Assembly (NCBI RefSeq): GCF_000026545.1 | Contig: NC_011601.1 | Direction: 5' to 3' (one strand) | From: Escherichia coli O127:H6 str. E2348/69 | Lineage (GTDB): Bacteria > Pseudomonadota > Gammaproteobacteria > Enterobacterales > Enterobacteriaceae | Length of the DNA: 64,000 nucleotides | In this document: positions 1-64,000 of the stretch, in pieces | Layout of the letters: the number at the start of each line of letters is the position of its first letter | How positions within the stretch are numbered: the stretch's first letter is position 1 | The notes under the pieces: model-generated | What the model was told of the DNA's origin: nothing | Database searches by the model: none | The model's input: the letters and a program-made list of their open reading frames with translations, nothing else | Program-made: the position numbers and the translations under genes

Positions 1-27
1 TTCCAAATTTATCAAGTGCTTAAATAA

Positions 28-1432
<1,405 letters not shown>

Positions 1433-1435
1433 GGC

Positions 1436-2968
1436 TTATTCCTTCACCTGATGCACAACATCGATCACCGAGCCATCGCGGTAACGCACAACGGCAACGA
1501 CGCGGTCGGTGAATTCAATCGGCTGTGGTTCACCGGTCAGCAGACGCGCACGTTCACGCAGCCACTCAATAGAAACCACTTTGATCCCCGCTTCCTGCAG
1601 ACGTTCTGCCAGCTCCGGACGTGCCGGGTTAACAGCGATGCCGTGGTCTGTGACCAGAATATCGACACTGGAGCCCGGGGTGATGCAGGTCAGCACGTTA
1701 TCCACCAGCGTCGGAATACGACCGCGTACCAGCGGCGCGACGATGATGGAAAGCGCAGAGGCAATCGCGGTATCGCAGTGACCACCGGAAGCACCACGCA
1801 GTACGCCGTCAGAGCCGGTCAGCACGTTAACGTTGAACTGGGTGTCAATTTCCAGCGCGCTCAGTACCACCACGTCGAGACGATCAACCGCTGCGCCTTT
1901 CGACCCCCAGTTAGCGTACTGGTTGGCGCTGATTTCGATGTGATTGGGGTTACGGGCCAGCGATTGCGCAGCATGGCTGTCAAAGCTCTGCACATCCAGC
2001 AGTTTGCGGATCAAACCTTTTTCGTGCAGATCAACCATCGTTGCGGTAATACCGCCGAGGGCGAAGTCGGCGCGAATATCGCGGCTACGCATTTTGTCTT
2101 CCAGGAAACGGGTTACCGCCAGCGAAGCGCCGCCGGTGCCGGTCTGCATGGAGAAACCTTCTTTGAAGTAGCCAGAGTTAACAATCACATCCGCAGCGCT
2201 ACGGGCAATAAGCAGTTCGCGCGGGTTAGTGGTCATACGGGTAGCACCAGCGCCGATTTTTGCAGCATCGCCAACGCGATCAACTTTGACGATCAGATCA
2301 ACCTGATCTTGCTCAATGCTTGCCGGATTATGCGGATAAGGCAGCAGTTCTTCGGTAAGCATCACGACCTGTTTTGCGTTGTCGGCATCAACCATTGCAT
2401 AGCCGAGGGAGCCGCAGCAGGCTTTACCGGAGTAGCCGTTGGCATTACCGAATTCATCACAGGACGGGACGCCGAGGAAAGCCACATCGATATTCAGTTC
2501 GCCGCTCTGTACCAGATGCACACGTCCGCCGTGAGAGTGGATTTGCACCGGTTCCGCCAGCAGACCACGGGAGATTTCTTCCGCCAGTGGACCGCGCAGG
2601 CCAGAGGTATAAATGCGGGTAACCACGCCCTGGCGAATGTGTTCTACCAGCGGCGCATGGCAATCACTCAGGGAGCTGGAGGCCAGAGTCAGGTTTTTAA
2701 AGCCCATCTTCGCGATGACGTCCATCACCATATTGACGGTCAGGTCACCGCCACGGAAAGCGTGATGGAAGGAAACCGTCATGCCGTCCTGTAAACCAGA
2801 GCGACGAATCGCTTCTTCCAGGTTGGCGCACAGTTTGCGATCGCGCGCTTTTTCAGCCTGGTAGGTTTGCTTTGGCGAGTTCTGGAAAGCGGCAAGATCG
2901 CATTCAGCGCGACGATTCCAGGCCGCTACCCGTTCTTGTCGTTGAGATTGTTCAATTTTCTGCGTCAT
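1436..2968 (-). CDS. citF: citrate lyase alpha subunit (citrate CoA-transferase)
   Basis: ORF-track frame 1436..3010 trimmed to internal ATG (MTQKIEQ...) giving 510 aa; 'cat' verified at 2966..2968. Confidence 0.9.
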   Translation of the reverse strand: MTQKIEQSQRQERVAAWNRRAECDLAAFQNSPKQTYQAEKARDRKLCANLEEAIRRSGLQDGMTVSFHHAFRGGDLTVNMVMDVIAKMGFKNLTLASSSLSDCHAPLVEHIRQGVVTRIYTSGLRGPLAEEISRGLLAEPVQIHSHGGRVHLVQSGELNIDVAFLGVPSCDEFGNANGYSGKACCGSLGYAMVDADNAKQVVMLTEELLPYPHNPASIEQDQVDLIVKVDRVGDAAKIGAGATRMTTNPRELLIARSAADVIVNSGYFKEGFSMQTGTGGASLAVTRFLEDKMRSRDIRADFALGGITATMVDLHEKGLIRKLLDVQSFDSHAAQSLARNPNHIEISANQYANWGSKGAAVDRLDVVVLSALEIDTQFNVNVLTGSDGVLRGASGGHCDTAIASALSIIVAPLVRGRIPTLVDNVLTCITPGSSVDILVTDHGIAVNPARPELAERLQEAGIKVVSIEWLRERARLLTGEPQPIEFTDRVVAVVRYRDGSVIDVVHQVKE

Positions 2969-2978
2969 TTTGATTGCC

Positions 2979-3887
2979 TTATTCTTCGCGGATGCCGGAA
3001 AGTTCTGCACGGGAGAGCACCAGACGGGCGCGATCGATAACCGGACCGTCCACCATCTTGCCGTTCAGGGAAACCACGCCGAGGCCTTCGCGAGCGGCGG
3101 CTTCAGCGGCTTCTACGACGCGGCGGGCGTGATCCACTTCTTTCTGGGTCGGTGCGTAGAGGTTGTGCAGCAGATCAATCTGACGCGGGTTGATCAGCGA
3201 TTTGCCGTCAAAGCCCAGCTGTTTGATGTGGGCGGCTTCTTGCAGGAATCCGGCTTCGTTGTTAGCGTCGGAATAGACGGTATCGAACGCCTGAATACCC
3301 GCAGAACGCGCGGCCTGCAAAATGGAGCAGCGAGCGAACAGCAGTTCAGTTCCTTCCGGGGAGCGTTCTGTACGCAGGTTGCGCACATAGTCTTCTGCAC
3401 CGAGGGCGATACCGATCAAACGCTCGGAAGCGTGAGCGATTTCTACCGCGCGGGTAATGCCCAGCGGAGATTCAATCGCCGCCAGCAGGCCGGTGCTGCC
3501 GGGTTCACGACCACAGGCTTTTTCGATGCGCAGGATCTCTTTTTCGATATCCAGAACATCCTGAGCGGTATCGGTTTTCGGCAGACGCACAACGTCCGCA
3601 CCACCGCGAACGACGGCTTCCAGGTCGTTAACACCCCATTCGGAATCCAGCGCGTTTACACGCACAATGGTTTCAATATCGCGATACAGCGGATGTTGCA
3701 GCGCGTGGTAAACCATGCGGCGGGCGGTGTCTTTTTCACGCAATGCCACGGAGTCTTCGAGGTCAAACATCAGGGCATCAGCCGGGTAGATGAATGAGTT
3801 GCTGACCATCGCGGCATTGGCACCTGGCACAAACAGCATGCTGCGGCGGGTGCGAGTTTTACGTTGTTGCAGCGAAGCGGAAATCAT
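2979..3887 (-). CDS. citE: citrate lyase beta subunit (citryl-CoA lyase)
   Basis: ORF-track frame trimmed to ATG giving 302 aa (MISASLQQ...); ATGA overlap with citD stop. Confidence 0.9.
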
Positions 3888-4180
3888 TGGCAATCCTCCC
3901 ATGGCAGAGCCGGGATACCGCTGGCGCGTGCCAGCAGGGCTTCCAGTCGTGCACGTAAAATGCAGTCCAGTGCGCCTTTGTCATCGACATTCAGCTGTAC
4001 GCCGCGCACGTTGTAGCGGGCGAGAACGTCCAGAATGGTGGTGCGAATTGCATCGCCAAACTGTTTCTCAACGCTGCTGTTGATTTGCAGGTCGATATCC
4101 TGCGTATCGAGTGGGGCGATGCGTATCATCACATCCCCAGACTCAAGGGTGCCTGCAACGGCGGGCTGGTTTATTTTCAT
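3884..4180 (-). CDS. citD: citrate lyase acyl carrier protein (gamma subunit)
   Basis: 98-aa ORF, operon position. Confidence 0.9.
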
Positions 4181-4194
4181 TTTTCACCTGTTTC

Positions 4195-5253
4195 TCATGC
4201 GGGGGTCTTTTGACGAGCTGCCGCGTCCTGGCGGGAGTGCTCAAGCAGGTTCTGCAAATAATGCAGCGTGACTGCAGGGACCAGCGGCGCGATAGCCGTG
4301 AGATCGTTTTTCGCCAGCAGTTGACGTACCCGGGAAGCGGATATCGGCATCTCCTGGTAACGCAGCCGCTCAATTTCAACCAGTTCGATGGGCGGTGCGG
4401 AGATAGTCGGCGTTTCCAGCCAGTAGCGCATATCCTGGTTGTACTGGGCGGTAACGCGACAAAAGGGTTCAGTACCGACAAAGCGGTGAGTTACACCCAG
4501 CGCGGGAGCGAGGTACTGACGGAAAATCTTCAGATCAATTTCGGTGTAGCAATGGTTAATGACGCTCTGTTCTTTAATGAAGTAGCAAGGGAACGTAGCG
4601 CGGGAGATGATGTATTCGGAGCCGCGATGCACGGTCAGGCGTGGAATATCGGCGGTGCCTTTTAACACCAGATTCAGCCGGTCTTCATAGGGGAAGCGTG
4701 AAGAATCTTCTTTGACTAAAAACAGATGCAACCAGTCGCACTGTGCCGCAGCCTGTTGAATCAGATAACGGTGACCATTCGTAAAGGGATTGGCGTTCAT
4801 CACAATGCAGCCAATCTTGTTCCCTGGATGACGAAATTTTTTCAGCGATTCGGCATAGCGTTTCAGTCGCGTGGCGCTGTTTTCCATCAGCACCATCACG
4901 CCGGGTACGCTGGTCAGCGTGGAAAAACCGCACTGGCGGAACAGCGCCTCGTATTCGGTTTTGGTATAAATAAACAGATGCGTGCTATGCCGCTCATAGG
5001 CGAGGTTTATCAGTTCAGTGGCTAATGTCAGCGCCAGTCCTTCACCGCGAACGGATTCACTGATAGCAACGCATTTAATAATATTTCCGGCAATTCCACC
5101 GCACGCGATAAGCTTTTCATCGCGGGTTACGGTAATAAATACTTCGACTGTGGTGTCAACGCTCAAATCATTTTCATGCAGGAATTGGGCGATTTCCGCC
5201 ATTTTTTTATTTTCTGAACGTTTTACGCGGGTGAAAATATCATTGCCGAACAT
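4195..5253 (-). CDS. citC: [citrate (pro-3S)-lyase] ligase
   Basis: ORF-track frame 4195..5340 trimmed to ATG at 5253 (MFGNDIF...) giving 352 aa; first gene of cit operon. Confidence 0.85.
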   Translation of the reverse strand: MFGNDIFTRVKRSENKKMAEIAQFLHENDLSVDTTVEVFITVTRDEKLIACGGIAGNIIKCVAISESVRGEGLALTLATELINLAYERHSTHLFIYTKTEYEALFRQCGFSTLTSVPGVMVLMENSATRLKRYAESLKKFRHPGNKIGCIVMNANPFTNGHRYLIQQAAAQCDWLHLFLVKEDSSRFPYEDRLNLVLKGTADIPRLTVHRGSEYIISRATFPCYFIKEQSVINHCYTEIDLKIFRQYLAPALGVTHRFVGTEPFCRVTAQYNQDMRYWLETPTISAPPIELVEIERLRYQEMPISASRVRQLLAKNDLTAIAPLVPAVTLHYLQNLLEHSRQDAAARQKTPA

Positions 5254-5632
5254 AATAAATAGTATCCTGAAGGTGCATGTTGTTATCGATTTGCAACGAA
5301 TGTTGTTCAATGTTGCAAATTGATAACCTTTTATTTTCACTTGGGAGAAAGGGGGGCGATCGAGGTATATCTTTTTCTCCTTTCGCTATACATCCTAAGG
5401 AGTATTTTGGCGTGAAATTTTGATTTATTTCACATAGAGTTAGTGGTTTTTTATTTATTTAATGGTTTTAAGTTTTTTAACTAATGTAATTACGAAATAA
5501 CCCGCAGCTTTAAGTGATTTAATTGATTTAATGAATAAAATTTGCCACGATCATATTTAATATCTATGTATTTTGATTCAACATTTTAATTACATCCGTC
5601 AAAGAGGCTCGGGACAACCCGCAAGGAAAACA
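5254..5632. promoter_or_regulatory. AT-rich divergent promoter region between citC and dpiB
   Basis: ~380 bp AT-rich spacer between divergently oriented citC and dpiB start codons. Confidence 0.5.
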
Positions 5633-7291
5633 ATGTTGCAGCTTAACGAGAATAAACAGTTTGCATTTTTCCAAAGACTGGCATTTCCGCTGCGTATCTT
5701 TTTGCTGATTCTGGTGTTCTCAATATTTGTCATTGCAGCCCTGGCGCAATATTTTACAGCCAGTTTTGAGGACTATTTAACGCTTCATGTGCGCGACATG
5801 GCAATGAATCAGGCAAAAATTATTGCTTCTAATGACAGTATCATCAGTGCAGTGAAAACGCGTGACTACAAGAGGCTGGCGACCATCGCTGACAAATTAC
5901 AAAGAGATACTGATTTCGATTATGTGGTGATTGGCGATCGGCACTCGATTCGTCTTTACCATCCTAATCCGGAGAAAATTGGTTATCCTATGCAGTTCAC
6001 CAAACCGGGCGCGCTGGAGAAAGGGGAGAGCTACTTCATCACCGGGAAAGGGTCAATTGGCATGGCGATGCGTGCCAAAACGCCAATCTTTGATGACGAT
6101 GGAAAAGTCATCGGCGTGGTGTCGATTGGCTACCTGGTGAGTAAAATCGATAGCTGGCGGGCTGAGTTTTTATTACCGATGGCAGGCGTGTTTGTCGTGC
6201 TGTTAGGGATTTTGATGTTGCTGTCGTGGTTCCTGGCCGCGCATATCCGTCGGCAGATGATGGGCATGGAGCCAAAGCAAATCGCTCGCGTGGTCCGTCA
6301 GCAAGAGGCGCTGTTTAGTTCGGTTTATGAAGGGCTGATTGCGGTGGATCCGCACGGGTACATTACCGCCATCAATCGTAACGCAAGAAAGATGCTGGGG
6401 CTGAGCTCCCCCGGACGGCAATGGTTGGGTAAACCCATTGCTGAAGTGGTCAGGCCCGCCGATTTCTTTACCGAACAGATTGATGAAAAACGTCAGGATG
6501 TGGTGGCGAACTTTAACGGTCTGAGCGTTATTGCCAACCGGGAAGCTATTCGTTCTGGCGATGATTTACTGGGGGCCATTATTAGCTTTCGTAGTAAAGA
6601 CGAAATTTCCACCCTCAATGCGCAACTGACGCAAATTAAACAATACGTCGAGAGCCTTCGTACATTGCGACACGAGCATCTCAATTGGATGTCGACGCTC
6701 AATGGTCTGTTGCAGATGAAAGAGTATGATCGCGTGCTGGCGATGGTGCAGGGGGAGTCTCAGGCCCAGCAACAGCTTATTGACAGCCTGCGTGAGGCGT
6801 TTGCCGATCGCCAGGTGGCGGGGCTGCTTTTTGGTAAAGTGCAGCGCGCCCGCGAACTGGGGCTAAAAATGGTCATCGTCCCCGGTAGCCAGCTTTCGCA
6901 GCTGCCGCCAGGACTGGACAGCACCGAGTTTGCAGCCATTGTTGGCAATTTACTTGATAACGCCTTCGAAGCAAGCCTGCGTAGCGATGAAGGAAACAAG
7001 ATCGTTGAATTATTCCTCAGCGATGAAGGCGATGATGTGGTGATTGAAGTCGCCGATCAGGGCTGCGGCGTTCCAGAGTCTCTACGAGACAAAATATTTG
7101 AGCAGGGTGTCAGTACGCGTGCTGACGAGCCCGGTGAACATGGCATTGGGTTGTACTTGATTGCCAGCTACGTAACGCGCTGCGGTGGTGTTATCACTCT
7201 CGAAGATAATGATCCCTGCGGTACCTTATTTTCAATCTATATTCCGAAAGTGAAACCTAATGACAGCTCCATTAACCCTATTGATCGTTGA
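5633..7291 (+). CDS. dpiB: citrate-sensing sensor histidine kinase
   Basis: ORF-track frame trimmed to ATG at 5633 (MLQLNENKQ...) giving 552 aa; two TM segments flanking periplasmic domain, C-terminal HATPase motifs; RBS aaggaaaa upstream. Confidence 0.9.
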   Translation: MLQLNENKQFAFFQRLAFPLRIFLLILVFSIFVIAALAQYFTASFEDYLTLHVRDMAMNQAKIIASNDSIISAVKTRDYKRLATIADKLQRDTDFDYVVIGDRHSIRLYHPNPEKIGYPMQFTKPGALEKGESYFITGKGSIGMAMRAKTPIFDDDGKVIGVVSIGYLVSKIDSWRAEFLLPMAGVFVVLLGILMLLSWFLAAHIRRQMMGMEPKQIARVVRQQEALFSSVYEGLIAVDPHGYITAINRNARKMLGLSSPGRQWLGKPIAEVVRPADFFTEQIDEKRQDVVANFNGLSVIANREAIRSGDDLLGAIISFRSKDEISTLNAQLTQIKQYVESLRTLRHEHLNWMSTLNGLLQMKEYDRVLAMVQGESQAQQQLIDSLREAFADRQVAGLLFGKVQRARELGLKMVIVPGSQLSQLPPGLDSTEFAAIVGNLLDNAFEASLRSDEGNKIVELFLSDEGDDVVIEVADQGCGVPESLRDKIFEQGVSTRADEPGEHGIGLYLIASYVTRCGGVITLEDNDPCGTLFSIYIPKVKPNDSSINPIDR

Positions 7292-7940
7292 GGACGAAAC
7301 GCCGCTGGCAGAGATGCATGCGGAATATATTCGTCACATTCCCGGATTCAGTCAGATATTACTGGCGGGAAACCTGGCGCAGGCCCGAATGATGATCGAG
7401 CGTTTTAAGCCGGGGCTAATCTTGCTCGATAACTATCTTCCTGACGGTAGAGGGATTAATTTACTGCATGAACTGGTGCAGGCGCATTATCCCGGCGACG
7501 TGGTGTTTACCACTGCAGCCAGTGATATGGAAACGGTGTCTGAAGCCGTACGTTGTGGTGTATTTGATTATCTCATTAAGCCAATTGCCTATGAACGTCT
7601 GGGGCAAACGCTAACCCGTTTCCGCCAGCGTAAACATATGCTGGAAAGTATTGATAGCGCCAGCCAGAAGCAAATTGATGAGATGTTTAATGCCTATGCT
7701 CGCGGTGAACCCAAAGACGAACTGCCGACCGGCATTGACCCCTTGACGCTAAACGCGGTGCGAAAACTGTTTAAAGAGCCTGGTGTGCAACATACGGCAG
7801 AAACGGTGGCGCAGGCACTGACTATCAGCCGCACCACTGCCAGACGTTATCTTGAATATTGCGCCAGCCGCCATCTGATTATTGCTGAAATTGTTCACGG
7901 CAAAGTTGGCAGACCGCAACGCATATACCACAGTGGGTGA
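7260..7940 (+). CDS. dpiA: two-component response regulator (CitB/DpiA family)
   Basis: 226-aa ORF overlapping dpiB 3' end by 32 bp; receiver domain plus C-terminal HTH. Confidence 0.9.
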   Translation: MTAPLTLLIVEDETPLAEMHAEYIRHIPGFSQILLAGNLAQARMMIERFKPGLILLDNYLPDGRGINLLHELVQAHYPGDVVFTTAASDMETVSEAVRCGVFDYLIKPIAYERLGQTLTRFRQRKHMLESIDSASQKQIDEMFNAYARGEPKDELPTGIDPLTLNAVRKLFKEPGVQHTAETVAQALTISRTTARRYLEYCASRHLIIAEIVHGKVGRPQRIYHSG

Positions 7941-7980
7941 CATGATAAAGCCGGAGGAAACTTGCCTCCGGCATGACTAT

Positions 7981-9366
7981 TTACTTACCTGTGACCGCGG
8001 CTGCCGTTCCTGGCACCATCAGCTCTGTAGCAACGATAACAATCACCAAACCAACAAGCACCGGCACCGAGGTGCGTTTTACGACTTCAAACGGCGAGAT
8101 CTTCGCCATCCCGGCAACCGCAACGACTACGCCAGAAACGGGTGATAGGGTACGACCCAGGTTTGACGCCTGCAGCATCGGGATAGTCAAATACGCCGGG
8201 TTAATGCCGGAGGAGTGCGCCAGTTTCGGGATCATCTCAACAAACGCATAAAACGGCGCATTGCCTGAACCGGTCGTGACTGCCGCCAGCATTGTCAGGA
8301 TCACCAATACCAGCATCAGGATGATACTCGCCGAACCAAACGAGGTAGCGATAGAAATCAGACTTTGAATAAAGCCGATGGTGCTAAGCCCCTGAGCGAA
8401 TACCCCAGCGGCAACCAGCAGCATCACCACGTTAGCAAATGCATCTGCCATACCGCGATAAGCCACTTCCAGACCAGAGAAAACTTTCTGGGTATTAAAG
8501 CTGCGGATGAACTCCAGAATGGAGGCAATTAGCATACAAATCACCAGAATAGTGATGATGTGTAATTGCGGACCCCATTTGCCGTCAAAAATCAGCACTC
8601 CGATGATCGGCGTGAACGGCAAAATGGCATAAAACGCAGGGGCAGTGGTGGTGATTTCACTGACATCTAACATTTCATGAGAGATGTGCTCTTTTTTATC
8701 CAGATAACGTTGCCAGAAGAAGTGGGCGATTGCCATGCCGATAATTGCAGCAATTGAGATAGGCAGCGTTGTTTTGAAGGCGAAGTCAATCAGCGACATT
8801 TCGGAAGCCTGCGCCGCCAGCACCACATCCCCTGAAGTCGGTGCGAGAATAATCGCCGCCGGGGAGGCACAAATGGCAGCAGCTGCGCCACGACTGATAC
8901 CAACGTTTACCATCACCGGAAACAGGGTTGCCATCAGCAAAACACCCAGACCGGTTGCGGAAGAGACAGCCAGTGACATCAGACAGGCAACAAAATAGGC
9001 GGCAATCATCAGAAGGTAAGGGGAGTTAATATACTGCAATGGTTTTGACGCCAGCTTGACCACCATATCATTCGCGCCGATATGGGTCATGTAAGCGGCA
9101 AAGCCACACAGCATCATAATCATCATGCCGAGGTCGCCGCCGCGGCTCATTAGCAATATTTTAACGTATTCAACGATATCCGTGGCGCTGTAGCCTGTTG
9201 AAGCCTGGCTGGACGGTAACACTTTGTGCCCCATAATGGCACTGATAATCAGCAATAACAGGCCACCGACAAATAACACGCCAGTGGCAGAATACCCTTT
9301 AATGATGTAGCGAGCTACACCCACAATAACCACAACTCCAATAAGGAGTTCAATGAATGTCAGCAT
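7981..9366 (-). CDS. dcuC: anaerobic C4-dicarboxylate transporter DcuC
   Basis: 461-aa polytopic membrane ORF; conserved position after dpiA. Confidence 0.9.
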   Translation of the reverse strand: MLTFIELLIGVVVIVGVARYIIKGYSATGVLFVGGLLLLIISAIMGHKVLPSSQASTGYSATDIVEYVKILLMSRGGDLGMMIMMLCGFAAYMTHIGANDMVVKLASKPLQYINSPYLLMIAAYFVACLMSLAVSSATGLGVLLMATLFPVMVNVGISRGAAAAICASPAAIILAPTSGDVVLAAQASEMSLIDFAFKTTLPISIAAIIGMAIAHFFWQRYLDKKEHISHEMLDVSEITTTAPAFYAILPFTPIIGVLIFDGKWGPQLHIITILVICMLIASILEFIRSFNTQKVFSGLEVAYRGMADAFANVVMLLVAAGVFAQGLSTIGFIQSLISIATSFGSASIILMLVLVILTMLAAVTTGSGNAPFYAFVEMIPKLAHSSGINPAYLTIPMLQASNLGRTLSPVSGVVVAVAGMAKISPFEVVKRTSVPVLVGLVIVIVATELMVPGTAAAVTGK

Positions 9367-9942
9367 AATTTTTCCTGTCTCCAGGCCCCAAAGTAAATAA
9401 TAAAAAATCTCTAAAAATTAAAGAAAAAATATGCCGAATAAATCACCAGCGAATGCTGATTGAAATCAATAAAAATAGCTATTAACACATTGATATTGCT
9501 GTTTTTTATACCTGGATAACAAAATTCATTTTTGTAGTTAATCATTACAAAGCAATGATGTATGCAAAATTGATAAAATATTGAATTGATTTTGTTGGGA
9601 AATTGATAAATTTTTTGTTTAAAGAAACGGGCGTTCATTAACATGGCCCGGCAATACTGGGAATGTTTATTGATTGATTTTTATATTTGTTTAAAAAATA
9701 AGCGCATTTGTGCTTTTATCTATTGTTGTTTGTATTGGAGGAGTGTTCTTTGATTGAGAACGTTTGCGGGCAAAAAAAATCGTTTAAGTTTCCAGAACAA
9801 TCCGATAATATTCCCTCAAAATTGCACCGCATAAATATATAAAACACTCGGATTATTCCTTATATTGGTGCTGTTAAGGTTATGTTTATTTTAAACTGGT
9901 TATGCTAGTCGTGGTTTTTTGATAAATATCTCATGGTTACTA

Positions 9943-10503
9943 ATGAGCACTGGTAAATATATTTACGCACTTCTCTTTGTTTTTACTCAATTAGTCGGCA
10001 TTGAAGACGCTTCTGCTGACACACCTCAATGGCTGTCGACATTTAAAGAGAATGTTGCAGAAACATGGCAACAGCCACAACATTATGACTTGTACATACC
10101 CGCGATCACCTGGCATGCGCGTTTTGCCTATGACAAAGAAAAAACCGATCGCTATAACGAGCGACCGTGGGGCGGCGGTTTTGGTCAGTCGCGTTGGGAT
10201 GAAAAAGGAAACTGGCATGGCCTGTATGCCATGGCATTTAAGGACTCGTGGAACAAATGGGAACCGATTGCCGGATACGGATGGGAAAGTACCTGGCGAC
10301 CGCTGGCGGATGAAAATTTTCATTTAGGCCTGGGATTTACCGCTGGCGTAACGGCGCGCGATAACTGGAATTACATCCCTCTTCCGGTTCTACTGCCATT
10401 GGCCTCTGTGGGGTATGGCCCCGCGACGTTTCAGATGACCTACATTCCGGGTACCTACAACAATGGCAATGTGTACTTTGCCTGGATGCGCTTTCAGTTT
10501 TGA
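9943..10503 (+). CDS. pagP: lipid A palmitoyltransferase PagP (outer membrane)
   Basis: ORF-track frame starts at TTG 9919; first ATG at 9943 gives 186 aa; mature region ([21 protein letters not shown]...) recognisable. Confidence 0.85.
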
Positions 10504-10677
10504 GACAAATGAAGTTTTAGTAAATTCTTTAAAATCAACCACTAAAATAATTAACATCAAAAATAACGCGACTTTTATCACTTTTTAGTAAAGTTGCACT
10601 GGACAAAGCGTACCACAATTGGTGTACTGGTAACCGACACAGCATTTGTGTCTATTTTTCATGTAAAGGTAATTTTG

Positions 10678-10887
10678 ATGTCTAAGATTAAAGGTAACGT
10701 TAAGTGGTTTAATGAGTCCAAAGGATTCGGTTTCATTACTCCGGAAGACGGCAGCAAAGACGTGTTCGTACACTTCTCTGCAATCCAGACTAATGGTTTT
10801 AAAACTCTTGCTGAAGGTCAGCGTGTAGAGTTCGAAATCACTAACGGTGCCAAAGGCCCTTCTGCTGCAAACGTAATCGCTCTGTAA
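10678..10887 (+). CDS. cspE: cold-shock protein CspE
   Basis: 69-aa CSD protein [20 protein letters not shown]...; ATG verified at 10678; long 5' leader. Confidence 0.9.
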
Positions 10888-10906
10888 GATACGTCAGCAA
10901 GAATTC

Positions 10907-10936
10907 AAAACCCGCTTAATCAGCGGGTTTTTTTTG
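10907..10936. terminator. bidirectional rho-independent terminator between cspE and crcB
   Basis: hairpin cccgcttaatcagcggg flanked by T-run on + strand and T-run on - strand. Confidence 0.7.
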
Positions 10937-10940
10937 GTCT

Positions 10941-11324
10941 TTAGTGTGCGGTTGAGGCCGAAAACAGCCAGAAAGCCAGTGCGGTCATGGCAAAAGACCC
11001 CAAAAGATTGACGAAAACGTTCAGTAACGCCCAGCCAAAGCGGCCCTCTTGTAACAAAAACACCACTTCTGCCGAAAATGTTGAGAAGGTTGTTAGACCG
11101 CCACAAAATCCGGTGGTGATTAATACTTTCCACACTGGATCAATGTTCGTCATCCTGCTGAACCAGGCGAATCCCATTCCTATGATGAATGCCCCAATCA
11201 GGTTTGCTGCCAGCGTCCCCAACGGAATCGCCTGATGCAGCGGGTTAAATCGCATACTTAACAGCCATCTCGCCACGCTTCCCGTACCACCGCCGATAAA
11301 AACTGCTAAAAGAAGTTGTAACAC
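10941..11324 (-). CDS. crcB: fluoride ion channel CrcB/FluC
   Basis: 127-aa four-TM ORF. Confidence 0.85.
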
Positions 11325-11410
11325 TGCAAAATCCTGCTATTTGATTTGTATGAATGATAAGTGTAACGCCGAATAATCGCCGTTGGCGAATTTTACGACT
11401 CTGACAGGAG

Positions 11411-12205
11411 GTGGCAATGCTGGTTGCCGCAGGACAGTTTGCTGTTACATCTGTGTGGGAAAAGAACGCTGAGATTTGTGCCTCGTTGATGGCGCAGGCG
11501 GCGGAAAACGAGGTTTCGCTGTTTGTCCTGCCGGAAGCATTACTGGCGCGTGATGATCATGATGCGGATCTTTCGGTTAAATCAGCACAGCTGCTGGAAG
11601 GCGAATTCCTCGACCGTTTACGGCGAGAAAGTAAACGTAACATGATGACGACAATTCTGACGATTCATGTTCCTTCAACACCGGGGCGCGCGTGGAATAT
11701 GCTGGTGGCGCTACAGGCAGGAAACATCGTCGCCCGTTATGCCAAACTGCATCTCTATGATGCATTTGCCATTCAGGAATCACGCCATGTTGATGCTGGT
11801 AATGAAATAGCTCCGTTACTGGAGGTGGAAGGGATGAAGGTCGGTCTGATGACCTGTTATGACTTACGCTTTCCAGAGCTGGCGCTGGCACAGGCATTAC
11901 AGGGAGCTGAAATCCTGGTACTTCCTGCCGCCTGGGTTCGTGGGCCGCTCAAAGAGCATCACTGGTCAACGTTGCTTGCCGCTCGTGCGCTGGATACCAC
12001 CTGTTATATGGTGGCGGCGGGGGAGTGCGGGAATAAAAATATCGGGCAAAGCCGGATTATAGATCCCTTTGGCGTCACCATTGCGGCAGCGTCAGAAATG
12101 CCTGCACTCATTATGGCGGAAGTGACGCCCGAACGTGTGCGTCAGGTACGCGCGCAACTGCCCGTCTTAAACAACCGTCGCTTTGCGCCGCCGCAATTAT
12201 TATGA
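11411..12205 (+). CDS. ybeM: carbon-nitrogen hydrolase (nitrilase superfamily) protein
   Basis: 264-aa intact ORF; position matches ybeM. Confidence 0.75.
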
Positions 12206-12333
12206 TGTTTTTTTACTCGGCGCTTGATTCACCTTGTTACAGATTGCTATTGTGTGCGCGCGTCGAATGACCGTTAATATTCTCTGGTTTTTAAGGCGCG
12301 TTCTGTTGCCGGTTATATGTCAAGAAGGTATCT

Positions 12334-12537
12334 ATGGGTGAGATTAGTATTACCAAACTGCTGGTAGTTGCGGCGCTGGTCGTTCTGCTGTTTGGGACTA
12401 AGAAGTTACGTACGCTGGGCGGAGACCTTGGAGCGGCCATTAAAGGGTTCAAGAAGGCGATGAATGATGACGATGCTGCGGCGAAAAAAGGCGCAGACGT
12501 TGATCTTCAGGCTGAAAAGCTCTCTCATAAAGAGTGA
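12334..12537 (+). CDS. tatE: Sec-independent protein translocase component TatE
   Basis: 67-aa ORF with N-terminal TM helix and amphipathic region, TatA/E family. Confidence 0.9.
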
Positions 12538-12581
12538 CGTGGCGAGCAGGACGCTCCCTCAATATCTTGTTCGATACAAAA

Positions 12582-12607
12582 ACCCGCTTCAAAAAGCGGG
12601 TTTTTTA
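12582..12607. terminator. bidirectional rho-independent terminator between tatE and lipA
   Basis: hairpin acccgcttcaaaaagcgggt with T-runs on both strands. Confidence 0.7.
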
Positions 12608-12636
12608 TCAGACAGATGTAAGTAATTATTACAGGA

Positions 12637-36631: not shown

Positions 36632-37510
36632 TTATTCATCCAGCTTCGGCTGGGGTGAGTCATCCGGGATTTTGACATGAACCTGAATAATACGCCGACT
36701 GTCGGCCATCGCCACTTTGAACTGGTAACCGTCGATGTCGATGGTTTCGCCACGCGCCGGAAGATGCCCAAATGCCTGCATCACCAGACCACCGATAGTG
36801 TCAACCTCTTCATCGCTAAAGTGGGTGCCGAACGCTTCGTTGAAGTCTTCAATAGAAGCCAGTGCGCGCACGGTCCAGGTATGACGACTCAGCTGACGGA
36901 AGTCGATATCATCTTCTTCGTCATACTCGTCTTCAATCTCACCAACAATCAGTTCCAGGATGTCTTCAATGGTCACCAGACCGGAAACCCCGCCGAATTC
37001 GTCAATGACGATCGCCATGTGGTAACGCTGAGAGCGAAACTCTTTCAGCATCCGGTCTACGCGCTTACTTTCAGGAACGACAACCGCCTGACGTAACACT
37101 TTGTCCATGCTGAAGGCTTCAGCATCGCTGCGCATAAACGGCAGCAAGTCTTTCGCCATCAGAATCCCTTCAATGTGATCTTTGTCTTCGCTAATCACCG
37201 GGAAACGTGAGTGGGCGGACTCGATGATGACATCAAGGCATTCGTCCAGCGTCTGGTTGCGTTTCAGGGTAATCATCTGGGAGCGGGGGATCATGATGTC
37301 GCGAACGCGTTGGTCTGCGATGTCCATCACCCCTTCGAGCATATCGCGCGTATCTTCGTCGATAAGGTCGTTCTGCCCGGAATCACGGATCAGCGCCAGC
37401 AGTTCGTCACGGTTTTTCGGTTCACCGTGGAAAAGTTGGCTGAGTAACAGGGAGAAAAATCCCTTCTTGTTGCTTATCGTGTCACTACTGTGTGAATTGT
37501 CGTCGCTCAT
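36632..37510 (-). CDS. corC: Mg/Co efflux-associated protein CorC (CBS pair plus CorC_HlyC domain)
   Basis: 292-aa ORF. Confidence 0.9.
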
Positions 37511-37599
37511 GGCGTCGTATGGGTTCTCATGTTAGTTAATCAAAACGCCGTCGTTAATCACCAACGGCGGGGACGTCTGCCAGTCAAATGCCTGGCAAA

Positions 37600-38067
37600 T
37601 TATTCTTTCTCGGCAATGTACGGATCCTCATAGCCCAGAGCAAGCATAATCTCTGTTTCGATGGCTTCCATTTCTTCTGCTTCGTCATCTTCGATGTGAT
37701 CGTAACCTAACAAATGCAGACTGCCGTGCACCACCATATGCGCCCAGTGCGCCTCCAGTGGTTTGCCTTGCTCCTGAGCTTCCTTCTCAACCACCTGACG
37801 GCAGATAACCAGATCGCCCAGTAGCGACATTTCCATGCCAGGCGGCACTTCAAACGGGAAGGAGAGCACGTTGGTCGGCTTATCCTTACCGCGATAGGTC
37901 AGATTCAGACTGTGGCTTTCGGCGGTATCGACCACGCGAATAGTCACTTCCGATTCTTCCTGAAACTGCGGGATCACCGCATTCAGCCATGTTTGAAACT
38001 GGCTCTCTTCCGGTAACCCGGAATTATCTTCACATGCCAGTTGTAAATCGAGGATCACCTGACTCAT
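37600..38067 (-). CDS. ybeY: rRNA maturation endoribonuclease YbeY
   Basis: 155-aa ORF with HxxxHxxGYDH zinc motif. Confidence 0.9.
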
Positions 38068-39143
38068 TTTTGTTCCTGTTCTTCGCGCTTGCGTTCTGCT
38101 GCCAGCGCCGCTTTACGTTTTTGTTCGGCTTCTTCCCAGGCTTCATAGGCGTTAACGATACGCGCCACCACCGGGTGACGAACCACGTCTTCGCTGTGGA
38201 AGAAGTTAAAGCTGATCTCTTCGACATCAGCCAGCACTTCGATGGCATGACGCAAACCAGACTTGGTATTACGCGGCAGGTCGATCTGTGTGACGTCGCC
38301 GGTGATAACCGCTTTTGAGTTAAAACCGATACGGGTCAGGAACATCTTCATCTGTTCGATGGTAGTGTTCTGGCTCTCATCAAGAATGATAAACGCGTCG
38401 TTCAGCGTACGACCACGCATATAGGCCAGCGGTGCGACTTCAATAACGTTGCGCTCAATCAGTTTCTCGACTTTCTCAAAGCCCAGCATTTCAAACAGCG
38501 CGTCGTACAGCGGGCGCAGATACGGGTCTACTTTCTGGCTTAAATCGCCAGGCAGGAAGCCCAGTTTCTCACCGGCTTCGACCGCCGGACGAGTCAGCAG
38601 AATACGGCGAATTTCCTGACGCTCCAGGGCATCAACTGCCGCAGCCACTGCCAGGTAGGTTTTACCCGTACCCGCCGGGCCAACGCCGAAGGTAATGTCA
38701 TGGTCGAGAATATTGGCGATGTACTGCGCCTGGTTTGGCGTGCGCGGCTTAATTACGCCGCGTTTGGTTTTGATATTGACTGCTTTGCCGTACTCCGGCA
38801 CGCTCTCCGCGCTTTGCTCCAGTACCCGCGCTTCTTTAATCGCAAGGTGGATCTGTTCCGGTTCGATATCCTGAATCTGACCGCGCATCGGGGCAGTATC
38901 GACATACAGGCTACGCAGAATGTCTGCCGCAGCGGTGACGCAAATCGGACGGCCGGTCAGTTTAAAGTGGTTATCGCGGCGATTGATCTCGATGCCGAGA
39001 CGGCGTTCGAGTTGTTTGATGTTGTCATCAAACGGGCCGCACAGGCTCAACAGACGTGCGTTGTCTGCTGGCTCCAGAGTGATTTCGCGAGTGTCTATGT
39101 TCAAACCGTTCCTCTTATCTGTATGCCGCCGGAAGCTGAACAT
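38064..39143 (-). CDS. ybeZ: PhoH-like ATPase YbeZ
   Basis: 359-codon frame with Walker A (GPAGTGKT); 4-bp overlap with ybeY; true start may be internal. Confidence 0.8.
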
Positions 39144-39256
39144 TCACCGGCCTATAAGGAAATTATTCGCGCCACAGGAAAAAGGCGCAAGCATTGCGAT
39201 AAAGATGGGGATAAAGAGAGAAAAAACAAGGCCCACCGGAACGGCGGGCCTGAGAA

Positions 39257-40681
39257 TTACGGCTGATAATAACCCACGCCAAGGTCGTTTTCTTTGCGGG
39301 TACGGGCAATCACCGATTCCGGTGTTTCTGCCACGCGCAGACCCATTTCATCTTCAGTTCGCACCACTTTACCGCGCAGAGAGTTCGGGTAGACGTCGGT
39401 AATTTCTACATCGACGAATTTACCGATCATATCCGGTGTGCCCTCGAAGTTAACCACGCGGTTATTTTCAGTGCGACCGGAAAGCTCCATGATGCTCTTA
39501 CGTGAAGTCCCTTCTACCAGAATGCGCTGGGTGGTGCCGAGCATCCGGCGGCTCCATGCCATCGCTTGCTGATTAATGCGCTCTTGCAGAATATACAGAC
39601 GCTGCTTCTTCTCTTCTTCCGGAACATCATCAACCATATCGGCGGCTGGTGTACCCGGACGTGCAGAGAAGATAAAGCTGTAGCTCATGTCGAAATTGAC
39701 GTCGGCAATCAGCTTCATCGTTTTCTCGAAGTCGTCGGTGGTTTCGCCAGGGAAGCCAACGATGAAGTCAGAACTGATCTGAATATCCGGACGCGCCGCA
39801 CGCAGTTTACGGATGATCGCTTTGTACTCCAGCGCCGTGTGAGTACGGCCCATCAGGTTCAGAATGCGATCGGAACCGCTCTGTACCGGCAGGTGCAGGA
39901 AGCTCACCAGCTCCGGCGTGTCGCGATACACTTCGATGATATCGTCGGTGAATTCGATCGGATGGCTGGTGGTAAAGCGAATACGATCGATCCCGTCGAT
40001 GGCGGCAACCAGACGCAGCAGATCGGCAAACGTTCCGGTGGTGCCGTCGTAGTTCTCACCACGCCAGGCATTCACATTCTGACCGAGCAGGTTGACTTCA
40101 CGCACGCCCTGAGCCGCAAGCTGGGCGATCTCAAACAGAATATCGTCGGACGGACGGCTTACCTCTTCACCACGGGTGTAAGGCACCACGCAGTAGGTGC
40201 AATATTTATTGCAGCCTTCCATAATGGAGACAAACGCGGTCGGCCCTTCGGCGCGCGGTTCTGGCAGACGGTCAAACTTCTCGATTTCCGGGAAGCTGAT
40301 ATCTACAACCGGGCTGCGGTCGCCGCGCACGGAGTTGATCATCTCCGGCAGGCGGTGCAGCGTTTGCGGCCCAAAAATAATATCGACATAGTGGGCGCGC
40401 TGGCGAATGTGCTCGCCTTCTTGCGATGCCACGCAGCCGCCGACGCCGATAATCAGGTCTGGATTCTTCTCTTTTAACAGTTTCCAGCGACCCAACTGAT
40501 GGAAGACTTTTTCCTGAGCCTTCTCGCGGATTGAGCAGGTGTTCAGCAGCAGCACATCCGCTTCTTCCGCCACGTCGGTCAGTTGATAGCCGTGGGTGGC
40601 ATCCAGCAGATCGGCCATCTTCGATGAATCGTACTCGTTCATCTGACAGCCCCAGGTTTTAATATGGAGTTTTTTGGTCAT
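39257..40681 (-). CDS. miaB: tRNA-i6A37 methylthiotransferase (radical SAM)
   Basis: 474-aa ORF with two cysteine clusters and TRAM domain. Confidence 0.9.
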
Positions 40682-40826
40682 CGACTTGCTCTTGCGAAAT
40701 AGTAGCCAGGAATGCAGGGCGCATAGTGTAATGCTTTGCTGCCGTTGTGACCAGTATGAGCGTTATCAGCCCTTGGGGGTAAAAATCCTGTAAACTTAAA
40801 GCATATTGCTAACAGGATGATTGACC

Positions 40827-42002
40827 ATGACAAATCAACCAACGGAAATTGCCATTGTCGGCGGAGGAATGGTCGGCGGCGCACTGGCGCTGGGACTGGC
40901 ACAGCACGGGTTTACGGTAACGGTTATTGAACATGCCCAGCCTGCGCCGTTTGTTGCGGACAGCCAGCCGGACGTGCGGATCTCGGCGATCAGCGCGGCT
41001 TCGGTATCATTGCTTAAAGGGGTAGGGGTCTGGGATGCAGTACAGGCTATGCGTTGCCATCCTTACCGCAGACTGGAAACGTGGGAGTGGGAAACGGCGC
41101 ATGTCGTGTTTGACGCCGCTGAACTTAAGCTACCGTTGCTTGGCTACATGGTGGAAAACACTGTCCTGCAACAGGCGTTGTGGCAGGCGCTGGAAGCGCA
41201 TCCGAAAGTAACGTTACGTGTGCCAGGCTCGCTGATTGCACAGCATCGCCATAATGATCTTCAGGAGCTGGAACTGAAGGGCGGTGAAACGATCCTCGCG
41301 AAGCTGGTGATTGGTGCCGACGGCGCAAATTCGCAGGTGCGACAGATGGCGGGAATTGGCGTTCATGCCTGGCAGTATGCGCAGTCGTGTATGTTGATTA
41401 GCGTACAGTGTGAGAACGATCCCGGCGACAGCACCTGGCAGCAATTTACCCCGGACGGACCGCGTGCGTTTCTGCCGTTGTTTGATAACTGGGCATCGCT
41501 GGTGTGGTATGACTCTCCGGCGCGCATTCGCCAGTTGCAGAATATGAATATGGCGCAGCTACAGGCGGAAATCGCGAAGCATTTCCCGTCGCGTCTGGGT
41601 TACGTGACACCGCTTGCCGCTGGTGCGTTTCCGCTGATACGTCGCCATGCGTTGCAGTATGTGCAACCAGGGCTTGCTCTGGTGGGCGATGCCGCGCATA
41701 CCATCCATCCGCTGGCGGGACAGGGAGTGAATCTTGGTTATCGTGATGTCGATGCCCTGATTGACGTTCTGGTGAACGCCCGCAGCTACGGCGAAGCGTG
41801 GGCCAGTTATCCTGTGCTCAAGCGTTACCAGATGCGGCGTATGGCGGATAACTTCATGATGCAAAGTGGTATGGATCTGTTTTATGCCGGATTCAGCAAT
41901 AATCTGCCACCGCTGCGTTTTGTGCGTAATCTTGGTTTGATGGCGGCGGAGCGTGCTGGCGTGTTGAAACGTAAGGCGCTGAAATATGCGTTAGGGTTGT
42001 AG
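40827..42002 (+). CDS. ubiF: FAD-dependent ubiquinone biosynthesis hydroxylase
   Basis: ORF-track frame starts at TTG 40821; ATG at 40827 (MTNQPTEIAIVGGGMVG...) gives 391 aa. Confidence 0.85.
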   Translation: MTNQPTEIAIVGGGMVGGALALGLAQHGFTVTVIEHAQPAPFVADSQPDVRISAISAASVSLLKGVGVWDAVQAMRCHPYRRLETWEWETAHVVFDAAELKLPLLGYMVENTVLQQALWQALEAHPKVTLRVPGSLIAQHRHNDLQELELKGGETILAKLVIGADGANSQVRQMAGIGVHAWQYAQSCMLISVQCENDPGDSTWQQFTPDGPRAFLPLFDNWASLVWYDSPARIRQLQNMNMAQLQAEIAKHFPSRLGYVTPLAAGAFPLIRRHALQYVQPGLALVGDAAHTIHPLAGQGVNLGYRDVDALIDVLVNARSYGEAWASYPVLKRYQMRRMADNFMMQSGMDLFYAGFSNNLPPLRFVRNLGLMAAERAGVLKRKALKYALGL

Positions 42003-42029
42003 CCTCACAACATTGCTGGATGCATGCCA

Positions 42030-42070
42030 ACCGTAGGTCGGATAAGACGCGGCAGCGTCGCATCCGACTT
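42030..42070. repeat. REP-type extragenic palindrome
   Basis: ccgtaggtcggataagacgcggcagcgtcgcatccgac; core shared with copy at 51378..51406. Confidence 0.6.
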
Positions 42071-42128
42071 TGAAGGATAAGACGAGTCAACATCGCATTC
42101 GGCATTGAATATACGCAGAAAAGCAAAA

Positions 42129-42151
42129 AGCTCGCCGAAGCGAGCTTTTTT
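42129..42151. terminator. bidirectional terminator (ubiF on +, tRNA operon on -)
   Basis: hairpin agctcgccgaagcgagct with T-runs on both strands. Confidence 0.65.
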
Positions 42152-42155
42152 AATG

Positions 42156-42230
42156 TGGCTGGGGTACGAGGATTCGAACCTCGGAATGCCGGAATCAGAA
42201 TCCGGTGCCTTACCGCTTGGCGATACCCCA
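42156..42230 (-). tRNA. glnV: tRNA-Gln (anticodon CUG)
   Basis: 75-nt reverse complement tggggtatcgccaagcggtaaggcaccggattctgattccgg...cca; symbol assigned by position. Confidence 0.9.
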
Positions 42231-42278
42231 ACAAATTGGTTTTTGAATTTGCCGAACATATTCGACACATTCAGAATT

Positions 42279-42355
42279 TGGTGGCTACGACGGGATTCGA
42301 ACCTGTGACCCCATCATTATGAGTGATGTGCTCTAACCAACTGAGCTACGTAGCC
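42279..42355 (-). tRNA. metU: tRNA-Met (elongator, anticodon CAU)
   Basis: 77-nt reverse complement ggctacgtagctcagttggttagagcacatcactcataatgatgg...acca. Confidence 0.9.
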
Positions 42356-42370
42356 AGATTGTTTCTTCGA

Positions 42371-42445
42371 TGGCTGGGGTACCTGGATTCGAACCAGGGA
42401 ATGCCGGTATCAAAAACCGGTGCCTTACCGCTTGGCGATACCCCA
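42371..42445 (-). tRNA. glnW: tRNA-Gln (anticodon UUG)
   Basis: 75-nt tRNA, anticodon loop ccggtttttgataccgg on - strand. Confidence 0.9.
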
Positions 42446-42479
42446 ATAACCGGGCGCTGAACCGCTTATTCGAAGAATA

Positions 42480-42554
42480 TGGCTGGGGTACCTGGATTCG
42501 AACCAGGGAATGCCGGTATCAAAAACCGGTGCCTTACCGCTTGGCGATACCCCA
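42480..42554 (-). tRNA. glnU: tRNA-Gln (anticodon UUG)
   Basis: identical 75-nt copy of the preceding tRNA-Gln(UUG). Confidence 0.9.
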
Positions 42555-42577
42555 TCCGTACAACGCTTTCTGGTGAA

Positions 42578-42662
42578 TGGTGCGGGAGGCGAGACTTGAA
42601 CTCGCACACCTTGCGGCGCCAGAACCTAAATCTGGTGCGTCTACCAATTTCGCCACTCCCGC
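42578..42662 (-). tRNA. leuW: tRNA-Leu (anticodon UAG)
   Basis: 85-nt class II tRNA gcgggagtggcgaaattggtagacgcaccagatttaggttctgg...cacca. Confidence 0.9.
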
Positions 42663-42672
42663 AAAAAAAAGA

Positions 42673-42749
42673 TGGTGGCTACGACGGGATTCGAACCTGT
42701 GACCCCATCATTATGAGTGATGTGCTCTAACCAACTGAGCTACGTAGCC
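42673..42749 (-). tRNA. metT: tRNA-Met (elongator, anticodon CAU)
   Basis: 77-nt copy identical to 42279..42355; first gene of the operon. Confidence 0.9.
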
Positions 42750-43129
42750 ATCTTTTTTTTCGCGATACCTTATCGGCGTTGCGGGGCGCATTATGCGTAT
42801 AGAGCCTTGCAGCGTCAACCTCTTTTTCAAGGAAAATTGCTCGAAAGTGACTGTTTGGTTAGGTTGCGAACAGCATGGCGCTATATTCGTCAATTATTGT
42901 TTACTTTGTGTTTTTTCCCCACCCTACAGCCATTCTTTTGTCATACAGGATGAAATTCGGAATTCAACAATAGTGGTGGGAAATTAATCTATGAAATACT
43001 GGCCTACAGTAATGAGTTGTCAAACAGCGATGTGGCAAACCCGGAACATTTCCTTACTGCATATCAGAATCAACAAGCGCCCCAGTAACTGAAATTGCCC
43101 CGGATTTCTCCGGGGCAATATTACACGTC

Positions 43130-44794
43130 TTATTTATATGCCGACTGGTGAACGCCAACCGCGCGACCAGACGGATCGTCCATTTTCTTGAACGCTTCAT
43201 CCCACTCAATCGCTTTAGCGGAAGAACAAGCGACGGAAGGACCGCCCGGCACGCACTCAGCGGCGCTCGGAAGCGGGAACAATTCTTCAAAGATCTCCCG
43301 GTACAGATACGCTTCTTTTGAGGTCGGCGTGTTGAACGGGAAGCGGAAGCGGGCAGTTTCCAGCTGTTGATCAGAAACCTGCTGCGCTGCCACTTCTTTC
43401 AGGGTGTCGATCCAACTGTAACCGACGCCATCGGAGAACTGCTCTTTTTGCCGCCAGGCCACGCTTGCAGGCAGATACGCTTCAAAACATTCACGCAGGA
43501 TGTGTTTTTCCATTTTGCCGTTACCGCACATTTTATCCTGTGGGTTAATGCGCATCGCCACATCAAGGAATTTTTTGTCGAGGAACGGAACGCGTGCTTC
43601 CACGCCCCAGGCTGACATCGCTTTGTTGGCACGCGCGCAGTCATACATATGCAGGGCCAGCAGTTTACGCACCGTCTCTTCATGCAACTCTTTAGCGTTC
43701 GGCGCTTTGTGGAAGTATAGATAACCGCCAAACACTTCGTCAGAACCTTCACCGGACAGCACCATTTTAATGCCCATCGCCTTGATCTTACGCGACATTA
43801 AATACATCGGTGTTGAAGCGCGAATAGTGGTCACATCATAAGTTTCGATGTGGTAAATCACGTCGCGGATGGCATCCAGACCTTCCTGTACAGTGAAGTG
43901 AATTTCGTGATGCACCGTGCCAAGATGGTTTGCCACTTCCTGGGCGGCTTTCAGATCCGGTGAACCCGGCAGACCTACAGCAAAAGAGTGCAACTGCGGC
44001 CACCAGGCTTCAGAGCGTTCCTGATCTTCCACGCGACGGGCGGCGTATTTCTTGGTGATAGCGGAAATAATTGAGGAATCCAGACCACCAGAAAGCAGCA
44101 CACCGTAAGGCACATCAGACATCAGATGGCTTTTAACGGAATCTTCCAGTGCCTGACGCAGCTCGTTTTTGTCGGTCACGTTATCTTTCACCGCATCGTA
44201 GTCGAACCAGTCGCGATGATAATAAGAACGGATTTCGCCGTCCTGACTCCACAAATAGCTCCCCGCCGGAAACTCTTTAATCGTGCGGCAAACTGGCACG
44301 AGGGCTTTCATTTCTGAGGCCACATACAGCTGACCGTGTTCGTCATAGCCCATATACAGTGGGATGATCCCCAGATGGTCGCGACCAATCAGATATGCAT
44401 CTTTTTCGCTGTCGTACAGGGCAAAGGCAAACATGCCCTGCAAGTCGTCGAGAAATTCCGGCCCTTTTTCCTGATACAGCGCGAGGATCACTTCACAGTC
44501 AGACCCGGTCTGGAACTGGTAACGATCGCCATATTCAGCGCGCAATGCCTGGTGGTTGTAGATTTCACCGTTTACTGCCAGCACATGAGTTTTTTGTTGG
44601 TTGTAGAGAGGTTGCGCCCCCGCGTTAACGTCAACAATTGACAGACGTTCGTGGGCGAGGATGGCGTTATCGCTGGCATAAATACCGGACCAGTCCGGGC
44701 CACGATGACGCATCAGGCGTGACAGCTCGAGTGCTTTCTTACGCAGCTCAACTGCGTCTGTTTTGATATCGAATACGCCAAAAATTGAACACAT
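43130..44794 (-). CDS. asnB: asparagine synthetase B (glutamine-hydrolysing)
   Basis: ORF-track frame 43130..44875 trimmed to ATG at 44794 (MCSIFGVFD...) giving 554 aa. Confidence 0.95.
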   Translation of the reverse strand: MCSIFGVFDIKTDAVELRKKALELSRLMRHRGPDWSGIYASDNAILAHERLSIVDVNAGAQPLYNQQKTHVLAVNGEIYNHQALRAEYGDRYQFQTGSDCEVILALYQEKGPEFLDDLQGMFAFALYDSEKDAYLIGRDHLGIIPLYMGYDEHGQLYVASEMKALVPVCRTIKEFPAGSYLWSQDGEIRSYYHRDWFDYDAVKDNVTDKNELRQALEDSVKSHLMSDVPYGVLLSGGLDSSIISAITKKYAARRVEDQERSEAWWPQLHSFAVGLPGSPDLKAAQEVANHLGTVHHEIHFTVQEGLDAIRDVIYHIETYDVTTIRASTPMYLMSRKIKAMGIKMVLSGEGSDEVFGGYLYFHKAPNAKELHEETVRKLLALHMYDCARANKAMSAWGVEARVPFLDKKFLDVAMRINPQDKMCGNGKMEKHILRECFEAYLPASVAWRQKEQFSDGVGYSWIDTLKEVAAQQVSDQQLETARFRFPFNTPTSKEAYLYREIFEELFPLPSAAECVPGGPSVACSSAKAIEWDEAFKKMDDPSGRAVGVHQSAYK

Positions 44795-45050
44795 AACCTT
44801 CTCCGTTAACCTGGTATTTGTTGCTTGTTGTGTTTGCTTGTTTAAAAAAATGCCGCAAAGCAGCACTGTGCGCAAGCGATTTGGCGGTGGAAAAATAAAA
44901 AACGTAATGGCGATTGCTGATTTGTAAAAAAGGATAGGGTATGGTGGCGTATTTATTGATGGATCGATAATTTTTGACGGGTTTTATTGAATAGGGTGAT
45001 TTTAATGATGGGTAAAAATAAGAAACCACGCCTTGAGGCGTGGTTGCTAT

Positions 45051-45803
45051 TCAGATAACGTCGATTTCAGCGACCGATGGGTAAATCCAACTTGGGCGGA
45101 ACGGCATACTGTCGATATCGTCGAGCGACGAAACACCAGAAAGCACCAGAATCGTCTCCAGACCGGCCTGGAAGCCCGCCAGAATATCGGTACGCAAGTT
45201 ATCGCCGACAATCACCGTTTCTTCCGAATGCGCCTGCATTTTGTTTAATGCCGCGCGGATGATCCACGGACTCGGCTTTCCAACATAGAACGGTTTGCGC
45301 CCGGAGATTTTCTCGATCCCTGCACACAACGCGCCACAGGCGGGATAAAAACCGCGCCCGTGGGTGTCCGGGTTGGTGGCGATAAAACGTGCACCGTTAG
45401 CGACGAAATAGGCTGCTTTATGCATCATGTCCCAGTTGTAGGAACGCGTTTCGCCAACAATCACAAAATCAGGGTTCACATCGGTAATAGTGAAACCGGC
45501 TTTGTACAGTTCATGAATCAGTGCGCCTTCGCCCACCACATACGCTTTCTTGCCTTCCTGGCGACGCAGGAAATCGGCGGTCGCCATCGCGGAGGTATAA
45601 AACACGCTATCCGGTACATCGACACCAGCAGTGGCAAAGCGGTTCGCCAGATCTTGCCCGGTCTGCGAAGGATAGTTGGTCAGCAACACCAGCGGCAGGC
45701 CTTTATCCATAATCCCGTGCAAAAATTCCGCTGCACCCGGTACGGCGACGTTATCGTGCATCAGCACGCCGTCGATATCGCAAATTACATTTTTAATGGT
45801 CAT
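45051..45803 (-). CDS. nagD: UMP phosphatase (HAD superfamily)
   Basis: 250-aa ORF with DIDGV HAD motif; last gene of nagBACD. Confidence 0.9.
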   Translation of the reverse strand: MTIKNVICDIDGVLMHDNVAVPGAAEFLHGIMDKGLPLVLLTNYPSQTGQDLANRFATAGVDVPDSVFYTSAMATADFLRRQEGKKAYVVGEGALIHELYKAGFTITDVNPDFVIVGETRSYNWDMMHKAAYFVANGARFIATNPDTHGRGFYPACGALCAGIEKISGRKPFYVGKPSPWIIRAALNKMQAHSEETVIVGDNLRTDILAGFQAGLETILVLSGVSSLDDIDSMPFRPSWIYPSVAEIDVI

Positions 45804-45850
45804 GGACTACCCAGAATATTGACAACAATAAGCGCCACTATAAAAGCACA

Positions 45851-47071
45851 TTAATTTTCCAGCAAATGCTGGAGCAAAATACCGTTGAGCATGGCGCGTT
45901 TTACCAGCGCAAAAGCGCCGATTGCCGAGCGGTGATCCAACTCAGAACGTACCACCGGTAGATTAGTACGAAACGCCTTCAGCGCCTGGGTATTAATGCA
46001 GCTTTCAATAGCAGGGAGCAGCACTTTATCGGCTTCGGTGATTTCTCCAGCAATAACAATTTTTTGCGGATTAAATAAGTTGATAGCAATGGCGATGGTT
46101 TTACCCAGATGACGACCGACATATTCAATCACTTCCGAGGCCAGGCTATCGCCTTTGTTCGCGGCTTTGCAGATAGTTTTGATGGTGCAGTCGTCCAGTG
46201 GCACACGGCTCTGGTAGCCCTGCTTTAACAGATTCAACACCCGTTGTTCAATGGCAGCATTGGCGGCGATAGTTTCCAGGCAGCCAAAGTTGCCGCAGTG
46301 GCAGCGTTCACCCAGCGGTTCGACCTGAATATGGCCAATTTCACCGACGTTGCCGTTGCGCCCGATAAAAATTCGCCCGTTAGAGATAATCCCGGCCCCG
46401 GTTCCGCGATGGACACGCACCAGAATGGAGTCTTCGCAATCCTGACTTGCACCGAAGTAGTGCTCTGCCAGCGCCAGACTGCGGATATCGTGGCCGACAA
46501 AACAGGTCACTTTAAAACGCTCTTCCAGTGCTTCAACCAGCCCCCAGTTTTCTACCTGAATATGCGGCATGTAATGAATTTTGCCGCTGTCCGGGTCTAC
46601 AAGCCCTGGCAGGATCACCGAAATCGCGATCAGCTCGCGTAGCTTGCGCTGGTAGCTATCAATAAACTGAGCAATGGCATTCAGCAGGGCATGTTCCAGC
46701 GTCTGCTGGGTACGTTCCGGCAGCGGGTAATGTTCTTCTGCCAGCACTTTGCTGCTGAGATCAAACAAGGTGATGGTGGCGTCGTGACGACCAAGCCGTA
46801 CGCCGATTGCGTGGAAATTGCGGGTTTCGGTGACGATGGAGATAGCGCGGCGGCCCCCGGTGGAGGCCTGCTGATCAACTTCTTTGATCAGCCCGCGTTC
46901 GATAAGCTGACGCGTAATTTTGGTTACGCTGGCGGGGGCAAGCTGACTTTGCTCGGCAATCTGAATCCGCGAGATTGGCCCGTACTGGTCAATCAGGCGA
47001 TAAACTGCCGCGCTGTTAAGCTGTTTTACGAGATCAACATTACCTATCTGAGCTTGTCCGCCTGGTGTCAT
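45851..47071 (-). CDS. nagC: N-acetylglucosamine repressor (ROK family)
   Basis: 406-aa ORF with N-terminal HTH and ROK zinc motif (CHCGNFGC). Confidence 0.9.
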   Translation of the reverse strand: MTPGGQAQIGNVDLVKQLNSAAVYRLIDQYGPISRIQIAEQSQLAPASVTKITRQLIERGLIKEVDQQASTGGRRAISIVTETRNFHAIGVRLGRHDATITLFDLSSKVLAEEHYPLPERTQQTLEHALLNAIAQFIDSYQRKLRELIAISVILPGLVDPDSGKIHYMPHIQVENWGLVEALEERFKVTCFVGHDIRSLALAEHYFGASQDCEDSILVRVHRGTGAGIISNGRIFIGRNGNVGEIGHIQVEPLGERCHCGNFGCLETIAANAAIEQRVLNLLKQGYQSRVPLDDCTIKTICKAANKGDSLASEVIEYVGRHLGKTIAIAINLFNPQKIVIAGEITEADKVLLPAIESCINTQALKAFRTNLPVVRSELDHRSAIGAFALVKRAMLNGILLQHLLEN

Positions 47072-47079
47072 ACTTTCTC

Positions 47080-49088
<2,009 letters not shown>

Positions 49089-49420
49089 TATTCACCTCAA
49101 TAAGTAAAATGTAAGCCGTTGGCGGATTAGGCATCTTTAAGCGTAACCTGGATTTGCGCAGACAGGCGTCAATCCGACCTGATTTTTTGAATGATAAAAT
49201 AAGTTTTCTGGTTTAGCCAGTAAAAGGGAGTGATGATAACGATATTTGGTGACAAAACTCACAAAAGACACGCGTTTAATTTGCGATACGAATTAAATTT
49301 TCACACACTCTGTAGCAGATGATCTAACAATCTGATTACAGAACATCGGCAGTACAATTTGCAGCAAAATAAAAATACGGCTTTAAACGAGCCAAATAGG
49401 GTTCTCGTAGGGGGAATAAG
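49089..49420. promoter_or_regulatory. divergent nagB / nagE promoter region
   Basis: 332-bp AT-rich spacer between divergent nagB and nagE starts; NagC/CRP control known for this locus in E. coli; individual sites not mapped here. Confidence 0.55.
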
Positions 49421-51367
49421 ATGAATATTTTAGGTTTTTTCCAGCGACTCGGTAGGGCGTTACAGCTCCCTATCGCGGTGCTGCCGGTGGCGGCGCTGTT
49501 GCTGCGATTCGGTCAGCCAGATTTACTTAACGTTGCGTTTATTGCCCAGGCGGGCGGTGCGATTTTTGATAACCTCGCATTAATCTTCGCCATCGGCGTG
49601 GCATCCAGCTGGTCGAAAGACAGCGCAGGTGCGGCGGCACTGGCGGGTGCGGTAGGTTACTTTGTGTTAACCAAAGCGATGGTGACCATCAACCCAGAAA
49701 TTAACATGGGTGTACTGGCGGGTATCATTACCGGTCTGGTTGGTGGCGCAGCCTATAACCGTTGGTCCGATATTAAACTGCCGGACTTCCTGAGCTTCTT
49801 CGGCGGCAAACGCTTTGTGCCGATCGCCACCGGCTTCTTCTGTCTGGTGCTGGCGGCCATTTTTGGTTACGTCTGGCCACCGGTACAGCACGCTATCCAT
49901 GCAGGCGGCGAGTGGATCGTTTCTGCGGGCGCGCTGGGTTCCGGTATCTTTGGTTTCATCAACCGTCTGCTGATCCCAACCGGTCTGCATCAGGTGCTGA
50001 ACACCATCGCCTGGTTCCAGATTGGTGAATTCACCAACGCGGCGGGAACGGTTTTCCACGGTGATATCAACCGCTTCTATGCCGGTGACGGCACCGCGGG
50101 GATGTTCATGTCCGGCTTCTTCCCGATTATGATGTTCGGTCTGCCGGGTGCGGCGCTGGCGATGTACTTCGCAGCACCGAAAGAGCGTCGTCCGATGGTT
50201 GGCGGTATGCTGCTTTCTGTTGCTGTTACTGCGTTCCTGACCGGTGTGACTGAGCCGCTGGAATTCCTGTTCATGTTCCTTGCGCCGCTGCTGTACCTCC
50301 TGCACGCACTGCTGACCGGTATCAGCCTGTTTGTGGCAACGCTGCTGGGTATCCATGCCGGCTTCTCTTTCTCTGCGGGGGCTATCGACTACGCGTTGAT
50401 GTATAACCTGCCGGCCGCCAGCCAGAACGTCTGGATGCTGCTGGTGATGGGTGTTGTCTTCTTCGCTATCTACTTCGTGGTGTTCAGTTTGGTTATCCGC
50501 ATGTTCAACCTGAAAACGCCGGGTCGTGAAGATAAAGAAGACGAGATCGTTACTGAAGAGGCTAACAGCAATACTGAAGAAGGTCTCAATCAACTGGCAA
50601 CCAACTATATTGCTGCGGTTGGCGGTACTGACAACCTGAAAGCCATTGACGCCTGTATTACTCGTCTGCGCCTTACCGTGGTTGACTCAGCTCGCGTCAA
50701 CGATGCGATGTGTAAACGTCTGGGTGCTTCTGGGGTAGTGAAACTGAACAAACAGACTATTCAGGTGATTGTTGGCGCGAAAGCAGAATCCATCGGCGAT
50801 GCGATGAAGAAAGTCGTTGCCCGTGGTCCGGTAGCCGCTGCGTCAGCTGAAGCAACTCCGGCAACTGCCGCGCCTGTAGCAAAACCGCAGGCTGTACCAA
50901 ACGCGGTATCTATCGCGGAGCTGGTATCGCCGATTACCGGGGATGTTGTGGCACTGGATCAGGTTCCTGACGAGGCATTCGCCAGCAAAGCGGTGGGTGA
51001 CGGTGTGGCGGTGAAACCGACGGATAAAATCGTCGTATCACCAGCCGCAGGGACAATCGTGAAAATCTTCAACACCAACCACGCGTTCTGCCTGGAAACC
51101 GAAAAAGGCGCGGAGATCGTCGTCCATATGGGTATCGACACTGTAGCGCTGGAAGGTAAAGGCTTTAAACGTCTGGTGGAAGAGGGCGCGCAGGTAAGCG
51201 CAGGGCAACCGATTCTGGAAATGGATCTGGATTACCTGAACGCTAACGCCCGTTCGATGATTAGCCCGGTGGTTTGCAGCAATATCGACGATTTCAGTGG
51301 CTTGATCATTAAAGCTCAGGGCCATGTTGTGGCGGGTCAAACACCGCTGTATGAAATCAAAAAGTAA
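49421..51367 (+). CDS. nagE: PTS N-acetylglucosamine-specific EIICBA
   Basis: 648-aa ORF: EIIC membrane domain, EIIB cysteine motif (CITRLR), EIIA domain. Confidence 0.9.
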   Translation: MNILGFFQRLGRALQLPIAVLPVAALLLRFGQPDLLNVAFIAQAGGAIFDNLALIFAIGVASSWSKDSAGAAALAGAVGYFVLTKAMVTINPEINMGVLAGIITGLVGGAAYNRWSDIKLPDFLSFFGGKRFVPIATGFFCLVLAAIFGYVWPPVQHAIHAGGEWIVSAGALGSGIFGFINRLLIPTGLHQVLNTIAWFQIGEFTNAAGTVFHGDINRFYAGDGTAGMFMSGFFPIMMFGLPGAALAMYFAAPKERRPMVGGMLLSVAVTAFLTGVTEPLEFLFMFLAPLLYLLHALLTGISLFVATLLGIHAGFSFSAGAIDYALMYNLPAASQNVWMLLVMGVVFFAIYFVVFSLVIRMFNLKTPGREDKEDEIVTEEANSNTEEGLNQLATNYIAAVGGTDNLKAIDACITRLRLTVVDSARVNDAMCKRLGASGVVKLNKQTIQVIVGAKAESIGDAMKKVVARGPVAAASAEATPATAAPVAKPQAVPNAVSIAELVSPITGDVVALDQVPDEAFASKAVGDGVAVKPTDKIVVSPAAGTIVKIFNTNHAFCLETEKGAEIVVHMGIDTVALEGKGFKRLVEEGAQVSAGQPILEMDLDYLNANARSMISPVVCSNIDDFSGLIIKAQGHVVAGQTPLYEIKK

Positions 51368-51377
51368 TCTGCTTTAT

Positions 51378-51406
51378 GCCTGATGCGACGCGGCAGCGTC
51401 GCATCC
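51378..51406. repeat. REP-type palindrome downstream of nagE
   Basis: gcctgatgcgacgcggcagcgtcgcatcc; arms gatgcgacgc / gcgtcgcatc. Confidence 0.6.
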
Positions 51407-51417
51407 AACAATAAAAA

Positions 51418-51447
51418 GCGGCAGGGATATTCTCTGCCGCTTTTTTT
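51418..51447 (+). terminator. rho-independent terminator of nagE
   Basis: gcggcagggatattctctgccgc followed by ttttttt. Confidence 0.7.
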
Positions 51448-51455
51448 GTCTGAGA

Positions 51456-52736
51456 TTACATTGGGAAGATAAAAACAGCGCCTGCACAAAGCGCCAGAAT
51501 GCGGATGAGATACATTGGTACAGAGAACACCCAGAATTCGGGAAGTTTGTATTTCCCCATTCCGAGGATCATGGCTGGCATTCCGTCAATAGGCATATAG
51601 CCGCCGTTCCAGCCTGAAATCACCACCGCAATCGCTGCAGCGGTCGGGTTAAGCCCAAGGCTGGTACAGGCGGCAATGGCGATGGGGGCAAAAATATAAA
51701 CAGACCCCATATTCGAACCCGTGAAGGTGGCGCAGGTACTGGTAAGCAAAGCAAAGGCGACAATAAATACAAATGGTGAGACGCCAGAACCGAGCACACC
51801 TGCAACGGCATCGCCAACCATCGCCGTAAAGCCGGTGCCCGCCAGTGCATCAGCTACACCGATCACCCCCGCCATCATTAAAATGACCGGCGCTCCCATA
51901 TGATCGCGAACTTCTTTAAAGTCCAGTACATCGATCATCAGAACAAACGCACCCGCAAGACCCGGAATAACGAAGGCGATATTTCCCAGAATGTTCATTA
52001 GCATCATGCCGATAACGCTGACAGCGAATGCGGCAATAGTGCAATATTCTTTCCAGGCAGGAAGGGCGTTAAACGTTTCCTCGCGTGCCGCCAGCGCATC
52101 CTCGGAAGCATCCGCAATGGGATGATCCGGAAGAAAACGGTAGGCAATAAGACTCCATGCGAGGAACGCCGCTGACATGATGAGATTCACCAGCGCAAAG
52201 CGCCCCATCGAAATCTCCTGATGAAAACCCGCGGTTTCGAGTACGGTCGCCGTAACGCCAAAGAGAAGCGCGAGATTGATAGGAAGAAGCGGGTGGTTGG
52301 TGGCAAATCCCAGGGGCATCATTAATTTCGATGTTGGTAGCTTTTTACTGTACGGAATGGTGGATACCAGCGACAGAATCAGCACGTAATAACCGGTCGC
52401 GCCGGTGCCTGCAAGACTGGCACCCAGCATAACAATGACTAACAACAGCCCGTAGCTGCGGTAACTGCCTTTATTGACCAGGCTTATCATCGCAGATTTA
52501 ACGTTGCTGATAAGCCGGGTTTTTTGTAGCGCTGCCATGACCACCATAAACCCTGCAATCATCACCACGCTTGGATTGACGAATCCGGCAAAAGCCTGTT
52601 GAACGGTCGAAAGTCCCGAGACAACCAGCAATAAACACGCAAGCAGTGGCGGTGCGCCAAATGGCATTTTGTCCGACATGATCAGCACGATCATCAGGAC
52701 CAGTATTCCTAATGCCAGGATCATTTCCATTGTCAT
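51456..52736 (-). CDS. ion-transporter-superfamily anion permease (putative organic/sugar-acid transporter)
   Basis: ORF-track frame 51456..52982 trimmed to ATG at 52736 (MTMEMILALG...) with RBS aggagaga; ~427-aa polytopic membrane protein; last gene of leftward island operon. Confidence 0.7.
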   Translation of the reverse strand: MTMEMILALGILVLMIVLIMSDKMPFGAPPLLACLLLVVSGLSTVQQAFAGFVNPSVVMIAGFMVVMAALQKTRLISNVKSAMISLVNKGSYRSYGLLLVIVMLGASLAGTGATGYYVLILSLVSTIPYSKKLPTSKLMMPLGFATNHPLLPINLALLFGVTATVLETAGFHQEISMGRFALVNLIMSAAFLAWSLIAYRFLPDHPIADASEDALAAREETFNALPAWKEYCTIAAFAVSVIGMMLMNILGNIAFVIPGLAGAFVLMIDVLDFKEVRDHMGAPVILMMAGVIGVADALAGTGFTAMVGDAVAGVLGSGVSPFVFIVAFALLTSTCATFTGSNMGSVYIFAPIAIAACTSLGLNPTAAAIAVVISGWNGGYMPIDGMPAMILGMGKYKLPEFWVFSVPMYLIRILALCAGAVFIFPM

Positions 52737-52749
52737 TTTTTCTCTCCTT

Positions 52750-53220
52750 TTAGGCTTCCAGCATGTCGCGCGGTACCTTAAAGACCGCTTTGCGTACTGA
52801 CGTAGCCGCGCCAATCGCGCACAGCGCCTGGTGAGGTTCCTCAGGCATAAAGACGGCGAAATCACCGGGGTGTAGAGTGATGGCGACACTGTTTTCAGGG
52901 GATGGGGCGATAAACAGATCGGGCTTACGTTCTTCATCGTTTTCGCGAGCGATGGGCCGCGTTCCCGCATTAATGCCCTCACAACCAGTAATCACCACCT
53001 GGATATCGGCCCACAGATGGTGATACTCCGTATGGCGGAGTTCGGCGGGTTGCGTGTCTGAAGTTCCCAGCGTGCAGAACCACCGACATCCTTCAGGTTG
53101 CCAGCGACCGTCCTCTCTGGCGGATAACGCCGATAACGAACACTCCGGGCACAGCAGAATATTTCTCACCCAGGCGGGAAGCCCCGCCAGCGACAAATGG
53201 TTGAGATTACCGATAATCAT
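52750..53220 (-). CDS. YhcH/YjgK/YiaL-family protein (NanQ-like)
   Basis: 156-aa ORF with PGDFAVFMPEEPH motif resembling E. coli YhcH; ATGA overlap with upstream gene. Confidence 0.75.
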   Translation of the reverse strand: MIIGNLNHLSLAGLPAWVRNILLCPECSLSALSAREDGRWQPEGCRWFCTLGTSDTQPAELRHTEYHHLWADIQVVITGCEGINAGTRPIARENDEERKPDLFIAPSPENSVAITLHPGDFAVFMPEEPHQALCAIGAATSVRKAVFKVPRDMLEA

Positions 53221-54386
53221 GATGCCTGCCCCTTAACCCACTCGGGGGAGATGCGCACGTACTTGATGGCCTGACGCCACCAGGTGTAAGCGATATGTAG
53301 CGTACCGTCCGGGCTTTGTTTGATGCTGGGGTAGGAGAACTCACGATTTAGCTTTTCCAGGGAATTGTTGGTCATGCAGTTGCCGTCGCCTTCATCGAGA
53401 TTGCGCCGCCACGGCCAGCTTTTCCCACCATCGGCAGAAATCGCTACCGTCATCGGCGCGCGTGGGGCCCCCCAGAAAGCGGAGCGTCCGACGGCTGTCG
53501 GTTCTTTGCGGCTGTCGTCGCCATCGTCGATTTCGTCATAAAGCGACGCGCGACGTTCTACTGCGCCTGCCGCACTCATCGCGTTGTACACCAGCGCCAG
53601 TTCGCCGCTGGCAAGCGTCGTTACCTGAATAGACGAATTGTTGTTGGGCAATTCGGTAGCTTGCGGCACCGACCAACTCTCGCCGTTGTCCACTGAATGG
53701 CTGATATAGATGTTGTCTGCCCAACGGCTGCGAAAGAGAGCAACCAACGTACCGTCGTGCAGCATTGTGATATTCATATGAACGCAGCCGAGACTTTGCG
53801 GCACCTCGACATCGCGCCATGAGTGACCACCGTCAGCGGAAATTTTCACTGCGCTGATATCATCATTGCCGACCCATTTTTCGCCGGGTTGGGTACGGCA
53901 ATAAAAGACGGGAAGCAGCCAGTTACCGTTATCAAGCACCGTGATCGGCTGGCGAATGAACGTGCCGGGTTTATCGAGCAGGGTGGCAATCTCGCCCCAG
54001 GTTTGCCCAAGGTCGTCAGACTTACGGTAGCGGACGATGGCCGTGTCCTGATTACCGGATATTTGTGCGGTCCATAGCAGCCACAGCACGTTATCCGGCG
54101 CGAGAAACAGCACCGGGTTTTGCTCTGAACGCGTGTCATCGTGGGAAAGTTTGACCGCATCGCTCCACTGCGTTCTGCCAGCGGGCAATCGTGATCCCCA
54201 GACAGAAATATCGGCAATACCTTCCTGTGTTCCCGCAAACCAGACGCACATTAATGCGCCATCCGGCATTGGCAGAATATTCGCCGCGTGGTTTTGCGGG
54301 CAGGACGAGGGCAGCATGGCGGTAAGCACATGCGAATCGTTTTCGGATGGACGGATGACGCCGTCACGAATAAGGGCTACAGACAT
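53217..54386 (-). CDS. BNR/Asp-box repeat protein, sialidase-fold, no signal peptide
   Basis: 389-aa ORF with four Asp-boxes (SDDLGQTW, SADGGHSW, SVDNGESW, SADGGKSW); N-terminus lacks hydrophobic signal; RBS ggag upstream. Confidence 0.75.
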   Translation of the reverse strand: MSVALIRDGVIRPSENDSHVLTAMLPSSCPQNHAANILPMPDGALMCVWFAGTQEGIADISVWGSRLPAGRTQWSDAVKLSHDDTRSEQNPVLFLAPDNVLWLLWTAQISGNQDTAIVRYRKSDDLGQTWGEIATLLDKPGTFIRQPITVLDNGNWLLPVFYCRTQPGEKWVGNDDISAVKISADGGHSWRDVEVPQSLGCVHMNITMLHDGTLVALFRSRWADNIYISHSVDNGESWSVPQATELPNNNSSIQVTTLASGELALVYNAMSAAGAVERRASLYDEIDDGDDSRKEPTAVGRSAFWGAPRAPMTVAISADGGKSWPWRRNLDEGDGNCMTNNSLEKLNREFSYPSIKQSPDGTLHIAYTWWRQAIKYVRISPEWVKGQAS

Positions 54387-54421
54387 AGTTAGACTCCATC
54401 TTAAAGTTGGTAATAGATTTA

Positions 54422-55180
54422 TTAATGCGAGTGCGATTCATGCGTTTCGATCAATGTCGAAACTTTTTTATTTCTTCTTTCACGGATAATATTGAGTGTC
54501 TCAACACTTAATGAGAAAAATATCGCGAAGTAGAGATACTCTTTGGCAATATGAATGTTGAGACTATCGGCAACCAGCAATACACCGACAAACAATAAAA
54601 AGGTTAACGCCAGTATTTTTATTGACGGCGTGGCGTTAACGAAATCACCAATTGTTTTCGCCGCAAACATCATGACACCGACGGCAATCATTACGGCGGC
54701 AATCATGATAAATATATGCTGAGAAAGGCCGACGGCGGTGATCACCGAATCCAGGCTAAACACGATATCGAGCAGCATTATCTGTACAATGGCACCGCAC
54801 AACGACAGTTGCCGCGATCCGCTGCCATGTTCGTCTTCCTGCGCGGGCGACAGCTCTTCGCGTATCTCCTGTATCGCTTTATAAATCAGGAACAGCCCGC
54901 CCCCGAGCAGAATCAACGTGCGGAACGAAATCTCCAGCGTCAGCACGGTAAAAAGCGGCTGGGTAATATGTGAAAGCCACGCAATGGATATCAGCAATAA
55001 TATCCGCATAATCATCGCGCAGCTTAAACCCAGTTTACGCGCCATATTTTGTTGTGATAACGGAAGTTTTGCCACCACCAGTGAAAGAAAAATAATATTA
55101 TCCACCCCAAGAATAATTTCCAGAAAGGTGAGGGTAATTAAAGTGAGCCAGATATCTGGCTGCATAAACCACAAAAACAT
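54422..55180 (-). CDS. TerC-family integral membrane protein
   Basis: 252-aa polytopic ORF (…TFLEIILGVDNIIFLSLV…); visibly more AT-rich than flanking island genes. Confidence 0.7.
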   Translation of the reverse strand: MFLWFMQPDIWLTLITLTFLEIILGVDNIIFLSLVVAKLPLSQQNMARKLGLSCAMIMRILLLISIAWLSHITQPLFTVLTLEISFRTLILLGGGLFLIYKAIQEIREELSPAQEDEHGSGSRQLSLCGAIVQIMLLDIVFSLDSVITAVGLSQHIFIMIAAVMIAVGVMMFAAKTIGDFVNATPSIKILALTFLLFVGVLLVADSLNIHIAKEYLYFAIFFSLSVETLNIIRERRNKKVSTLIETHESHSH

Positions 55181-55239
55181 GGGGTAATCCTTTATTCTCT
55201 TTATCTAAACTTTATAGCGGGCTGGATAATAGAGTTAAT

Positions 55240-56127
55240 TTAATTAATGTTATAATGACGAATAATTTGTTGAATCTCGCTGATCTGTTCAGGCGTGAAA
55301 TTAACCGCGTAGCGGCTATCACCAACATCATGCCCCATAAGCTGCAACGCTTTTTTCACCGCAGCCGGGGAGAATGCTACTTTATAAAGATCGGTACGCA
55401 GGCCCGTTACACTCTCCTGTGCTTCATAAGACCCTTCAATATCACCGGCATGGAAGCGAGACCAGATGGCATTGATTTCTCGCGGCGCGATGTTGGCGAG
55501 CCCAGAGATACAGGCTGAACATCCCTCGACAAACCCTTTATGGATCAGCGAATCCGGGCCGTTGAGCACATTAAAGCCGTCAATGTCGCGCACCGCATCG
55601 AGAAAACCCTTCAGGCTTTCGTCGCTTCCGGCGCTGTCTTTAATCCCAATGATATTGGGGTGCGACGCCAGAGCACGCGCGGTTTCTGGCTGGATCGTAT
55701 TGCCAGTGCGGGCCGGGATGTTATAGAGAAACATCGGAATGCTCAGTGCGTCGGCAATTGCGCTGTAATGCGCAATCAACTCTTCCTGTTTCAGCGGTAC
55801 GAAGTAAGGGGCAATGACCGACACGGCATCTACGCCAAGTTTTTCAATCTGCTGACCCAGACGAATCGTTTCGCGCGTAGAGATCTCGCCAATGTGTGCC
55901 ACGACCGGCGCACGACCAGCCACTTCATCCACGCAGGTTTGCGTAACGCTGAGCTTCTCCTGTTCATTCAACACAAAAAATTCGCCGTTGGTGCCGCCGC
56001 AAAAAATCGCGTTACCCGCTTCCAGTTGACGATTCACCTGCACTTTTAACGCCGGGATATTCAGACTGCCGGTCGCGGTAAACGGGGTGACGATAGCGGT
56101 TAATACACCTTCAATGGTTTTCGGCAT
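55240..56127 (-). CDS. DapA/NanA-family class I aldolase
   Basis: 295-aa ORF with GTNGEF and Schiff-base lysine context IGIKDS. Confidence 0.8.
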   Translation of the reverse strand: MPKTIEGVLTAIVTPFTATGSLNIPALKVQVNRQLEAGNAIFCGGTNGEFFVLNEQEKLSVTQTCVDEVAGRAPVVAHIGEISTRETIRLGQQIEKLGVDAVSVIAPYFVPLKQEELIAHYSAIADALSIPMFLYNIPARTGNTIQPETARALASHPNIIGIKDSAGSDESLKGFLDAVRDIDGFNVLNGPDSLIHKGFVEGCSACISGLANIAPREINAIWSRFHAGDIEGSYEAQESVTGLRTDLYKVAFSPAAVKKALQLMGHDVGDSRYAVNFTPEQISEIQQIIRHYNIN

Positions 56128-56130
56128 GAT

Positions 56131-57288
56131 TTATTCCTTAAATTGATGTTGCGGAAACAGTGTTTGGTAAATGGCCTGTACGTCCTGTAGATCAAGCTGG
56201 CACGGCACATTGTTCATAAGGCGCTTCACGTTCAGTGCCGCCTCGCTAAGAGAGGCAATATCCTCTGGCGGTACGCCGAGATCTGCGAGATTGTTGGGTA
56301 GCTTGAGTTGATTGACTAATGCCTGTAACCAGGTCACCAGGGCATGAGATTTTTCTTCCGCGCTCAGGGCGGTTTCCGCATCGGGAATGCAATCCCAGAC
56401 CCGGGCAAATTTCTCGACCGCCCAGGGGCGAACAAACGCCATGCACGGCGCCAGCAAGATGGCATTCGCGACGCCATGCGGCAGATGATATTTGCCACCT
56501 AACGGGTAGGAGAGCGCATGAACGAGATGCGTGCCCGCATGGGTTATCGCTACGCCGCCATAGTAAGACGCCCACAGCATTTCCAGTTTTGCGCGCAGAT
56601 CCTGAGGATCGTTCACGGCGGGTTGAATGTGCCGGAAAAGTTTACTTAACCCAGTCAGCGCCGCGTTATCGCTGACCGGATTTGCCACGGTCGCGGTAAA
56701 ACACTCCAGTAAGTGGCAAAGAGCATCAATGCCCGTGGACGCCGCAATATGCGCAGGCATGCTGGTGGTCAGTTCCGGGAAAAGCGCCACATAGTCTGGT
56801 AACAGCATCTGGGAAATAATACCCACCTTCGTGCTTTGCTCAGGGATTGCCAGAATCGCATTCGGCGTGGCTTCTGAGCCGGTTCCGGCGGTTGTAGGAA
56901 TCAACCATGATTGCACCCGCTGAGTTGGTTTTTCACCCGCAAGCAGCGCATCCAGCCCCGGAGATTGTGGATGGCAAAGCACCGATAGCAGCTTTGCCAC
57001 ATCCAACACGCTGCCACCGCCGATCCCGACCACCACATCAAAAGAGGCATCGCCAAGGACATCCATTAGCTGGCGCACATCATGATGCGTGGGCTCTGCG
57101 GGCACATTATCGATAACGTTAACCTGCGGGCAGTGCTGTTCCAGTAAGGCGCGAATCTGCTGCACACCGTCGAGCTGCGCAATATTACGGTCAGTGACCA
57201 GCAGCATTTTTCTGATGTCGGGTAAGAGCGACGTCAGGGAAGGGATAGCGCCTGCGCCGCTCAGTATCGTGCTATTGATAATTACCAC
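56131..57288 (-). CDS. iron-containing alcohol dehydrogenase family oxidoreductase
   Basis: 385-aa ORF, GTG start with RBS gagagg; GGGS motif (GIGGGSVLDVAK) and His-rich metal site (THAGTHLVHALSYPLGGKYHLPHG). Confidence 0.8.
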   Translation of the reverse strand: MVIINSTILSGAGAIPSLTSLLPDIRKMLLVTDRNIAQLDGVQQIRALLEQHCPQVNVIDNVPAEPTHHDVRQLMDVLGDASFDVVVGIGGGSVLDVAKLLSVLCHPQSPGLDALLAGEKPTQRVQSWLIPTTAGTGSEATPNAILAIPEQSTKVGIISQMLLPDYVALFPELTTSMPAHIAASTGIDALCHLLECFTATVANPVSDNAALTGLSKLFRHIQPAVNDPQDLRAKLEMLWASYYGGVAITHAGTHLVHALSYPLGGKYHLPHGVANAILLAPCMAFVRPWAVEKFARVWDCIPDAETALSAEEKSHALVTWLQALVNQLKLPNNLADLGVPPEDIASLSEAALNVKRLMNNVPCQLDLQDVQAIYQTLFPQHQFKE

Positions 57289-57457
57289 AAATAACCTCTC
57301 TTCTGGTGATTGAATTCAATCATTCAAAATGCCGTAGCCTACGTAACATGGTCTAATTTTATAATTTATTCGAGTGATTAATAACTTGAGCTTGCTCACA
57401 TTTAATCAATTGTGATTGAATATAATCATTATTATCATAAAACAACCTGGAGTGATG
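57289..57457. promoter_or_regulatory. divergent promoter/operator region of the island with two 16-bp palindromic sites
   Basis: perfect palindrome tgattgaattcaatca (57306..57321) and 14/16-identical tgattgaatataatca (57413..57428), each just upstream of one operon's first gene. Confidence 0.55.
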
Positions 57458-58693
57458 ATGGAAAAGGGAATCACTAAGCCGAGCATTCTCGTCGTTGCCG
57501 ATGATTTCACGGGAGCCAACGACGCGGGGGTAAGCCTGGCGCAGGTGGGGCATACAGTTGATGTGGCCTTTGAAATGCCTTATCACGGTGATGCCAGCGT
57601 ATGGGTGATTAACAGCGACAGCCGGGCGATGGATCCTAAGCTGGCGGCGATGAAAATAACCTCGCTGATGAGTCATCTCCCTCTGGCGAATAACCCGCCG
57701 CTCGTGATTAAAAAGATAGATTCCACGCTTCGAGGCAATATCGGCGCAGAAATTGAAGCCCTGATGAAGGCATGCGGTATAACGGGCGCAGTGATTGCCC
57801 CCGCATTTCCTCAGGCGGGAAGGACCACAGTGGCCGGTGAGTGTTGGGTAAACGGTGTGCGGATAACGGAAACCGAGTTTGCCAGCGATCCGAAAACCCC
57901 GGTATTGAGCGCCCGAATTGCGGACATCATCCGGTTGCAGACGGCCATTCCATGCCAGCCCGTTACGGTTTCTCAGCTCAGCCATTTGTCTTATGAGCAA
58001 CCGTGGATTGGCGTGATAGATGCGCAGACGGACAGCGACCTGGATCGCATCGCTGCCGCTGTGATGCAGGCTAAACAACCGCTACTGCTGGTCGGCTCCG
58101 CTGGTATTTGTGATGCCGTTGCCCGGCGCTCCGCGATTATGCCGCCACCCACCGTGCTGGCCATTATTGGTTCAATGAGCGAAATCGCTCAACGGCAGAT
58201 CGCCACACTGCATTCACACCCACGTATCACACAGATATACGTCGATGTTGAACACATTCTGGCAGGCAATGCCAGTGACTATGACGCGCGTATTGTGCAG
58301 GCCTTGCAGAAAGGCGACCACTGCATTGTCCACACCTGTAACGATTCTGTAGCAAGGCATCAGATCGACACCCTTTGCCAGCGTTGGCAGATGAGTCGCG
58401 CTGCACTTGGGGAAAAAATTTGTCGGTTTCTTGGCGAACTTACCCGGCAAGTTCTGCTTCGCACAATGCCCGATGCGCTTTATCTCTCTGGTGGCGATGT
58501 CGCAATGGCAACAGCCAGTGCGTTAGGCGCGACCGGGTTTCGTATTACGGGGAAGGTGGCGCAATGCGTTCCATATGGTCACTTTCTGGGCGGCGTCTGG
58601 TCCCGTTCGGTGATGACGAAAGCCGGTGGGTTTGGCGATGAGACCACGTTGCATCAGGTTCTGAATTTTATCGAGGAGAAGCGTAGTGAATAA
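57458..58693 (+). CDS. four-carbon acid-sugar kinase family protein (YgbK/OtnK-like)
   Basis: ORF-track frame from 57416; ATG at 57458 with GGAG 5 nt upstream; ILVVADDFTGANDAG and KKIDSTLRGNIGAE motifs. Confidence 0.8.
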   Translation: MEKGITKPSILVVADDFTGANDAGVSLAQVGHTVDVAFEMPYHGDASVWVINSDSRAMDPKLAAMKITSLMSHLPLANNPPLVIKKIDSTLRGNIGAEIEALMKACGITGAVIAPAFPQAGRTTVAGECWVNGVRITETEFASDPKTPVLSARIADIIRLQTAIPCQPVTVSQLSHLSYEQPWIGVIDAQTDSDLDRIAAAVMQAKQPLLLVGSAGICDAVARRSAIMPPPTVLAIIGSMSEIAQRQIATLHSHPRITQIYVDVEHILAGNASDYDARIVQALQKGDHCIVHTCNDSVARHQIDTLCQRWQMSRAALGEKICRFLGELTRQVLLRTMPDALYLSGGDVAMATASALGATGFRITGKVAQCVPYGHFLGGVWSRSVMTKAGGFGDETTLHQVLNFIEEKRSE

Positions 58694-59672
58694 CATTATT
58701 GCGGTAACGATGGGCGATCCGGCGGGTATTGGCCCGGAGATCATTATTAAATCCCTGAGCGAAGCCGGGCTTGCTGGTACCCCGGTGGTGGTGGTGGGCT
58801 GTGTGCGCACGCTGCGACGTATTATGGCGATGAATATCACGCCGCAGGCAGAGTTACGCGTCATTCAAAAGGTGTGCGACGCCCACTTTGCTCCCGGCGT
58901 GATTAACGTGATGGATGAGCCTCTGGCTAACCCCGATGCGCTGACACCTGGTGTGGTACAGGCTGCGGCAGGCGATTTAGCGTATCGCTGTATCAAACGT
59001 GCAACGGCCCTGGCCTTATCAGGCGAGGTGAAAGCCATAGCCACTGCGCCGTTGAATAAAGAAGCGCTGCATCTTGGCGGGCATAACTATCCGGGGCATA
59101 CGGAATTGCTGGCCCATCTTACCGGCAGCAAAGAGTACGCGATGGTGCTCTATACCGATAAGCTCAAGGTTATCCATATTTCGACTCACATCTCACTGCG
59201 TAAATTCCTGGATACTTTGAATGGTGAAAGGGTCAAAACGGTTATTCGAGTTGCGAACCACTTCCTGAAACGTGTCGGCATTGAGCGTCCGCGTATTGCC
59301 GTGGCGGGTGTAAATCCACATGCAGGGGAACACGGTTTATTCGGCACTGAGGAAATCGAGATTATCGCACCTGCGATTGAAGCAATGCAGGCCGAAGATA
59401 TTGATGTTACTGGCCCGTGCCCGCCAGATACCGTGTTCATGCAGTGCCATGAAGGGCTATTCGATATGGTGGTGGCTATGTACCATGATCAGGGGCATAT
59501 CCCTTTAAAACTGCTTGGATTTTATGATGGGGTGAATATCACCGCCGGGTTGCCATTTATTCGCACTTCTGCCGACCACGGCACCGCGTTTGATATTGCC
59601 TGGACAGGAAAAGCCAAGTCTGAGAGCATGGCAGTTTCCATCCAGTTAGCAATGCAGATTTCGCGAGAATAA
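58686..59672 (+). CDS. PdxA-family NAD-dependent dehydrogenase (PdxA2-like)
   Basis: 328-aa ORF, GTG start overlapping kinase stop by 8 bp; [14 protein letters not shown] and NPHAGE...YHDQG...[18 protein letters not shown] motifs. Confidence 0.8.
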
Positions 59673-59673
59673 A

Positions 59674-60435
59674 ATGAAGGGATATAACCGGTTAGAGCAG
59701 ATCATGGATTACCTGAAAAGCCATAATCTGGTCACCGTTGATGAGCTGGTGGCGGTAACCAATGCGTCGCCGGCTACGATTCGTCGAGACCTGATAAAAC
59801 TCGATGAGCAGGGTGTTATCAGCCGTACACACGGCGGTGTGACCCTCAACCGGTTTATTCCTACCCAACCGACTACCCATGAGAAAATGCAGCGCAGCCT
59901 GGCGGAAAAACATGCTATCGCCAGCGCAGCGGCGTCAATGGTCAAAGCGGGGGATTCCGTCGTCCTTGATGCCGGTACGACAATGATTGAACTTGCGCGG
60001 CAGATTACACATTTACCGCTTCGCGTGATCACCAGCGACCTGCATATCGCGCTTTTTTTGGCTGAATTCAAGCAAATTGAAGTGACGATTATCGGCGGAC
60101 GTATCGACGACTCCAGCCAGTCCTGCATTGGCGAACATGGTCGTAAATTGCTGCAAAATACCTGGCCGGACGTGGCATTTTTAAGCTGTAACAGCTGGGA
60201 TCTTGAAAAGGGTATTACAGCACCCACGGAAGAGAAAGCCGCACTAAAACGCGATCTTATCGCGCATGCTTCGCGCAAAATTCTCCTGGCTGACAGCTCA
60301 AAATACGGTTCATGGTCGCTGTTTAATATCGCGCATCTTAATGAACTGACAGAGATTATTACGGATAGTCAGCTTGATGGGCAGACGCGTAGAACGCTTG
60401 CGTCCTTGTCGACGCGTTTAATCATAGCCGACTAA
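59674..60435 (+). CDS. DeoR-family transcriptional regulator
   Basis: 253-aa ORF; N-terminal HTH (…[21 protein letters not shown]…), C-terminal sugar-phosphate-binding domain. Confidence 0.8.
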
Positions 60436-60654
60436 TCTATGACTCTGCGGCCAGCTCATCCGGCAATTTAATAAATGCGTCAGGCTGGCGACGTTTGGCC
60501 TTACGTTTCCAGCGCGAGGATCTGCTGGCAGTAGCGCAGAAAACGCCCCAATATCTTACGCAAAACCATTTTTTCGCTAACTAACAGTTGTCAGCCTGTC
60601 CCGCTTATAAGATCATACGCCGTTATACGTTGTTTACGCTTTGAGGAATCCACG

Positions 60655-62319
60655 ATGAGTGAGGCAGAAGCCCGCCCGACTAACTTTATCCGTCAGATCA
60701 TCGATGAAGATCTGGCCAGTGGTAAGCACACCACAGTACACACCCGTTTCCCGCCGGAGCCGAATGGCTATCTGCATATTGGCCATGCGAAATCTATCTG
60801 CCTGAACTTCGGGATCGCCCAGGACTATAAAGGCCAGTGCAACCTGCGTTTCGACGACACTAACCCGGTAAAAGAAGATATCGAGTATGTCGATTCGATC
60901 AAAAACGACGTAGAGTGGTTAGGTTTTCACTGGTCTGGTAACGTCCGTTACTCCTCCGATTATTTTGATCAGCTCCACGCCTATGCGATCGAACTGATCA
61001 ATAAAGGCCTGGCGTACGTTGATGAACTGACGCCGGAACAGATCCGCGAATACCGCGGCACCTTGACGCAGCCGGGTAAAAACAGCCCGTACCGCGATCG
61101 CAGCGTTGAAGAGAACCTGGCGCTGTTCGAGAAAATGCGTACCGGCGGTTTTGAAGAAGGTAAAGCCTGCCTGCGTGCGAAGATCGACATGGCTTCGCCG
61201 TTTATCGTGATGCGCGATCCGGTGCTGTACCGCATTAAGTTTGCTGAACACCACCAGACTGGCAACAAGTGGTGCATCTACCCGATGTACGACTTCACCC
61301 ACTGCATCAGCGATGCGCTGGAAGGTATTACGCACTCTCTGTGTACGCTTGAGTTCCAGGACAACCGCCGTCTGTACGACTGGGTACTGGACAATATCAC
61401 CATTCCTGTTCACCCGCGCCAGTACGAATTCTCGCGCCTGAATCTGGAATACACTGTGATGTCCAAGCGTAAGCTGAACCTGCTGGTGACCGATAAGCAC
61501 GTTGAAGGCTGGGATGACCCACGTATGCCGACCATTTCTGGTCTGCGTCGTCGTGGTTACACTGCGGCTTCTATTCGTGAGTTCTGCAAACGCATTGGTG
61601 TGACCAAGCAGGACAACACCATTGAGATGGCGTCACTGGAATCCTGCATCCGTGAAGATCTCAACGAAAATGCGCCGCGCGCAATGGCGGTTATCGATCC
61701 GGTGAAACTGGTTATCGAAAACTACCAGGGCGAAGGCGAAATGGTTACCATGCCGAACCATCCGAATAAACCGGAAATGGGCAGCCGCCAGGTGCCATTT
61801 AGCGGTGAGATTTGGATCGATCGCGCCGATTTCCGCGAAGAAGCTAACAAGCAGTACAAACGTCTGGTGCTGGGTAAAGAAGTGCGTCTGCGTAATGCTT
61901 ACGTCATTAAGGCAGAACGCGTCGAGAAAGATGCCGAAGGCAATATCACCACCATCTTCTGTACTTATGACGCCGACACCTTAAGCAAAGATCCGGCAGA
62001 TGGTCGTAAAGTCAAAGGTGTTATTCACTGGGTGAGCGCGGCACATGCGCTGCCGGTTGAAATCCGTTTGTATGACCGTCTGTTCAGCGTGCCGAACCCT
62101 GGTGCTGCGGATGATTTCCTGTCGGTGATTAACCCGGAATCGCTGGTGATCAAACAGGGCTTTGCTGAACCGTCGCTGAAAGATGCGGTTGCGGGTAAAG
62201 CATTCCAGTTTGAGCGTGAAGGTTACTTCTGCCTCGACAGCCGCCATTCTACGGCGGAAAAACCGGTATTTAACCGCACCGTTGGGCTGCGTGATACCTG
62301 GGCGAAAGTAGGCGAGTAA
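60655..62319 (+). CDS. glnS: glutamine--tRNA ligase
   Basis: 554-aa ORF with HIGH (HIGHAKS) and MSK motifs. Confidence 0.95.
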
Positions 62320-62381
62320 GTTTACGTTGTCGGATAGAGCGTTTACGCCGCATCCGGCAAGAAATATGCAAATTATCCCAA

Positions 62382-62407
62382 ACGCCGCGCTCTGCGGCGT
62401 TTTTTTC
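62382..62407 (+). terminator. rho-independent terminator of glnS
   Basis: cgccgcgctctgcggcg followed by ttttttt. Confidence 0.65.
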
Positions 62408-62760
62408 TGCTTTTCTTCGCGAATTAATTCCGCTTCGCAATTTATCCATAAAATAAATTTAAAATCACAAAACATAATTAAATAAAATGTAACCGCTTTC
62501 ATCTTGCTGGAATTTCACGTTTTTATTCTTCTGCAAGCCTTTCAACTGCAAACTTAAGCCTTGTAACAAAAATCATCAAAATATGTGCGGTTGCTCATGT
62601 TCTTACATTCTGGTTACAGAAAGAGATTGATAATTCGCGTCGCGAAAAATAGTCTGTTCCTGTAGTCAGCGAGACTTTTCTCAACGCTACTTTTTTAATT
62701 TTTATTTTTTTCGCTGTTCACCTTTGGTGCAGCAATTTATACGTCAAAGAGGATTAACCC

Positions 62761-64000
62761 ATGCGTGCGTTTAGTGGCAAACGTAGTACGCTGGCGCTGG
62801 CTATCGCCGGTGTTACAGCTATGTCGGGCTTTATGGCAATTCCGGAGGCTCGCGCCGAAGGATTCATCGACGATTCAACCTTAACCGGCGGTATCTATTA
62901 CTGGCAGCGTGAACGCGACCGTAAAGATGTTACCGACGGCGATAAATACAAAACTAACCTTTCTCACTCCACCTGGAACGCCAACCTCGATTTTCAGTCT
63001 GGTTATGCTGCTGATATGTTCGGCCTTGATATTGCCGCGTTTACGGCGATTGAAATGGCGGAAAACGGCGACAGCTCTCACCCGAACGAAATCGCGTTTT
63101 CAAAAAGTAATAAAGCCTATGACGAAGACTGGTCCGGCGATAAAAGCGGTATAAGCCTGTATAAAGCAGCGGCCAAATTTAAATACGGTCCGGTTTGGGC
63201 GAGGGCAGGTTATATTCAGCCAACCGGTCAGACGCTGTTAGTGCCACACTGGAGCTTTATGCCGGGTACTTATCAGGGGGCGGAGGCCGGGGCGAATTTT
63301 GATTACGGCGATGCTGGTGCGTTGAGTTTCTCCTACATGTGGACCAACGAATACAAAGCACCGTGGCATCTGGAAATGGATGAGTTTTATCAGAATGATA
63401 AAACCACCAAAGTTGATTATCTACACTCCCTTGGGGCGAAGTACGACTTCAAAAATAACTTCGTACTGGAAGCGGCGTTTGGTCAGGCCGAAGGGTATAT
63501 CGATCAATATTTTGCCAAAGCAAGCTACAAATTTGATATCGCCGGTAGCCCGTTAACCACCAGCTACCAGTTCTATGGTACGCGCGATAAAGTTGACGAT
63601 CGCAGCGTCAACGATCTTTATGACGGCACCGCCTGGCTGCAGGCGTTGACCTTTGGTTACCGGGCGGCTGACGTAGTGGATTTGCGCCTCGAAGGTACCT
63701 GGGTTAAGGCTGACGGTCAGCAGGGATACTTCCTGCAACGTATGACTCCAACCTACGCTTCCTCGAACGGTCGCCTGGATATCTGGTGGGATAACCGTTC
63801 TGACTTCAACGCCAACGGCGAAAAAGCGGTCTTCTTCGGTGCGATGTATGACCTGAAAAACTGGAATCTTCCAGGCTTCGCCATCGGCGCTTCCTACGTT
63901 TACGCATGGGATGCTAAACCTGCGACCTGGCAGAGCAATCCGGATGCGTACTACGACAAAAACCGGACTATTGAAGAGTCTGCCTACAGCCTGGATGCGG
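62761..64000 (+). CDS. chiP: chitoporin ChiP (outer-membrane porin), 3'-truncated by window end
   Basis: ORF with signal peptide [32 protein letters not shown] runs to window end; ~440-bp 5' leader. Confidence 0.85.

Follow-up and report, generated by a model that had tools for sequence, protein, structure and literature searches.

Has Escherichia coli K-12 lost an enzyme that most of the species keeps, and if so, by which lesion and with what consequence? Studies of E. coli metabolism use K-12 as their reference strain; it lacks an intact YbeM, which most natural isolates have. In K-12, ybeM has been used as a pseudogene and neutral insertion site (PMC7242477). We examined the locus in a stretch of 64,000 nucleotides from E. 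coli O127:H6 str. E2348/69 (contig NC_011601.1), hereafter called the window. Positions 11417–12205 very probably hold an intact, ancestral, and vertically inherited ybeM that codes for a 262-residue amidase of the Nit1 branch, and that K-12 lost by deletion of a single G. Both the intact gene in E2348/69 and the frameshift in K-12 are already recorded in public annotation. Our additions are descriptive: the exact lesion, which most likely arose only once and occurs in about 16% of complete genomes, and two substitutions in K-12 (V33A and V37A) that are consistent with later decay. We establish here the intact frame, the family, the catalytic residues, and the predicted fold of the gene product, together with the position, frequency, and polarity of the K-12 lesion.

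Reading Frame and Genomic Context

The initial annotation placed a continuous frame of 264 codons at 11411–12205. An uninterrupted, GTG-initiated frame of this length is indeed found on the + strand in the open reading frame (ORF) listing of the 64-kb window. The frame as such stands, but the length of the product has to be corrected, because the true start is the ATG at 11417. The coding sequence (CDS) comprises 789 bp (11417–12205, + strand) with 262 codons plus TGA, as defined by the ORF, the RefSeq CDS of E2348/69, Pfam, and NCBIfam. This ATG is the RefSeq start in E2348/69, and all 14 aligned orthologs begin at the same codon. Direct reading of the sequence reveals a Shine–Dalgarno motif, AGGAGG (11406–11411, + strand), 5 nt before the ATG. 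Since the GTG at 11411–11413 overlaps this motif, its use as a start codon is unlikely. Comparison of the ORF listing with the RefSeq start and with the N-termini of orthologs suggests that the two additional in-frame codons, GTG GCA (11411–11416, + strand), are probably untranslated and an artefact of mechanical ORF calling.

The gene sits between crcB and tatE as part of the conserved backbone pagP–cspE–crcB–ybeM–tatE–lipA–(ybeF)–lipB. Over the 1,001 bases around it, the window shows 100% identity with the E2348/69 record NZ_CP059840.2, where RefSeq names the product "deaminated glutathione amidase" (WP_001304807.1). Among the 5,426 complete genomes of E. coli, 5,424 match the ybeM region, all but one of them at an identity of at least 95%, and the same annotation is used throughout. 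The exact YbeM protein of the window occurs in at least 1,000 public contigs. The GC content is 53.5% for ybeM and 51.3% for the window; we see no sign of horizontal acquisition.

In 7 of the 40 listed hits, the divergent intergenic region between crcB and ybeM differs in length by 3 bp. The variant with 3 additional bp in strain N39 (L012, 126–220, corresponding approximately to window 11325–11416) leaves the YbeM protein unaffected. We considered this intergenic region as a possible site of an RNA element such as a fluoride riboswitch and rejected the idea, as Rfam returned no match at E ≤ 1. Upstream, a match to the Rfam cspA thermoregulator (RF01766; 10487–10935, + strand; 138.6 bits against a gathering threshold of 78) spans the leader and the gene of cspE, and a strong hairpin with a T-run (10907–10931) lies between the convergent genes cspE and crcB. 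Downstream, a remnant of ybeF (13838–14202, − strand) lies between lipA (12637–13602) and lipB (14423–15064). This gene for a LysR-type regulator is intact in K-12 (b0629, 954 bp) and degraded in the window strain, which is the reciprocal of the situation at ybeM. In RefSeq, the window copy carries a frameshift and an internal stop and lacks its C-terminus, and alignment with K-12 ybeF reveals deletions of about 402 bp and about 203 bp in addition to small indels.

Family, Catalytic Residues, and Fold

Assignment of the encoded protein to the nitrilase superfamily, as proposed in the initial annotation, is borne out by a match to the Pfam family CN_hydrolase (PF00795; 142.9 bits against a gathering threshold of 23.2; E = 1.4e-41), in which residues 3–245 cover profile positions 2–255 of 256. 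An open frame of 262 codons with a Pfam match of this quality is not a chance ORF. Among the curated NCBIfam models, NF033621 (de_GSH_amidase) recognizes YbeM with 452.5 bits against a cutoff of 355 and over profile positions 2–260 of 260. YbeM lies outside the clade described by NF043013 (Yersinia-type deaminated glutathione amidase), which scores 83 bits against a cutoff of 500. The model NF007757 (YafV-type amidohydrolase or omega-amidase) gives 61.7 bits against a cutoff of 249. We take this model (NF007757/PRK10438) to represent YafV, E. coli's own omega-amidase-like family; the low score therefore implies that YbeM and YafV are different proteins. YbeM also falls far below the cutoffs of the curated models for aguB, nitrilase, formamidase, and Lnt.

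The Glu-Lys-Cys triad is in place. An HMMER alignment with Caenorhabditis elegans NitFhit puts Glu40 in the VLPE motif (codon 11534–11536), Lys110 in the YAKLHLYD motif (11744–11746), and the nucleophile Cys147 (11855–11857, all on the + strand) onto residues 54, 127, and 169 of NitFhit, which we take to be its catalytic triad (E54, K127, and C169). Glu121 in the QES motif (11777–11779, + strand) aligns with the "mES" segment of NitFhit and presumably corresponds to the second Glu in the superfamily's Glu-Lys-Glu-Cys tetrad. YbeM therefore contains both the triad and the second Glu by which nitrilase superfamily members are recognized. Glu40, Lys110, Cys147, and the tripeptide Q120-E121-S122 are invariant in the 14 orthologs.

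Among proteins of solved structure, the best sequence matches are NitFhit (1ems; 3e-30, 108.8 bits) and Saccharomyces cerevisiae Nit2 (4h5u; 2.5e-27, 99.2 bits). Matches to proteins of the omega-amidase type are weaker (mouse Nit2, 2w1v: 3.6e-22, 82.4 bits; yeast Nit3, 1f89: 1.1e-19, 74.2 bits). An AlphaFold2 model of YbeM computed from the alignment of 14 orthologs reached a pLDDT of 79 and a pTM of 0.83, with low confidence for residues 115–123, including Glu121, and for the C-terminal tail. A Foldseek search with this model returned 213 PDB matches at E ≤ 0.001; every one of the 50 entries listed is a CN-hydrolase, and the highest TM is 0.84. The best matches are Nit2 from Kluyveromyces lactis and S. 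cerevisiae (TM 0.84, E ~1e-23), followed by mouse Nit2 and NitFhit. The top 14 matches are fungal Nit1 orthologs, and the top matches include 4hgd, a structure with a bound endogenous peptide-like ligand. According to the model, YbeM is predicted to adopt the alpha-beta-beta-alpha sandwich fold of the nitrilase superfamily. Within this superfamily, YbeM is nearer to the Nit1 orthologs than to the omega-amidases, by a moderate margin (109 and 99 bits versus 82 and 74 bits).

The Lesion in K-12

The initial annotation took ybeM of K-12 to be a pseudogene, and the public record agrees: NC_000913.3 carries b4581 (788 bp, 658031–658818) as a pseudogene, and PGAP marks ybeM as "frameshifted" in MG1655p. 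Hence, the K-12 gene is neither intact nor equal in length to the window allele. The two loci share about 97% identity, and their direct alignment suggested a cluster of small indels; the closer intact allele of the enterotoxigenic (ETEC) strain H10407 reduced this cluster to a single event in which the G at CDS nt 200 (window 11616) was lost. In the window, codon 67 reads CGT (Arg; 11615–11617, + strand) with G11616 present and in frame, so that this allele does not carry the deletion; the pairwise alignments show C-TT for K-12. The nt-200 deletion is the sole length lesion of K-12 ybeM. Beyond codon 66 the reading frame is thereby shifted and meets TGA TGA at codons 76–77. An N-terminal product from the K-12 gene would end well before K110 and C147, and a product of downstream restart would lack E40.

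Relative to H10407, K-12 has two further changes, T98C (V33A) and T110C (V37A), both nonsynonymous, and zero synonymous changes. The sites correspond to window 11514 and 11526 and to positions 3129 and 3141 of the K-12 MG1655 locus (L003). V37 is invariant among orthologs. These substitutions are consistent with decay of the gene after its inactivation in K-12.

Frequency and Origin of the Deletion

The exact 71-nt K-12 sequence spanning the lesion occurs in 859 of 5,424 complete genomes, K-12 included (~16%). The sampled nonidentical hits were all 72 nt long and contained the extra base. The carriers comprise K-12 derivatives (MG1655, C600, DH5alpha, and J53) as well as isolates from human stool, blood, and urine, from chicken, dog, and cucumber, from bovine mastitis, and from river water. 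Over 1,471 bp, six wild carriers differ from H10407 by nothing but the deleted G. Since these six sequences share one background, and since the deleted G lies outside any homopolymer run, a single origin of the deletion on a haplotype of phylogroup A is most likely. The deletion is a natural polymorphism.

The haplotype with both V33A and V37A is found in 365 genomes, and each sampled one is K-12-like. This confinement suggests that the deletion came first and the decay in K-12 later. The deletion alone is present in about 494 of the approximately 5,059 genomes that do not have the K-12 haplotype (~10%). As roughly one in ten non-K-12 genomes lacks a functional gene, the contribution of ybeM to fitness is likely to be small.

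We also considered recurrent, independent inactivation of ybeM and rejected it, because the apparent truncation alleles proved to be artefacts of assembly or sequencing. A cluster of 215-residue proteins (P0046) derives from assemblies in which lipA and tatE are broken as well. A 214-residue form (P0051) reflects a 1-bp deletion in an A-run near nt 618 that is present in 0 of 5,395 complete genomes. A 222-residue form (P0063) comes from a fold-back contig with a tail that is the reverse complement of ybeM (Logan contig ERR14950426_11766, L011, 1179–1263). The allele of UTME-9 (L006) belongs to an assembly full of errors, in which ybeM has 61 gapped positions. Along with the fold-back contig, homopolymer errors and uncorrected long-read assemblies are the causes behind these artefact loci (L006–L011). 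With all other truncations explained in this way, the nt-200 deletion is the only established lesion.

Conservation and Polarity

A protein database search identified 262-residue orthologs in E. fergusonii (82% identity), Citrobacter (78–84%), Leclercia (73–76%), Salmonella (73–74%), Kosakonia (73–76%), Enterobacter (73%), and Scandinavium (72%). In an alignment of 14 enterobacterial sequences, all proteins are 262 residues long, the alignment is free of gaps, and E40, K110, E121, and C147 are invariant together with the surrounding motifs. The window strain, which we take to belong to phylogroup B2, differs from H10407 at 18 nucleotides of ybeM and at three residues (E32D, D66G, and H124R). 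The corresponding values (dN 0.0059, dS 0.078, dN/dS 0.076) indicate that the intact gene is under purifying selection. From this ratio and from the conservation of the protein, we infer that intact YbeM is functional.

Intact ybeM is found in the window strain, in H10407, and in records of O157:H7 and ST131. The assumption that the intact form is the ancestral one holds up: the outgroup orthologs are intact, colinear, and 262 residues long; the gene is intact in varied strains of E. coli; and the deletion sits on one derived haplotype, where removal of one base from the intact H10407 allele yields the K-12-type allele.

Expression and a Candidate NsrR Site

In the uropathogenic (UPEC) strain CFT073, RNA-seq detected transcription of ybeM, with a 0.30-fold change under NO in a triple mutant, and ChIP-seq located an NsrR peak 345 bp inside the gene; an earlier ChIP-chip study in K-12 also saw NsrR bound at ybeM (PMC5320621). 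CDS position 345 corresponds approximately to window 11762 and falls inside the sequence ATGATGCATTT (11757–11767, + strand), which lies within the CDS at codons Y114–F117. This candidate half-site agrees at 10 of 11 positions with AAGATGCATTT, a pattern that we take to be the NsrR half-site. Matches of this type occur three times in the window against 1.8 expected, which is no excess over chance. The coincidence of ATGATGCATTT with the NsrR peak is suggestive, and its regulatory relevance is uncertain. Since the conserved Y-D-A-F codons place a constraint on the same bases as well, NsrR binding may be fortuitous.

In a simple scan, the + strand upstream of ybeM contained nothing resembling a sigma-70 promoter, and promoter and terminator scans around the gene gave nothing above shuffled expectation. 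An out-of-frame ORF of 47 residues that begins with MFLQHRGAR lies inside ybeM (11667–11810, + strand). In a published screen, pieces of UTI89 ybeM read out of frame caused filamentation on over-expression, among them one of 29 bp that encodes MFLQRRGAH; full-length ybeM did not (PMC6206680).

Proposed Function and Alternatives

By homology, YbeM would be a cytoplasmic amidase that hydrolyzes deaminated glutathione, the 2-oxo analogue of glutathione that arises from transaminase side reactions, to 2-oxoglutarate and Cys-Gly. This activity would be that of EC 3.5.1.128, the Nit1-type deaminated glutathione amidases. Catalysis via a cysteine thioester, with one Glu as a general base and assisted by Lys and a second Glu, is standard chemistry in the nitrilase superfamily. 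In YbeM, Cys147 would attack the carbonyl of the amide, giving a thioester-linked acyl-enzyme, with Glu40 as the general base. Lys110 and Glu121 would stabilize the tetrahedral intermediate or oxyanion, and water would then free the acid from the acyl-enzyme. Deaminated glutathione as the substrate of YbeM and metabolite repair as its physiological role are probable assignments, based on homology and on the name curated by NCBI.

For Nit1, two papers give the conversion of deaminated glutathione to 2-oxoglutarate and cysteinylglycine, and both credit Peracchi et al. 2017 (PMC7041631; PMC10452834). Our literature search on ybeM found no experimental paper on the bacterial enzyme. The study by Peracchi et al. 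is said to have assayed YbeM from non-K-12 E. coli.

An intact and functional YbeM could act on a substrate other than deaminated glutathione, such as 2-oxoglutaramate, 2-oxosuccinamate, or another small amide, and its database name would then have been over-transferred from eukaryotic Nit1. Proteins of the Nit1 type and of the Nit2 type both match YbeM well (109 and 99 versus 82 and 74 bits; TM 0.84 versus 0.83), and the Yersinia-type model NF043013 fails with 83 versus 500 bits. We consider a different substrate unlikely, however, since YbeM passes the curated cutoff of NF033621 over its full length, the YafV model reaches just 61.7 versus 249 bits, and the best matches by sequence and by fold are Nit1 orthologs. 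One paper also equates NIT1 with YbeM and NIT2 with YafV (PMC8788347).

The frame could also be open by chance in the window strain, with ybeM silent or decaying here too as a cryptic gene heading for loss. The gene is dispensable, as the frameshift in 859 of 5,424 genomes testifies; loss of Nit1 produces no obvious phenotype in mice, yeast, and Arabidopsis (PMC7041631); and our simple scan saw no sigma-70-like site on the + strand upstream of ybeM. Nevertheless, such decay appears very improbable in view of a dN/dS of 0.076 between phylogroups, a length of 262 residues and catalytic residues that stay constant from Escherichia to Salmonella and Kosakonia, a near-perfect Shine–Dalgarno motif before ATG 11417, and the transcription and regulation of ybeM in CFT073 (PMC5320621). 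In addition, the broken K-12 allele gained two nonsynonymous and zero synonymous changes, one of them at the invariant V37, a contrast that fits constraint on the intact allele. We attach practically no credence to a K-12 frame that came first, with the window allele restored later by insertion of one base: all outgroup orthologs have 262 residues and are colinear with the window protein, the frameshifted reading stops at codons 76–77, and only one haplotype, identical to that of H10407, carries the deletion. We found no evidence in favor of the K-12 frame being original. The preferred reading thus remains an intact, ancestral Nit1-type amidase gene that was inactivated in the lineage of K-12. 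We would entertain only as a long shot that loss of ybeM was favored in a successful phylogroup-A lineage, to which K-12 and about 10% of the other sequenced genomes belong, for example through altered glutathione-derived metabolite pools, or that the intragenic NsrR site has a regulatory role independent of the enzyme.

As K-12 lacks the YbeM amidase, metabolic models of this strain and measurements of deaminated glutathione in it would not be representative of the species.

Comparison with Known Systems

The window gene is identical in sequence and locus to E. coli YbeM as recorded in RefSeq (WP_001304807.1; NCBIfam NF033621), and we found no difference between the two. K-12 MG1655 carries the orthologous locus (b4581) without G200 and with V33A and V37A, whereas the window allele is intact. 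With the Nit1 proteins of known structure (1ems; 4h5u and 4hgd), YbeM shares the predicted fold (TM ~0.84) and a Glu-Lys-Cys triad in register, and these proteins are its top-scoring solved relatives. Sequence identity to eukaryotic Nit1 is 27–30%, and YbeM differs from these enzymes by its shorter chain (262 versus ~290–340 residues) and by having neither a Fhit fusion nor a targeting sequence. The omega-amidases (2w1v, 1f89, and YafV, NF007757) resemble YbeM in superfamily, fold, and catalytic residues, but match it less well; unlike Nit1, these enzymes use 2-oxoglutaramate as the substrate.

Follow-up and report, generated by a model that had tools for sequence, protein, structure and literature searches.

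The metT tRNA operon of Escherichia coli E2348/69 has almost certainly lost exactly one 112-bp period, through misalignment of a 77-bp repeat that collapsed its tandem pair of tRNA-Gln(CUG) genes. The locus lies in a stretch of 64,000 nucleotides of the E2348/69 chromosome (NC_011601.1), referred to here as the window, and unlabelled coordinates are positions in that stretch. The case is a copy-number polymorphism in a textbook tRNA operon, ordinary in nature and recurrent, known in kind and visible in public annotation.

The locus is a metT operon with six tRNA genes

Six tRNA genes were detected by ARAGORN and by Rfam model RF00005 on the minus strand at 42156-42749, in the order Met-Leu(UAG)-Gln(UUG)-Gln(UUG)-Met-Gln(CUG). 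Their Rfam scores range from 57.6 to 71.1 bits, the gathering score being 29. When ARAGORN was run over the whole 64-kb window, no seventh tRNA was found. The features of the region are as follows.

40821-42002, plus strand: ubiF open reading frame (annotation of the identical E2348/69 record)
42115-42150, minus strand: strong intrinsic (Rho-independent) terminator-like signal after the last gene, consisting of a hairpin (42150-42125) and a T-rich tail that extends to about 42115
42156-42230, minus strand: the single tRNA-Gln(CTG) (ARAGORN and Rfam, 62.0 bits)
42156-42232, minus strand: remaining copy of the perfect direct repeat of 77 bp, comprising the gene and 2 nt upstream (alignment and repeat analysis)
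42231-42278, minus strand: metU-to-Gln(CUG) spacer of 48 nt, equal to the leader before glnV in seven-gene strains (alignment)
42279-42355, minus strand: elongator tRNA-Met(CAT), metU position (ARAGORN and Rfam, 71.1 bits)
42371-42445, minus strand: tRNA-Gln(TTG), glnW position, same sequence as glnU (ARAGORN and Rfam)
42480-42554, minus strand: tRNA-Gln(TTG), glnU position (ARAGORN and Rfam, 62.1 bits)
42578-42662, minus strand: tRNA-Leu(TAG), leuW position (ARAGORN and Rfam, 57.6 bits)
42673-42749, minus strand: elongator tRNA-Met(CAT), metT position (ARAGORN and Rfam, 71.1 bits)
42790-42818, minus strand: sigma-70-type promoter-like site (TTGACG, 17-nt spacer, CATAAT), followed by the G+C-rich stretch gcgccccgc (consensus match)
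43130-44875, minus strand: asnB open reading frame (annotation of the identical E2348/69 record)

The genes at the metT and metU positions have the same sequence, as determined by an exact-match count. The operon is located between asnB, on the same strand, and the convergent ubiF, which is the position expected of the enterobacterial metT operon, and over 1.6 kb around the tRNA genes the sequence agrees at 100% of positions with the chromosome of enteropathogenic E. coli (EPEC) E2348/69. These observations identify the locus as the chromosomal metT tRNA operon of this strain, a single transcription unit. Compared with the seven-gene metT order, positions 1 to 6 agree and the seventh gene is missing. 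Since the flanks, spacers and terminator are the same as in seven-gene strains, the locus is a deletion allele of the metT operon and not a different operon.

A preliminary description of this DNA had already proposed a six-gene operon, and its gene order, anticodons, coordinates and strand agree exactly with the ARAGORN and Rfam results. Of the two findings that it had named as contradicting it, a seventh tRNA or a single Gln(CUG) gene in K-12, neither was made, as K-12 HMS174 has two such genes.

Exactly one 112-bp period is missing

The operon has seven genes in K-12 substr. HMS174, in Nissle 1917 (EcN) and in a strain of ST131, and in all three a pair of neighbouring Gln(CUG) genes lies beside ubiF. 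The seven-gene K-12 structure with glnV and glnX that the preliminary description had named is thus borne out by the HMS174 sequence and by published work on this polycistronic operon (PMC2241853). Alignment of the window with K-12, EcN and ST131 revealed one clean gap of 112 columns in otherwise near-identical sequence. In EcN, the closest seven-gene relative of the window in this comparison, the starts of the Gln(CUG) genes are separated by 112 bp, and each gene of 75 nt forms, with 2 nt more, a perfect direct repeat of 77 bp. The lost unit of 112 bp corresponds to the 75-nt gene together with the 37-nt glnV-glnX spacer; one gene is indeed missing, as had been proposed, although the unit lost is 112 bp long and not 75 nt. 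Removal of one period from EcN in silico reproduced window positions 42060-42400 at 341 of 341 positions.

The 48-nt spacer upstream of the surviving gene is the same as the one between metU and glnV in EcN and ST131. The surviving Gln(CUG) gene therefore combines a glnV-type leader upstream with a glnX-type trailer and terminator downstream. The deletion junction lies somewhere within 42156-42232, and this interval is as fine as its placement becomes.

Promoter, terminator and processing signals

The promoter-like site is 41 nt upstream of the first tRNA gene, at the metT position. It matches the consensus at 10 of 12 positions and is the sole such site in 41900-43200, a number that does not exceed what shuffled sequences gave (mean 1.8). 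The K-12 metT operon is transcribed from a single promoter, whose place agrees with that of the site in the window, and experiments have been done on the terminator of that operon (PMC2241853). In the window, the terminator stem consists of 11 pairs (AAAAAGCTCGC TTCG GCGAGCTTTTT) with the T-rich tail directly following, and it has the same sequence as the one found after glnX in K-12, EcN and ST131. A putative promoter upstream and a predicted terminator after the last gene, as looked for in a metT operon, thus both appear to be present. A REP-like palindrome (…gtcggatgcgacgctgccgcgtcttatccgacctacg…) was recognised by eye in window positions 42003-42110, between the ubiF stop codon and the terminator.

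Both the metU trailer, CCAAAUUCU, and the trailer of the last Gln gene, CCACAUUAA, are present in the window, and for K-12 they are listed among the efficient contexts for RNase E (PMC2241853). All processing signals of the operon are kept, except for the glnV trailer itself.

Frequency of copy-number variants in E. coli

The distribution of the two forms was surveyed in 5426 complete E. coli genomes. The Gln(CUG) tandem spacer was found in 5268, and the single-copy junction, defined as a contiguous match over the metU spacer, a single Gln(CUG) gene and the terminator, was found in 151 (2.8%), a count that takes in doubtful assemblies, so that the frequency of the plain six-gene form may be somewhat lower. 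Genes of the metT operon have been reported to be essential (PMC6265465), and for this reason a few of the 151 are probably mis-assembled or rearranged. Three or more Gln(CUG) copies were present in about 27-29 genomes: a spacer-tRNA-spacer query matched 29 at a coverage of at least 80% and 27 at essentially full length. The shares are therefore approximately 97% with two copies, 3% with one and 0.5% with three or more. Among the single-copy genomes are those of the type strain DSM 30083, enterotoxigenic E. coli (ETEC) E24377A, an O26 strain, O139:H1 strains and BH100. At the other extreme, an expansion was checked in Rosetta2-DE3, which has eight genes, as three Gln genes stand in tandem where the Gln(CUG) pair is otherwise located.

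The sister Gln(UUG) pair (42371-42554) is unstable like the Gln(CUG) pair. Its glnU/glnW tandem spacer, counted with a spacer-specific query, was found in 5341 of the 5426 genomes and is missing from about 85. A Gln(UUG) junction query at 80% coverage does not separate the forms, as BLAST pieces join in seven-gene genomes; the best 25 matches to it were all single-copy forms. In AVS0456, a single Gln(UUG) gene (1419-1493) is accompanied by two Gln(CUG) genes.

Several other arrangements were observed at this locus. leuW was present in the metT operon context in 5412 of the 5426 genomes and missing from it in 13-14. In the MC1061 assembly (NZ_CP195014.1, 1571-1769), only a tRNA-Met and a tRNA-Gln(CUG) gene are located between ubiF and asnB; leuW, glnU, glnW and one Met gene are missing, and the flanks are the same as in K-12. 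This locus is probably a collapsed assembly, because the missing genes are reported to be essential (PMC6265465). In IH5 (NZ_CP168269.1), one tRNA-Met gene (1501-1576) adjoins asnB with purH next to it, and three tandem Gln(CUG) genes are found at 2544228-2544377, about 1.6 Mb away. This arrangement suggests that the operon was split by a large rearrangement or a mis-join with its breakpoint within the operon. Finally, ST131 (2997-3434), AVS0456 (2021-2458) and some other strains have a 438-bp open reading frame for a hypothetical protein (WP_000943484.1), situated between asnB and the metT promoter region; it is missing from the window, K-12 and EcN.

The single copy is derived and has arisen repeatedly

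Two tandem Gln(CUG) genes are the ancestral state and the single copy of E2348/69 is derived, since the tandem is found in the great majority of genomes and on diverse backgrounds, and since Salmonella has the same operon. In Salmonella Typhimurium, this is a seven-gene operon with glnV and glnX (PMC5400242).

Flanking sequences were compared at 1079 ungapped sites in 15 loci. O26 strain RM10386, with one copy, showed no differences (0/1079) from O111:H11 and one from O104:H4, both of which have two copies. E24377A, also with one copy, differs at 5 sites from the two-copy O104:H4. The one-copy O139:H1 locus has a haplotype of its own, with at least 35 differences from each other locus. E2348/69, DSM 30083 and BH100N, all with one copy, are 5-10 differences apart and differ from EcN at 13-17 sites; their deletion may be one event inherited within a B2 subgroup. 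One-copy genomes are thus found on at least four flanking haplotypes, several of them nearest to two-copy genomes, which shows that a Gln(CUG) copy has been deleted at least four times independently.

A model for the deletion

What the analysis shows is the structure of the locus, the precise deletion, and its derived state, frequency and recurrence; from there on, we infer both the molecular mechanism and the physiological effect of the deletion. In the proposed mechanism, the 77-bp perfect direct repeats would misalign and one 112-bp period would be lost, either by unequal exchange between sister chromosomes or by slipped-strand misalignment at replication. The product is one hybrid Gln(CUG) gene, its leader being that of glnV and its trailer and terminator those of glnX, and the signals for transcription and processing are intact. 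If the tandem repeat is unstable, three-copy forms and recurrent deletions are expected. The locus has the features of a tandem-repeat deletion: the repeats bounding it are perfect, an exact period is gone with no extra or missing bases, and one hybrid copy remains. Reciprocal expansions occur, and the deletion recurs on different backgrounds.

The preliminary description had attributed the loss to recombination between tandem repeats. The exact loss of one period, the 77-bp repeat, the expansions and the recurrence all favor this view, with the qualification that replication slippage gives the same product as recombination. RecA-dependent exchange and RecA-independent slippage would fit alike, as both would leave the same sequence behind. 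From what is known of short tandem repeats in E. coli, slippage would be no less probable than exchange at a repeat of 77 bp.

Alternatives to a derived, neutral deletion

A 112-bp tandem could be collapsed by an assembler, in which case E2348/69 would really have two Gln(CUG) genes. Complete assemblies that are implausible at this locus do exist, namely MC1061 and the 13-14 genomes without leuW, in spite of the essential genes involved (PMC6265465). Against this, six genes are present in three separate deposits of the E2348/69 lineage, CP059840.2, LT827011.1 ('variety 2', which came by way of Imperial College from the Sanger Centre) and LT903847.1 (derived from LT827011.1), and the close relatives DSM 30083 and BH100N likewise have the six-gene form. 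Ordinary sequencing reads are also longer than a 112-bp period with its repeat of 77 bp and easily span it. An artefact is thus extremely improbable, and we rejected it on the agreement of the three lineage assemblies. We regard it as equally hard to believe that one copy is the ancestral number, kept in E2348/69, and that duplication produced two copies elsewhere. Duplications do happen at the locus, as the three-copy forms indicate, but the tandem is present in 5268 of 5426 genomes, including K-12, B1 and B2 strains, the Salmonella Typhimurium operon has both glnV and glnX (PMC5400242), and one-copy genomes belong to several unrelated haplotypes, the closest neighbours of which carry two copies. 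This possibility was rejected in turn, on the grounds that the tandem is near-universal in E. coli and is also found in Salmonella.

Selection for a lower dosage of tRNA-Gln(CUG), for example in the B2 subgroup of E2348/69, DSM 30083 and BH100, would make the single-copy allele non-neutral. The single copy shared by E2348/69, DSM 30083 and BH100N, with 5-10 flanking differences, fits one deletion retained by a clade, and there are about five single-copy forms for every three-copy form. Sharing within a clade is, however, equally expected of a neutral or mildly deleterious deletion. In tandem repeats generally, deletions exceed duplications. Furthermore, CAG is the majority Gln codon (74%), and a smaller supply of the dedicated tRNA offers no obvious benefit. 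We consider selection of this kind very unlikely. The broader proposal that both Gln pairs act as a rapidly reversible dosage switch, with one, two or three copies interchanging at appreciable rates and particular states, for instance the single Gln(CUG) copy in the B2 subgroup of E2348/69 and the type strain, held by selection on the tRNA pool and not by drift, is similarly doubtful and is given little weight here. The collapse of an ancestral tandem by repeat misalignment remains the favored reading by far, and no observation ran counter to the structure that it describes.

Expected consequences and the suppressor connection

To our knowledge, all four Gln tRNA genes of K-12 are located within the metT operon, and it follows that E2348/69 would have one tRNA-Gln(CUG) gene and two tRNA-Gln(UUG) genes. 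A 215-nt query containing Gln(CUG) matched the E2348/69 chromosome in only two places, of which the one with reported coordinates is inside the operon; this lends indirect support to the absence of a further Gln(CUG) gene. As the promoter, the terminator and the processing contexts are kept, the sole effect expected on tRNA supply would be a halved gene dosage of tRNA-Gln(CUG), which reads CAG. This codon accounts for 74% of Gln codons in 31 long open reading frames of the window. tRNA-Gln(UUG) can read CAG as well, by wobble. Any cost must be small, given that the allele occurs in healthy and widely used strains.

In the classical amber suppressor supE44, the anticodon of one Gln(CUG) copy of the pair is mutated, glnX44 (PMC4444293, PMC11148124). 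The supE-type route depends on the second Gln(CUG) copy that remains. One-copy strains have no spare Gln(CUG) gene, and a supE-type amber suppressor would there need a mutation of the sole gene. We also observed that J53-p131 (NZ_CP111004.1, 1204-1278, minus strand) has, at the glnV position, a gene with the anticodon CTA, of the amber-suppressor type, together with a G4-to-A change in the acceptor stem. This gene is unannotated by PGAP and is called 'Pyl' by ARAGORN. A pattern search of J53 for a plain CTG-to-CTA allele gave no match, the gene carrying G4-to-A as well. The published supE44 is assigned to glnX (PMC4444293) and the J53 mutation is at glnV; the J53 allele is therefore either different from supE44 or was moved by gene conversion.

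A literature search found no published description of this Gln(CUG) polymorphism, and the Gln genes are unmentioned in McDonald et al. 2015 and in a 2023 eLife paper on translational redundancy. The number of tRNA-Gln(CUG) genes is not fixed in E. coli, which matters little beyond housekeeping. The one-copy minority does include E2348/69, an EPEC reference in wide use, and DSM 30083, the type strain of the species, and models of tRNA adaptation or codon usage that assume K-12 gene counts are affected. Gln(CUG) copy number can also serve as a check of assembly quality at tandem tRNA arrays.

Comparison with known systems

The window shares with the seven-gene metT operon of K-12 the position between ubiF and asnB, the gene order, the anticodons and the terminator sequence, and the Met, Gln(UUG) and Gln(CUG) gene sequences that were compared are identical. 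It differs in lacking one Gln(CUG) gene and the 37-nt spacer, with a survivor composed of the glnV leader and the glnX trailer.

A related event is on record for the metT operon of Salmonella, where spontaneous recombination between metT and metU on a plasmid converted pUST313 into pUST314 (PMC5400242). As proposed for E2348/69, identical tRNA genes of the operon misaligned, the interval between them was lost and one hybrid gene was left. The pUST314 event, however, arose between Met genes carried by a multicopy plasmid and cost it leuW-glnU-glnW, whereas that in E2348/69 is chromosomal, involves adjacent Gln(CUG) genes and removed only a redundant copy. The polymorphism also resembles known tandem arrays of identical tRNA genes whose number varies among strains of one species, although those are at another locus and concern another tRNA.

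Follow-up and report, generated by a model that had tools for sequence, protein, structure and literature searches.

A nine-gene accessory island between nagE and glnS of Escherichia coli is predicted to channel a sugar acid into D-threonate catabolism

Between nagE and glnS of Escherichia coli O127:H6 str. E2348/69 lies an island of nine genes that we read as one DeoR-controlled catabolic pathway, with 3-deoxy-D-lyxo-hept-2-ulosaric acid (Dha, a constituent of rhamnogalacturonan-II side chain D in pectin) or a small compound derived from it as its most plausible substrate; taken whole, this reading has a probability of roughly 0.5. That the genes form a single pathway supplying D-threonate to the kinase DtnK and the dehydrogenase PdxA2 is likely, because genes of both arms co-occur across taxa and an operator-like motif is shared by 46 of 46 comparable loci. 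The choice of Dha itself, made on chemical logic, is tentative and falls a little short of an even bet.

The window (the whole 64,000-nucleotide stretch analysed) is 100% identical to the E2348/69 RefSeq sequence. The nine-gene block described in the initial annotation was recovered with every reading frame in the same place and orientation, in agreement with RefSeq, and HMM searches upheld all nine family calls (Fe-ADH, DHDPS/NanA, TerC, BNR_2, YhcH/DUF386, anion permease, DUF1537 kinase, PdxA and DeoR). The features are as follows.

51413–51445, plus strand: nagE terminator hairpin (inverted repeat, 15-nt arms, 93% complementary, then a T-run)
51448–60577, no strand: whole accessory island, nagE–glnS (9,130 bp, nine intact genes)
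51456–52736, minus strand: anion permease, ion-transporter superfamily, annotated SLC13, 426 aa (Pfam)
52750–53220, minus strand: YhcH/YjgK/YiaL (DUF386) protein (TIGR00022, 97.3 bits, cutoff 45.5)
53217–54386, minus strand: cytoplasmic sialidase-fold (BNR_2) protein (BNR_2 by HMM)
54422–55180, minus strand: TerC-family membrane protein (NCBIfam YkoY-type TerC, 85.6 bits, below cutoff)
55240–56127, minus strand: DHDPS/NAL-family class I pyruvate aldolase (HMM and active-site motifs)
56131–57288, minus strand: iron-containing alcohol dehydrogenase, Fe-ADH (HMM; nearest structures)
57289–57457, no strand: divergent control region common to both arms (intergenic, Fe-ADH to dtnK, 169 bp)
57307–57322, no strand: operator-like perfect palindrome TGATTGAATTCAATCA (TGATT-N6-AATCA)
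57413–57428, no strand: second operator-like palindrome TGATTGAATATAATCA, overlapping a promoter-like site of the dtnK arm
57458–58693, plus strand: dtnK, D-threonate kinase, DUF1537 family (NF047819, 533 bits, cutoff 450)
58686–59672, plus strand: pdxA2, decarboxylating D-threonate-4-phosphate dehydrogenase, yielding DHAP and CO2 (NF002891, 680 bits, cutoff 583)
59674–60435, plus strand: DeoR/GlpR-family repressor (DeoR-family matches, all below equivalog cutoffs)

Base-by-base comparison with the empty site of K-12 W3110, where glnS follows nagE after 202 bp (about 200 bp had been anticipated), set the island edges: 46 bp of the K-12 spacer are exchanged for the 9,130 bp of 51448–60577. The terminator hairpin is also present in K-12 and the left edge begins directly after it, as the initial annotation had placed the junction; no integrase, transposase, tRNA or meaningful flanking direct repeat was found at the island, the first two and the last in line with that annotation. 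The island occurs in about one-fifth of strains (1,047 of 5,426 complete E. coli genomes, 98.6–100% identity over an internal 2.9-kb probe), always chromosomal and single-copy. Carriers are B2-type, for example E2348/69, UTI89 and Nissle; in strain BEN2908, IS1 breaks the TerC gene. A 2026 study lists the island as the uncharacterised 'GR 6 nagE..glnS' (PMC12928451), and we found no published characterisation of it as a whole.

DtnK and PdxA2 both pass curated equivalog cutoffs, and on this ground we assign D-threonate as the C4 end of the pathway. The nearest structure to DtnK is 4XFM (321 bits), reportedly assayed as D-threonate kinase; it shares ~93% identity with the kinase that a Pectobacterium cluster of the island type encodes. 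For kinases of distant clusters, the 3-oxo-tetronate kinase model gives a much poorer match than that of DtnK. A catabolic module of DtnK and PdxA2 was reportedly described by Zhang et al. (PNAS, 2016) in Salmonella (STM0162/0163) and Pectobacterium; like it, the island has a kinase–dehydrogenase pair, here overlapping by 8 bp, with a DeoR regulator adjoining. That work is cited in PMC9997740 and PMC10971088. The initial view that the block resembles no characterised operon thus holds for the island as a whole and fails for its right arm, three of the nine genes, which corresponds to the published module. The pair has also been read as serving pyridoxal-phosphate synthesis or 4-hydroxy-L-threonine detoxification (PMC12928451), and DUF1537/PdxA2 pairs can phosphorylate 4-hydroxy-L-threonine and replace PdxA (PMC9997740, PMC10971088). 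We find this hardly credible here, since E. coli already has pdxA and this reading would leave the co-occurring BNR protein, permease, aldolase and reductase unexplained.

The two arms diverge from a control region of 169 bp (GC about 0.46), bearing out the proposal of two divergent units around an AT-rich centre. The 64-kb window contains just two copies of TGATT-N6-AATCA, both in this region, where hexamers at 57410–57438 are promoter-like by consensus match only. The motif recurs in the equivalent intergenic region of all 46 loci with divergent architecture, and a DeoR gene accompanies it in every divergent cluster; distant clusters lacking this arrangement have sigma-54 or GntR regulators in place of DeoR. 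The DeoR protein is presumed to bind the palindromes and would thereby repress both arms.

Among 82 loci with a BNR homologue, Fe-ADH is present in 63 and DtnK, PdxA2 and the DHDPS aldolase in 61 each; BNR, aldolase, aldehyde reductase, DtnK and PdxA2 stand together in about 60, across Proteobacteria and Firmicutes (Enterobacterales, Vibrio, Pasteurellaceae, Gilliamella, Rhodocyclaceae, Alphaproteobacteria, Bacillus, Paenibacillus and Negativicutes). Gene order is reshuffled among them, and in Firmicutes the genes form a single co-directional operon. An SDR gene, absent in E. coli, is found in 58 loci. Related loci also carry a 2-hydroxyacid dehydrogenase–MFS pair and Nramp-like genes.

Could the island be two independent neighbours, a D-threonate unit (dtnK–pdxA2–deoR) beside a sialic-acid-like unit of permease, YhcH, BNR protein, aldolase and ADH? 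Some Pantoea loci hold SSF, BNR and SDR without the remaining genes, P. stewartii-type loci lack the kinase, and Salmonella presumably has its dtnK–pdxA2 unit without left-arm genes. By the identities quoted in PMC12928451, the Salmonella pair is a distinct locus, its PdxA2 being 75% identical to that of the island. Independence is nevertheless unlikely: both sets persist together in ~60 of 82 loci of several phyla despite the reshuffling, and in Firmicutes as co-directional operons, a single operator-bearing region serves both arms, the E. coli right arm lacks a dedicated transporter, and without DtnK and PdxA2 the C4 product of aldolase and reductase would have no onward route.

On the left arm, the aldolase falls below every equivalog cutoff (dapA 189.9 against 206; nanA 110 against 382). 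Its motif LYNIPARTG appears to align with Y133/R138 of DapA rather than with L142 of NanA; 59 of 61 homologues keep this DapA-type arginine, and the Schiff-base lysine motif IGIKDS is conserved too. Through R138, DapA binds a C4 aldehyde-acid by its carboxylate, and NanA has leucine there. Fe-ADH reaches no equivalog cutoff; its closest solved structures are methanol dehydrogenase, the lactaldehyde reductase FucO and 1,3-propanediol oxidoreductase. Because these nearest relatives are reductases of small hydroxy-aldehydes, we assign Fe-ADH, which initially had no role, as the putative bridging aldehyde reductase. A distant locus, L088, argues for both functions, since an HpcH/HpaI (class II) aldolase there replaces the class I enzyme and an aldo-keto reductase replaces Fe-ADH, while BNR, kinase and PdxA are retained. 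The highest-scoring matches of the L088 aldolase are GarL and HpaI, enzymes that cleave dicarboxylates, the HpaI substrate (4-hydroxy-2-oxoheptanedioate) being C7.

The permease matches Pfam CitMHS (1.4e-21) and Na_sulph_symp (3.5e-12) but reaches only 50 bits against the DASS model (cutoff 198.6), and no solved-structure relative was found; its frame is readable from a GTG at 52982 (508 aa), the annotated and conserved form being 426 aa (51456–52736). Other taxa mostly place an SSF, TRAP, MFS or ABC carrier in this slot, SSF symporters being commonest; the carriers at these loci (CitMHS/SLC13-like, TAXI-TRAP, MFS-ACS, SSF) are all organic-anion types. TerC occurs in six to seven loci, always with an SLC13-type permease, and recurs in a distant cluster (L090). 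A Klebsiella orthologue matches Pfam TerC, no riboswitch was found 5' of the gene, and the protein possibly exports a divalent metal in connection with the permease. YhcH is regarded as accessory, being present in just 49 of 82 loci.

The order of functions resembles the E. coli sialic acid system: sialidase-fold propeller, YhcH-family protein, class I Schiff-base aldolase. The propeller here is cytoplasmic, with His203 at the catalytic Glu position and the first triad arginine probably missing, and the later steps fall to a reductase, a C4 kinase and PdxA2 where that system has NanK/NanE/NagA/NagB. Salvage of Neu5Ac, Kdn or Kdo through a sialidase inside the cell, followed by a NanQ-like anomerase and a NanA-like lyase, would suit the RefSeq names ('sialidase family protein', 'NanQ anomerase/TabA/YiaL'), the GH33-like fold and the passed YhcH family model. 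Such salvage is very improbable. NanA and NanQ cutoffs are missed by wide margins (YhcH scores 91.5 against 160 for NanQ), arginine apparently stands where NanA has Leu142, and the island has no nanK, nanE or nagA-type genes. The C6, C6 and C5 neutral sugars from Neu5Ac, Kdn and Kdo could be used neither by a C4 acid-sugar kinase nor by PdxA2, and carriers are mostly plant-associated. The general scheme proposed initially, in which a 2-keto-3-deoxy acid sugar passes through BNR protein, pyruvate cleavage, kinase and PdxA2, fits and is strengthened; of the substrates it left open, Neu5Ac, Kdn and Kdo are disfavoured and a C7 dicarboxylic ulosaric acid favoured by the DapA-type arginine, the C4 kinase and stereochemistry.

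In the single pathway that we prefer, the permease is predicted to import the sugar acid, either as such or as a dehydrated form or small ketoside from which the BNR protein, judged by its fold, would release free Dha or form it by hydration. The YhcH protein may speed ring opening for the aldolase, as an anomerase analogous to NanQ. The aldolase is predicted from family, active-site arginine and its replacement elsewhere to cut this C7 2-keto-3-deoxy diacid between C3 and C4, giving pyruvate and the C4 aldehyde-acid D-threuronate (OHC-CHOH-CHOH-COO-), which Fe-ADH would reduce to D-threonate. DtnK would then form 4-phospho-D-threonate and PdxA2 would decarboxylate it oxidatively to DHAP and CO2, by chemistry established for homologues and family membership from HMMs here; the net conversion would be C7 to pyruvate, DHAP and CO2. 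A close parallel is the glucarate/galactarate route, where a 2-keto-3-deoxy diacid is likewise cleaved to pyruvate and an aldehyde-acid that is reduced and phosphorylated (GarL aldolase, GarR tartronate-semialdehyde reductase, GarK glycerate kinase), and the L088 aldolase belongs to the GarL/HpaI family. The E. coli island differs in its class I aldolase and Fe-ADH reductase, and its aldehyde-acid is C4 where that of Gar is one carbon shorter (C3), hence the need for a final oxidative decarboxylation by PdxA2.

A C7 dicarboxylate is suggested by the DapA-type arginine, the L088 aldolase and the organic-anion carriers. We favour Dha because, by our own derivation (checked against the Kdo descriptor 4R,5R,6R,7R), C5 and C6 of the D-lyxo acid become, after cleavage and reduction, (2S,3R)-trihydroxybutanoate, exactly the D-threonate used by DtnK. 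A pectic origin is indicated by the carriers, mostly plant-associated or pectinolytic genera and gut symbionts of plant feeders, by an extra KdgM-family porin at an Aeromonas locus and by a GH28 polygalacturonase-like gene adjoining a Pantoea paralogue. Several points tell against Dha: it is a rare sugar, SSF carriers are atypical for dicarboxylates and the permease of E. coli stays below the cutoff of the DASS model. Free Dha would not call for a BNR protein, yet this protein belongs to the core set; its catalytic centre departs from GH33, and it is closer to GH33 than to the known Dha-hydrolase BT_1020 (GH143) of the Bacteroides thetaiotaomicron RG-II locus. SDR and TerC have no place in the scheme.

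The same logic might serve another ulosonic or ulosaric acid or an acid-sugar glycoside, its C4 aldehyde-acid leading to D-threonate or D-erythronate; candidates are a 2-keto-3-deoxy-heptarate stereoisomer, an ulosaric acid of algal or bacterial polysaccharide, or a still-unknown plant metabolite. The aldolase–reductase–kinase–PdxA2 evidence is equally compatible with this; PdxA2-type enzymes also use 4-phospho-D-erythronate, the BNR active site is non-canonical, and the SDR, dehydrogenase–MFS, TerC and Nramp-like genes hint at chemistry outside the Dha scheme. We rate it as possible but doubtful: the Dha configuration yields precisely D-threonate, the kinase scores above the cutoff of the D-threonate model, the taxa and the pectin genes nearby speak for material from plant cell walls, and we know of no other natural 3-deoxy-heptulosaric acid.

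Zhang et al. (2016) are said not to have identified a natural source of D-threonate. Unlike their module, the island adds six genes that on our reading generate D-threonate intracellularly out of a larger sugar acid. The last two steps, DtnK and PdxA2, are the sole part characterised before; what is new here is the evidence joining both island arms into one pathway.

The window matches the E. coli E2348/69 chromosome at 100% identity over the query, and the nine open reading frames that the initial annotation had placed between nagE and glnS are all present and intact in RefSeq. They form a leftward and a rightward arm about an AT-rich control region (ORF scan and RefSeq).

Genes of the nagE–glnS island
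51456–52736, minus strand, permease
52750–53220, minus strand, YhcH-family protein
53217–54386, minus strand, BNR/sialidase-family protein
54422–55180, minus strand, TerC
55240–56127, minus strand, DHDPS-family protein (aldolase)
56131–57288, minus strand, Fe-ADH
57458–58693, plus strand, dtnK
58686–59672, plus strand, pdxA2
59674–60435, plus strand, DeoR

The suspected insertion relative to K-12 is borne out by strain W3110, in which the nagE–glnS spacer is just 202 bp. Base-by-base comparison delimits the island to 51448–60577, 9,130 bp standing in place of 46 bp of K-12 sequence; as first proposed, its left junction lies at the nagE terminator, directly 3′ of the hairpin. None of the marks of a mobile genomic island was found: the annotation holds no integrase or transposase, in keeping with the earlier reading, and no tRNA target; no informative direct repeats flank the island edges; and GC content (0.43–0.58) is like that of the flanks, the sole deviation being the control region, whose AT-richness a composition check upheld.

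Using an internal 2.9-kb island probe, we found carriers among 1,047 of 5,426 complete E. coli genomes, with one copy each, all chromosomal and 98.6–100% identical. Plasmid origin in E. coli is ruled out (0/1,047 copies plasmid-borne). Carriers include UTI89, Nissle 1917, one O25b:H4-ST131 strain and BEN2908, and Klebsiella possesses the same nine-gene block at another chromosomal site. The island has been listed among 'uncharacterized features' as 'GR 6 nagE..glnS', common to B2 ExPEC strains and to AIEC LF82 (2026; PMC12928451); a literature search on its function returned nothing beyond this descriptive BEN2908 paper. Only eight ORFs are counted there, probably because an IS1A element splits the island TerC gene of BEN2908 (NZ_LR740776.1, 702404–705816). 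AGR4587 (NZ_CP097360.1) likewise has an IS1 within the same 2.9-kb stretch. The empty spacer is itself variable, containing an IS200C in TOE51 (NZ_CP069090.1, 3405303–3406330) and, in several strains without the island, a gene annotated as 'hypothetical protein'.

All of the original family calls hold in profile-HMM tests. The kinase passes the D-threonate kinase model NF047819 (533.4 bits, cutoff 450), scoring only 106 bits against the 3-oxo-tetronate kinase model, and the PdxA paralogue exceeds the cutoff of NF002891, the model for D-threonate-4-phosphate dehydrogenase (680.3 bits against 583). The two genes are adjacent, with an 8-bp overlap. By these models the right arm is the known DtnK/PdxA2 module, predicted to phosphorylate D-threonate and then to yield DHAP and CO2. 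The view that the operon resembles nothing characterized fails for the right arm, leaving the 'unknown operon' half known; the remaining seven proteins reach no equivalog cutoff. Kinases of distant clusters likewise score much higher against the DtnK model than against that for 3-oxo-tetronate kinase. A Pectobacterium cluster of island type encodes a kinase ~93% identical to structure 4XFM; the Pectobacterium kinase solved as 4XFM was reportedly assayed as a D-threonate kinase. Comparing window 57458–58693 with island-type loci of other genomes (L003, L005, L006, L007, L027 and L035), DtnK is 46–60% identical in every genus pair versus 70–87% for neighbouring proteins, making it by far the fastest-evolving cluster member. 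Replacement of the DtnK gene, considered for the low E. coli–Klebsiella identity, was rejected because the same rapid evolution is seen in every pair.

The left-arm aldolase falls below the dapA equivalog TIGR00674 (189.9, cutoff 206.15) and far below the NanA models (TIGR00683, 110.6 against 382; NF003164, 144.9 against 281). Aligned to DapA and NanA sequences, it appears to retain equivalents of DapA Y133, R138 and K161 (motif LYNIPARTG aligning with Y133/R138), has Phe at the Y107 position and GTNGE for GTTGE, and places Arg opposite NanA Leu142. In DapA, R138 binds the carboxylate group of the C4 aldehyde-acid aspartate semialdehyde; Leu142 is the NanA residue at this position. The R138-type Arg is kept in 59/61 cluster aldolase homologues. 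A second DapA is ruled out by the missed cutoff and the missing Y107, and a NanA by its far lower scores and the Arg at the Leu142 position; on this comparison the protein is a member of the DHDPS/NAL superfamily, not DapA. The Fe-ADH has lactaldehyde, propanediol and methanol dehydrogenases as nearest relatives. The YhcH protein passes its family model TIGR00022 (97.3 versus 45.5) and misses the NanQ equivalog (91.5, cutoff 160).

The BNR protein has the six-bladed β-propeller sialidase fold of GH33, without the GH33 Tyr/Glu pair. Profile alignments put Y352 on the sialidase nucleophile Tyr and R219 and R309 on the second and third triad Args; where 4bbw and 4fj6 have the Glu partner (TEAQ), the BNR protein has an invariant His203 (VHMN). 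Around the first triad Arg, the N-terminal profile aligns only weakly with the PDB (E = 0.014). Judged by spacing, and with the numbering of S. typhimurium NanH, the invariant H33 presumably takes the first triad Arg position and R371 that of the stabilising Glu. With this altered catalytic centre, the BNR protein is a candidate hydrolase or hydratase. A BNR_2 protein 49% identical to that of E. coli lies on a 9.2-Mb chromosome (L089:10001–11182) among fungal-type neighbours—a Zn-cluster transcription factor, a Sugar_tr transporter and a SET domain—a context suggesting that the family crosses kingdoms.

The permease misses the DASS model TIGR00785 (50.3 bits, cutoff 198.6), with CitMHS its best Pfam match (1.4e-21); these matches class it as a divergent anion carrier of the ion-transporter superfamily. 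Its reading frame continues upstream, where it overlaps the YhcH gene, as far as a GTG at 52982 (508 aa; 51456–52982); what is conserved is the 426-aa protein that starts at 52736. An Rfam scan of the island found no riboswitch and no other RNA element, and the idea of a Mn riboswitch serving TerC was rejected for that reason. A TerC-family gene (with DUF475) is also found next to a distant form of the cluster (L090:2645–3688), and in a Lysinibacillus MAG the transporter position is taken by an Nramp-like divalent-metal carrier (L059:8618–9970). With the E. coli TerC, these make the connection to metal transport a recurring one. We speculate that TerC (E. coli, L090) and the Nramp-like carrier could serve divalent metal co-transport with a chelating polycarboxylate.

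We consider it probable (roughly 0.8) that the whole block constitutes one conserved, co-regulated pathway. The control region contains two palindromes, TGATTGAATTCAATCA and TGATTGAATATAATCA. Their pattern TGATT-N6-AATCA is absent elsewhere in the 64-kb window and recurs in the equivalent intergenic region of 46/46 loci of divergent layout. The palindromes are best read as a putative operator through which the DeoR repressor would control both arms. Promoter and terminator scans performed no better than on shuffled sequence.

A genome scan with a 12-sequence BNR alignment as query and one genome per species gave 80 loci, and partners were counted over 82 BNR loci in total. Fe-ADH and an SSF symporter each occur in 63 of the 82; the DtnK-like kinase, PdxA2 and DHDPS-family aldolase in 61 each; a small SDR in 58; and DeoR and YhcH in 49 each. 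Two distant BNR contexts (P0129 and P0130) lie on contigs too short to show neighbours. Close orthologues with the same divergent layout are found in Klebsiella, Kosakonia, Pantoea, Yersinia and Aeromonas, and the core is kept, its genes rearranged, in Vibrio, Pasteurellaceae, Gilliamella, Rhodocyclaceae, Alphaproteobacteria, Bacillus, Paenibacillus and Negativicutes. Firmicutes clusters form one co-directional operon with a sigma-54 activator. Transporters are exchanged freely (SSF, SLC13-like, TAXI-TRAP, MFS-ACS and Opp-type ABC), with a minority form—SLC13-like permease plus TerC, lacking SSF and SDR—in E. coli, Klebsiella, Kluyvera and Aeromonas. The cluster occupies the same site next to marRAB in Klebsiella (L003; TerC + SLC13) and Kosakonia (L007; SSF + SDR), so that transporter modules appear to have been swapped in place.

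Several loci depart from this arrangement. Pantoea and 'Enterobacter cancerogenus' (L029–L033 and L072, about 1,600–14,400) have a second BNR copy, 75% identical, in an SSF–BNR–SDR trio that lacks aldolase, ADH, kinase and PdxA2 and adjoins a sugar ABC transporter, a GH28 PglB-like polygalacturonase, a tartrate dehydrogenase and a sigma-54 activator. Loci of Erwinia/Pantoea (L034 and L047) and Bacillota (Lucifera; L080 and L083) insert a D-2-hydroxyacid dehydrogenase (PGDH/GhrB-like) and a D-galactonate-type MFS anion carrier between the aldolase and SSF genes, a pair that may let a related acid enter by a side route. Pantoea carries the cluster, whole or in part, on non-mobilizable megaplasmids of 260–470 kb (for example, NZ_CP045242.1, NZ_CP017591.1 and NZ_CP014127.2), and the kinase and DeoR genes are missing from copies of the P. 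stewartii type.

Distant locus L088, whose BNR protein is 46% identical, retains the BNR, DeoR, PdxA and kinase genes. In place of the class I aldolase it has an HpcH/HpaI class II enzyme, best matching GarL (2-dehydro-3-deoxyglucarate aldolase) and HpaI (4-hydroxy-2-oxoheptanedioate aldolase), and an aldo-keto reductase stands in for Fe-ADH. These replacements bear out the proposed roles, the conserved functions being aldehyde reduction and pyruvate-aldolase cleavage of a 2-keto-3-deoxy diacid. The same substrate class follows from the pathway's end: DtnK needs a C4 acid sugar, which together with a pyruvate aldolase implies a C7 2-keto-3-deoxy acid, and for an aldehyde reductase to yield an aldonic acid the fragment must already carry a carboxylate at its far end, implying a diacid. 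The DapA-type Arg supports a C4 aldehyde-acid product from such a diacid. Kdo, Kdn and Neu5Ac were rejected as substrates for the wrong product size and the wrong aldolase residue.

To our knowledge, the one natural 3-deoxy-heptulosaric acid is Dha (3-deoxy-D-lyxo-hept-2-ulosaric acid), found in side chain D of rhamnogalacturonan-II (RG-II). The BNR protein would act after import on a small ketoside or dehydrated form of Dha; its place among the core members makes free Dha an improbable import. The aldolase would then cleave D-lyxo Dha to pyruvate and D-threuronate, and Fe-ADH would reduce the latter to (2S,3R)-trihydroxybutanoate, which is D-threonate (stereochemistry from Fischer projections, checked against the known Kdo descriptor 4R,5R,6R,7R). 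This predicted product matches the right arm exactly. The scheme resembles a one-carbon-longer copy of the glucarate/galactarate route (GarL, GarR and GarK), its front end (propeller, YhcH and lyase) being like that of the sialic-acid system. The ecology of carriers agrees with Dha: taxa in the scan are mostly plant pathogens, epiphytes, endophytes and plant-feeding gut symbionts. Also in line with it are an extra KdgM-family porin in the Aeromonas cluster, the GH28 PglB-like gene and sugar ABC transporter next to the second Pantoea copy, and the megaplasmid location of the Pantoea cluster. A test of BT_1020 (GH143), the Dha-hydrolase of the Bacteroides thetaiotaomicron RG-II locus, as the closest structural or sequence relative of the BNR protein was negative. 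A weak point is that SSF carriers are not classic dicarboxylate transporters, and the majority-form SDR, the 2-hydroxyacid dehydrogenase–MFS pair and TerC fall outside the scheme's steps. We rate Dha as the island substrate at slightly under even odds. A literature search found no catabolic pathway for Dha and no link of D-threonate or DtnK to pectin, RG-II or Dha; that the island would be the first catabolic route for this C7 ulosaric acid is a shade more tentative again.

On sequence analysis, the island is probably a sugar-acid catabolic operon made up of known families. Its right-arm module was known already; new are the evidence for one conserved, co-regulated pathway and a specific substrate hypothesis. 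If true, the scheme would provide the orphan DtnK/PdxA2 pathway with a natural D-threonate source and a reason for such a dedicated pathway to exist, add a new family of cytoplasmic sialidase-fold enzymes whose catalytic centre is remodelled (His in place of Glu) and fill a gap in pectin biology, the fate of Dha after its release from RG-II. B2-phylogroup E. coli (ExPEC, AIEC, EPEC E2348/69 and Nissle) would have a private dietary-pectin nutrient, probably supplied by cross-feeding on RG-II fragments released by acid, heat or Bacteroides, and this would set B2 strains, among them most ExPEC lineages and the probiotic Nissle, metabolically apart from the other four fifths of the species.

Follow-up and report, generated by a model that had tools for sequence, protein, structure and literature searches.

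A cytoplasmic sialidase-fold protein in a D-threonate-linked island of B2-type Escherichia coli, with a pectic sugar acid as candidate substrate

What does a sialidase-fold protein do in the cytoplasm, among genes that resemble those of sialic-acid catabolism? The question is raised by an open reading frame at 53217-54386 (minus strand) of the window, the 64,000-nucleotide stretch of the Escherichia coli O127:H6 str. E2348/69 chromosome analyzed here. Its product, hereafter BNR, is 100% identical to the E2348/69 RefSeq entry WP_000109434.1, named 'sialidase family protein'. The initial annotation had described a sialidase-type propeller with four canonical Asp-boxes and no signal peptide, and both features were confirmed. 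Pfam BNR_2 covers the full length of the protein (E=4e-65), and the four Asp-boxes (S-x-D-x-G-x-x-W) are located at residues 123, 183, 231 and 317; when the protein sequence is shuffled, only 1.2% of the permutations contain any such box. BNR possesses the six-bladed β-propeller with Asp-box repeats that characterizes GH33. Its N-terminus has hydrophobic runs of no more than four residues and charged residues throughout, and residues 11-24 lie within the confidently folded propeller of the structure model. An in-frame stop precedes the assigned start with no other start codon between them, so the reading frame has no alternative upstream start. The gene is under strong purifying selection (dN/dS 0.07-0.10) and is intact in 1046 of the 1047 E. 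coli genomes that carry it, and its orthologues are equal in length across 80 species, with 21 invariant polar positions. The gene is real, and its product is an intracellular enzyme with the shape of a sialidase. A search of NCBIfam with BNR gave zero matches, a search for fused domains in longer family members using NCBIfam and Pfam found BNR_2 alone, and we found no characterization of BNR or the neighboring island genes in the literature or NCBIfam.

The BNR gene belongs to an island of nine genes between nagE and glnS, which replaces about 43 bp of the 202-bp intergenic region of K-12. The features are listed below in coordinates of the window.

51413..51447: hairpin with T/A runs, AAAAAGCGGCAGGGATATTCTCTGCCGCTTTTTTT, common to the convergent nagE and permease genes
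51451..60578: nagE-glnS island, 9.1 kb, defined by comparison with K-12
51456..52736, minus strand: SLC13/DASS-family anion permease, 426 residues from the ATG at 52736, with the RBS AAGGAGAG
52750..53220, minus strand: YhcH/NanQ-family (DUF386) protein, putative anomerase or ring-opening enzyme (TIGR00022, 97 bits)
53217..54386, minus strand: BNR, cytoplasmic BNR_2/GH33-like six-bladed propeller protein of 389 residues (Pfam, Asp-boxes, dN/dS)
54422..55180, minus strand: TerC-family integral membrane protein, between the BNR and DapA-type genes
55240..56127, minus strand: DapA/DHDPS-family class I pyruvate aldolase with the Schiff-base Lys motif GIKDS
56131..57288, minus strand: iron-containing alcohol dehydrogenase (Fe-ADH), first gene of the operon, putative aldehyde-acid reductase
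57306..57324: operator-like element GTGATTGAATTCAATCATT, which includes a perfect palindrome of 16 bp and lies upstream of the Fe-ADH start by 18-36 nt
57412..57430: GTGATTGAATATAATCATT, the other operator-like copy, upstream of dtnK at a distance of 106 bp from the first
57458..58693, plus strand: dtnK, D-threonate kinase of the DUF1537 family (equivalog NF047819, 533 bits against a cutoff of 450; start as in RefSeq)
58686..59672, plus strand: pdxA2, decarboxylating D-threonate 4-phosphate dehydrogenase giving DHAP and CO2 (equivalog NF002891, 680 bits against a cutoff of 583)
59674..60435, plus strand: DeoR/GlpR-family regulator

Of the 5,426 complete E. coli genomes, about 1,050-1,081 carry the island, in each case on the chromosome, and its borders contain no integrase, IS or tRNA. 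K-12 carries the same hairpin downstream of nagE, which is likely a bidirectional terminator. In the only paper found on the island (PMC12928451), it is the region 'GR 6 nagE..glnS' of ExPEC, listed as uncharacterized, and its PdxA2 and DtnK are 75% and 40% identical to the Salmonella proteins, respectively.

The minus-strand reading frames are tightly packed, with gaps of 3 and 13 nt and no internal terminator. As previously annotated, the stop codon TGA of the BNR gene overlaps the ATG of the YhcH-family gene as ATGA (...caggcatcATGAttatc...), and the two genes are predicted to be translationally coupled. The DapA/NanA-family aldolase gene that had been placed upstream in the same operon is indeed there, but it is separated from the BNR gene by the TerC gene, which the initial annotation lacked. 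On the plus strand, dtnK and pdxA2 overlap at 58686-58693 and together encode the D-threonate pathway; their divergent pairing with the BNR operon had also been missed. A TGATT-N6-AATCA motif is found in the divergent promoter at all 45 of 45 loci, and judged from the DNA, the BNR operon and dtnK/pdxA2 would form one palindrome-marked divergent regulon. The DeoR/GlpR-family protein, the gene of which accompanies the module in 49 of 82 loci, is presumed to be the repressor acting at both palindromes. A promoter and terminator consensus scan gave background levels, and an Rfam search of the island, including the region upstream of the TerC gene, found no riboswitch or other RNA.

The core of the module, in which BNR and a carboxylate transporter are combined with an aldolase for pyruvate, a reductase for the aldehyde, a kinase of the DUF1537 family and PdxA, recurs in proteobacteria, Bacillota, actinobacteria and one fungus, mostly plant-associated, with Ralstonia, Sinorhizobium, Agrobacterium, Azospirillum, Bacillus, Paenibacillus and Gilliamella among the bacteria, and one version is of the sigma-54/TRAP type. 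Among 82 loci from 80 species, Fe-ADH is encoded at 65, PdxA at 62, DapA at 61 and DtnK at 60, and no version of the module lacks BNR, not even those of the fungus and the actinobacteria. In Mycolicibacterium goodii, DapA and Fe-ADH give way to a class II aldolase of the HpcH/HpaI type and to an aldo-keto reductase, whose genes adjoin those of BNR, the kinase, PdxA and DeoR; in the fungal cluster, BNR and PdxA are accompanied by a DHDPS-family gene, an AKR and an MFS transporter. Such non-orthologous displacement fixes the roles of the module enzymes. In addition, DtnK and PdxA are fused in Ralstonia, and UniProt names and lengths indicate HpcH/HpaI-BNR and PdxA-BNR fusions and a DapA plus BNR-sized protein.

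The transporter varies among species, being DASS in E. coli and SSS, TRAP, TAXI-TRAP, ABC or MFS elsewhere, all of them anion/carboxylate carriers; most other species encode an SSS transporter where E. coli has TerC. A 229-residue SDR, which like the SSS protein has only generic NCBIfam matches, follows BNR/YhcH at 58 of the 82 loci. It is absent from the E. coli, rhizobial and Ralstonia versions, which nevertheless keep BNR, and there are also stand-alone SSS-BNR-SDR trios with the other module genes absent within 10 kb. The hosts are overwhelmingly plant- or pectin-associated and include Dickeya, Pectobacterium, Erwinia, Pantoea, the K. oxytoca and B. pumilus groups, Gilliamella, rhizobia, Ralstonia and Aspergillus. 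In several genera the module is flanked by unrelated housekeeping genes, with the exception of a GH28 gene in Pantoea.

The candidate active site of BNR consists of His33, Glu55, His203, Arg219, Arg221, Arg309, Tyr352 and Arg371, all invariant in 80 orthologues, and the sialidase catalytic residues sought on the basis of the initial annotation are retained in part. A gap-free alignment pairs the segment QNHAANILPMPDG of BNR with NYRIPALTVTPDG of 1EUR and 'RIPGLVTT' of 4FJ6, which places the invariant His33 at the position of the GH33 RIP arginine (Arg1). By contrast, the other two members of the arginine triad are kept: Arg219 aligns with the Arg of 'NMRD' in 4FJ6 (Arg2), and Arg309 with R342 of M. 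viridifaciens (chain residue 300; Arg3). In the sequence-profile alignment, the invariant Tyr352 corresponds to the GY(T/S) nucleophile of 7LBU, whereas the position of the Tyr-activating Glu, 16 residues before Arg2 as in E260/R276, is occupied by His203, or by Gln in distant members. The acid/base Asp of GH33, expected ~24-25 residues past the RIP arginine and represented by the Asp of 'SSVD' in 4FJ6, aligns with the invariant Glu55; Asp59, an alternative, is kept only in closer homologues. Moreover, BNR has three invariant arginines in addition to those of GH33, namely Arg145, Arg221 and Arg371. The catalytic centre thus appears altered yet invariant, with the classical set half kept, and as three of the six classical GH33 positions are changed, hydrolysis by BNR is not assured. 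The trio of His33, Glu55 and His203 could even be a metal site. With His at the positions of the RIP arginine and of the Tyr-activating glutamate alike, this sialidase scaffold offers an informative natural experiment on the GH33 mechanism.

BNR shares its fold with the GH33 exo-α-sialidases, such as M. viridifaciens NedA (1EUR), human cytosolic NEU2 (1SNT) and the Kdnase 4M4N, but it is only 15-19% identical to them, and its gene context is that of D-threonate rather than ManNAc catabolism. The best PDB profile match is the Akkermansia sialidase Amuc_1547 (PDB 8HLS/8AXI/9EOB), with an E-value of 8e-15 over profile positions 130-360. It likewise departs from the GH33 catalytic motif near the Tyr position; however, it differs from BNR in the N-terminal half, is secreted, acts on mucin and has no gene context in common. 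The GH143 Dha-hydrolase BT1020 from the RG-II PUL of Bacteroides thetaiotaomicron (PDB 5MQS) is much farther from BNR than GH33 is, with no sequence-profile match, and BNR does not belong to GH143 in either sequence or structure. Compared to BT1020, a periplasmic or exported multidomain protein of ~1,080 residues encoded in a PUL, BNR is a single cytoplasmic domain encoded in a small-molecule catabolic operon.

From this anatomy we infer, tentatively and with somewhat less than even confidence, that BNR catalyzes a redox-neutral reaction, the first to take place in the cytoplasm, in a self-contained catabolic module under DeoR control, for which the best candidate substrate is Dha, the 3-deoxy-D-lyxo-heptulosaric acid of pectic rhamnogalacturonan-II (RG-II). 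The acidic sugar, arriving as free Dha or a small Dha glycoside, would be imported, in E. coli by the DASS permease. BNR would then act on the anomeric centre of the 3-deoxy-2-ulosaric acid, most likely hydrolyzing a small ketoside or other masked form to the free sugar acid, with Arg219 and Arg309 holding the C1 carboxylate, Tyr352 and His203 as the nucleophile pair and Glu55 as the acid/base. The YhcH-like protein, whose PDB relatives are 9jrr and HI0227, may supply the open-chain form, as does the prototype anomerase NanQ/YhcH (PMC8141875). The DapA-type aldolase would cleave this form into pyruvate and a four-carbon aldehyde-acid (D-threuronate in the case of Dha), which Fe-ADH may reduce to D-threonate, the predicted substrate of DtnK and PdxA2 on the way to DHAP and CO2.

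Several features argue that the aldehyde product carries a carboxylate, namely the DHDPS-type Arg of the aldolase, the HpaI-type enzyme that replaces this aldolase in Mycolicibacterium and the anion/carboxylate transporters. In DHDPS, it is Arg138 that binds aspartate semialdehyde at its distal carboxylate. The corresponding residue of NanA is Leu; the equivalent Arg is kept in the E. coli aldolase (YNIPARTG) and in 58 of 62 module aldolases. The substrates of the HpaI/GarL family are mainly dicarboxylic 2-keto acids. Co-regulation of the operon with the D-threonate genes further points to a seven-carbon diacid rather than a nonulosonic acid. Dha is the best candidate as its C4-C7 fragment is exactly D-threo: in our own derivation, the D-lyxo configuration (C4-C6 L,L,R in Fischer projection) would give D-threuronate upon aldol cleavage and D-threonate upon reduction. 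Brief heating frees ketosidic Dha side chains from RG-II, and Bacteroides secretes RG-II breakdown sugars.

The proposed route has the same logic as the galactarate/glucarate route (GarL, GarR, GarK) and that of HpaI, a 4-hydroxy-2-oxoheptanedioate aldolase, in which a 2-keto-3-deoxy diacid yields pyruvate and an aldehyde-acid, then a hydroxy-acid for a kinase. However, the Gar route is one carbon shorter, and the E. coli island uses other enzyme families, a four-carbon instead of a three-carbon intermediate and an added sialidase-fold step. Salmonella reportedly catabolizes D-threonate by DtnK and PdxA2, according to the DUF1537 work of Zhang et al. in 2016; compared to that pathway, the two island enzymes form the lower part of a larger regulon and are fed by an operon for BNR, aldolase and reductase. 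We found no natural source of D-threonate linked to DtnK/PdxA2 in the literature. Several observations speak against the Dha route in this form, among them the three changed GH33 positions and the possible metal site. An obligatory cytoplasmic glycosidase is puzzling, as the transporters look fit for anions the size of a monosaccharide. The SDR, though common, has no role in the scheme, and the SSS-BNR-SDR trios stand alone.

Altogether, this B2-type E. coli island, so far uncharacterized, would supply the D-threonate pathway from a sugar acid, with Dha, and not sialic acid, as the most plausible one. With more reserve, we consider it possible that the module represents an undescribed Dha catabolic pathway via D-threuronate and D-threonate to DHAP, opened by a new cytoplasmic, GH33-derived enzyme family with a catalytic centre remodelled to His/Glu/His, and spread horizontally among pectin-associated bacteria and fungi and to phylogroup-B2 E. 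coli (ExPEC, ST131, Nissle). If so, it would provide the missing catabolic route for one rare RG-II sugar, a physiological source of D-threonate and a function for the widespread 'sialidase family protein', a family that databases now mislabel as exo-alpha-sialidase or neuraminidase. B2 E. coli could then cross-feed on breakdown products of plant fibre; according to a 2026 preprint, the routes by which other gut microbes degrade several of the secreted RG-II breakdown products are unconfirmed. It would also explain a region that sets B2/ExPEC E. coli (ST131, probiotic Nissle 1917) apart from K-12-like strains, which makes a diet-dependent colonization trait directly testable.

The same module logic may serve a different substrate from plants, fungi or microbes, either an ulosonic or ulosaric acid other than Dha or a conjugate, an alternative that we regard as unlikely though serious. 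All the module-level evidence fits it as well, and the SDR and the stand-alone trios suggest that more may be involved than the mere release of Dha. Against it, the DHDPS-type Arg and the HpaI-type replacement favor a diacid, we know of few natural seven-carbon 2-keto-3-deoxy acids, and the common alternatives do not lead to D-threonate after aldol cleavage. By stereochemical reasoning, rather than computation, DAH would give D-erythrose, Kdo D-arabinose, and Neu5Ac/Kdn hexoses. We rejected Kdo, DAH, Neu5Ac/Kdn, KDG-type acids, ascorbate products and aceric acid, as none would yield a D-threo four-carbon aldehyde-acid.

A somewhat less probable alternative is that BNR is not a glycosidase but acts on an imported monosaccharide, by hydrolysis of a lactone or anhydro form, hydration of a 2,3-unsaturated form, anomerization or ring opening, and would thereby produce the substrate of the aldolase with all glycosidic bonds left untouched. 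The initial annotation had proposed import of an intact glycoside or a non-hydrolytic role, a view that still stands. The monosaccharide or small-anion type of the transporters and the replacement of three classical residues by His, Glu and His would suit such a role, and the matches of BNR include NanB, NanC and IT-sialidases, GH33 relatives that make or hydrate 2,7-anhydro and 2,3-didehydro sialic acids. However, BNR shares with the retaining sialidases an invariant Arg2, Arg3 and nucleophile Tyr, and its resemblance to true lactonases is far below that to GH33. A simple dehydrogenase-plus-lactonase pair of SDR and BNR was judged unlikely, since the E. coli, rhizobial and Ralstonia versions have BNR without SDR.

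That BNR is a genuine exo-α-sialidase for Neu5Ac/Kdn, working in an accessory nan toolkit alongside a lyase like NanA and an anomerase like NanQ, was first suggested for this locus but is highly improbable and largely refuted by sequence. The fold, the Asp-boxes, the RefSeq name and the YhcH- and DapA/NanA-family neighbors speak for it, and the E. coli nan system (NanA and NanQ/YhcH) indeed employs the same families and logic, in which a cyclic 2-keto-3-deoxy acid is converted to the open form for a class I aldolase (PMC8141875). Nevertheless, the RIP arginine, catalytic Glu and acid/base Asp are all replaced, and BNR matches no NCBIfam model. The aldolase, with Arg in place of the Leu of NanA, scores below both NanA cutoffs (144.9 against 281 and 110.6 against 382), and the YhcH-like protein below the NanQ equivalog cutoff (91.5 against 160). 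Moreover, nanK, nanE and nanT, including the ManNAc kinase and epimerase genes, are absent from the island, the aldehyde product would pass to the reductase and the co-regulated D-threonate enzymes instead of NanK/NanE, and the hosts are mainly plant-associated bacteria and fungi. Finally, a decaying or non-catalytic propeller, either a binding protein or a passenger remnant of the island, would agree with the incomplete classical set but is scarcely credible given the purifying selection, the near-universal intactness in E. coli carriers, the invariant polar positions and the presence of BNR as an obligate component of every module version.

The gene analyzed here encodes a cytoplasmic protein of 389 residues with a sialidase fold, hereafter termed BNR.

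53217-54386, minus strand: BNR gene, RefSeq WP_000109434.1, "sialidase family protein"

The protein matches Pfam BNR_2 over residues 43-365 (E=4e-65) and has four canonical Asp-boxes at residues 123, 183, 231 and 317, at least one Asp-box being found in only 1.2% of shuffled versions of the protein; the match and the boxes bear out the sialidase-type propeller recognized in the initial annotation. The dN/dS of the gene is 0.07-0.10 against orthologues from six genera. As noted earlier, there is no signal peptide: the N-terminus is charged, has hydrophobic runs of no more than four residues and lies within the confidently folded domain. Moreover, the open reading frame begins at the first start codon past an in-frame stop, and an alternative upstream start is therefore impossible. 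The stop codon overlaps the start codon of a YhcH-family gene (ATGA), and the DapA/NanA-family gene does lie upstream, though a TerC-family membrane gene intervenes.

Catalytic positions were mapped from sequence-profile alignments, with one further profile covering the C-terminal third, and cross-checked with the numbering of the M. viridifaciens sialidase (PDB 1EUR), whose catalytic residues are R68, D92, E260, R276, R342 and Y370.

Table. Predicted counterparts of the sialidase catalytic residues in BNR
RIP arginine: His33 (NHAANILPMPDG of BNR against YRIPALTVTPDG of 1EUR)
Acid/base Asp: Glu55, possibly Asp59 (aligned with the Asp of "SSVD" in PDB 4FJ6)
Tyr-activating Glu: His203 (16 residues ahead of the second Arg, compare E260 and R276)
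Second Arg: Arg219 (aligned with "NMRD" of 4FJ6)
Third Arg: Arg309 (aligned with R342)
Nucleophile Tyr: Tyr352 (aligned with the GY(T/S) motif of PDB 7LBU)

None of these residues, nor Arg145, Arg221, Asn248, Asn250 or Arg371, varies among 80 orthologues, each from a different species; in a broader family set reaching down to 31% identity, the position of His203 alternates between His and Gln. Given this mapping and invariance, BNR is, as judged from the profile alignments, a sialidase scaffold that keeps the carboxylate-binding and Tyr half of the machinery, whereas the other half is remodelled; the sialidase catalytic set is thus conserved in part. The database name exo-alpha-sialidase is probably wrong. 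In the broad family alignment, distant members at 31-40% identity (P0153, P0158, P0160, P0178, P0194, P0198, P0216, P0217, P0233 and P0259) have Gln at the His203 position and N-terminal hydrophobic segments, which give them a secreted or membrane-anchored look; they may be an exported branch of the family with a function of its own.

The minus-strand operon runs from Fe-ADH through DapA-like (after 3 nt), TerC (59 nt) and BNR (35 nt) to the overlapping YhcH-like gene and, 13 nt further, a DASS permease, followed by a hairpin terminator common with nagE. Three divergent genes lie 170 bp from this operon.

dtnK: NCBIfam D-threonate kinase equivalog, 533 bits against a cutoff of 450
D-threonate-4-phosphate dehydrogenase gene: NCBIfam equivalog, 680 bits against a cutoff of 583
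DeoR-family regulator gene: third gene of the divergent group

These D-threonate genes, missed in the initial annotation, are the decisive context, and its sialic acid (nan) framing is unsupported. The intergenic region contains a 19-nt element twice, 106 bp apart (GTGATTGAATTCAATCATT and GTGATTGAATATAATCATT), the former copy including a perfect 16-bp palindrome. A TGATT-N6-AATCA palindrome is found in the divergent promoter of 45/45 loci from Enterobacterales, Vibrio, Tolumonas and Gilliamella, usually in two copies spaced by ~105 bp. This conservation gives good support for a single regulon that comprises the two operons and is controlled by the DeoR protein, which would bind the palindrome. 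We consider it very likely that BNR acts upstream of a pyruvate aldolase, an aldehyde reductase and the D-threonate route under one regulator. Two starts in a mechanical ORF list were rejected: judging by RefSeq and the ribosome-binding sites, the permease starts at ATG 52736 rather than GTG 52982 (51456-52982, 508 aa, running into the YhcH gene), and dtnK at ATG 57458 rather than TTG 57416. In E. coli, Klebsiella and Kluyvera, the TerC-family gene (window 54422-55180, putative metal transport) takes exactly the place in the operon that an SSS transporter has in other species, and neither a yybP-ykoY riboswitch nor any other Rfam element was found near it.

Homologues of BNR with 76-86% identity are present in the K. 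oxytoca group, Kosakonia, Pantoea, Pluralibacter, Yersinia and Aeromonas, and a tblastn search of plasmids gave 336 records, mostly from Rhizobium, Sinorhizobium, Pantoea, Ralstonia and Agrobacterium. In every annotated neighbourhood read (R. solanacearum, S. meliloti pSymB, Agrobacterium pAt, P. stewartii and Azospirillum), BNR is accompanied by DapA-family, Fe-ADH, PdxA and DUF1537 kinase genes, with varying transporters and regulators. Ralstonia has a kinase-PdxA fusion (locus L002, 5115-7415), in which DtnK and PdxA were confirmed by NCBIfam. Scanning one genome per species yielded 80 loci; the genes near BNR were counted by ORF and BLAST analysis.

Table. Genes near BNR in 82 loci, several of which end at contig ends
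Fe-ADH: 65/82
PdxA: 62/82
DapA: 61/82
DtnK: 60/82
229-aa SDR: 58/82
SSS transporter: 58/82
DeoR: 49/82
YhcH: 49/82

The most frequent order is DeoR<PdxA<DtnK< and, divergently, >Fe-ADH>DapA>SSS>BNR>YhcH>SDR; in the variant of E. coli, the K. oxytoca group and Kluyvera, TerC stands in for SSS and the DASS permease for the SDR. Other carriers are TAXI-TRAP (Vibrio, Lonepinella), DctPQM-TRAP, Dpp-type or small ABC and extra ACS-family MFS transporters. In most lineages the SDR shows translational coupling to BNR or YhcH; E. coli, rhizobia and Ralstonia have no SDR. In addition, an SSS-BNR-SDR trio with no aldolase, reductase, kinase or PdxA gene within 10 kb occurs in Pantoea rodasii, P. dispersa, Enterobacter cancerogenus, Bacillus swezeyi and B. 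glycinifermentans (loci L032 8569-11853, L039 8566-11862, L075 8515-11850, L061 6754-10174 and L066 8543-11880).

Non-orthologous displacement is most instructive in two distant lineages. In Mycolicibacterium goodii (CP012150.1; L088 1962-13728), BNR, SDR, DUF1537 kinase, PdxA and DeoR are kept, but a class II HpcH/HpaI aldolase substitutes for the DapA-type aldolase and an aldo-keto reductase for Fe-ADH. On a contig judged fungal by its fungal-specific transcription-factor domains and intron-split genes (ENA ERZ23162026 NODE_41; L090 3532-15815), a 50%-identical BNR gene is clustered with DHDPS-family, PdxA, aldo-keto-reductase, MFS and fungal transcription-factor genes. AFDB50 contains orthologues from Aspergillus sections Nigri and Flavi (niger, oryzae, flavus) and Cercospora (50-54% identity), Colletotrichum and Emericellopsis (47%), and lactobacilli, one a bee-gut species. 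The fungal cluster and the Aspergillus, Cercospora and Colletotrichum orthologues suggest inter-kingdom transfer of the module. AFDB50 also holds apparent fusions, read from UniProt names and lengths only (A0A257H979, A0A1I1JV56 and A0A9P1JZ79): HpcH/HpaI aldolase plus BNR (648 aa), PdxA plus BNR (711 aa, Devosia) and an Azospirillum "modular" protein of 724 aa, the size of DapA plus BNR. Altogether, displacements, fungal cluster and fusions establish that the module has a pyruvate aldolase and an aldehyde reductase, whatever the protein family, and leave BNR as the sole constant upstream step, which is redox-neutral.

A D-threonate pathway is known in Salmonella. From it and the NCBIfam equivalogs it follows that the E. 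coli route would end with D-threonate converted via D-threonate-4-phosphate to DHAP and CO2; the E. coli kinase and dehydrogenase are 40% and 75% identical, respectively, to the Salmonella proteins (PMC12928451). As an aldolase and then an aldehyde reductase lead to a 4-carbon hydroxy-acid, the aldolase product should be a 4-carbon aldehyde-acid and its substrate, therefore, a 7-carbon 2-keto-3-deoxy dicarboxylic acid. The DapA-like protein has "YNIPARTG" aligned with "YNVPSRTG" of E. coli DHDPS, and 58/62 module aldolases have the equivalent of DHDPS Arg138, which contacts the distal carboxylate of aspartate semialdehyde and is Leu in NanA. The Mycolicibacterium replacement belongs to the HpaI/GarL family, whose classic substrates are 4-hydroxy-2-oxoheptanedioate and 2-keto-3-deoxyglucarate, and all transporter types found are anion/carboxylate carriers. 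The three features are compatible with a diacid substrate.

The only natural compound of such kind that is well known is Dha (3-deoxy-D-lyxo-hept-2-ulosaric acid) of rhamnogalacturonan-II (RG-II) side chain D. By our own reasoning in Fischer projection, D-lyxo Dha has C4 and C5 left and C6 right; C3-C4 cleavage would give OHC-C5(left)-C6(right)-COOH, D-threuronate. Once reduced and numbered anew from its carboxyl group, this would have C2 left and C3 right, as in D-threonate, precisely the compound used by the kinase whose gene lies on the other side of the promoter. DAH, Kdo, Neu5Ac/Kdn and KDG-type acids were rejected, as their cleavage would give D-erythrose, D-arabinose, hexoses or glyceraldehyde. 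The proposed scheme would be an analogue, one carbon longer, of the GarL-GarR-GarK route for glucarate/galactarate. We tentatively name Dha or a Dha conjugate as the substrate, an assignment that may well prove wrong. The hosts (Dickeya, Pectobacterium, Erwinia, Pantoea, the K. oxytoca and B. pumilus groups, Paenibacillus, Gilliamella, rhizobia, Ralstonia, Agrobacterium, soil actinomycetes and Aspergillus) fit a pectin-derived substrate. In seven Pantoea loci a GH28 gene adjoins the module, but the loci are related and the evidence is therefore weak; this rhamnogalacturonidase/polygalacturonase-like gene (L045 1836-3179 and six related loci) lies at the DeoR end and lacks an obvious signal sequence. 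According to a 2026 preprint, brief heating frees side chain D (Araf-Dha) from RG-II fragments, B. thetaiotaomicron secretes RG-II breakdown sugars, and the pathways of other gut microbes for several of these sugars are unconfirmed.

By analogy with the succession of sialidase, NanQ and NanA, in which YhcH gives the aldolase the open-chain sugar (PMC8141875), and in view of the Arg, Arg and Tyr that are kept, BNR would most likely release the free ulosaric acid in the cytoplasm. The source would be a small ketoside or some other masked form, with His203 as the base for Tyr352 and Glu55 as acid/base. That BNR is a ketoside hydrolase is a real possibility, if somewhat short of probable. The hydrolysis step, which we infer, is the weakest link of the scheme; the carriers look monosaccharide-sized, half of the catalytic set is altered, and BNR may instead act non-hydrolytically at the anomeric centre, where it could open, for example, an anhydro, lactone or glycal form. 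No function for the BNR, DapA-like or Fe-ADH genes is assigned in the searched literature or NCBIfam (June 2026). New here is a GH33-derived cytoplasmic enzyme family within a probable, undescribed feeder pathway to D-threonate.

The window is 100% identical to the chromosome of E. coli E2348/69 (EPEC O127:H6), in which BNR belongs to a nine-gene block between nagE and glnS; in K-12 these two genes are neighbours, 202 bp apart. Junction alignment placed the island at ~51451-60578, 9.1 kb in place of ~43 bp, and found no mobility genes in it. The block is present in 1081/5426 complete E. coli genomes, chromosomal in every case, and the full-length BNR gene in 1046 E. coli genomes, including ST131, Nissle 1917, APEC O2:K1 and clone D i2. 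A 2026 comparative paper describes it as "GR 6 nagE..glnS", common to ExPEC and LF82, classes it among uncharacterised sugar-metabolism regions and reports a similar S. meliloti cluster (PMC12928451). A REP-like palindrome (GCCTGATGCGACGC...GCGTCGCATC, window ~51378-51405), also found in K-12, lies directly 3' of nagE ahead of the shared terminator. Elsewhere in the window, G+C falls to 0.44-0.46 at 4001-6000, 8001-10000 and 14001-16000, against a background of 0.50-0.57, and these stretches are possibly other horizontally acquired segments.

Follow-up and report, generated by a model that had tools for sequence, protein, structure and literature searches.

The gene for a TerC-family membrane protein at positions 54,422 to 55,180 (minus strand) of the window, a stretch of 64,000 nucleotides from Escherichia coli O127:H6 str. 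E2348/69, was not added later to the E. coli island that carries it. On balance we lean slightly towards an account in which the gene is an integral, selected module of a derived variant of a catabolic operon, its base composition follows mainly from the amino acids that it encodes together with rare codons, and its product is an ion exporter. A sequence-only reading of this DNA had suspected a mosaic origin of the gene or its later insertion because of its low GC content. It was the comparison of the operon across species that settled the question of the gene's history, not its base composition. As a gene, TerC had been annotated before and is of an ordinary kind. What is modestly new is that it has a constant position within one version of a mosaic acid-sugar operon, and that TerC together with an SLC13-like permease has replaced a Na+ symporter, which gives a testable handle on the function of the YgdQ-type branch of the family.

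The TerC gene and its catabolic operon

The gene is part of an accessory island of 9.1 kb (51,451 to 60,578) that lies between nagE and glnS and is absent from K-12. As a query of 9.4 kb the island is 100% identical to the E2348/69 chromosome NZ_CP059840.2 (reverse strand), and the genes of this record give clean translations at their coordinates on the window. Homology to K-12 W3110 stops at position 51,450 and restarts at 60,579, about 40 bp of the K-12 nagE-glnS spacer being replaced by the island, and the RefSeq annotation of the island contains no mobility genes. Among the strains for which the island serves as a lineage marker are E2348/69, CFT073, APEC O1 and LF82. It corresponds to the genomic region GR6 (nagE..glnS) of the ExPEC/APEC strain BEN2908, which has been labelled as uncharacterised sugar metabolism and for which eight ORFs were given, with TerC left out (PMC12928451). 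In BEN2908 the TerC gene is interrupted by IS1, and it is because this insertion splits the gene that TerC is missing from the published list of GR6.

The minus-strand operon begins with an iron-containing alcohol dehydrogenase (Fe-ADH; 56,131 to 57,288; Pfam Fe-ADH and ADH_Fe_C), followed by a DHDPS/NanA-family lyase directly upstream of TerC (55,240 to 56,127; Pfam DHDPS, 3.5e-61), TerC itself, a BNR_2 sialidase-family protein directly downstream (53,217 to 54,386; Pfam BNR_2, 3.5e-65), a YhcH/NanQ-like protein (DUF386; 52,750 to 53,220; Pfam, 2.2e-26) and, as last gene, an SLC13/CitMHS-like permease of the ion-transporter superfamily (51,456 to 52,736; Pfam CitMHS, 3.4e-24). The family assignment of this putative permease is weak, with 86 bits for CitMHS and a match to NCBIfam DASS (2e-15) that stays under the cut-off of that model. 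On the plus strand, a divergent operon with dtnK, pdxA2 and a DeoR-family regulator extends from 57,458 to 60,435 according to the NCBIfam and RefSeq annotation. Its dtnK matches the NCBIfam D-threonate kinase with 533 bits against a cut-off of 450, and pdxA2 matches the D-threonate 4-phosphate dehydrogenase with 680 bits against 583. In sequence searches of the PDB the BNR_2 protein, the permease and an alignment of TerC remained without a match, and the DHDPS-family protein hit nothing but generic DapA and YagE structures.

The TerC gene encodes 252 amino acids (WP_000480546.1, named 'TerC family protein' in RefSeq), and by every sequence criterion that could be tested its product is a member of this family. 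The Pfam profile PF03741 is matched with an E-value of 4.3e-46 and 157.3 bits against a cut-off of 27.8, over profile positions 1 to 177 of 178. By a Kyte-Doolittle scan, which is a hydropathy calculation and not a topology experiment, the protein has a GRAVY of +0.90 and about seven stretches that are hydrophobic. The sequence-only reading was right in calling the product a TerC-family membrane protein. Two acidic transport motifs are recognized in an alignment of the family (A1), the first in codons E21 to N28 (LEIILGVDN; 55,097 to 55,120, minus strand) and the second in codons D138 to S145 (DIVFSLDS; 54,746 to 54,769, minus strand). E21 and D27 as well as D138 and D144 are invariant in that alignment, and they align with E86 and D92, and with D216 and D222, of Alx. 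These four Alx residues are needed for Mn2+ export, which is abolished by their substitution (PMC10197570). The equivalent of Alx E213 is hydrophobic and not acidic in the island protein, and thus four of the five acidic residues required by Alx are kept.

TerC is separated by 59 bp from the upstream DHDPS-family gene and by 35 bp from the downstream BNR_2 gene, and all lie on the same strand, which bears out the earlier view of a gene embedded in a catabolic operon and fits co-transcription with the catabolic genes. The spacer upstream of TerC (55,181 to 55,239, minus strand) is AT-rich, with AAGGA 7 nucleotides before the ATG as read from the sequence, and in other genera it measures 112 to 282 bp. 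A riboswitch or an internal promoter before TerC was considered and rejected. An Rfam scan of positions 51,000 to 61,000 (E ≤ 1) returned a chance sRNA match only and no yybP-ykoY riboswitch upstream of TerC, the scans for promoters and terminators remained at chance level, and the single promoter-like match in the spacer is not above chance. Expression of TerC is presumably tied to the sugar-acid regulon rather than to metal or pH.

Base composition and codon usage of TerC

The sequence-only reading had estimated from hand counts a GC content of 42–43% inside the gene and of about 53% in the BNR_2 gene; the measured values are 0.444 and 0.566, and it was thus correct in direction and rough size. 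The 56 annotated genes of the window have a mean GC of 0.523 (sd 0.032), and only cspE (210 bp) lies below TerC, which is also the lowest of the nine island genes (the others range from 0.504 to 0.566). Among all windows of 759 bp, the TerC stretch ranks in the lowest 6.7%, a range otherwise filled mostly by intergenic regulatory regions. As only one gene is lower and comparable windows are mostly intergenic, the compositional oddity of TerC is real.

The low GC results mainly from the very hydrophobic amino acid composition, to which a maintained preference for rare AT-ending codons is added. The deficit is found mainly at the first two codon positions, where GC1 is 0.478 against a mean of 0.596 and GC2 is 0.324 against 0.402; GC3, at 0.530 against a mean of 0.571 (sd 0.049), is unremarkable. 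The protein contains 13% Ile, 17% Leu and 6% Phe, together 36%, whereas elsewhere in the window these residues come to 6.7%, 10.4% and 3.7%, together 21%. When its amino acid sequence is combined with core E. coli codon usage, a GC of 0.476 is expected, against 0.444–0.446 observed, and the protein composition therefore explains about 5 of the 8 missing GC points. At third positions the expected values are 0.565–0.592, and the residual of TerC amounts to −0.062 relative to core codon usage and to −0.035 relative to the other island genes, values that do not fall outside the variation among core genes (sd 0.054, minimum −0.124). The suggested check of GC and codon usage thus did single out TerC as an outlier, of which most is due to amino acid composition and the GC3 remainder stays within the spread of core genes. 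GC as a mark of foreign origin was rejected after the split by codon position and the calculation of the GC expected from the amino acids, and in general little can be concluded on such an origin when a membrane-protein gene is poor in GC.

The remaining codon bias lies in rare AT-ending codons: of the Ile codons, ATA accounts for 9 of 33 in TerC (27%) and for 14 of 202 (7%) in the rest of the island genes (p = 0.0015), and there is likewise an excess of TTA and AGA. The core paralogue ygdQ, with a GC of 0.499 and a GC3 of 0.576 against 0.592 expected, does not have such a bias; compared with it, the island gene has a lower GC3 and far more ATA codons. In all four genera compared, TerC is the gene with the lowest GC of the cluster, and in three of them its GC3 residual is the most negative of the cluster (−0.109, −0.040 and −0.153), the E. 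coli value being the second most negative, after SLC13. In each of these genera ATA makes up 19–27% of the Ile codons of TerC, and most of the positions where it stands are not conserved. As the synonymous sites are completely turned over, we infer that the codon bias has been maintained in each lineage, and it would then be a maintained property of the gene and not a relic of recent foreign origin. Candidate causes are a low expression and a selection that favours slow, rare codons in a protein crossing the membrane several times.

The possibility that a foreign TerC gene of lower GC was recently inserted into an already assembled E. coli island could draw on its rank as lowest in GC of the nine island genes and on its enrichment in rare codons. 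Against it stand the mostly amino-acid origin of the GC deficit and the persistence of the GC3 bias despite saturated dS, and also the distribution of the gene. Of 5426 complete E. coli genomes 1047 carry the island, and the TerC gene is matched in 1047 as well, which gives no sign of the islands lacking the gene for which the sequence-only reading had suggested to look. Outside of this species the same gene order is found across genera, with TerC proteins that are 70–91% identical and in step with their neighbours. No repeats or mobility genes were found in annotation and sequence at the borders of TerC. For E. coli this possibility is already refuted, and we give it next to no credence.

The cluster in other genera and its two versions

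Proteins 70–82% identical to the island TerC are encoded in Salmonella enterica subsp. salamae, Kluyvera, the Klebsiella oxytoca complex, Scandinavium and Metakosakonia, and the copy of Pseudocitrobacter is 91% identical. In every case examined the nine-gene cluster was complete, with TerC between the DHDPS-family and BNR_2 genes, and it is syntenic in at least seven genera. This common position, together with the equal counts in E. coli, contradicts the later insertion that had been suggested. The cluster occupies three chromosomal sites, being located between nagE and glnS in E. coli, beside marC-marRAB in most other genera and beside an oligogalacturonate-lyase-like gene in Scandinavium, and the slot of TerC is constant throughout. 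In three genera TerC is 73–76% identical to the E. coli copy, which is within the range of its neighbours (52–88%). Its dN is 0.16–0.19, with a dS of 2.2 in one pair and a pS of 0.76–0.80, at or near saturation, in the other five, and dN/dS is at most about 0.09, similar to the flanking enzymes. The open reading frame is intact, and by these values its YgdQ-type membrane protein appears to be under selection. The features that would mark a recent foreign insertion, namely absence in relatives, an atypical GC3 and scars, were not observed for TerC.

A wider view of the cluster was obtained with the BNR_2 protein as bait, with one genome per species, which recovered 76 loci that were each scored for the nine island proteins. 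The counts of variants are based on loci with enough flanking sequence, and the transporter types in the high-GC Pseudomonas and Curtobacterium loci come from tblastn only. The core of the cluster consists of deoR-pdxA2-dtnK, divergent from Fe-ADH and DHDPS, a first variable slot, BNR_2, YhcH and a second variable slot. In version A, found in 8 species-level loci, TerC occupies the first slot and the SLC13/CitMHS-like permease the second. Version B, found in 44 loci, differs in both slots, of which the first is taken by a Na+/solute symporter of 470 aa (Pfam SSF) and the second by an SDR dehydrogenase, and its hosts include Leclercia, Enterobacter, Lelliottia, Pantoea, Kosakonia, Pectobacterium, Dickeya, Erwinia and Pseudomonas oryzihabitans. 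Its core is homologous to that of the island at 60–87% identity, and in Enterobacteriaceae it is often located at the same chromosomal site as version A of Klebsiella. In seven actinobacterial loci an SLC13 homologue is present and there is no TerC within 10 kb. TerC without SLC13 was never seen among the BNR-baited loci, and within Enterobacterales neither TerC nor the SLC13-like permease occurs without the other. The co-gain of both genes in Enterobacteriaceae may be one evolutionary event and as such weak evidence of a coupling. A consistent co-occurrence of TerC with the operon, which the sequence-only reading had named as evidence against its own suspicion, holds for version A and does not hold for the wider family of clusters.

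In a tree of five concatenated core proteins (neighbour-joining, as for all trees here), version A without Salmonella forms a clade in 100 of 100 bootstraps that is nested inside version B. As all outgroups (Pectobacterium, Dickeya, Erwinia, Mixta and Mangrovibacter) are version B, this version is ancestral and version A is derived. In Salmonella salamae the deoR, pdxA2, dtnK and Fe-ADH genes are closest to the version-B clusters of Intestinirhabdus and Citrobacter, and TerC and SLC13 are both present; this combination of a version-B-like left arm with the two version-A genes indicates that modules were exchanged between backbones. The permease exists in two allele classes and recombines independently of TerC, as in one locus (L011) where TerC is 98% and SLC13 75% identical, and a co-evolution of TerC and permease was not seen in the comparison of alleles across loci. 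With another gene in the same slot and a module that moves between backbones, TerC has the properties of a lineage-specific module. The operon is mosaic at a deeper level than the E. coli island, and the whole version-A cluster was acquired by E. coli as a block between nagE and glnS. The 44 loci with a symporter in the TerC slot and the Salmonella salamae hybrid therefore make the suspected mosaic origin right in substance, although the GC content on which it was based is not good evidence for it.

In part of the E. coli population the gene is broken. A run of five G at positions 54,900 to 54,904 (minus strand) is a hotspot of frameshifts. APEC O1 has a 1-bp deletion in it that cuts TerC short after codon 92, and the annotation of that strain labels the gene 'frameshifted'. 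The junction of this deletion was matched at 99% identity or more in 124 of 1046 island-bearing genomes, including that of the type strain ATCC 11775, and further broken alleles comprise an IS1 insertion in one genome and internal deletions. From the frameshifted and IS1-disrupted copies it follows that TerC is dispensable at least where ygdQ is present, and perhaps it is the presence of ygdQ that makes it so. These natural frameshift alleles, which amount to about 12% of the island-bearing E. coli, are ready-made controls for functional work.

Broken alleles at this frequency, the IS1 insertion and the deletions would also be expected if TerC were a redundant YgdQ paralogue that came along with a rearrangement of the cluster, has no role in the pathway and is kept by linkage and a YgdQ-like housekeeping function. 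The presence of the core ygdQ in every host is in line with this, as are the version-B and actinobacterial clusters, which work without TerC. However, a dN/dS of 0.09 or less over saturated synonymous divergence in several genera, the retention of the TerC slot through three relocations of the cluster, the invariance of all four acidic motif residues and a second, independent adjacency of a TerC gene in Propionivibrio (see below) are not easily reconciled with a mere passenger, and we think that this explanation is unlikely, while deserving to be kept in mind beside the selected module that we favour.

Possible role of TerC and its relation to known TerC proteins

Since TerC and a permease of the citrate/dicarboxylate type have together replaced a Na+ symporter, we propose that TerC exports divalent cations. 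In this proposal, TerC would be an exporter of the Mn2+/Ca2+ type that works beside the new permease. The permease would take up a chelating acid sugar, and TerC would dispose of the metal that enters with this substrate or is freed from it, a need that would not have arisen with the Na+-coupled symporter that was replaced. As the permease can be assigned only weakly, the uptake of a metal complex is a guess, and we regard this metal-recycling mechanism as possible but clearly less probable than the account of a selected ion exporter as a whole. The actinobacterial permease without TerC, the frameshifted TerC of E. coli and the independent recombination of SLC13 count against a metal coupling of TerC and permease. 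If true, the mechanism would supply a physiological role for the YgdQ subfamily, so far uncharacterised, together with an inducible operon in which this role can be tested.

Some hints towards it come from studies of ygdQ and of other TerC proteins and from a related cluster. A ygdQ knockout of E. coli loses CaCO3 precipitation, and the model of that study calls for an unidentified Ca2+ exporter while the cells grow on calcium carboxylates (PMC12707652). The gene is also a target that is repressed by MgrR, an sRNA responsive to low Mg2+ (PMC6239178; PMC8550237), and characterised TerC proteins export Mn2+ (PMC10197570; PMC10550928). A homologous cluster in Propionivibrio soli contains directly after Fe-ADH a second, unrelated TerC of the YjbE type (22–29% identical), and it carries genes for TctC and TctA, components of a tripartite tricarboxylate transporter; Fe-ADH followed by a YjbE-type TerC is also found in a 72%-diverged metagenome relative. 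The chance of such an adjacency among about ten independent cluster contexts is 1–2% by a rough estimate. Orthologues of the Propionivibrio TerC (71–73% identical) sit in unrelated contexts, and the adjacency to Fe-ADH could therefore be accidental. The more general idea that YgdQ-type and, independently, YjbE-type TerC proteins were recruited as dedicated partners of carboxylate uptake, exporting the Ca2+, Mn2+ or Mg2+ that enters in complex with a chelating acid sugar, is still more tentative than the mechanism for the island, and we consider it doubtful.

Alternatively, TerC could handle an organic solute, either as exporter of a toxic intermediate or product or as accessory subunit of the SLC13-like permease. 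The LysE superfamily includes small-molecule exporters, and TerC sits in the transporter slot of version B and was gained together with the permease. TerC proteins constitute a subgroup of this superfamily (PMC10550928), yet all characterised ones handle Mn2+ (PMC10197570; PMC10550928; PMC13274385). Moreover, the Asp/Glu pairs conserved within the membrane are suited to cations, and SLC13 alleles were swapped independently of TerC with no sign of co-evolution; an organic substrate or an accessory role is therefore rather improbable. A role as a chaperone of the MeeF/MeeY kind, which loads metal onto an exported or membrane-bound enzyme of the pathway, would have a precedent in the established function of TerC proteins of Bacillus subtilis (PMC10550928; PMC12096827). 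None of the cluster enzymes looks exported, though, inspection by eye found no obvious signal peptide in the BNR_2 protein (start MSVALIRDGVIRPSEND), and the other cluster products belong to enzyme families that are usually cytoplasmic, so that we attribute very little probability to a chaperone and retain cation export as the preferred role.

As to its place in the family, the island TerC lies outside the riboswitch-linked YkoY, YjbE and Alx subfamilies, with scores under the NCBIfam cut-offs for YkoY (85.6 against 138.5) and YjbE (67.4 against 134.8). In a family tree, all YgdQ proteins of Enterobacterales form a clade without island proteins in 100 of 100 bootstraps, and the island clade and YgdQ together exclude every other representative of the family in 90 of 100. 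Since the YgdQ clade excludes the island TerC and the gene context is different, the island TerC is a paralogue and not an orthologue of YgdQ, and by the tree it is an old or a fast-evolving one. A search of 1.8 billion cluster representatives found unnamed relatives of at most 55% identity, which were of use only as outgroups, and no donor of the island TerC could be named from this search. One contig (L087), which carries Fe-ADH, DHDPS, TerC, ygdR and tas, seemed to place the origin of TerC next to ygdQ and was rejected as an assembly artefact: residues 1–125 of its TerC protein (P0038) are 100% identical to the island TerC of K. oxytoca, residues 140–238 reach at most about 95% identity with the best YgdQ, and the coverage of the contig is 3.5x. 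A search of the literature found no description of a TerC gene inside a catabolic operon.

With the TerC of the terZABCDE tellurite-resistance system, which is borne on plasmids and islands, the island protein has the Pfam family in common and nothing else. No TerB, TerD, TerZ, TerA or TerE is encoded near it, all eight neighbouring genes being of other families, and tellurite transport by TerC proteins is not known (PMC10550928). Alx, MeeF and MeeY of Bacillus and the TerC of Vibrio, which export Mn2+ or load metal, belong to the same Pfam family; Alx is about 22% identical to the island protein, and unlike the riboswitch-linked TerC genes the island gene is not preceded by a yybP-ykoY Mn2+ riboswitch. 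The closest known counterpart is YgdQ of K-12 (b2832), an uncharacterised TerC-family inner-membrane protein that is 62% identical over the full length and shares the layout of about seven transmembrane segments and the E-x5-DN and D-x5-DS motifs. The island protein differs from YgdQ by a C-terminal tail of 15 amino acids, and the gene by its context, which is DHDPS-TerC-BNR_2 in a catabolic operon instead of mutH-ygdQ-ygdR-tas. A YgdQ-like paralogue in an inducible catabolic operon thus offers a testable setting for the function of the YgdQ-type branch.

Damaged alleles of the island TerC gene in Escherichia coli

Within the TerC gene of the island, a run of five G residues (window 54900-54904) is the site of a 1-bp deletion that shifts the reading frame, and this frameshift is carried by 124 of the 1046 complete E. 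coli genomes that possess the island. Both APEC O1 and the type strain ATCC 11775 are among the carriers, and the APEC O1 gene has suffered an additional 7-bp deletion close to its 3' end. Uncommon E. coli alleles are represented by the protein variants P0002, P0004, P0005 and P0042 and by strain BEN2908 (hit H45). They include alleles that have lost 5 or 17 residues in frame from the region C-terminal to the second acidic motif (LSQHIFIMIAAVMIAVG), a TerC-BNR_2 fusion that was created by a deletion, and an insertion of IS1.

Exchange and decay in the sugar-acid cluster

The SLC13-like permease occurs in two allele classes that share about 75% identity. In Escherichia sp. MOD1-EC7003 (locus L011), the permease gene (8040-9320, corresponding to window 51456-52736) is of the Kluyvera/Salmonella type, whereas the other island genes of this strain are 92-99% identical to those of E2348/69, and this discrepancy between the sequences indicates recombination at the 3' end of the operon.

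Regarding the replacement of a Na+/solute symporter and an SDR (version B) by TerC and the permease (version A), one and the same pair of PhzF-like genes together with an MFS gene flanks the cluster both in Leclercia (version B; L017 12406-14018) and in K. oxytoca (version A; L008 13857-15473). The modules thus seem to have been swapped in situ, at a chromosomal locus that is common to both versions. Signs of cluster decay are also found outside E. coli: one assembly of Salmonella salamae (L005 9392-10563) has BNR_2 split into 338 and 52 aa, and one of Metakosakonia (L093 4886-6031) has Fe-ADH split into 126 and 205 aa.

Further features of the window

The genes nagE and SLC13 are convergent, and the gap that separates them contains a hairpin (AAAAAGCGGCAGGGATATTCTCTGCCGCTTTTTTT, window ~51412-51446) with an A-run on one side and a T-run on the other. 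This hairpin could act as a transcription terminator for both directions. A gene annotated as rhomboid family intramembrane serine protease (33056-34933, minus strand) lies between lnt and gltI and looks like a further accessory insertion. Its GC3 deficit is the largest among all 56 genes (0.510 versus 0.585 expected, z ~ -4). A YbeF-family regulator (13843-14163), annotated as a frameshifted and truncated pseudogene, is located inside a stretch whose GC content is among the lowest in the window.

TerC genes in other contexts

On a metagenome contig of 5605 bp with 3.5x coverage (L087), Fe-ADH and DHDPS are found with the N-terminal half of the K. oxytoca island TerC, which is fused to the C-terminal half of its paralogue ygdQ, and ygdR and tas follow after the junction. 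Most likely, this contig is an assembly chimera that arose at the conserved motif region common to both paralogues.

A YjbE-type TerC gene is present in Propionivibrio soli (L060 12385-13122) and at a second locus (L089 6001-6738), and at both loci it is the last gene of a homologous cluster with the order TctA, TctC, DHDPS, followed by a DeoR-family regulator, a DUF1537 kinase, PdxA, BNR_2 and Fe-ADH. It shares only 22-29% identity with the E. coli TerC, and other orthologues of it reside in unrelated gene contexts.

Follow-up and report, generated by a model that had tools for sequence, protein, structure and literature searches.

In the deoCABD control region of Escherichia coli K-12, the sequences TGTTAGAATTCTAACA and TGTTAGAATACTAACA, verified upstream of deoC at a distance of 599 bp from each other, are the DeoR operators deoO1 and deoO2. 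These operators coincide in part with −10 regions and act cooperatively, an oligomeric repressor forming a loop between them; those DeoR-family proteins that have been characterised are mostly tetramers or octamers, not simple dimers. Two palindromes in the spacer between the divergent Fe-ADH and dtnK-pdxA2-deoR operons of E. coli E2348/69 are similar to the deo operators in being 16 bp long, in combining one perfect with one centrally altered copy and in occurring as a multiple set within one control region, and the half-sites of both systems share T1, G2, T4, G6, A7 and A8. On the other hand, the palindromes described here are 106 bp and not 599 bp apart, are placed between two divergent operons and belong to predicted D-threonate/sugar-acid catabolism, while the deo operators belong to nucleoside catabolism.

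With respect to its layout, the spacer also resembles two control regions of other regulator families, which is a functional analogy and not a matter of family membership. In the nagE-nagBACD region, as reportedly worked out by Plumbridge and Kolb, two NagC operators overlap or flank the divergent promoters, a CRP site is located in between, and repression involves a DNA loop of about 100 bp. The present sites, 106 bp apart, likewise flank a CRP-like site, although NagC is a ROK-family protein with another motif, and looping and the role of CRP, said to be demonstrated for nag, are here inferred from the arrangement. The malX-malI region is said, after Lloyd et al. in 2008, to possess a single CRP site at −41.5 from both divergent starts, which are about 85 bp apart, with a local repressor in control of both. 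At the present locus the transcription starts, which are only predicted, would be about 82 bp apart with the centre of the CRP-like site about 41 bp from each; MalI, in contrast, is a LacI-family protein.

Concerning the gene content, a close described system is that of Brucella VdtR, a DeoR-type repressor in a DUF1537 cluster which represses its own operon, binds several sites at the promoter region of that operon and is not released by free acid sugars; a downstream intermediate is suspected as the effector (PMC10580937). In both cases, the gene of a DeoR-family regulator is part of a cluster for four-carbon acid sugars with a DUF1537 kinase, the VdtR cluster being that for erythronate/L-threonate. 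However, the VdtR pathway consists of OtnK, LtnD and DenD and not of DtnK and PdxA2, the host belongs to a different phylum-level lineage, the genes form a single operon and not a divergent pair, and the VdtR operator sequence is undefined in that study (PMC10580937). The K-12 YgbI-ygbJK tetronate cluster similarly combines a DeoR-family regulator with an adjacent DUF1537-kinase operon for four-carbon acid sugars, but the present regulator reaches only 168 bits against the YgbI equivalog cut-off of 400 and is 32.5% identical to YgbI (PMC12928451).

Both palindromes are part of a nine-gene island between nagE and glnS of E. coli E2348/69, analysed in a window of 64,000 nucleotides to which all coordinates given without a locus name refer. 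The island is chromosomal in 1048 of 5426 complete E. coli genomes, about a fifth, and is the region designated ‘GR 6 nagE..glnS’ in a comparative study from 2026, where it is common to ExPEC model strains, its ORFs are classed as uncharacterised, regulatory data are absent and the DUF1537/PdxA2 gene pair is ascribed to pyridoxal-phosphate synthesis (PMC12928451). This pair rather points to catabolism, since both NCBIfam D-threonate equivalog models pass their cut-off, NF047819 for dtnK with 533 bits (cut-off 450) and NF002891 for the PdxA2-type dehydrogenase with 680 bits (cut-off 583). The genes of the island are as follows.

51456..57288, minus strand, leftward operon of six genes (annotation and NCBIfam), listed singly in the next six lines
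51456-52736, minus strand, DASS/SLC13 anion permease
52750-53220, minus strand, NanQ/YiaL-type anomerase
53217-54386, minus strand, BNR/sialidase-fold protein
54422-55180, minus strand, TerC-family protein
55240-56127, minus strand, DHDPS/NanA-type lyase
56131-57288, minus strand, Fe-ADH, GTG start at 57288
57458..58693, plus strand, dtnK, D-threonate kinase of the DUF1537 family, ATG at 57458 (NCBIfam NF047819, RefSeq annotation)
58686..59672, plus strand, D-threonate 4-phosphate dehydrogenase of the PdxA2 type (NCBIfam NF002891, annotation)
59674..60435, plus strand, DeoR/GlpR-family regulator, last gene of the rightward operon (RefSeq annotation, Pfam)

The regulator gene starts after a gap of 1 nt from pdxA2. 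Across genera, the constant members of the leftward operon are Fe-ADH and the lyase only; its other genes vary. The palindromes are located within the 169-bp spacer (57289-57457, 30% G+C) that separates Fe-ADH from dtnK-pdxA2-deoR.

57307..57322, no strand, site 1, proposed operator O-left, perfect 16-bp palindrome TGATTGAATTCAATCA (sequence and alignment)
57413..57428, no strand, site 2, proposed operator O-right, TGATTGAATATAATCA (sequence and alignment)

The original prediction had placed a perfect palindrome at 57306..57321 and a near-copy, identical in 14 of 16 bases, at 57413..57428 about 30 bp before the kinase start. The perfect palindrome exists, but its coordinates were one base off; position and match count of the near-copy are exact, and its end is 29 nt from the dtnK ATG (57458). 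The end of site 1 is 18 nt from the Fe-ADH GTG (57288), with the Shine-Dalgarno sequence adjoining the site. The repeat formed by the two sites stretches to 19 nt, GTGATTGAAnnnAATCATT, and their centres are 106 bp apart. While about 0.7% of shuffles of the 169-bp spacer at matched composition yield a perfect 16-bp palindrome, a palindrome together with a second copy of at most two mismatches was found in one of 200,000 mononucleotide shuffles and in none of 200,000 Markov-1 simulations; chance is excluded as the origin of the pair.

Within the 64-kb window, the exact core TGATT-N6-AATCA is restricted to sites 1 and 2, and four matches with up to three mismatches to site 1 are present versus 0.49 expected. 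The sequence TGATTGAAATCAATAA at 9457-9472, in the pagP-dcuC spacer about 90 bp upstream of dcuC and with two mismatches to site 1, is probably a chance match because the C that is invariant in AATCA is missing from it and dcuC belongs to the core genes. The dcuC product is a C4-dicarboxylate carrier. Another probable chance match, TGGCTGAATTCAAGCA at 60059-60074 in the regulator coding sequence, has three mismatches and neither the TGATT nor the AATCA arm. Further perfect 16-bp palindromes of the window are TTGGTGAATTCACCAA (50022-50037, in nagE) and AGCCAGATATCTGGCT (55146-55161, in the TerC-family gene).

When one genome per species was scanned with the regulator protein, 53 loci were obtained, in 48 of which, from other Enterobacterales genera and Vibrio litoralis, the divergent layout of Fe-ADH and dtnK-pdxA2-deoR is kept. 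Both sites recur at fixed positions in nearly all of these 48 loci; in all, the palindromes are shared by about 50 bacterial species. A footprint alignment of 49 distinct orthologous spacers resolves sharply bounded conserved blocks, separated by sequence that drifts freely, with the following mean information content.

57307-57322, site 1, 1.53 bits per column
57323-57352, spacer, 0.52 bits per column
57353-57369, block TTTATAATTTA, 1.56 bits per column
57385-57400, CRP-like segment, 1.79 bits per column
57401-57412, segment next to site 2, 1.58 bits per column
57413-57428, site 2, 1.96 bits per column
57429-57446, spacer, 0.64 bits per column

Site 2 is identical in 46 of the 49 distinct spacers. 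In site 1, TGATT and the terminal TCA are each present in 48-49 of 49, positions 12-13 being AA or GC, and in many genera the right arm has decayed from AATCA to GCTCA. Among five E. coli alleles, the single change inside a site affects one central base of site 1; the remaining substitutions are located just beside the sites or in the spacer. The distance between the centres is 103, 104, 105 and 106 bp in 9, 9, 19 and 11 loci respectively, and 92 bp in Vibrio. Since the right arm decays and one Klebsiella lineage has lost site 1, the left site seems dispensable or weaker. A −10 hexamer embedded in site 2 could account for the invariance of this site as much as a repressor does. The Klebsiella lineage is Klebsiella sp. 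BIGb0407 (L025, 7612-7803), which carries GGATGGATTACGCCCT in place of site 1 and a slightly altered site 2, TGATTCAATATAATCA.

The motif is also specific. The cognate spacers, 9.2 kb in total, contain TGATT-N6-AATCA 72 times, versus twice in the other 1.0 Mb of locus DNA, and both outside matches form a tandem pair with a distance of 18 bp in Actinobacillus porcinus, where 0.09 are expected. Recurrence at many unrelated loci, which the original prediction had named as evidence against itself, is not observed in the DNA searched. The Actinobacillus pair precedes an operon that also encodes an orthologue of the regulator (66% identical). The genes of this operon are, in order, those of a truncated DUF1537 fragment, a PdxA-type dehydrogenase, a KdgT-like carrier and a DUF1537 kinase, a gene of unknown function, and those of the regulator orthologue and a second carrier; Fe-ADH and lyase are missing from it, and on the leftward side it is adjoined by housekeeping genes. 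The presence of the motif at such a differently built operon indicates that it tracks the module of regulator, kinase and dehydrogenase and no single promoter. In Vibrio litoralis, with an orthologue of 68% identity, two exact core matches are present in the homologous spacer versus 0.05 expected. Altogether, the motif accompanies the regulator in three architectures. The recognition-helix segment, (A/S)SPAT(I/V)RRDLI(K/Q)LD, shows hardly any variation across all of the motif-sharing orthologues, whereas a 42% identical paralogue has another sequence there.

In the A. porcinus locus (L053, 5030-5083 and 5142-5396), the tandem sites are followed by a near-consensus CRP site, and the first reading frame past the sites is the DUF1537 N-terminal fragment, which stops after 81 codons, with the full-length kinase encoded further downstream. 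A match with one mismatch at position 19284 of locus L039 lies within an ORF and was set aside as an outlier. The motif can be traced as far as Vibrio and Actinobacillus. Of the more distant relatives of the regulator, one with 57% identity is encoded on a 1.2-kb contig without context, and the one with 42% identity has an unrelated neighbourhood without a DUF1537 kinase. Citrobacter sp. 18056 (L050, 10001-10558) retains only a regulator fragment, residues 59-242 with 72% identity and without the HTH region, which is probably a remnant; dtnK/pdxA2 neighbours and a nearby motif were not found for this fragment.

The regulator itself combines an N-terminal HTH_DeoR domain (PF08220) with a C-terminal, sugar-phosphate-binding DeoRC domain (PF00455), as assigned by Pfam to the identical protein. 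It is matched over its full length by the AgaR, GlpR, YgbI, SrlR and DeoR models of NCBIfam, the best hits being AgaR, GlpR and YgbI, and none of these equivalog cut-offs, nor those for UlaR and FucR, is reached: besides the score for YgbI given above, the bits are 172 for AgaR (cut-off 260), 140 for SrlR (350) and 83 for DeoR (244). By these scores the protein is neither DeoR nor another characterised member of the family. Its orthologue group is narrow, with the identity of full-length hits in a library of representatives at 50% identity dropping from 57% to 40-43%, and among solved structures only 7l6l, the C-terminal domain of a deoxyribose operon repressor, is matched (E = 6e-9).

Besides the palindromes, the spacer contains candidate promoter elements and a further conserved segment.

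57353..57369, minus strand, conserved block CTAATTTTATAATTTAT with candidate −10 TATAAA (57363-57358) of the Fe-ADH operon, predicted start near 57351
57385..57400, minus strand, CRP-like site TGTGAGCAAGCTCAAG, 8 of 10 positions of TGTGA-N6-TCACA, centre at 57392.5 (sequence, alignment)
57403..57409, no strand, conserved TAATCAA with isolated AATCA half-site at 57404-57408 (alignment)
57421..57426, plus strand, candidate −10 TATAAT of the dtnK-pdxA2-deoR promoter, within site 2 (sequence, predicted start near 57433)

The perfect TATAAT arises from the two bases that break the symmetry of site 2, is invariant in Enterobacterales and, judged from the sequence, represents the strongest candidate for a −10 element of dtnK. 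On the opposite strand, the TATAAA at 57363-57358, in a block flanked by unconserved sequence, leads to a predicted leftward start near 57351. With this start, site 1 would occupy about +29 to +44, 5 nt from the Shine-Dalgarno sequence. The original prediction had site 1 upstream of the Fe-ADH start; the site is probably located inside the leftward leader beside the ribosome-binding site and not upstream of the leftward promoter. For neither of the −10 hexamers is a −35 partner recognisable. The sole hit of a promoter scan, TTGTGA-17-TATCAT, was not adopted as the main dtnK promoter because it is unconserved outside Escherichia.

The centre of the CRP-like site would be about 41.5 and 40.5 bp from the two predicted starts, the −10 hexamers being assigned by eye, and a distance of about 41 bp would correspond to class II geometry, with CRP as the putative ligand. 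In the CRP-like site, the central 6 bp show the same degree of conservation as the half-sites, even in Vibrio, and, as an extra AATCA half-site is added, CRP alone may not explain the block. The TAATCAA may belong to a weak third site at 57393-57408 (11 of 16 positions), 20 bp from site 2, a spacing comparable to the 18 bp of the Actinobacillus tandem sites. The whole conserved block between the palindromes, 57385-57409, reads TTGA-n-CTTGCTCACAT-n-TAATCAA. In Actinobacillus a near-consensus CRP site, TGTGACGAAGATCACG, is located beside the two sites.

The proposal that both palindromes are shared operators of the adjacent DeoR-family regulator is supported by conservation across 48 loci, by the specificity of the motif and by its co-occurrence with the regulator. 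We consider it probable, at roughly three in four, that they are operators of the DeoR/GlpR-family repressor encoded last in the rightward operon. In the mechanism that we infer, the repressor without inducer would sit on site 2 and cover the TATAAT of the dtnK-pdxA2-deoR promoter, so that initiation would be blocked, while on site 1, at about +29 to +44 of the Fe-ADH leader, it would block elongation or promoter escape as a roadblock or loop anchor. As its gene is the last one of the right operon, the repressor would autoregulate. One oligomer may bridge both sites and loop out both core promoters together with the central CRP-like site, which is plausible as 106 bp are about ten helical turns. 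Strict helical phasing seems not to be kept, since distances among Enterobacterales, although close to ten turns, differ by up to 3 bp, and the 92 bp of Vibrio are out of phase; with this play, and with one Klebsiella lineage lacking site 1, a loop would not be needed everywhere. As inducer, an intermediate of the pathway is probable, with 4-phospho-D-threonate, the product of DtnK, as the most plausible one; family precedent and Brucella VdtR make a phosphorylated inducer likely. The presence of a conserved CRP-like site in the same spacer means that the repressor is probably not the sole input; located midway between the predicted starts, this site would add catabolite control to both promoters. 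The regulation would then probably be conventional, with a local DeoR-family repressor, paired operators and CRP control alongside.

Binding by the same regulator might alternatively serve activation or dual regulation, in line with some DeoR-family members that activate, such as FucR, which is among the NCBIfam hits of the regulator, and with the Actinobacillus tandem sites, which are located upstream of the CRP site and the −10 region in a typical activator position. In Enterobacterales, however, site 2 covers the −10 hexamer and site 1 is situated past the likely leftward promoter, both classic positions for a repressor, the top-scoring families AgaR, GlpR, YgbI and SrlR are annotated as repressors, and the Brucella analogue VdtR is a repressor as well, so activation is improbable.

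Similarly low is the probability that the palindromes are core promoter elements or sites of a global factor such as CRP or Fur instead of local DeoR-type operators. Features that recall such elements are present: the perfect TATAAT within site 2, a GTGA-N6-TCAA in and beside site 1 that loosely resembles a CRP half-site arrangement, the sequence ATAATCATTAT in and past site 2 of E. coli, which recalls part of a Fur box, and the separate conserved CRP-like site in the same spacer. However, site 1 has the same arms without a −10-like hexamer, the Fur-like flank is unconserved outside Escherichia, and it is the outer TGATT and AATCA/TCA that are conserved, which are not the positions read by CRP or Fur. 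A global motif should moreover recur, but this one is absent from 1 Mb of other DNA that includes many promoters and follows the regulator into the differently organised Actinobacillus operon, where a distinct canonical CRP site is found beside it. By consensus, readings of the palindromes as Cra, LacI/GalR-type, Fur or CRP sites were rejected, as the outer TGATT/AATCA arms are conserved while the central bases vary.

Least probable is that site 1 acts as RNA, forming a hairpin in the leader of the Fe-ADH transcript to control translation or stability, with site 2 only a promoter. With a start near 57351, site 1 would be transcribed, 5 nt from the Shine-Dalgarno sequence, and an isolated 31-nt segment folds at −6.7 kcal/mol (z = −2.6). 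However, the palindrome by itself accounts for this hairpin, the leader as a whole folds like shuffled sequence (z = −0.12), an Rfam match is absent at E up to 1, the same sequence occurs also at site 2 and, in Actinobacillus, upstream of the promoter, and among 20 distinct variants of site 1 the change of AA to GC at positions 12-13 of the right arm is uncompensated by the invariant left arm, these one-sided changes breaking or weakening pairs 4-13 and 5-12 in many species.

Tentatively, and with odds clearly against it, the operator pair might switch an undescribed catabolic route for a C7 dicarboxylic ulosonic acid, for example 3-deoxy-D-lyxo-heptulosaric acid (Dha) of the pectin rhamnogalacturonan II. 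Such a route would start with uptake by the anion carrier and handling of the substrate by the sialidase-fold protein and the NanQ-type anomerase, upon which the NanA/DHDPS-type lyase would release pyruvate and a four-carbon aldehyde-acid. Fe-ADH would reduce the latter to D-threonate, to be converted by DtnK and the PdxA2-type dehydrogenase into DHAP and CO2, while the repressor would sense 4-phospho-D-threonate. The D-threo product would follow from the lyxo configuration of Dha at C5 and C6, according to our stereochemical reasoning. If true, the Dha route would explain where D-threonate comes from physiologically and what an island enriched in ExPEC/B2 E. coli does.

A literature search found neither a regulatory or pathway study of this dtnK locus nor one on heptulosaric acid catabolism, and the sequence comparisons support TGATT-N6-AATCA as a previously undescribed motif and putative operator of an uncharacterised DeoR-family regulator. 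Together with the assigned regulator and the promoter model, the motif offers experimental handles on an uncharacterised ExPEC-associated island: removal of the repressor or mutation of the sites should switch the island on, which would be the quickest route to its substrate and to any role in gut or extraintestinal fitness.

Concerning the sialidase-fold protein, a search of solved structures gave no match. The leftward operon exists in three versions that differ in their organic-anion carriers (L005, 1781-7680; L014, 1798-7604; window, 51456-57288). The version of Citrobacter combines a 2-hydroxyacid dehydrogenase with an ACS-type MFS carrier and is without the sialidase, that of Enterobacter has sodium:solute symporter, sialidase-fold, YiaL and SDR genes, and that of E. 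coli, Klebsiella and Kluyvera has TerC, sialidase-fold, YiaL and DASS genes.

Follow-up and report, generated by a model that had tools for sequence, protein, structure and literature searches.

Comparative sequence analysis indicates that the genes for a four-carbon acid-sugar kinase and a PdxA-family dehydrogenase in Escherichia coli E2348/69 encode the predicted last steps of a module that is conserved and horizontally mobile, rather than a free-standing D-threonate system. There is nothing unusual about the pair itself, which has been annotated before: RefSeq names its members “dtnK, D-threonate kinase” and D-threonate 4-phosphate dehydrogenase, with CDS boundaries identical to our ORF coordinates. 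What counts is the setting of the pair, which is a module of five to nine genes predicted to end in D-threonate catabolism. In this strain, the module occupies a 9.1-kb island of nine genes inserted between nagE and glnS (Table 1). Positions refer to the window, meaning the whole 64,000-nucleotide stretch of DNA that was analyzed.

Table 1. Features of the island and their positions in the window
Feature	Position	Strand	Basis or remark
Inserted island	51451..60578	.	Local alignment of the K-12 nagE-glnS spacer to both flanks
SLC13/DASS-family permease, 426 aa (RefSeq start)	51456..52736	-	Models, RefSeq
DUF386 / YhcH-NanQ-like protein, 156 aa	52750..53220	-	4-bp overlap with BNR gene
BNR_2 sialidase-fold protein (BNR protein), 389 aa	53217..54386	-	Pfam BNR_2, E = 4e-65
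TerC-family membrane protein, 252 aa	54422..55180	-	ORF, RefSeq
DapA/NanA-family class I aldolase, 295 aa	55240..56127	-	ORF, models
Iron-containing alcohol dehydrogenase (Fe-ADH), 385 aa; first gene of divergent operon	56131..57288	-	ORF, RefSeq
Divergent control region	57289..57457	.	Two palindromic 16-mers
Palindromic 16-mer TGATTGAATTCAATCA, candidate DeoR operator	57307-57322	.	Sequence
Palindromic 16-mer TGATTGAATATAATCA, candidate DeoR operator	57413-57428	.	Overlaps perfect TATAAT (57421-57426)
dtnK, DUF1537 / four-carbon acid-sugar kinase, DtnK type	57458..58693	+	411 aa; ORF and RefSeq CDS
pdxA2, D-threonate 4-phosphate dehydrogenase	58686..59672	+	328 aa, GTG start; ORF and RefSeq CDS
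DeoR/GlpR-family regulator; third gene of kinase operon	59674..60435	+	1-nt spacer after pdxA2

Judged by profile scores and gene arrangement, the first gene encodes a four-carbon acid-sugar kinase of the DtnK type and the second a dehydrogenase of the PdxA2 type, and both are predicted to be co-transcribed with the adjacent DeoR regulator gene. A preliminary description of this locus, made from the sequence, had reported an 8-bp overlap between the two genes and a DeoR gene with them, and both observations hold. At the junction AGCGTAGTGAATAA, GAGGAG lies 7 nt upstream of the pdxA2 GTG codon. The corresponding overlap in other genera is 8 bp (loci L002-L005) or 4 bp (L006). The ADDFTG and KKIDSTLRGN motifs that had been noted are likewise present in the kinase translation, where VVADDFTGAND and KKIDSTLRGN align with ADDFTGATD and FDSTAKGN of YgbK. 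The protein comprises the Pfam domains SBD_N (PF07005; residues 10-220, E = 1.8e-53) and NBD_C (PF17042; residues 234-398, E = 6.1e-31).

Both proteins exceed NCBIfam equivalog cut-offs for D-threonate enzymes, in agreement with the earlier proposal that a PdxA-family partner accompanies a four-carbon acid-sugar kinase. The kinase matches the DtnK model NF047819 over its full length with 533.5 bits (cut-off 450), whereas its score of 106.7 bits on the OtnK model NF043035 falls far short of the cut-off of 350. The kinase had also been said to resemble YgbK closely, which is not the case, given that identity to the K-12 protein is 28% over 270 aa. We rejected a YgbK/OtnK-type identity because of this low identity, the failed OtnK cut-off, and the lack of ltnD, otnI, or otnC neighbors in the island. 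The nearest PDB relative is 4xfm/4xgj (321 bits), and the crystallized protein 4xfm shares 91-93% identity with the Pectobacterium module kinase, which scores 615.6 bits on the DtnK model.

The dehydrogenase reaches 680.3 bits on NF002891, the model for D-threonate 4-phosphate dehydrogenase (cut-off 583). Grouping with housekeeping PdxA was the outcome that the preliminary description had named as contrary to its reading, and the protein instead falls in the PdxA2 clade, matching PDB entries 6e85 and 2hi1 with 578 and 554 bits versus 193 bits for E. coli PdxA (1ps6). It is 75-85% identical to the Salmonella and Klebsiella PdxA2 structures. Entry 6e85 was also considered as the PdxA2 of one of the fetched module loci, and this was rejected since identity does not exceed 85%.

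DtnK uses ATP to phosphorylate D-threonate at O-4, and PdxA2 converts 4-phospho-D-threonate into dihydroxyacetone phosphate (DHAP) and CO2 by NAD-dependent oxidative decarboxylation. The conversion of D-threonate to DHAP needs only these two enzymes, and growth on D-threonate needs only the kinase, the dehydrogenase, and a permease (PMC10079672). Identity of the dehydrogenase to Salmonella PdxA2 (P58718) is 75.4% (PMC12928451).

The divergent operon begins with the Fe-ADH gene, whose product fails every NCBIfam equivalog cut-off, the nearest models being ErcA, lactaldehyde reductase, and 4-hydroxybutyrate dehydrogenase. The aldolase that follows is also below the equivalog cut-offs of its family, with 189.9 bits versus 206.15 for TIGR00674 (DapA), 144.9 versus 281 for NF003164, and 110.6 versus 382 for TIGR00683. 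Its K163, Y135, and GTNGE motif align with the Schiff-base lysine and catalytic tyrosine of NanA (K165/Y137) and DapA (K161/Y133), and all are invariant among 60 module homologs. Arg140 corresponds to Arg138 of DapA in an alignment of two enzymes with arginine and two without, NanA and YagE carrying leucine at this position, and it is kept in 59 of the 60 module aldolases. The next gene encodes a TerC-family protein. In most other species an SSF symporter gene takes this slot, and a TerC gene is also found near the module in locus L008. An Rfam scan of the island, including the region upstream of the TerC gene, gave no match near threshold, and the presence of a riboswitch or other known RNA in the island was rejected for this reason.

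Of all the module proteins, the BNR protein is conserved best, with 76-86% identity across Enterobacterales. Its AF2 model (pLDDT 92.6) has a sialidase fold with Asp-box (BNR) repeats arranged as a six-bladed beta-propeller, and Foldseek aligns this model with the GH33 sialidases 1eus and 1wcq at a TM score of 0.70 (E = 1e-17) and 12-17% identity. No NCBIfam model matches the protein, and no hydrophobic signal segment can be read from its N terminus, MSVALIRDGVIRPSENDSHV. GH33 exo-sialidases have a catalytic Arg triad, which includes an N-terminal RIP motif, as well as a Tyr/Glu nucleophile pair and an Asp acid/base. Residues R145, R219, R221, R309, R371, Y352, E55, and D59 are invariant in the BNR family, and an N-terminal QNHAAN motif is conserved, in which NHA apparently replaces the RIP of sialidases. 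Because the phmmer and family-profile alignments to solved sialidases span only the Asp-box regions, catalytic residues could not be mapped. The DUF386 protein passes TIGR00022 (97.3 bits; cut-off 45.5), scores 91.5 on the NanQ equivalog (cut-off 160), and is 34% identical to E. coli NanQ. The SLC13 permease is 76% identical to the SLC13 gene product of the equivalent module in Paenibacillus ginsengihumi.

The two operons diverge from a common control region that contains two palindromic 16-mers. Matches to the palindrome number seven in the window, compared to 2.07 expected, and seven were reached in none of 100 shuffles. Both sites lie within conserved blocks of a four-genus alignment. All 50 loci with the divergent arrangement have the kinase-proximal site, and most of them have a second site at a distance of about 105 bp. 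Thus, a palindromic operator pair common to both divergent operons is conserved in Enterobacterales, and its two sites are candidate DeoR operators. The DeoR protein itself is 32% identical to YgbI, reaches no NCBIfam equivalog cut-off, and is co-conserved in 50 of 80 related loci.

To define the module beyond this strain, loci were collected with a profile built from an alignment of nine BNR sequences, which found relatives in at least 585 species. Gene context was then counted within a radius of 10 kb in 80 species genomes, the best 80 of these at least 585 species by closeness of the BNR relative. The BNR gene is accompanied by the kinase gene in 62 of these 80 genomes, by pdxA2 in 61, by the aldolase gene in 64, and by the Fe-ADH gene in 63. 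Eight of the 18 loci lacking the kinase gene are cut contigs, leaving 72 loci with enough flanking DNA. Kinase, PdxA2, DapA-like aldolase, and Fe-ADH genes are all present within 10 kb in 62 of these 72, from Enterobacterales to Bacillus. Ten loci contain only a symporter, the BNR protein, and an SDR, with the remainder absent within 10 kb. The predicted core consists of a transporter, the cytoplasmic sialidase-fold protein, a DapA/NanA-like aldolase, Fe-ADH, the kinase, and PdxA2, and frequent additions are the NanQ-like DUF386 protein, an SDR, and a regulator. The transporters are of anion types (SLC13/DASS, SSF, and ACS-MFS). In a high-GC metagenome contig, DeoR is replaced by a GntR regulator and the symporter by an ABC transporter.

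The same gene set is found at unrelated chromosomal sites in Intestinirhabdus, Klebsiella, the enteric metagenome contig L006, and S. enterica subsp. salamae. Tartrate-dehydrogenase/LysR genes beside a three-gene unit in some Pantoea were judged to be ordinary neighbors of the dmlA/dmlR type and not part of the module. Plant-associated and pectinolytic genera are abundant among the hosts, and a GH28 gene is nearby in only 7 of the 80 loci. Among complete E. coli genomes, the island is carried by 1081 of 5426 (~20%), and a published comparison found it in 7 of 7 ExPEC/AIEC model strains examined. The BEN2908 genome paper lists the island as the uncharacterized region “GR 6” and ties the pair to pyridoxal-phosphate (PLP) synthesis (PMC12928451). 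Within the literature searched, this paper alone mentions the module and none characterizes it; Zhang et al. 2016 and Thiaville et al. 2016, which lay outside the scope of the search, may discuss the neighborhood.

Conservation across phyla and the operator pair common to both promoters support the earlier assertion that the pair is wired to an aldolase/ADH operon. It had been added, however, that this operon stands in for the usual isomerase and decarboxylase partners, which conflates two pathways. In the L-threonate route, OtnK works together with OtnI and OtnC (PMC12540250). The suggested check for otnI, otnC, and ltnD homologs elsewhere in the genome recovered a complete ygbI-ltnD-otnK-otnC-ygbM-ygbN cluster. 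Since the strain has a separate and complete ltnD-otnK-otnC-ygbM cluster, the contrast with missing partners is false. Moreover, because DtnK and PdxA2 are sufficient as a complete end-module and OtnK has its own cluster, the island is not a hybrid of both routes, as had been proposed. Rather, the aldolase and ADH genes are predicted to constitute an upstream feeder pathway on the complete DtnK/PdxA2 end-module.

We favor, with some reservation, the view that the pair ends an uncharacterized pathway in which a 2-keto-3-deoxy sugar acid would be split to give pyruvate and D-threonate, the latter then yielding DHAP. The substrate is probably a sialic-acid-like sugar acid, which possibly comes from plant pectin. 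After import, this 2-keto-3-deoxy sugar acid would be released or processed by the sialidase-fold protein, and its ring would be opened by the DUF386 protein. The aldolase would then cleave it to pyruvate and a four-carbon aldehyde-acid, which Fe-ADH, acting as an aldehyde-acid reductase, would convert to D-threonate, the predicted substrate for DtnK and then PdxA2 on the way to DHAP. Arg138 of DapA binds the carboxylate of aspartate semialdehyde, which is a C4 aldehyde-acid. The lysine, tyrosine, and Arg140 retained in the island aldolase would fit a cleavage that yields such a product. A precedent for the ring-opening step is NanQ, which provides NanA with an open-chain ulosonic acid (PMC8141875). 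The SDR and TerC proteins are given no step in the proposed route.

A tentative candidate for the substrate, less probable than the general scheme, is Dha. In this case, the sialidase-fold protein would free or open Dha, a DapA-like “Dha aldolase” would produce pyruvate and 2,3-dihydroxy-4-oxobutanoate, Fe-ADH would reduce the latter to D-threonate, and DtnK/PdxA2 would form DHAP. Owing to its C5-C6 configuration, Dha would yield precisely D-threonate once it had been cleaved and reduced one time. Activity on Kdo and Dha has been reported for GH33-type enzymes (bioRxiv 10.1101/2022.06.28.497753). Import of Dha in its free form would leave the role of the sialidase-fold protein unexplained.

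The most probable rival to this scheme concerns the intermediate that the pair acts upon. The module might degrade some other sugar acid, such that the phosphorylated intermediate is not 4-phospho-D-threonate (derived, for example, from D-erythronate or a larger acid sugar) and the NCBIfam “D-threonate” names are over-extended. DUF1537/PdxA-family pairs with other substrates are known; routes for D-erythronate and apionate have reportedly been described by Zhang et al. in 2016 and Carter et al. in 2018. In addition, the kinase diverges much faster than its neighbors (52-58% identity, compared to the values given above for the BNR protein) and is only ~40% identical to the characterized Salmonella DtnK (PMC12928451), and so its substrate could differ. 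Firmicute and Vibrio module kinases also score only 303-423 bits on the DtnK model, below the cut-off of 450. However, the E. coli, Pectobacterium, and Gilliamella kinases exceed this cut-off, DtnK is the best model for every module kinase tested, including those from Bacillus and Paenibacillus, and the OtnK and OiaK models give far lower scores for all of them. Together with the close match of PdxA2 to the Salmonella and Klebsiella structures, these results make a different intermediate unlikely.

It is more improbable still that the kinase, PdxA2, and DeoR genes make up a D-threonate system complete in itself, like that of Salmonella LT2, and that the divergent operon is an unrelated neighbor. 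The pair is indeed sufficient (with or without a permease, as cited above) to take D-threonate to DHAP, the LT2 pair is under a different, LysR-type regulator (PMC3139621), and the pair is absent from the 10-kb surroundings of the BNR gene in the ten reduced loci. Against this, the kinase operon contains no transporter gene, and in 62 of the 72 loci with enough flanking DNA, from Proteobacteria and Firmicutes, the pair is found together with the genes for the BNR protein, aldolase, and ADH, despite varied regulators and gene orders. The same palindrome lies at both ends of the common control region, and the whole nine-gene unit moves jointly between chromosomal sites. We assign only a very small probability to a main role in vitamin B6 metabolism, in which the pair would phosphorylate 4-hydroxy-L-threonine and carry out the PdxA reaction, as the BEN2908 paper states in placing it in PLP synthesis. 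PdxA2 can perform the PdxA reaction, DUF1537 kinases can phosphorylate 4-hydroxy-L-threonine (PMC9997740, PMC7954711), and the dehydrogenase also exceeds the general pdxA model TIGR00557 (369.9 versus 290 bits). Nevertheless, the protein is much nearer to PdxA2 than to housekeeping PdxA, and PdxA2 has been placed in the catabolism of organic acids rather than in PLP synthesis (PMC9997740). The island is also catabolic, transporter-bearing, and by prediction repressor-controlled, and 80% of E. coli genomes lack it.

If the feeder pathway that we favor is real, it would explain a natural source of D-threonate and provide functions for four orphan enzyme subfamilies. Should Dha be the substrate, the module would also close a gap in the mineralization of the most complex plant glycan after its breakdown by Bacteroides or pectinolytic bacteria, and would offer a private nutrient niche to E. 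coli of the phylogroup-B2 type (ExPEC, AIEC, and EPEC E2348/69) and to many plant-associated bacteria. Because the island is strain-variable, being in ~20% of genomes, and yet is present in all seven ExPEC/AIEC strains compared, it is a candidate niche-adaptation locus.

Among known systems, the closest to the pair is DtnK-PdxA2 of Salmonella enterica LT2 (STM0162-STM0163), which is the D-threonate pathway of Zhang et al. 2016 as relayed in PMC10079672, PMC10971088, and PMC12928451. The same enzyme families are adjacent and in the same order, PdxA2 is ~75% identical, the DtnK model is exceeded, and the predicted reactions lead from D-threonate through 4-phospho-D-threonate to DHAP and CO2. The kinases, in contrast, are only ~40% identical, and LT2 has a LysR regulator where the island has DeoR. 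The island pair is also joined to an upstream operon of six genes (Fe-ADH, aldolase, TerC or SSF, sialidase-fold protein, DUF386, and SLC13 or SDR), whose conservation extends across phyla. The E. coli ygbI-ltnD-otnK-otnC-ygbM-ygbN cluster for L-threonate and D-erythronate resembles the island in its kinase superfamily, DeoR-type repressor, and DHAP end product. However, OtnK takes a 3-oxo-tetronate as its substrate and depends on three further enzymes, namely a dehydrogenase, an isomerase, and a decarboxylase resembling class II aldolases, none of which is in the island.

The divergent operon calls to mind sialic acid catabolism by the nan system (sialidase, NanT, NanQ, and NanA), with which it has in common a GH33-like beta-propeller, a DUF386 protein, a class I pyruvate aldolase with the same lysine and tyrosine, and an anion transporter. 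The island nevertheless fails all nan equivalog cut-offs and lacks NanK and NanE homologs, and its aldolase is predicted to release a C4 aldehyde-acid that ADH, the kinase, and PdxA2 would process. Its sialidase-fold protein also differs from known sialidases in being predicted to be cytoplasmic, with no secretion signal, and only 12-17% identical. DapA is the best-scoring family for the aldolase and has the lysine, tyrosine, and arginine in common with it, and the DapA adduct is a 2-oxo-4-hydroxy C7 diacid, as is open-chain Dha. Unlike DapA, the island aldolase is below the family cut-off, lies in a catabolic operon of a genome with housekeeping dapA elsewhere, and is predicted to act in the cleavage direction. 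The logic of the proposed pathway is that of the glucarate/galactarate pathway GarL-GarR-GarK, wherein an aldolase cleaves a 2-keto-3-deoxy-aldarate to pyruvate and a semialdehyde-acid, and reduction of the latter gives a hydroxy-acid for phosphorylation. The Gar enzymes belong to unrelated families (class II aldolase, beta-hydroxyacid dehydrogenase, and glycerate kinase) and take a C6 substrate to a C3 acid, whereas the island enzymes are predicted to take a C7 substrate to a C4 acid and to add an oxidative decarboxylation.

The kinase and dehydrogenase are genuine genes that were named and annotated before, as RefSeq places "dtnK, D-threonate kinase" and "D-threonate 4-phosphate dehydrogenase" at identical coordinates in E2348/69. 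The kinase motifs listed in the preliminary description are present in the dtnK translation, and the 8-bp overlap it reported can be read directly at the dtnK/pdxA2 junction, AGCGTAGTGAATAA. The pair belongs to a nine-gene, 9.1-kb insertion whose bounds follow from an alignment of both flanks with the nagE-glnS spacer of K-12. Of 5426 complete E. coli genomes, 1081 carry this island, almost always whole. As "GR 6," it has been described from all seven ExPEC/AIEC strains set against BEN2908, in a list of uncharacterized features (PMC12928451).

Features of the island, of related loci, and of the remaining window (L numbers denote fetched DNA loci)
Feature	Position	Strand	Remarks
Island	51451-60578		insertion
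SLC13 permease	51456-52736	-	tightly packed
TerC-family membrane protein	54422-55180	-	tightly packed; slot of other species' SSF symporter
Fe-ADH; DapA-like aldolase; BNR_2 "sialidase family"; DUF386/YhcH-like		-	tightly packed
Palindromic 16-mer	57307-57322
Palindromic 16-mer	57413-57428		overlaps perfect TATAAT
dtnK	57458-58693	+	425-codon frame (ORF list); conserved ATG at 57458
pdxA2	58686-59672	+	328-codon frame; GTG start at 58686, GAGGAG 7 nt upstream
deoR		+	253-codon DeoR-type gene; 1-base gap after pdxA stop codon
ygbI-ltnD-otnK-otnC-ygbM-ygbN	E2348/69 record 1,082,562-1,088,561		away from island
otnK (ygbK), E2348/69	L097 45432-46694		1263 bp as annotated
otnK (ygbK), K-12	L090 6336-7502		1167 bp as annotated
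SLC13, Paenibacillus ginsengihumi module	L087 11337-12623
TerC, distant high-GC contig	L008 2645-3688		near module
TerC, further gene	L089 6887-7648
Extra genes, Erwinia/Pantoea modules	L045 5998-8393, 12505-13893; L077 1428-2819
Three-gene loci	L034-L037, L040, L076, L063, L068, L069, L086
ybeF-family regulator pseudogene (RefSeq)	~13843-14163		lipB-lipA interval
Rhomboid family intramembrane serine protease (RefSeq)	~33056-34933	+	lnt-gltI interval; 625 aa
tRNA cluster	42156-42749	-	asnB-ubiF; Met, Leu, Gln, Gln, Met, Gln

The island kinase has an SBD_N plus NBD_C domain architecture and scores 533.5 bits on the NCBIfam equivalog for D-threonate kinase (DtnK; cut-off 450), but only 106.7 bits on that for 3-oxo-tetronate kinase (OtnK; cut-off 350). 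K-12 YgbK scores the opposite way (OtnK 544 bits, DtnK 119 bits) and is 28% identical to the island kinase over 270 residues. Thus, the close resemblance to YgbK claimed earlier is wrong: the two proteins share a family but not a subfamily. DtnK was the best-scoring model for all module kinases tested, and the Pectobacterium module kinase is 91-93% identical to a crystallized "uncharacterized protein" (4xfm/4xgj). On the D-threonate 4-phosphate dehydrogenase model (cut-off 583), the island dehydrogenase reaches 680.3 bits; it matches the PdxA2 structures 6e85 and 2hi1 with 578 and 554 bits, versus only 193 for E. coli PdxA. It therefore groups with PdxA2 rather than with housekeeping PdxA, in agreement with the preliminary description.

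One genome from each species was scanned with the sialidase-fold BNR protein as the anchor, and relatives were found in at least 585 species. The 10-kb flanks of the 80 closest loci were scored by tblastn with the island proteins and by unsupervised ORF clustering. Most often present were the DapA-like aldolase (64 of 80 loci), Fe-ADH (63), DUF1537 kinase (62), PdxA2 (61), SSF symporter and SDR (59 each), DUF386 (51), and DeoR (50); the next commonest family, in 18 of 80, was ascribed to local synteny. Because 8 of the 18 kinase-less loci are cut contigs, the kinase figure becomes 62/72. Hosts scored include Pectobacterium, Dickeya, Erwinia, Pantoea, Kosakonia, Rahnella, Gilliamella, Vibrio, Rhodocyclaceae, the Bacillus pumilus group, and Paenibacillus.

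Gene order and regulator type vary among these hosts. Most species carry the SSF symporter and SDR, which TerC and SLC13 replace in E. coli, the K. oxytoca group, Kluyvera, and S. salamae. The divergent arrangement recurs at various chromosomal sites: beside marRAB in both Intestinirhabdus and S. enterica subsp. salamae, beside conjugation genes in Klebsiella, and beside speED in another enteric. On a distant high-GC contig, BNR, FeADH, and aldolase genes adjoin those for a GntR regulator, a DUF1537 kinase, and PdxA, accompanied by an ABC transporter and a TerC gene. Erwinia and some Pantoea modules carry a D-2-hydroxyacid dehydrogenase and an ACS-family MFS transporter (galactonate/glucarate type) between aldolase and symporter, and a GH28 rhamnogalacturonidase/polygalacturonase-like gene after the SDR; a GH28 gene is also close by in B. 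pumilus and B. xiamenensis. Ten species have only the symporter, BNR, and SDR genes and lack genes for the aldolase, ADH, kinase, and PdxA2 within 10 kb, which suggests that the BNR protein also acts in a smaller, three-gene context.

The two island operons flank a 169-bp control region containing two palindromic 16-mers. This pattern is enriched in the window (7 matches versus 2.07 expected; 0 of 100 shuffles reached 7). The kinase-proximal palindrome occurs in all 50 divergently arranged loci, in most of which a second site lies ~105 bp away. We infer that these are candidate operators bound by the DeoR protein. The pair could in principle be a stand-alone D-threonate system with unrelated neighbors, but we disfavor this arrangement given the co-conservation of the module genes and the operators common to both operons. 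These same features support the proposal that the pair is tied to the aldolase/ADH operon.

D-Threonate is converted to DHAP by D-threonate kinase together with 4-phospho-D-threonate dehydrogenase, and with these enzymes plus a permease E. coli grows on D-threonate (PMC10079672). Given that both equivalog cut-offs are passed, the island pair likely follows this route. Relative to their Salmonella counterparts, the kinase is 40.4% identical to DtnK and the dehydrogenase 75.4% identical to PdxA2 (PMC12928451). An identity of only 40% to the characterized kinase might indicate a different substrate; however, the dehydrogenase is 75-85% identical to the Salmonella (2hi1) and Klebsiella (6e85) PdxA2 structures, and we disfavor this alternative. 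PMC12928451 links the pair primarily to vitamin B6 metabolism, which is at odds with its catabolic setting and with reviews that assign PdxA2 to organic-acid catabolism (PMC9997740). The isomerase and decarboxylase that the preliminary description took for usual partners are instead parts of the OtnK route for L-threonate (PMC12540250). A check for otn and ltnD homologs elsewhere in the genome, as proposed there, shows that E2348/69 has this whole route in a separate ygb cluster; 4599 of 5426 E. coli genomes carry that cluster. The annotated otnK is longer in E2348/69 than in K-12, and thus the K-12 copy may be shortened at one end.

Elsewhere in the window, the rhomboid gene occupies a position where K-12 carries an IS5 copy. 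The tRNA cluster has six genes where K-12 has seven, and thus seems to lack one Gln tRNA. The ybeF-family pseudogene, frameshifted and with an internal stop, lies in a low-G+C stretch (0.448 for 14001-16000).

The pair is known, while the literature searched, which did not include two 2016 primary papers that may cover the neighborhood, offers no characterization of the conserved feeder module or of its substrate. Beyond family membership and gene co-occurrence, the functions given here are inferred. The BNR protein lacks a signal peptide, as read from its sequence, and is the best-conserved module protein (76-86% identity among Enterobacterales, versus 52-58% for the kinase). No close relative was found among solved structures, and its confident AF2 model (pLDDT 92.6) superimposes on GH33 sialidases (TM 0.70, 12-17% identity). 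Alignments of its family profile to solved sialidases span only the Asp-box regions and do not locate the catalytic residues. Like NanA and DapA, the aldolase has the Schiff-base Lys, the Tyr, and the GxxGE motif, yet it scores below both equivalog cut-offs. Arg138 of DapA contacts the carboxylate group of the C4 aldehyde-acid aspartate semialdehyde; an Arg at the equivalent position is present in 59 of 60 aldolase homologs, whereas NanA and YagE have Leu there. The nearest Fe-ADH models are lactaldehyde reductase and 4-hydroxybutyrate dehydrogenase, with scores far under both cut-offs. The DUF386 protein is 34% identical to NanQ, which opens cyclic ulosonic acids and supplies NanA (PMC8141875). 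Rfam revealed no riboswitch ahead of the TerC gene. The SLC13 permease is 76% identical (325/425 residues) to its P. ginsengihumi counterpart, compared to only 30-62% for the remaining module proteins, suggesting that the transporter gene alone was exchanged recently across phyla.

Taken together, the sialidase fold, anomerase-like protein, and NanA-like aldolase suggest that the substrate is a cyclic 2-keto-3-deoxy sugar acid, which would pass through a pyruvate-releasing aldolase and one reductase to D-threonate kinase. These steps would require a C7 compound that already bears a carboxylate at its far end. Dha, possibly derived from plant pectin, is one candidate. In Fischer projections worked by hand, its D-lyxo centers are C4 left, C5 left, and C6 right; cutting C3-C4, reducing C4, and renumbering from C7 gives a tetronate with C2 left and C3 right; of the four possible, this is D-threonate. 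Four observations agree circumstantially with Dha: the anion-type transporters (including a DASS-family permease, and an ACS-family MFS in Erwinia), the GH28 gene that seven loci, B. pumilus among them, have within 10 kb, the plant-associated or gut habit of module hosts, and the report of Kdo and Dha as substrates of GH33-type enzymes (bioRxiv 10.1101/2022.06.28.497753). It is possible that a Dha glycoside is the imported form, giving the cytoplasmic BNR protein a task. The proposed route follows a logic parallel to that of GarL-GarR-GarK for glucarate, and open-chain Dha is the oxygen analog of the DapA aldol adduct.
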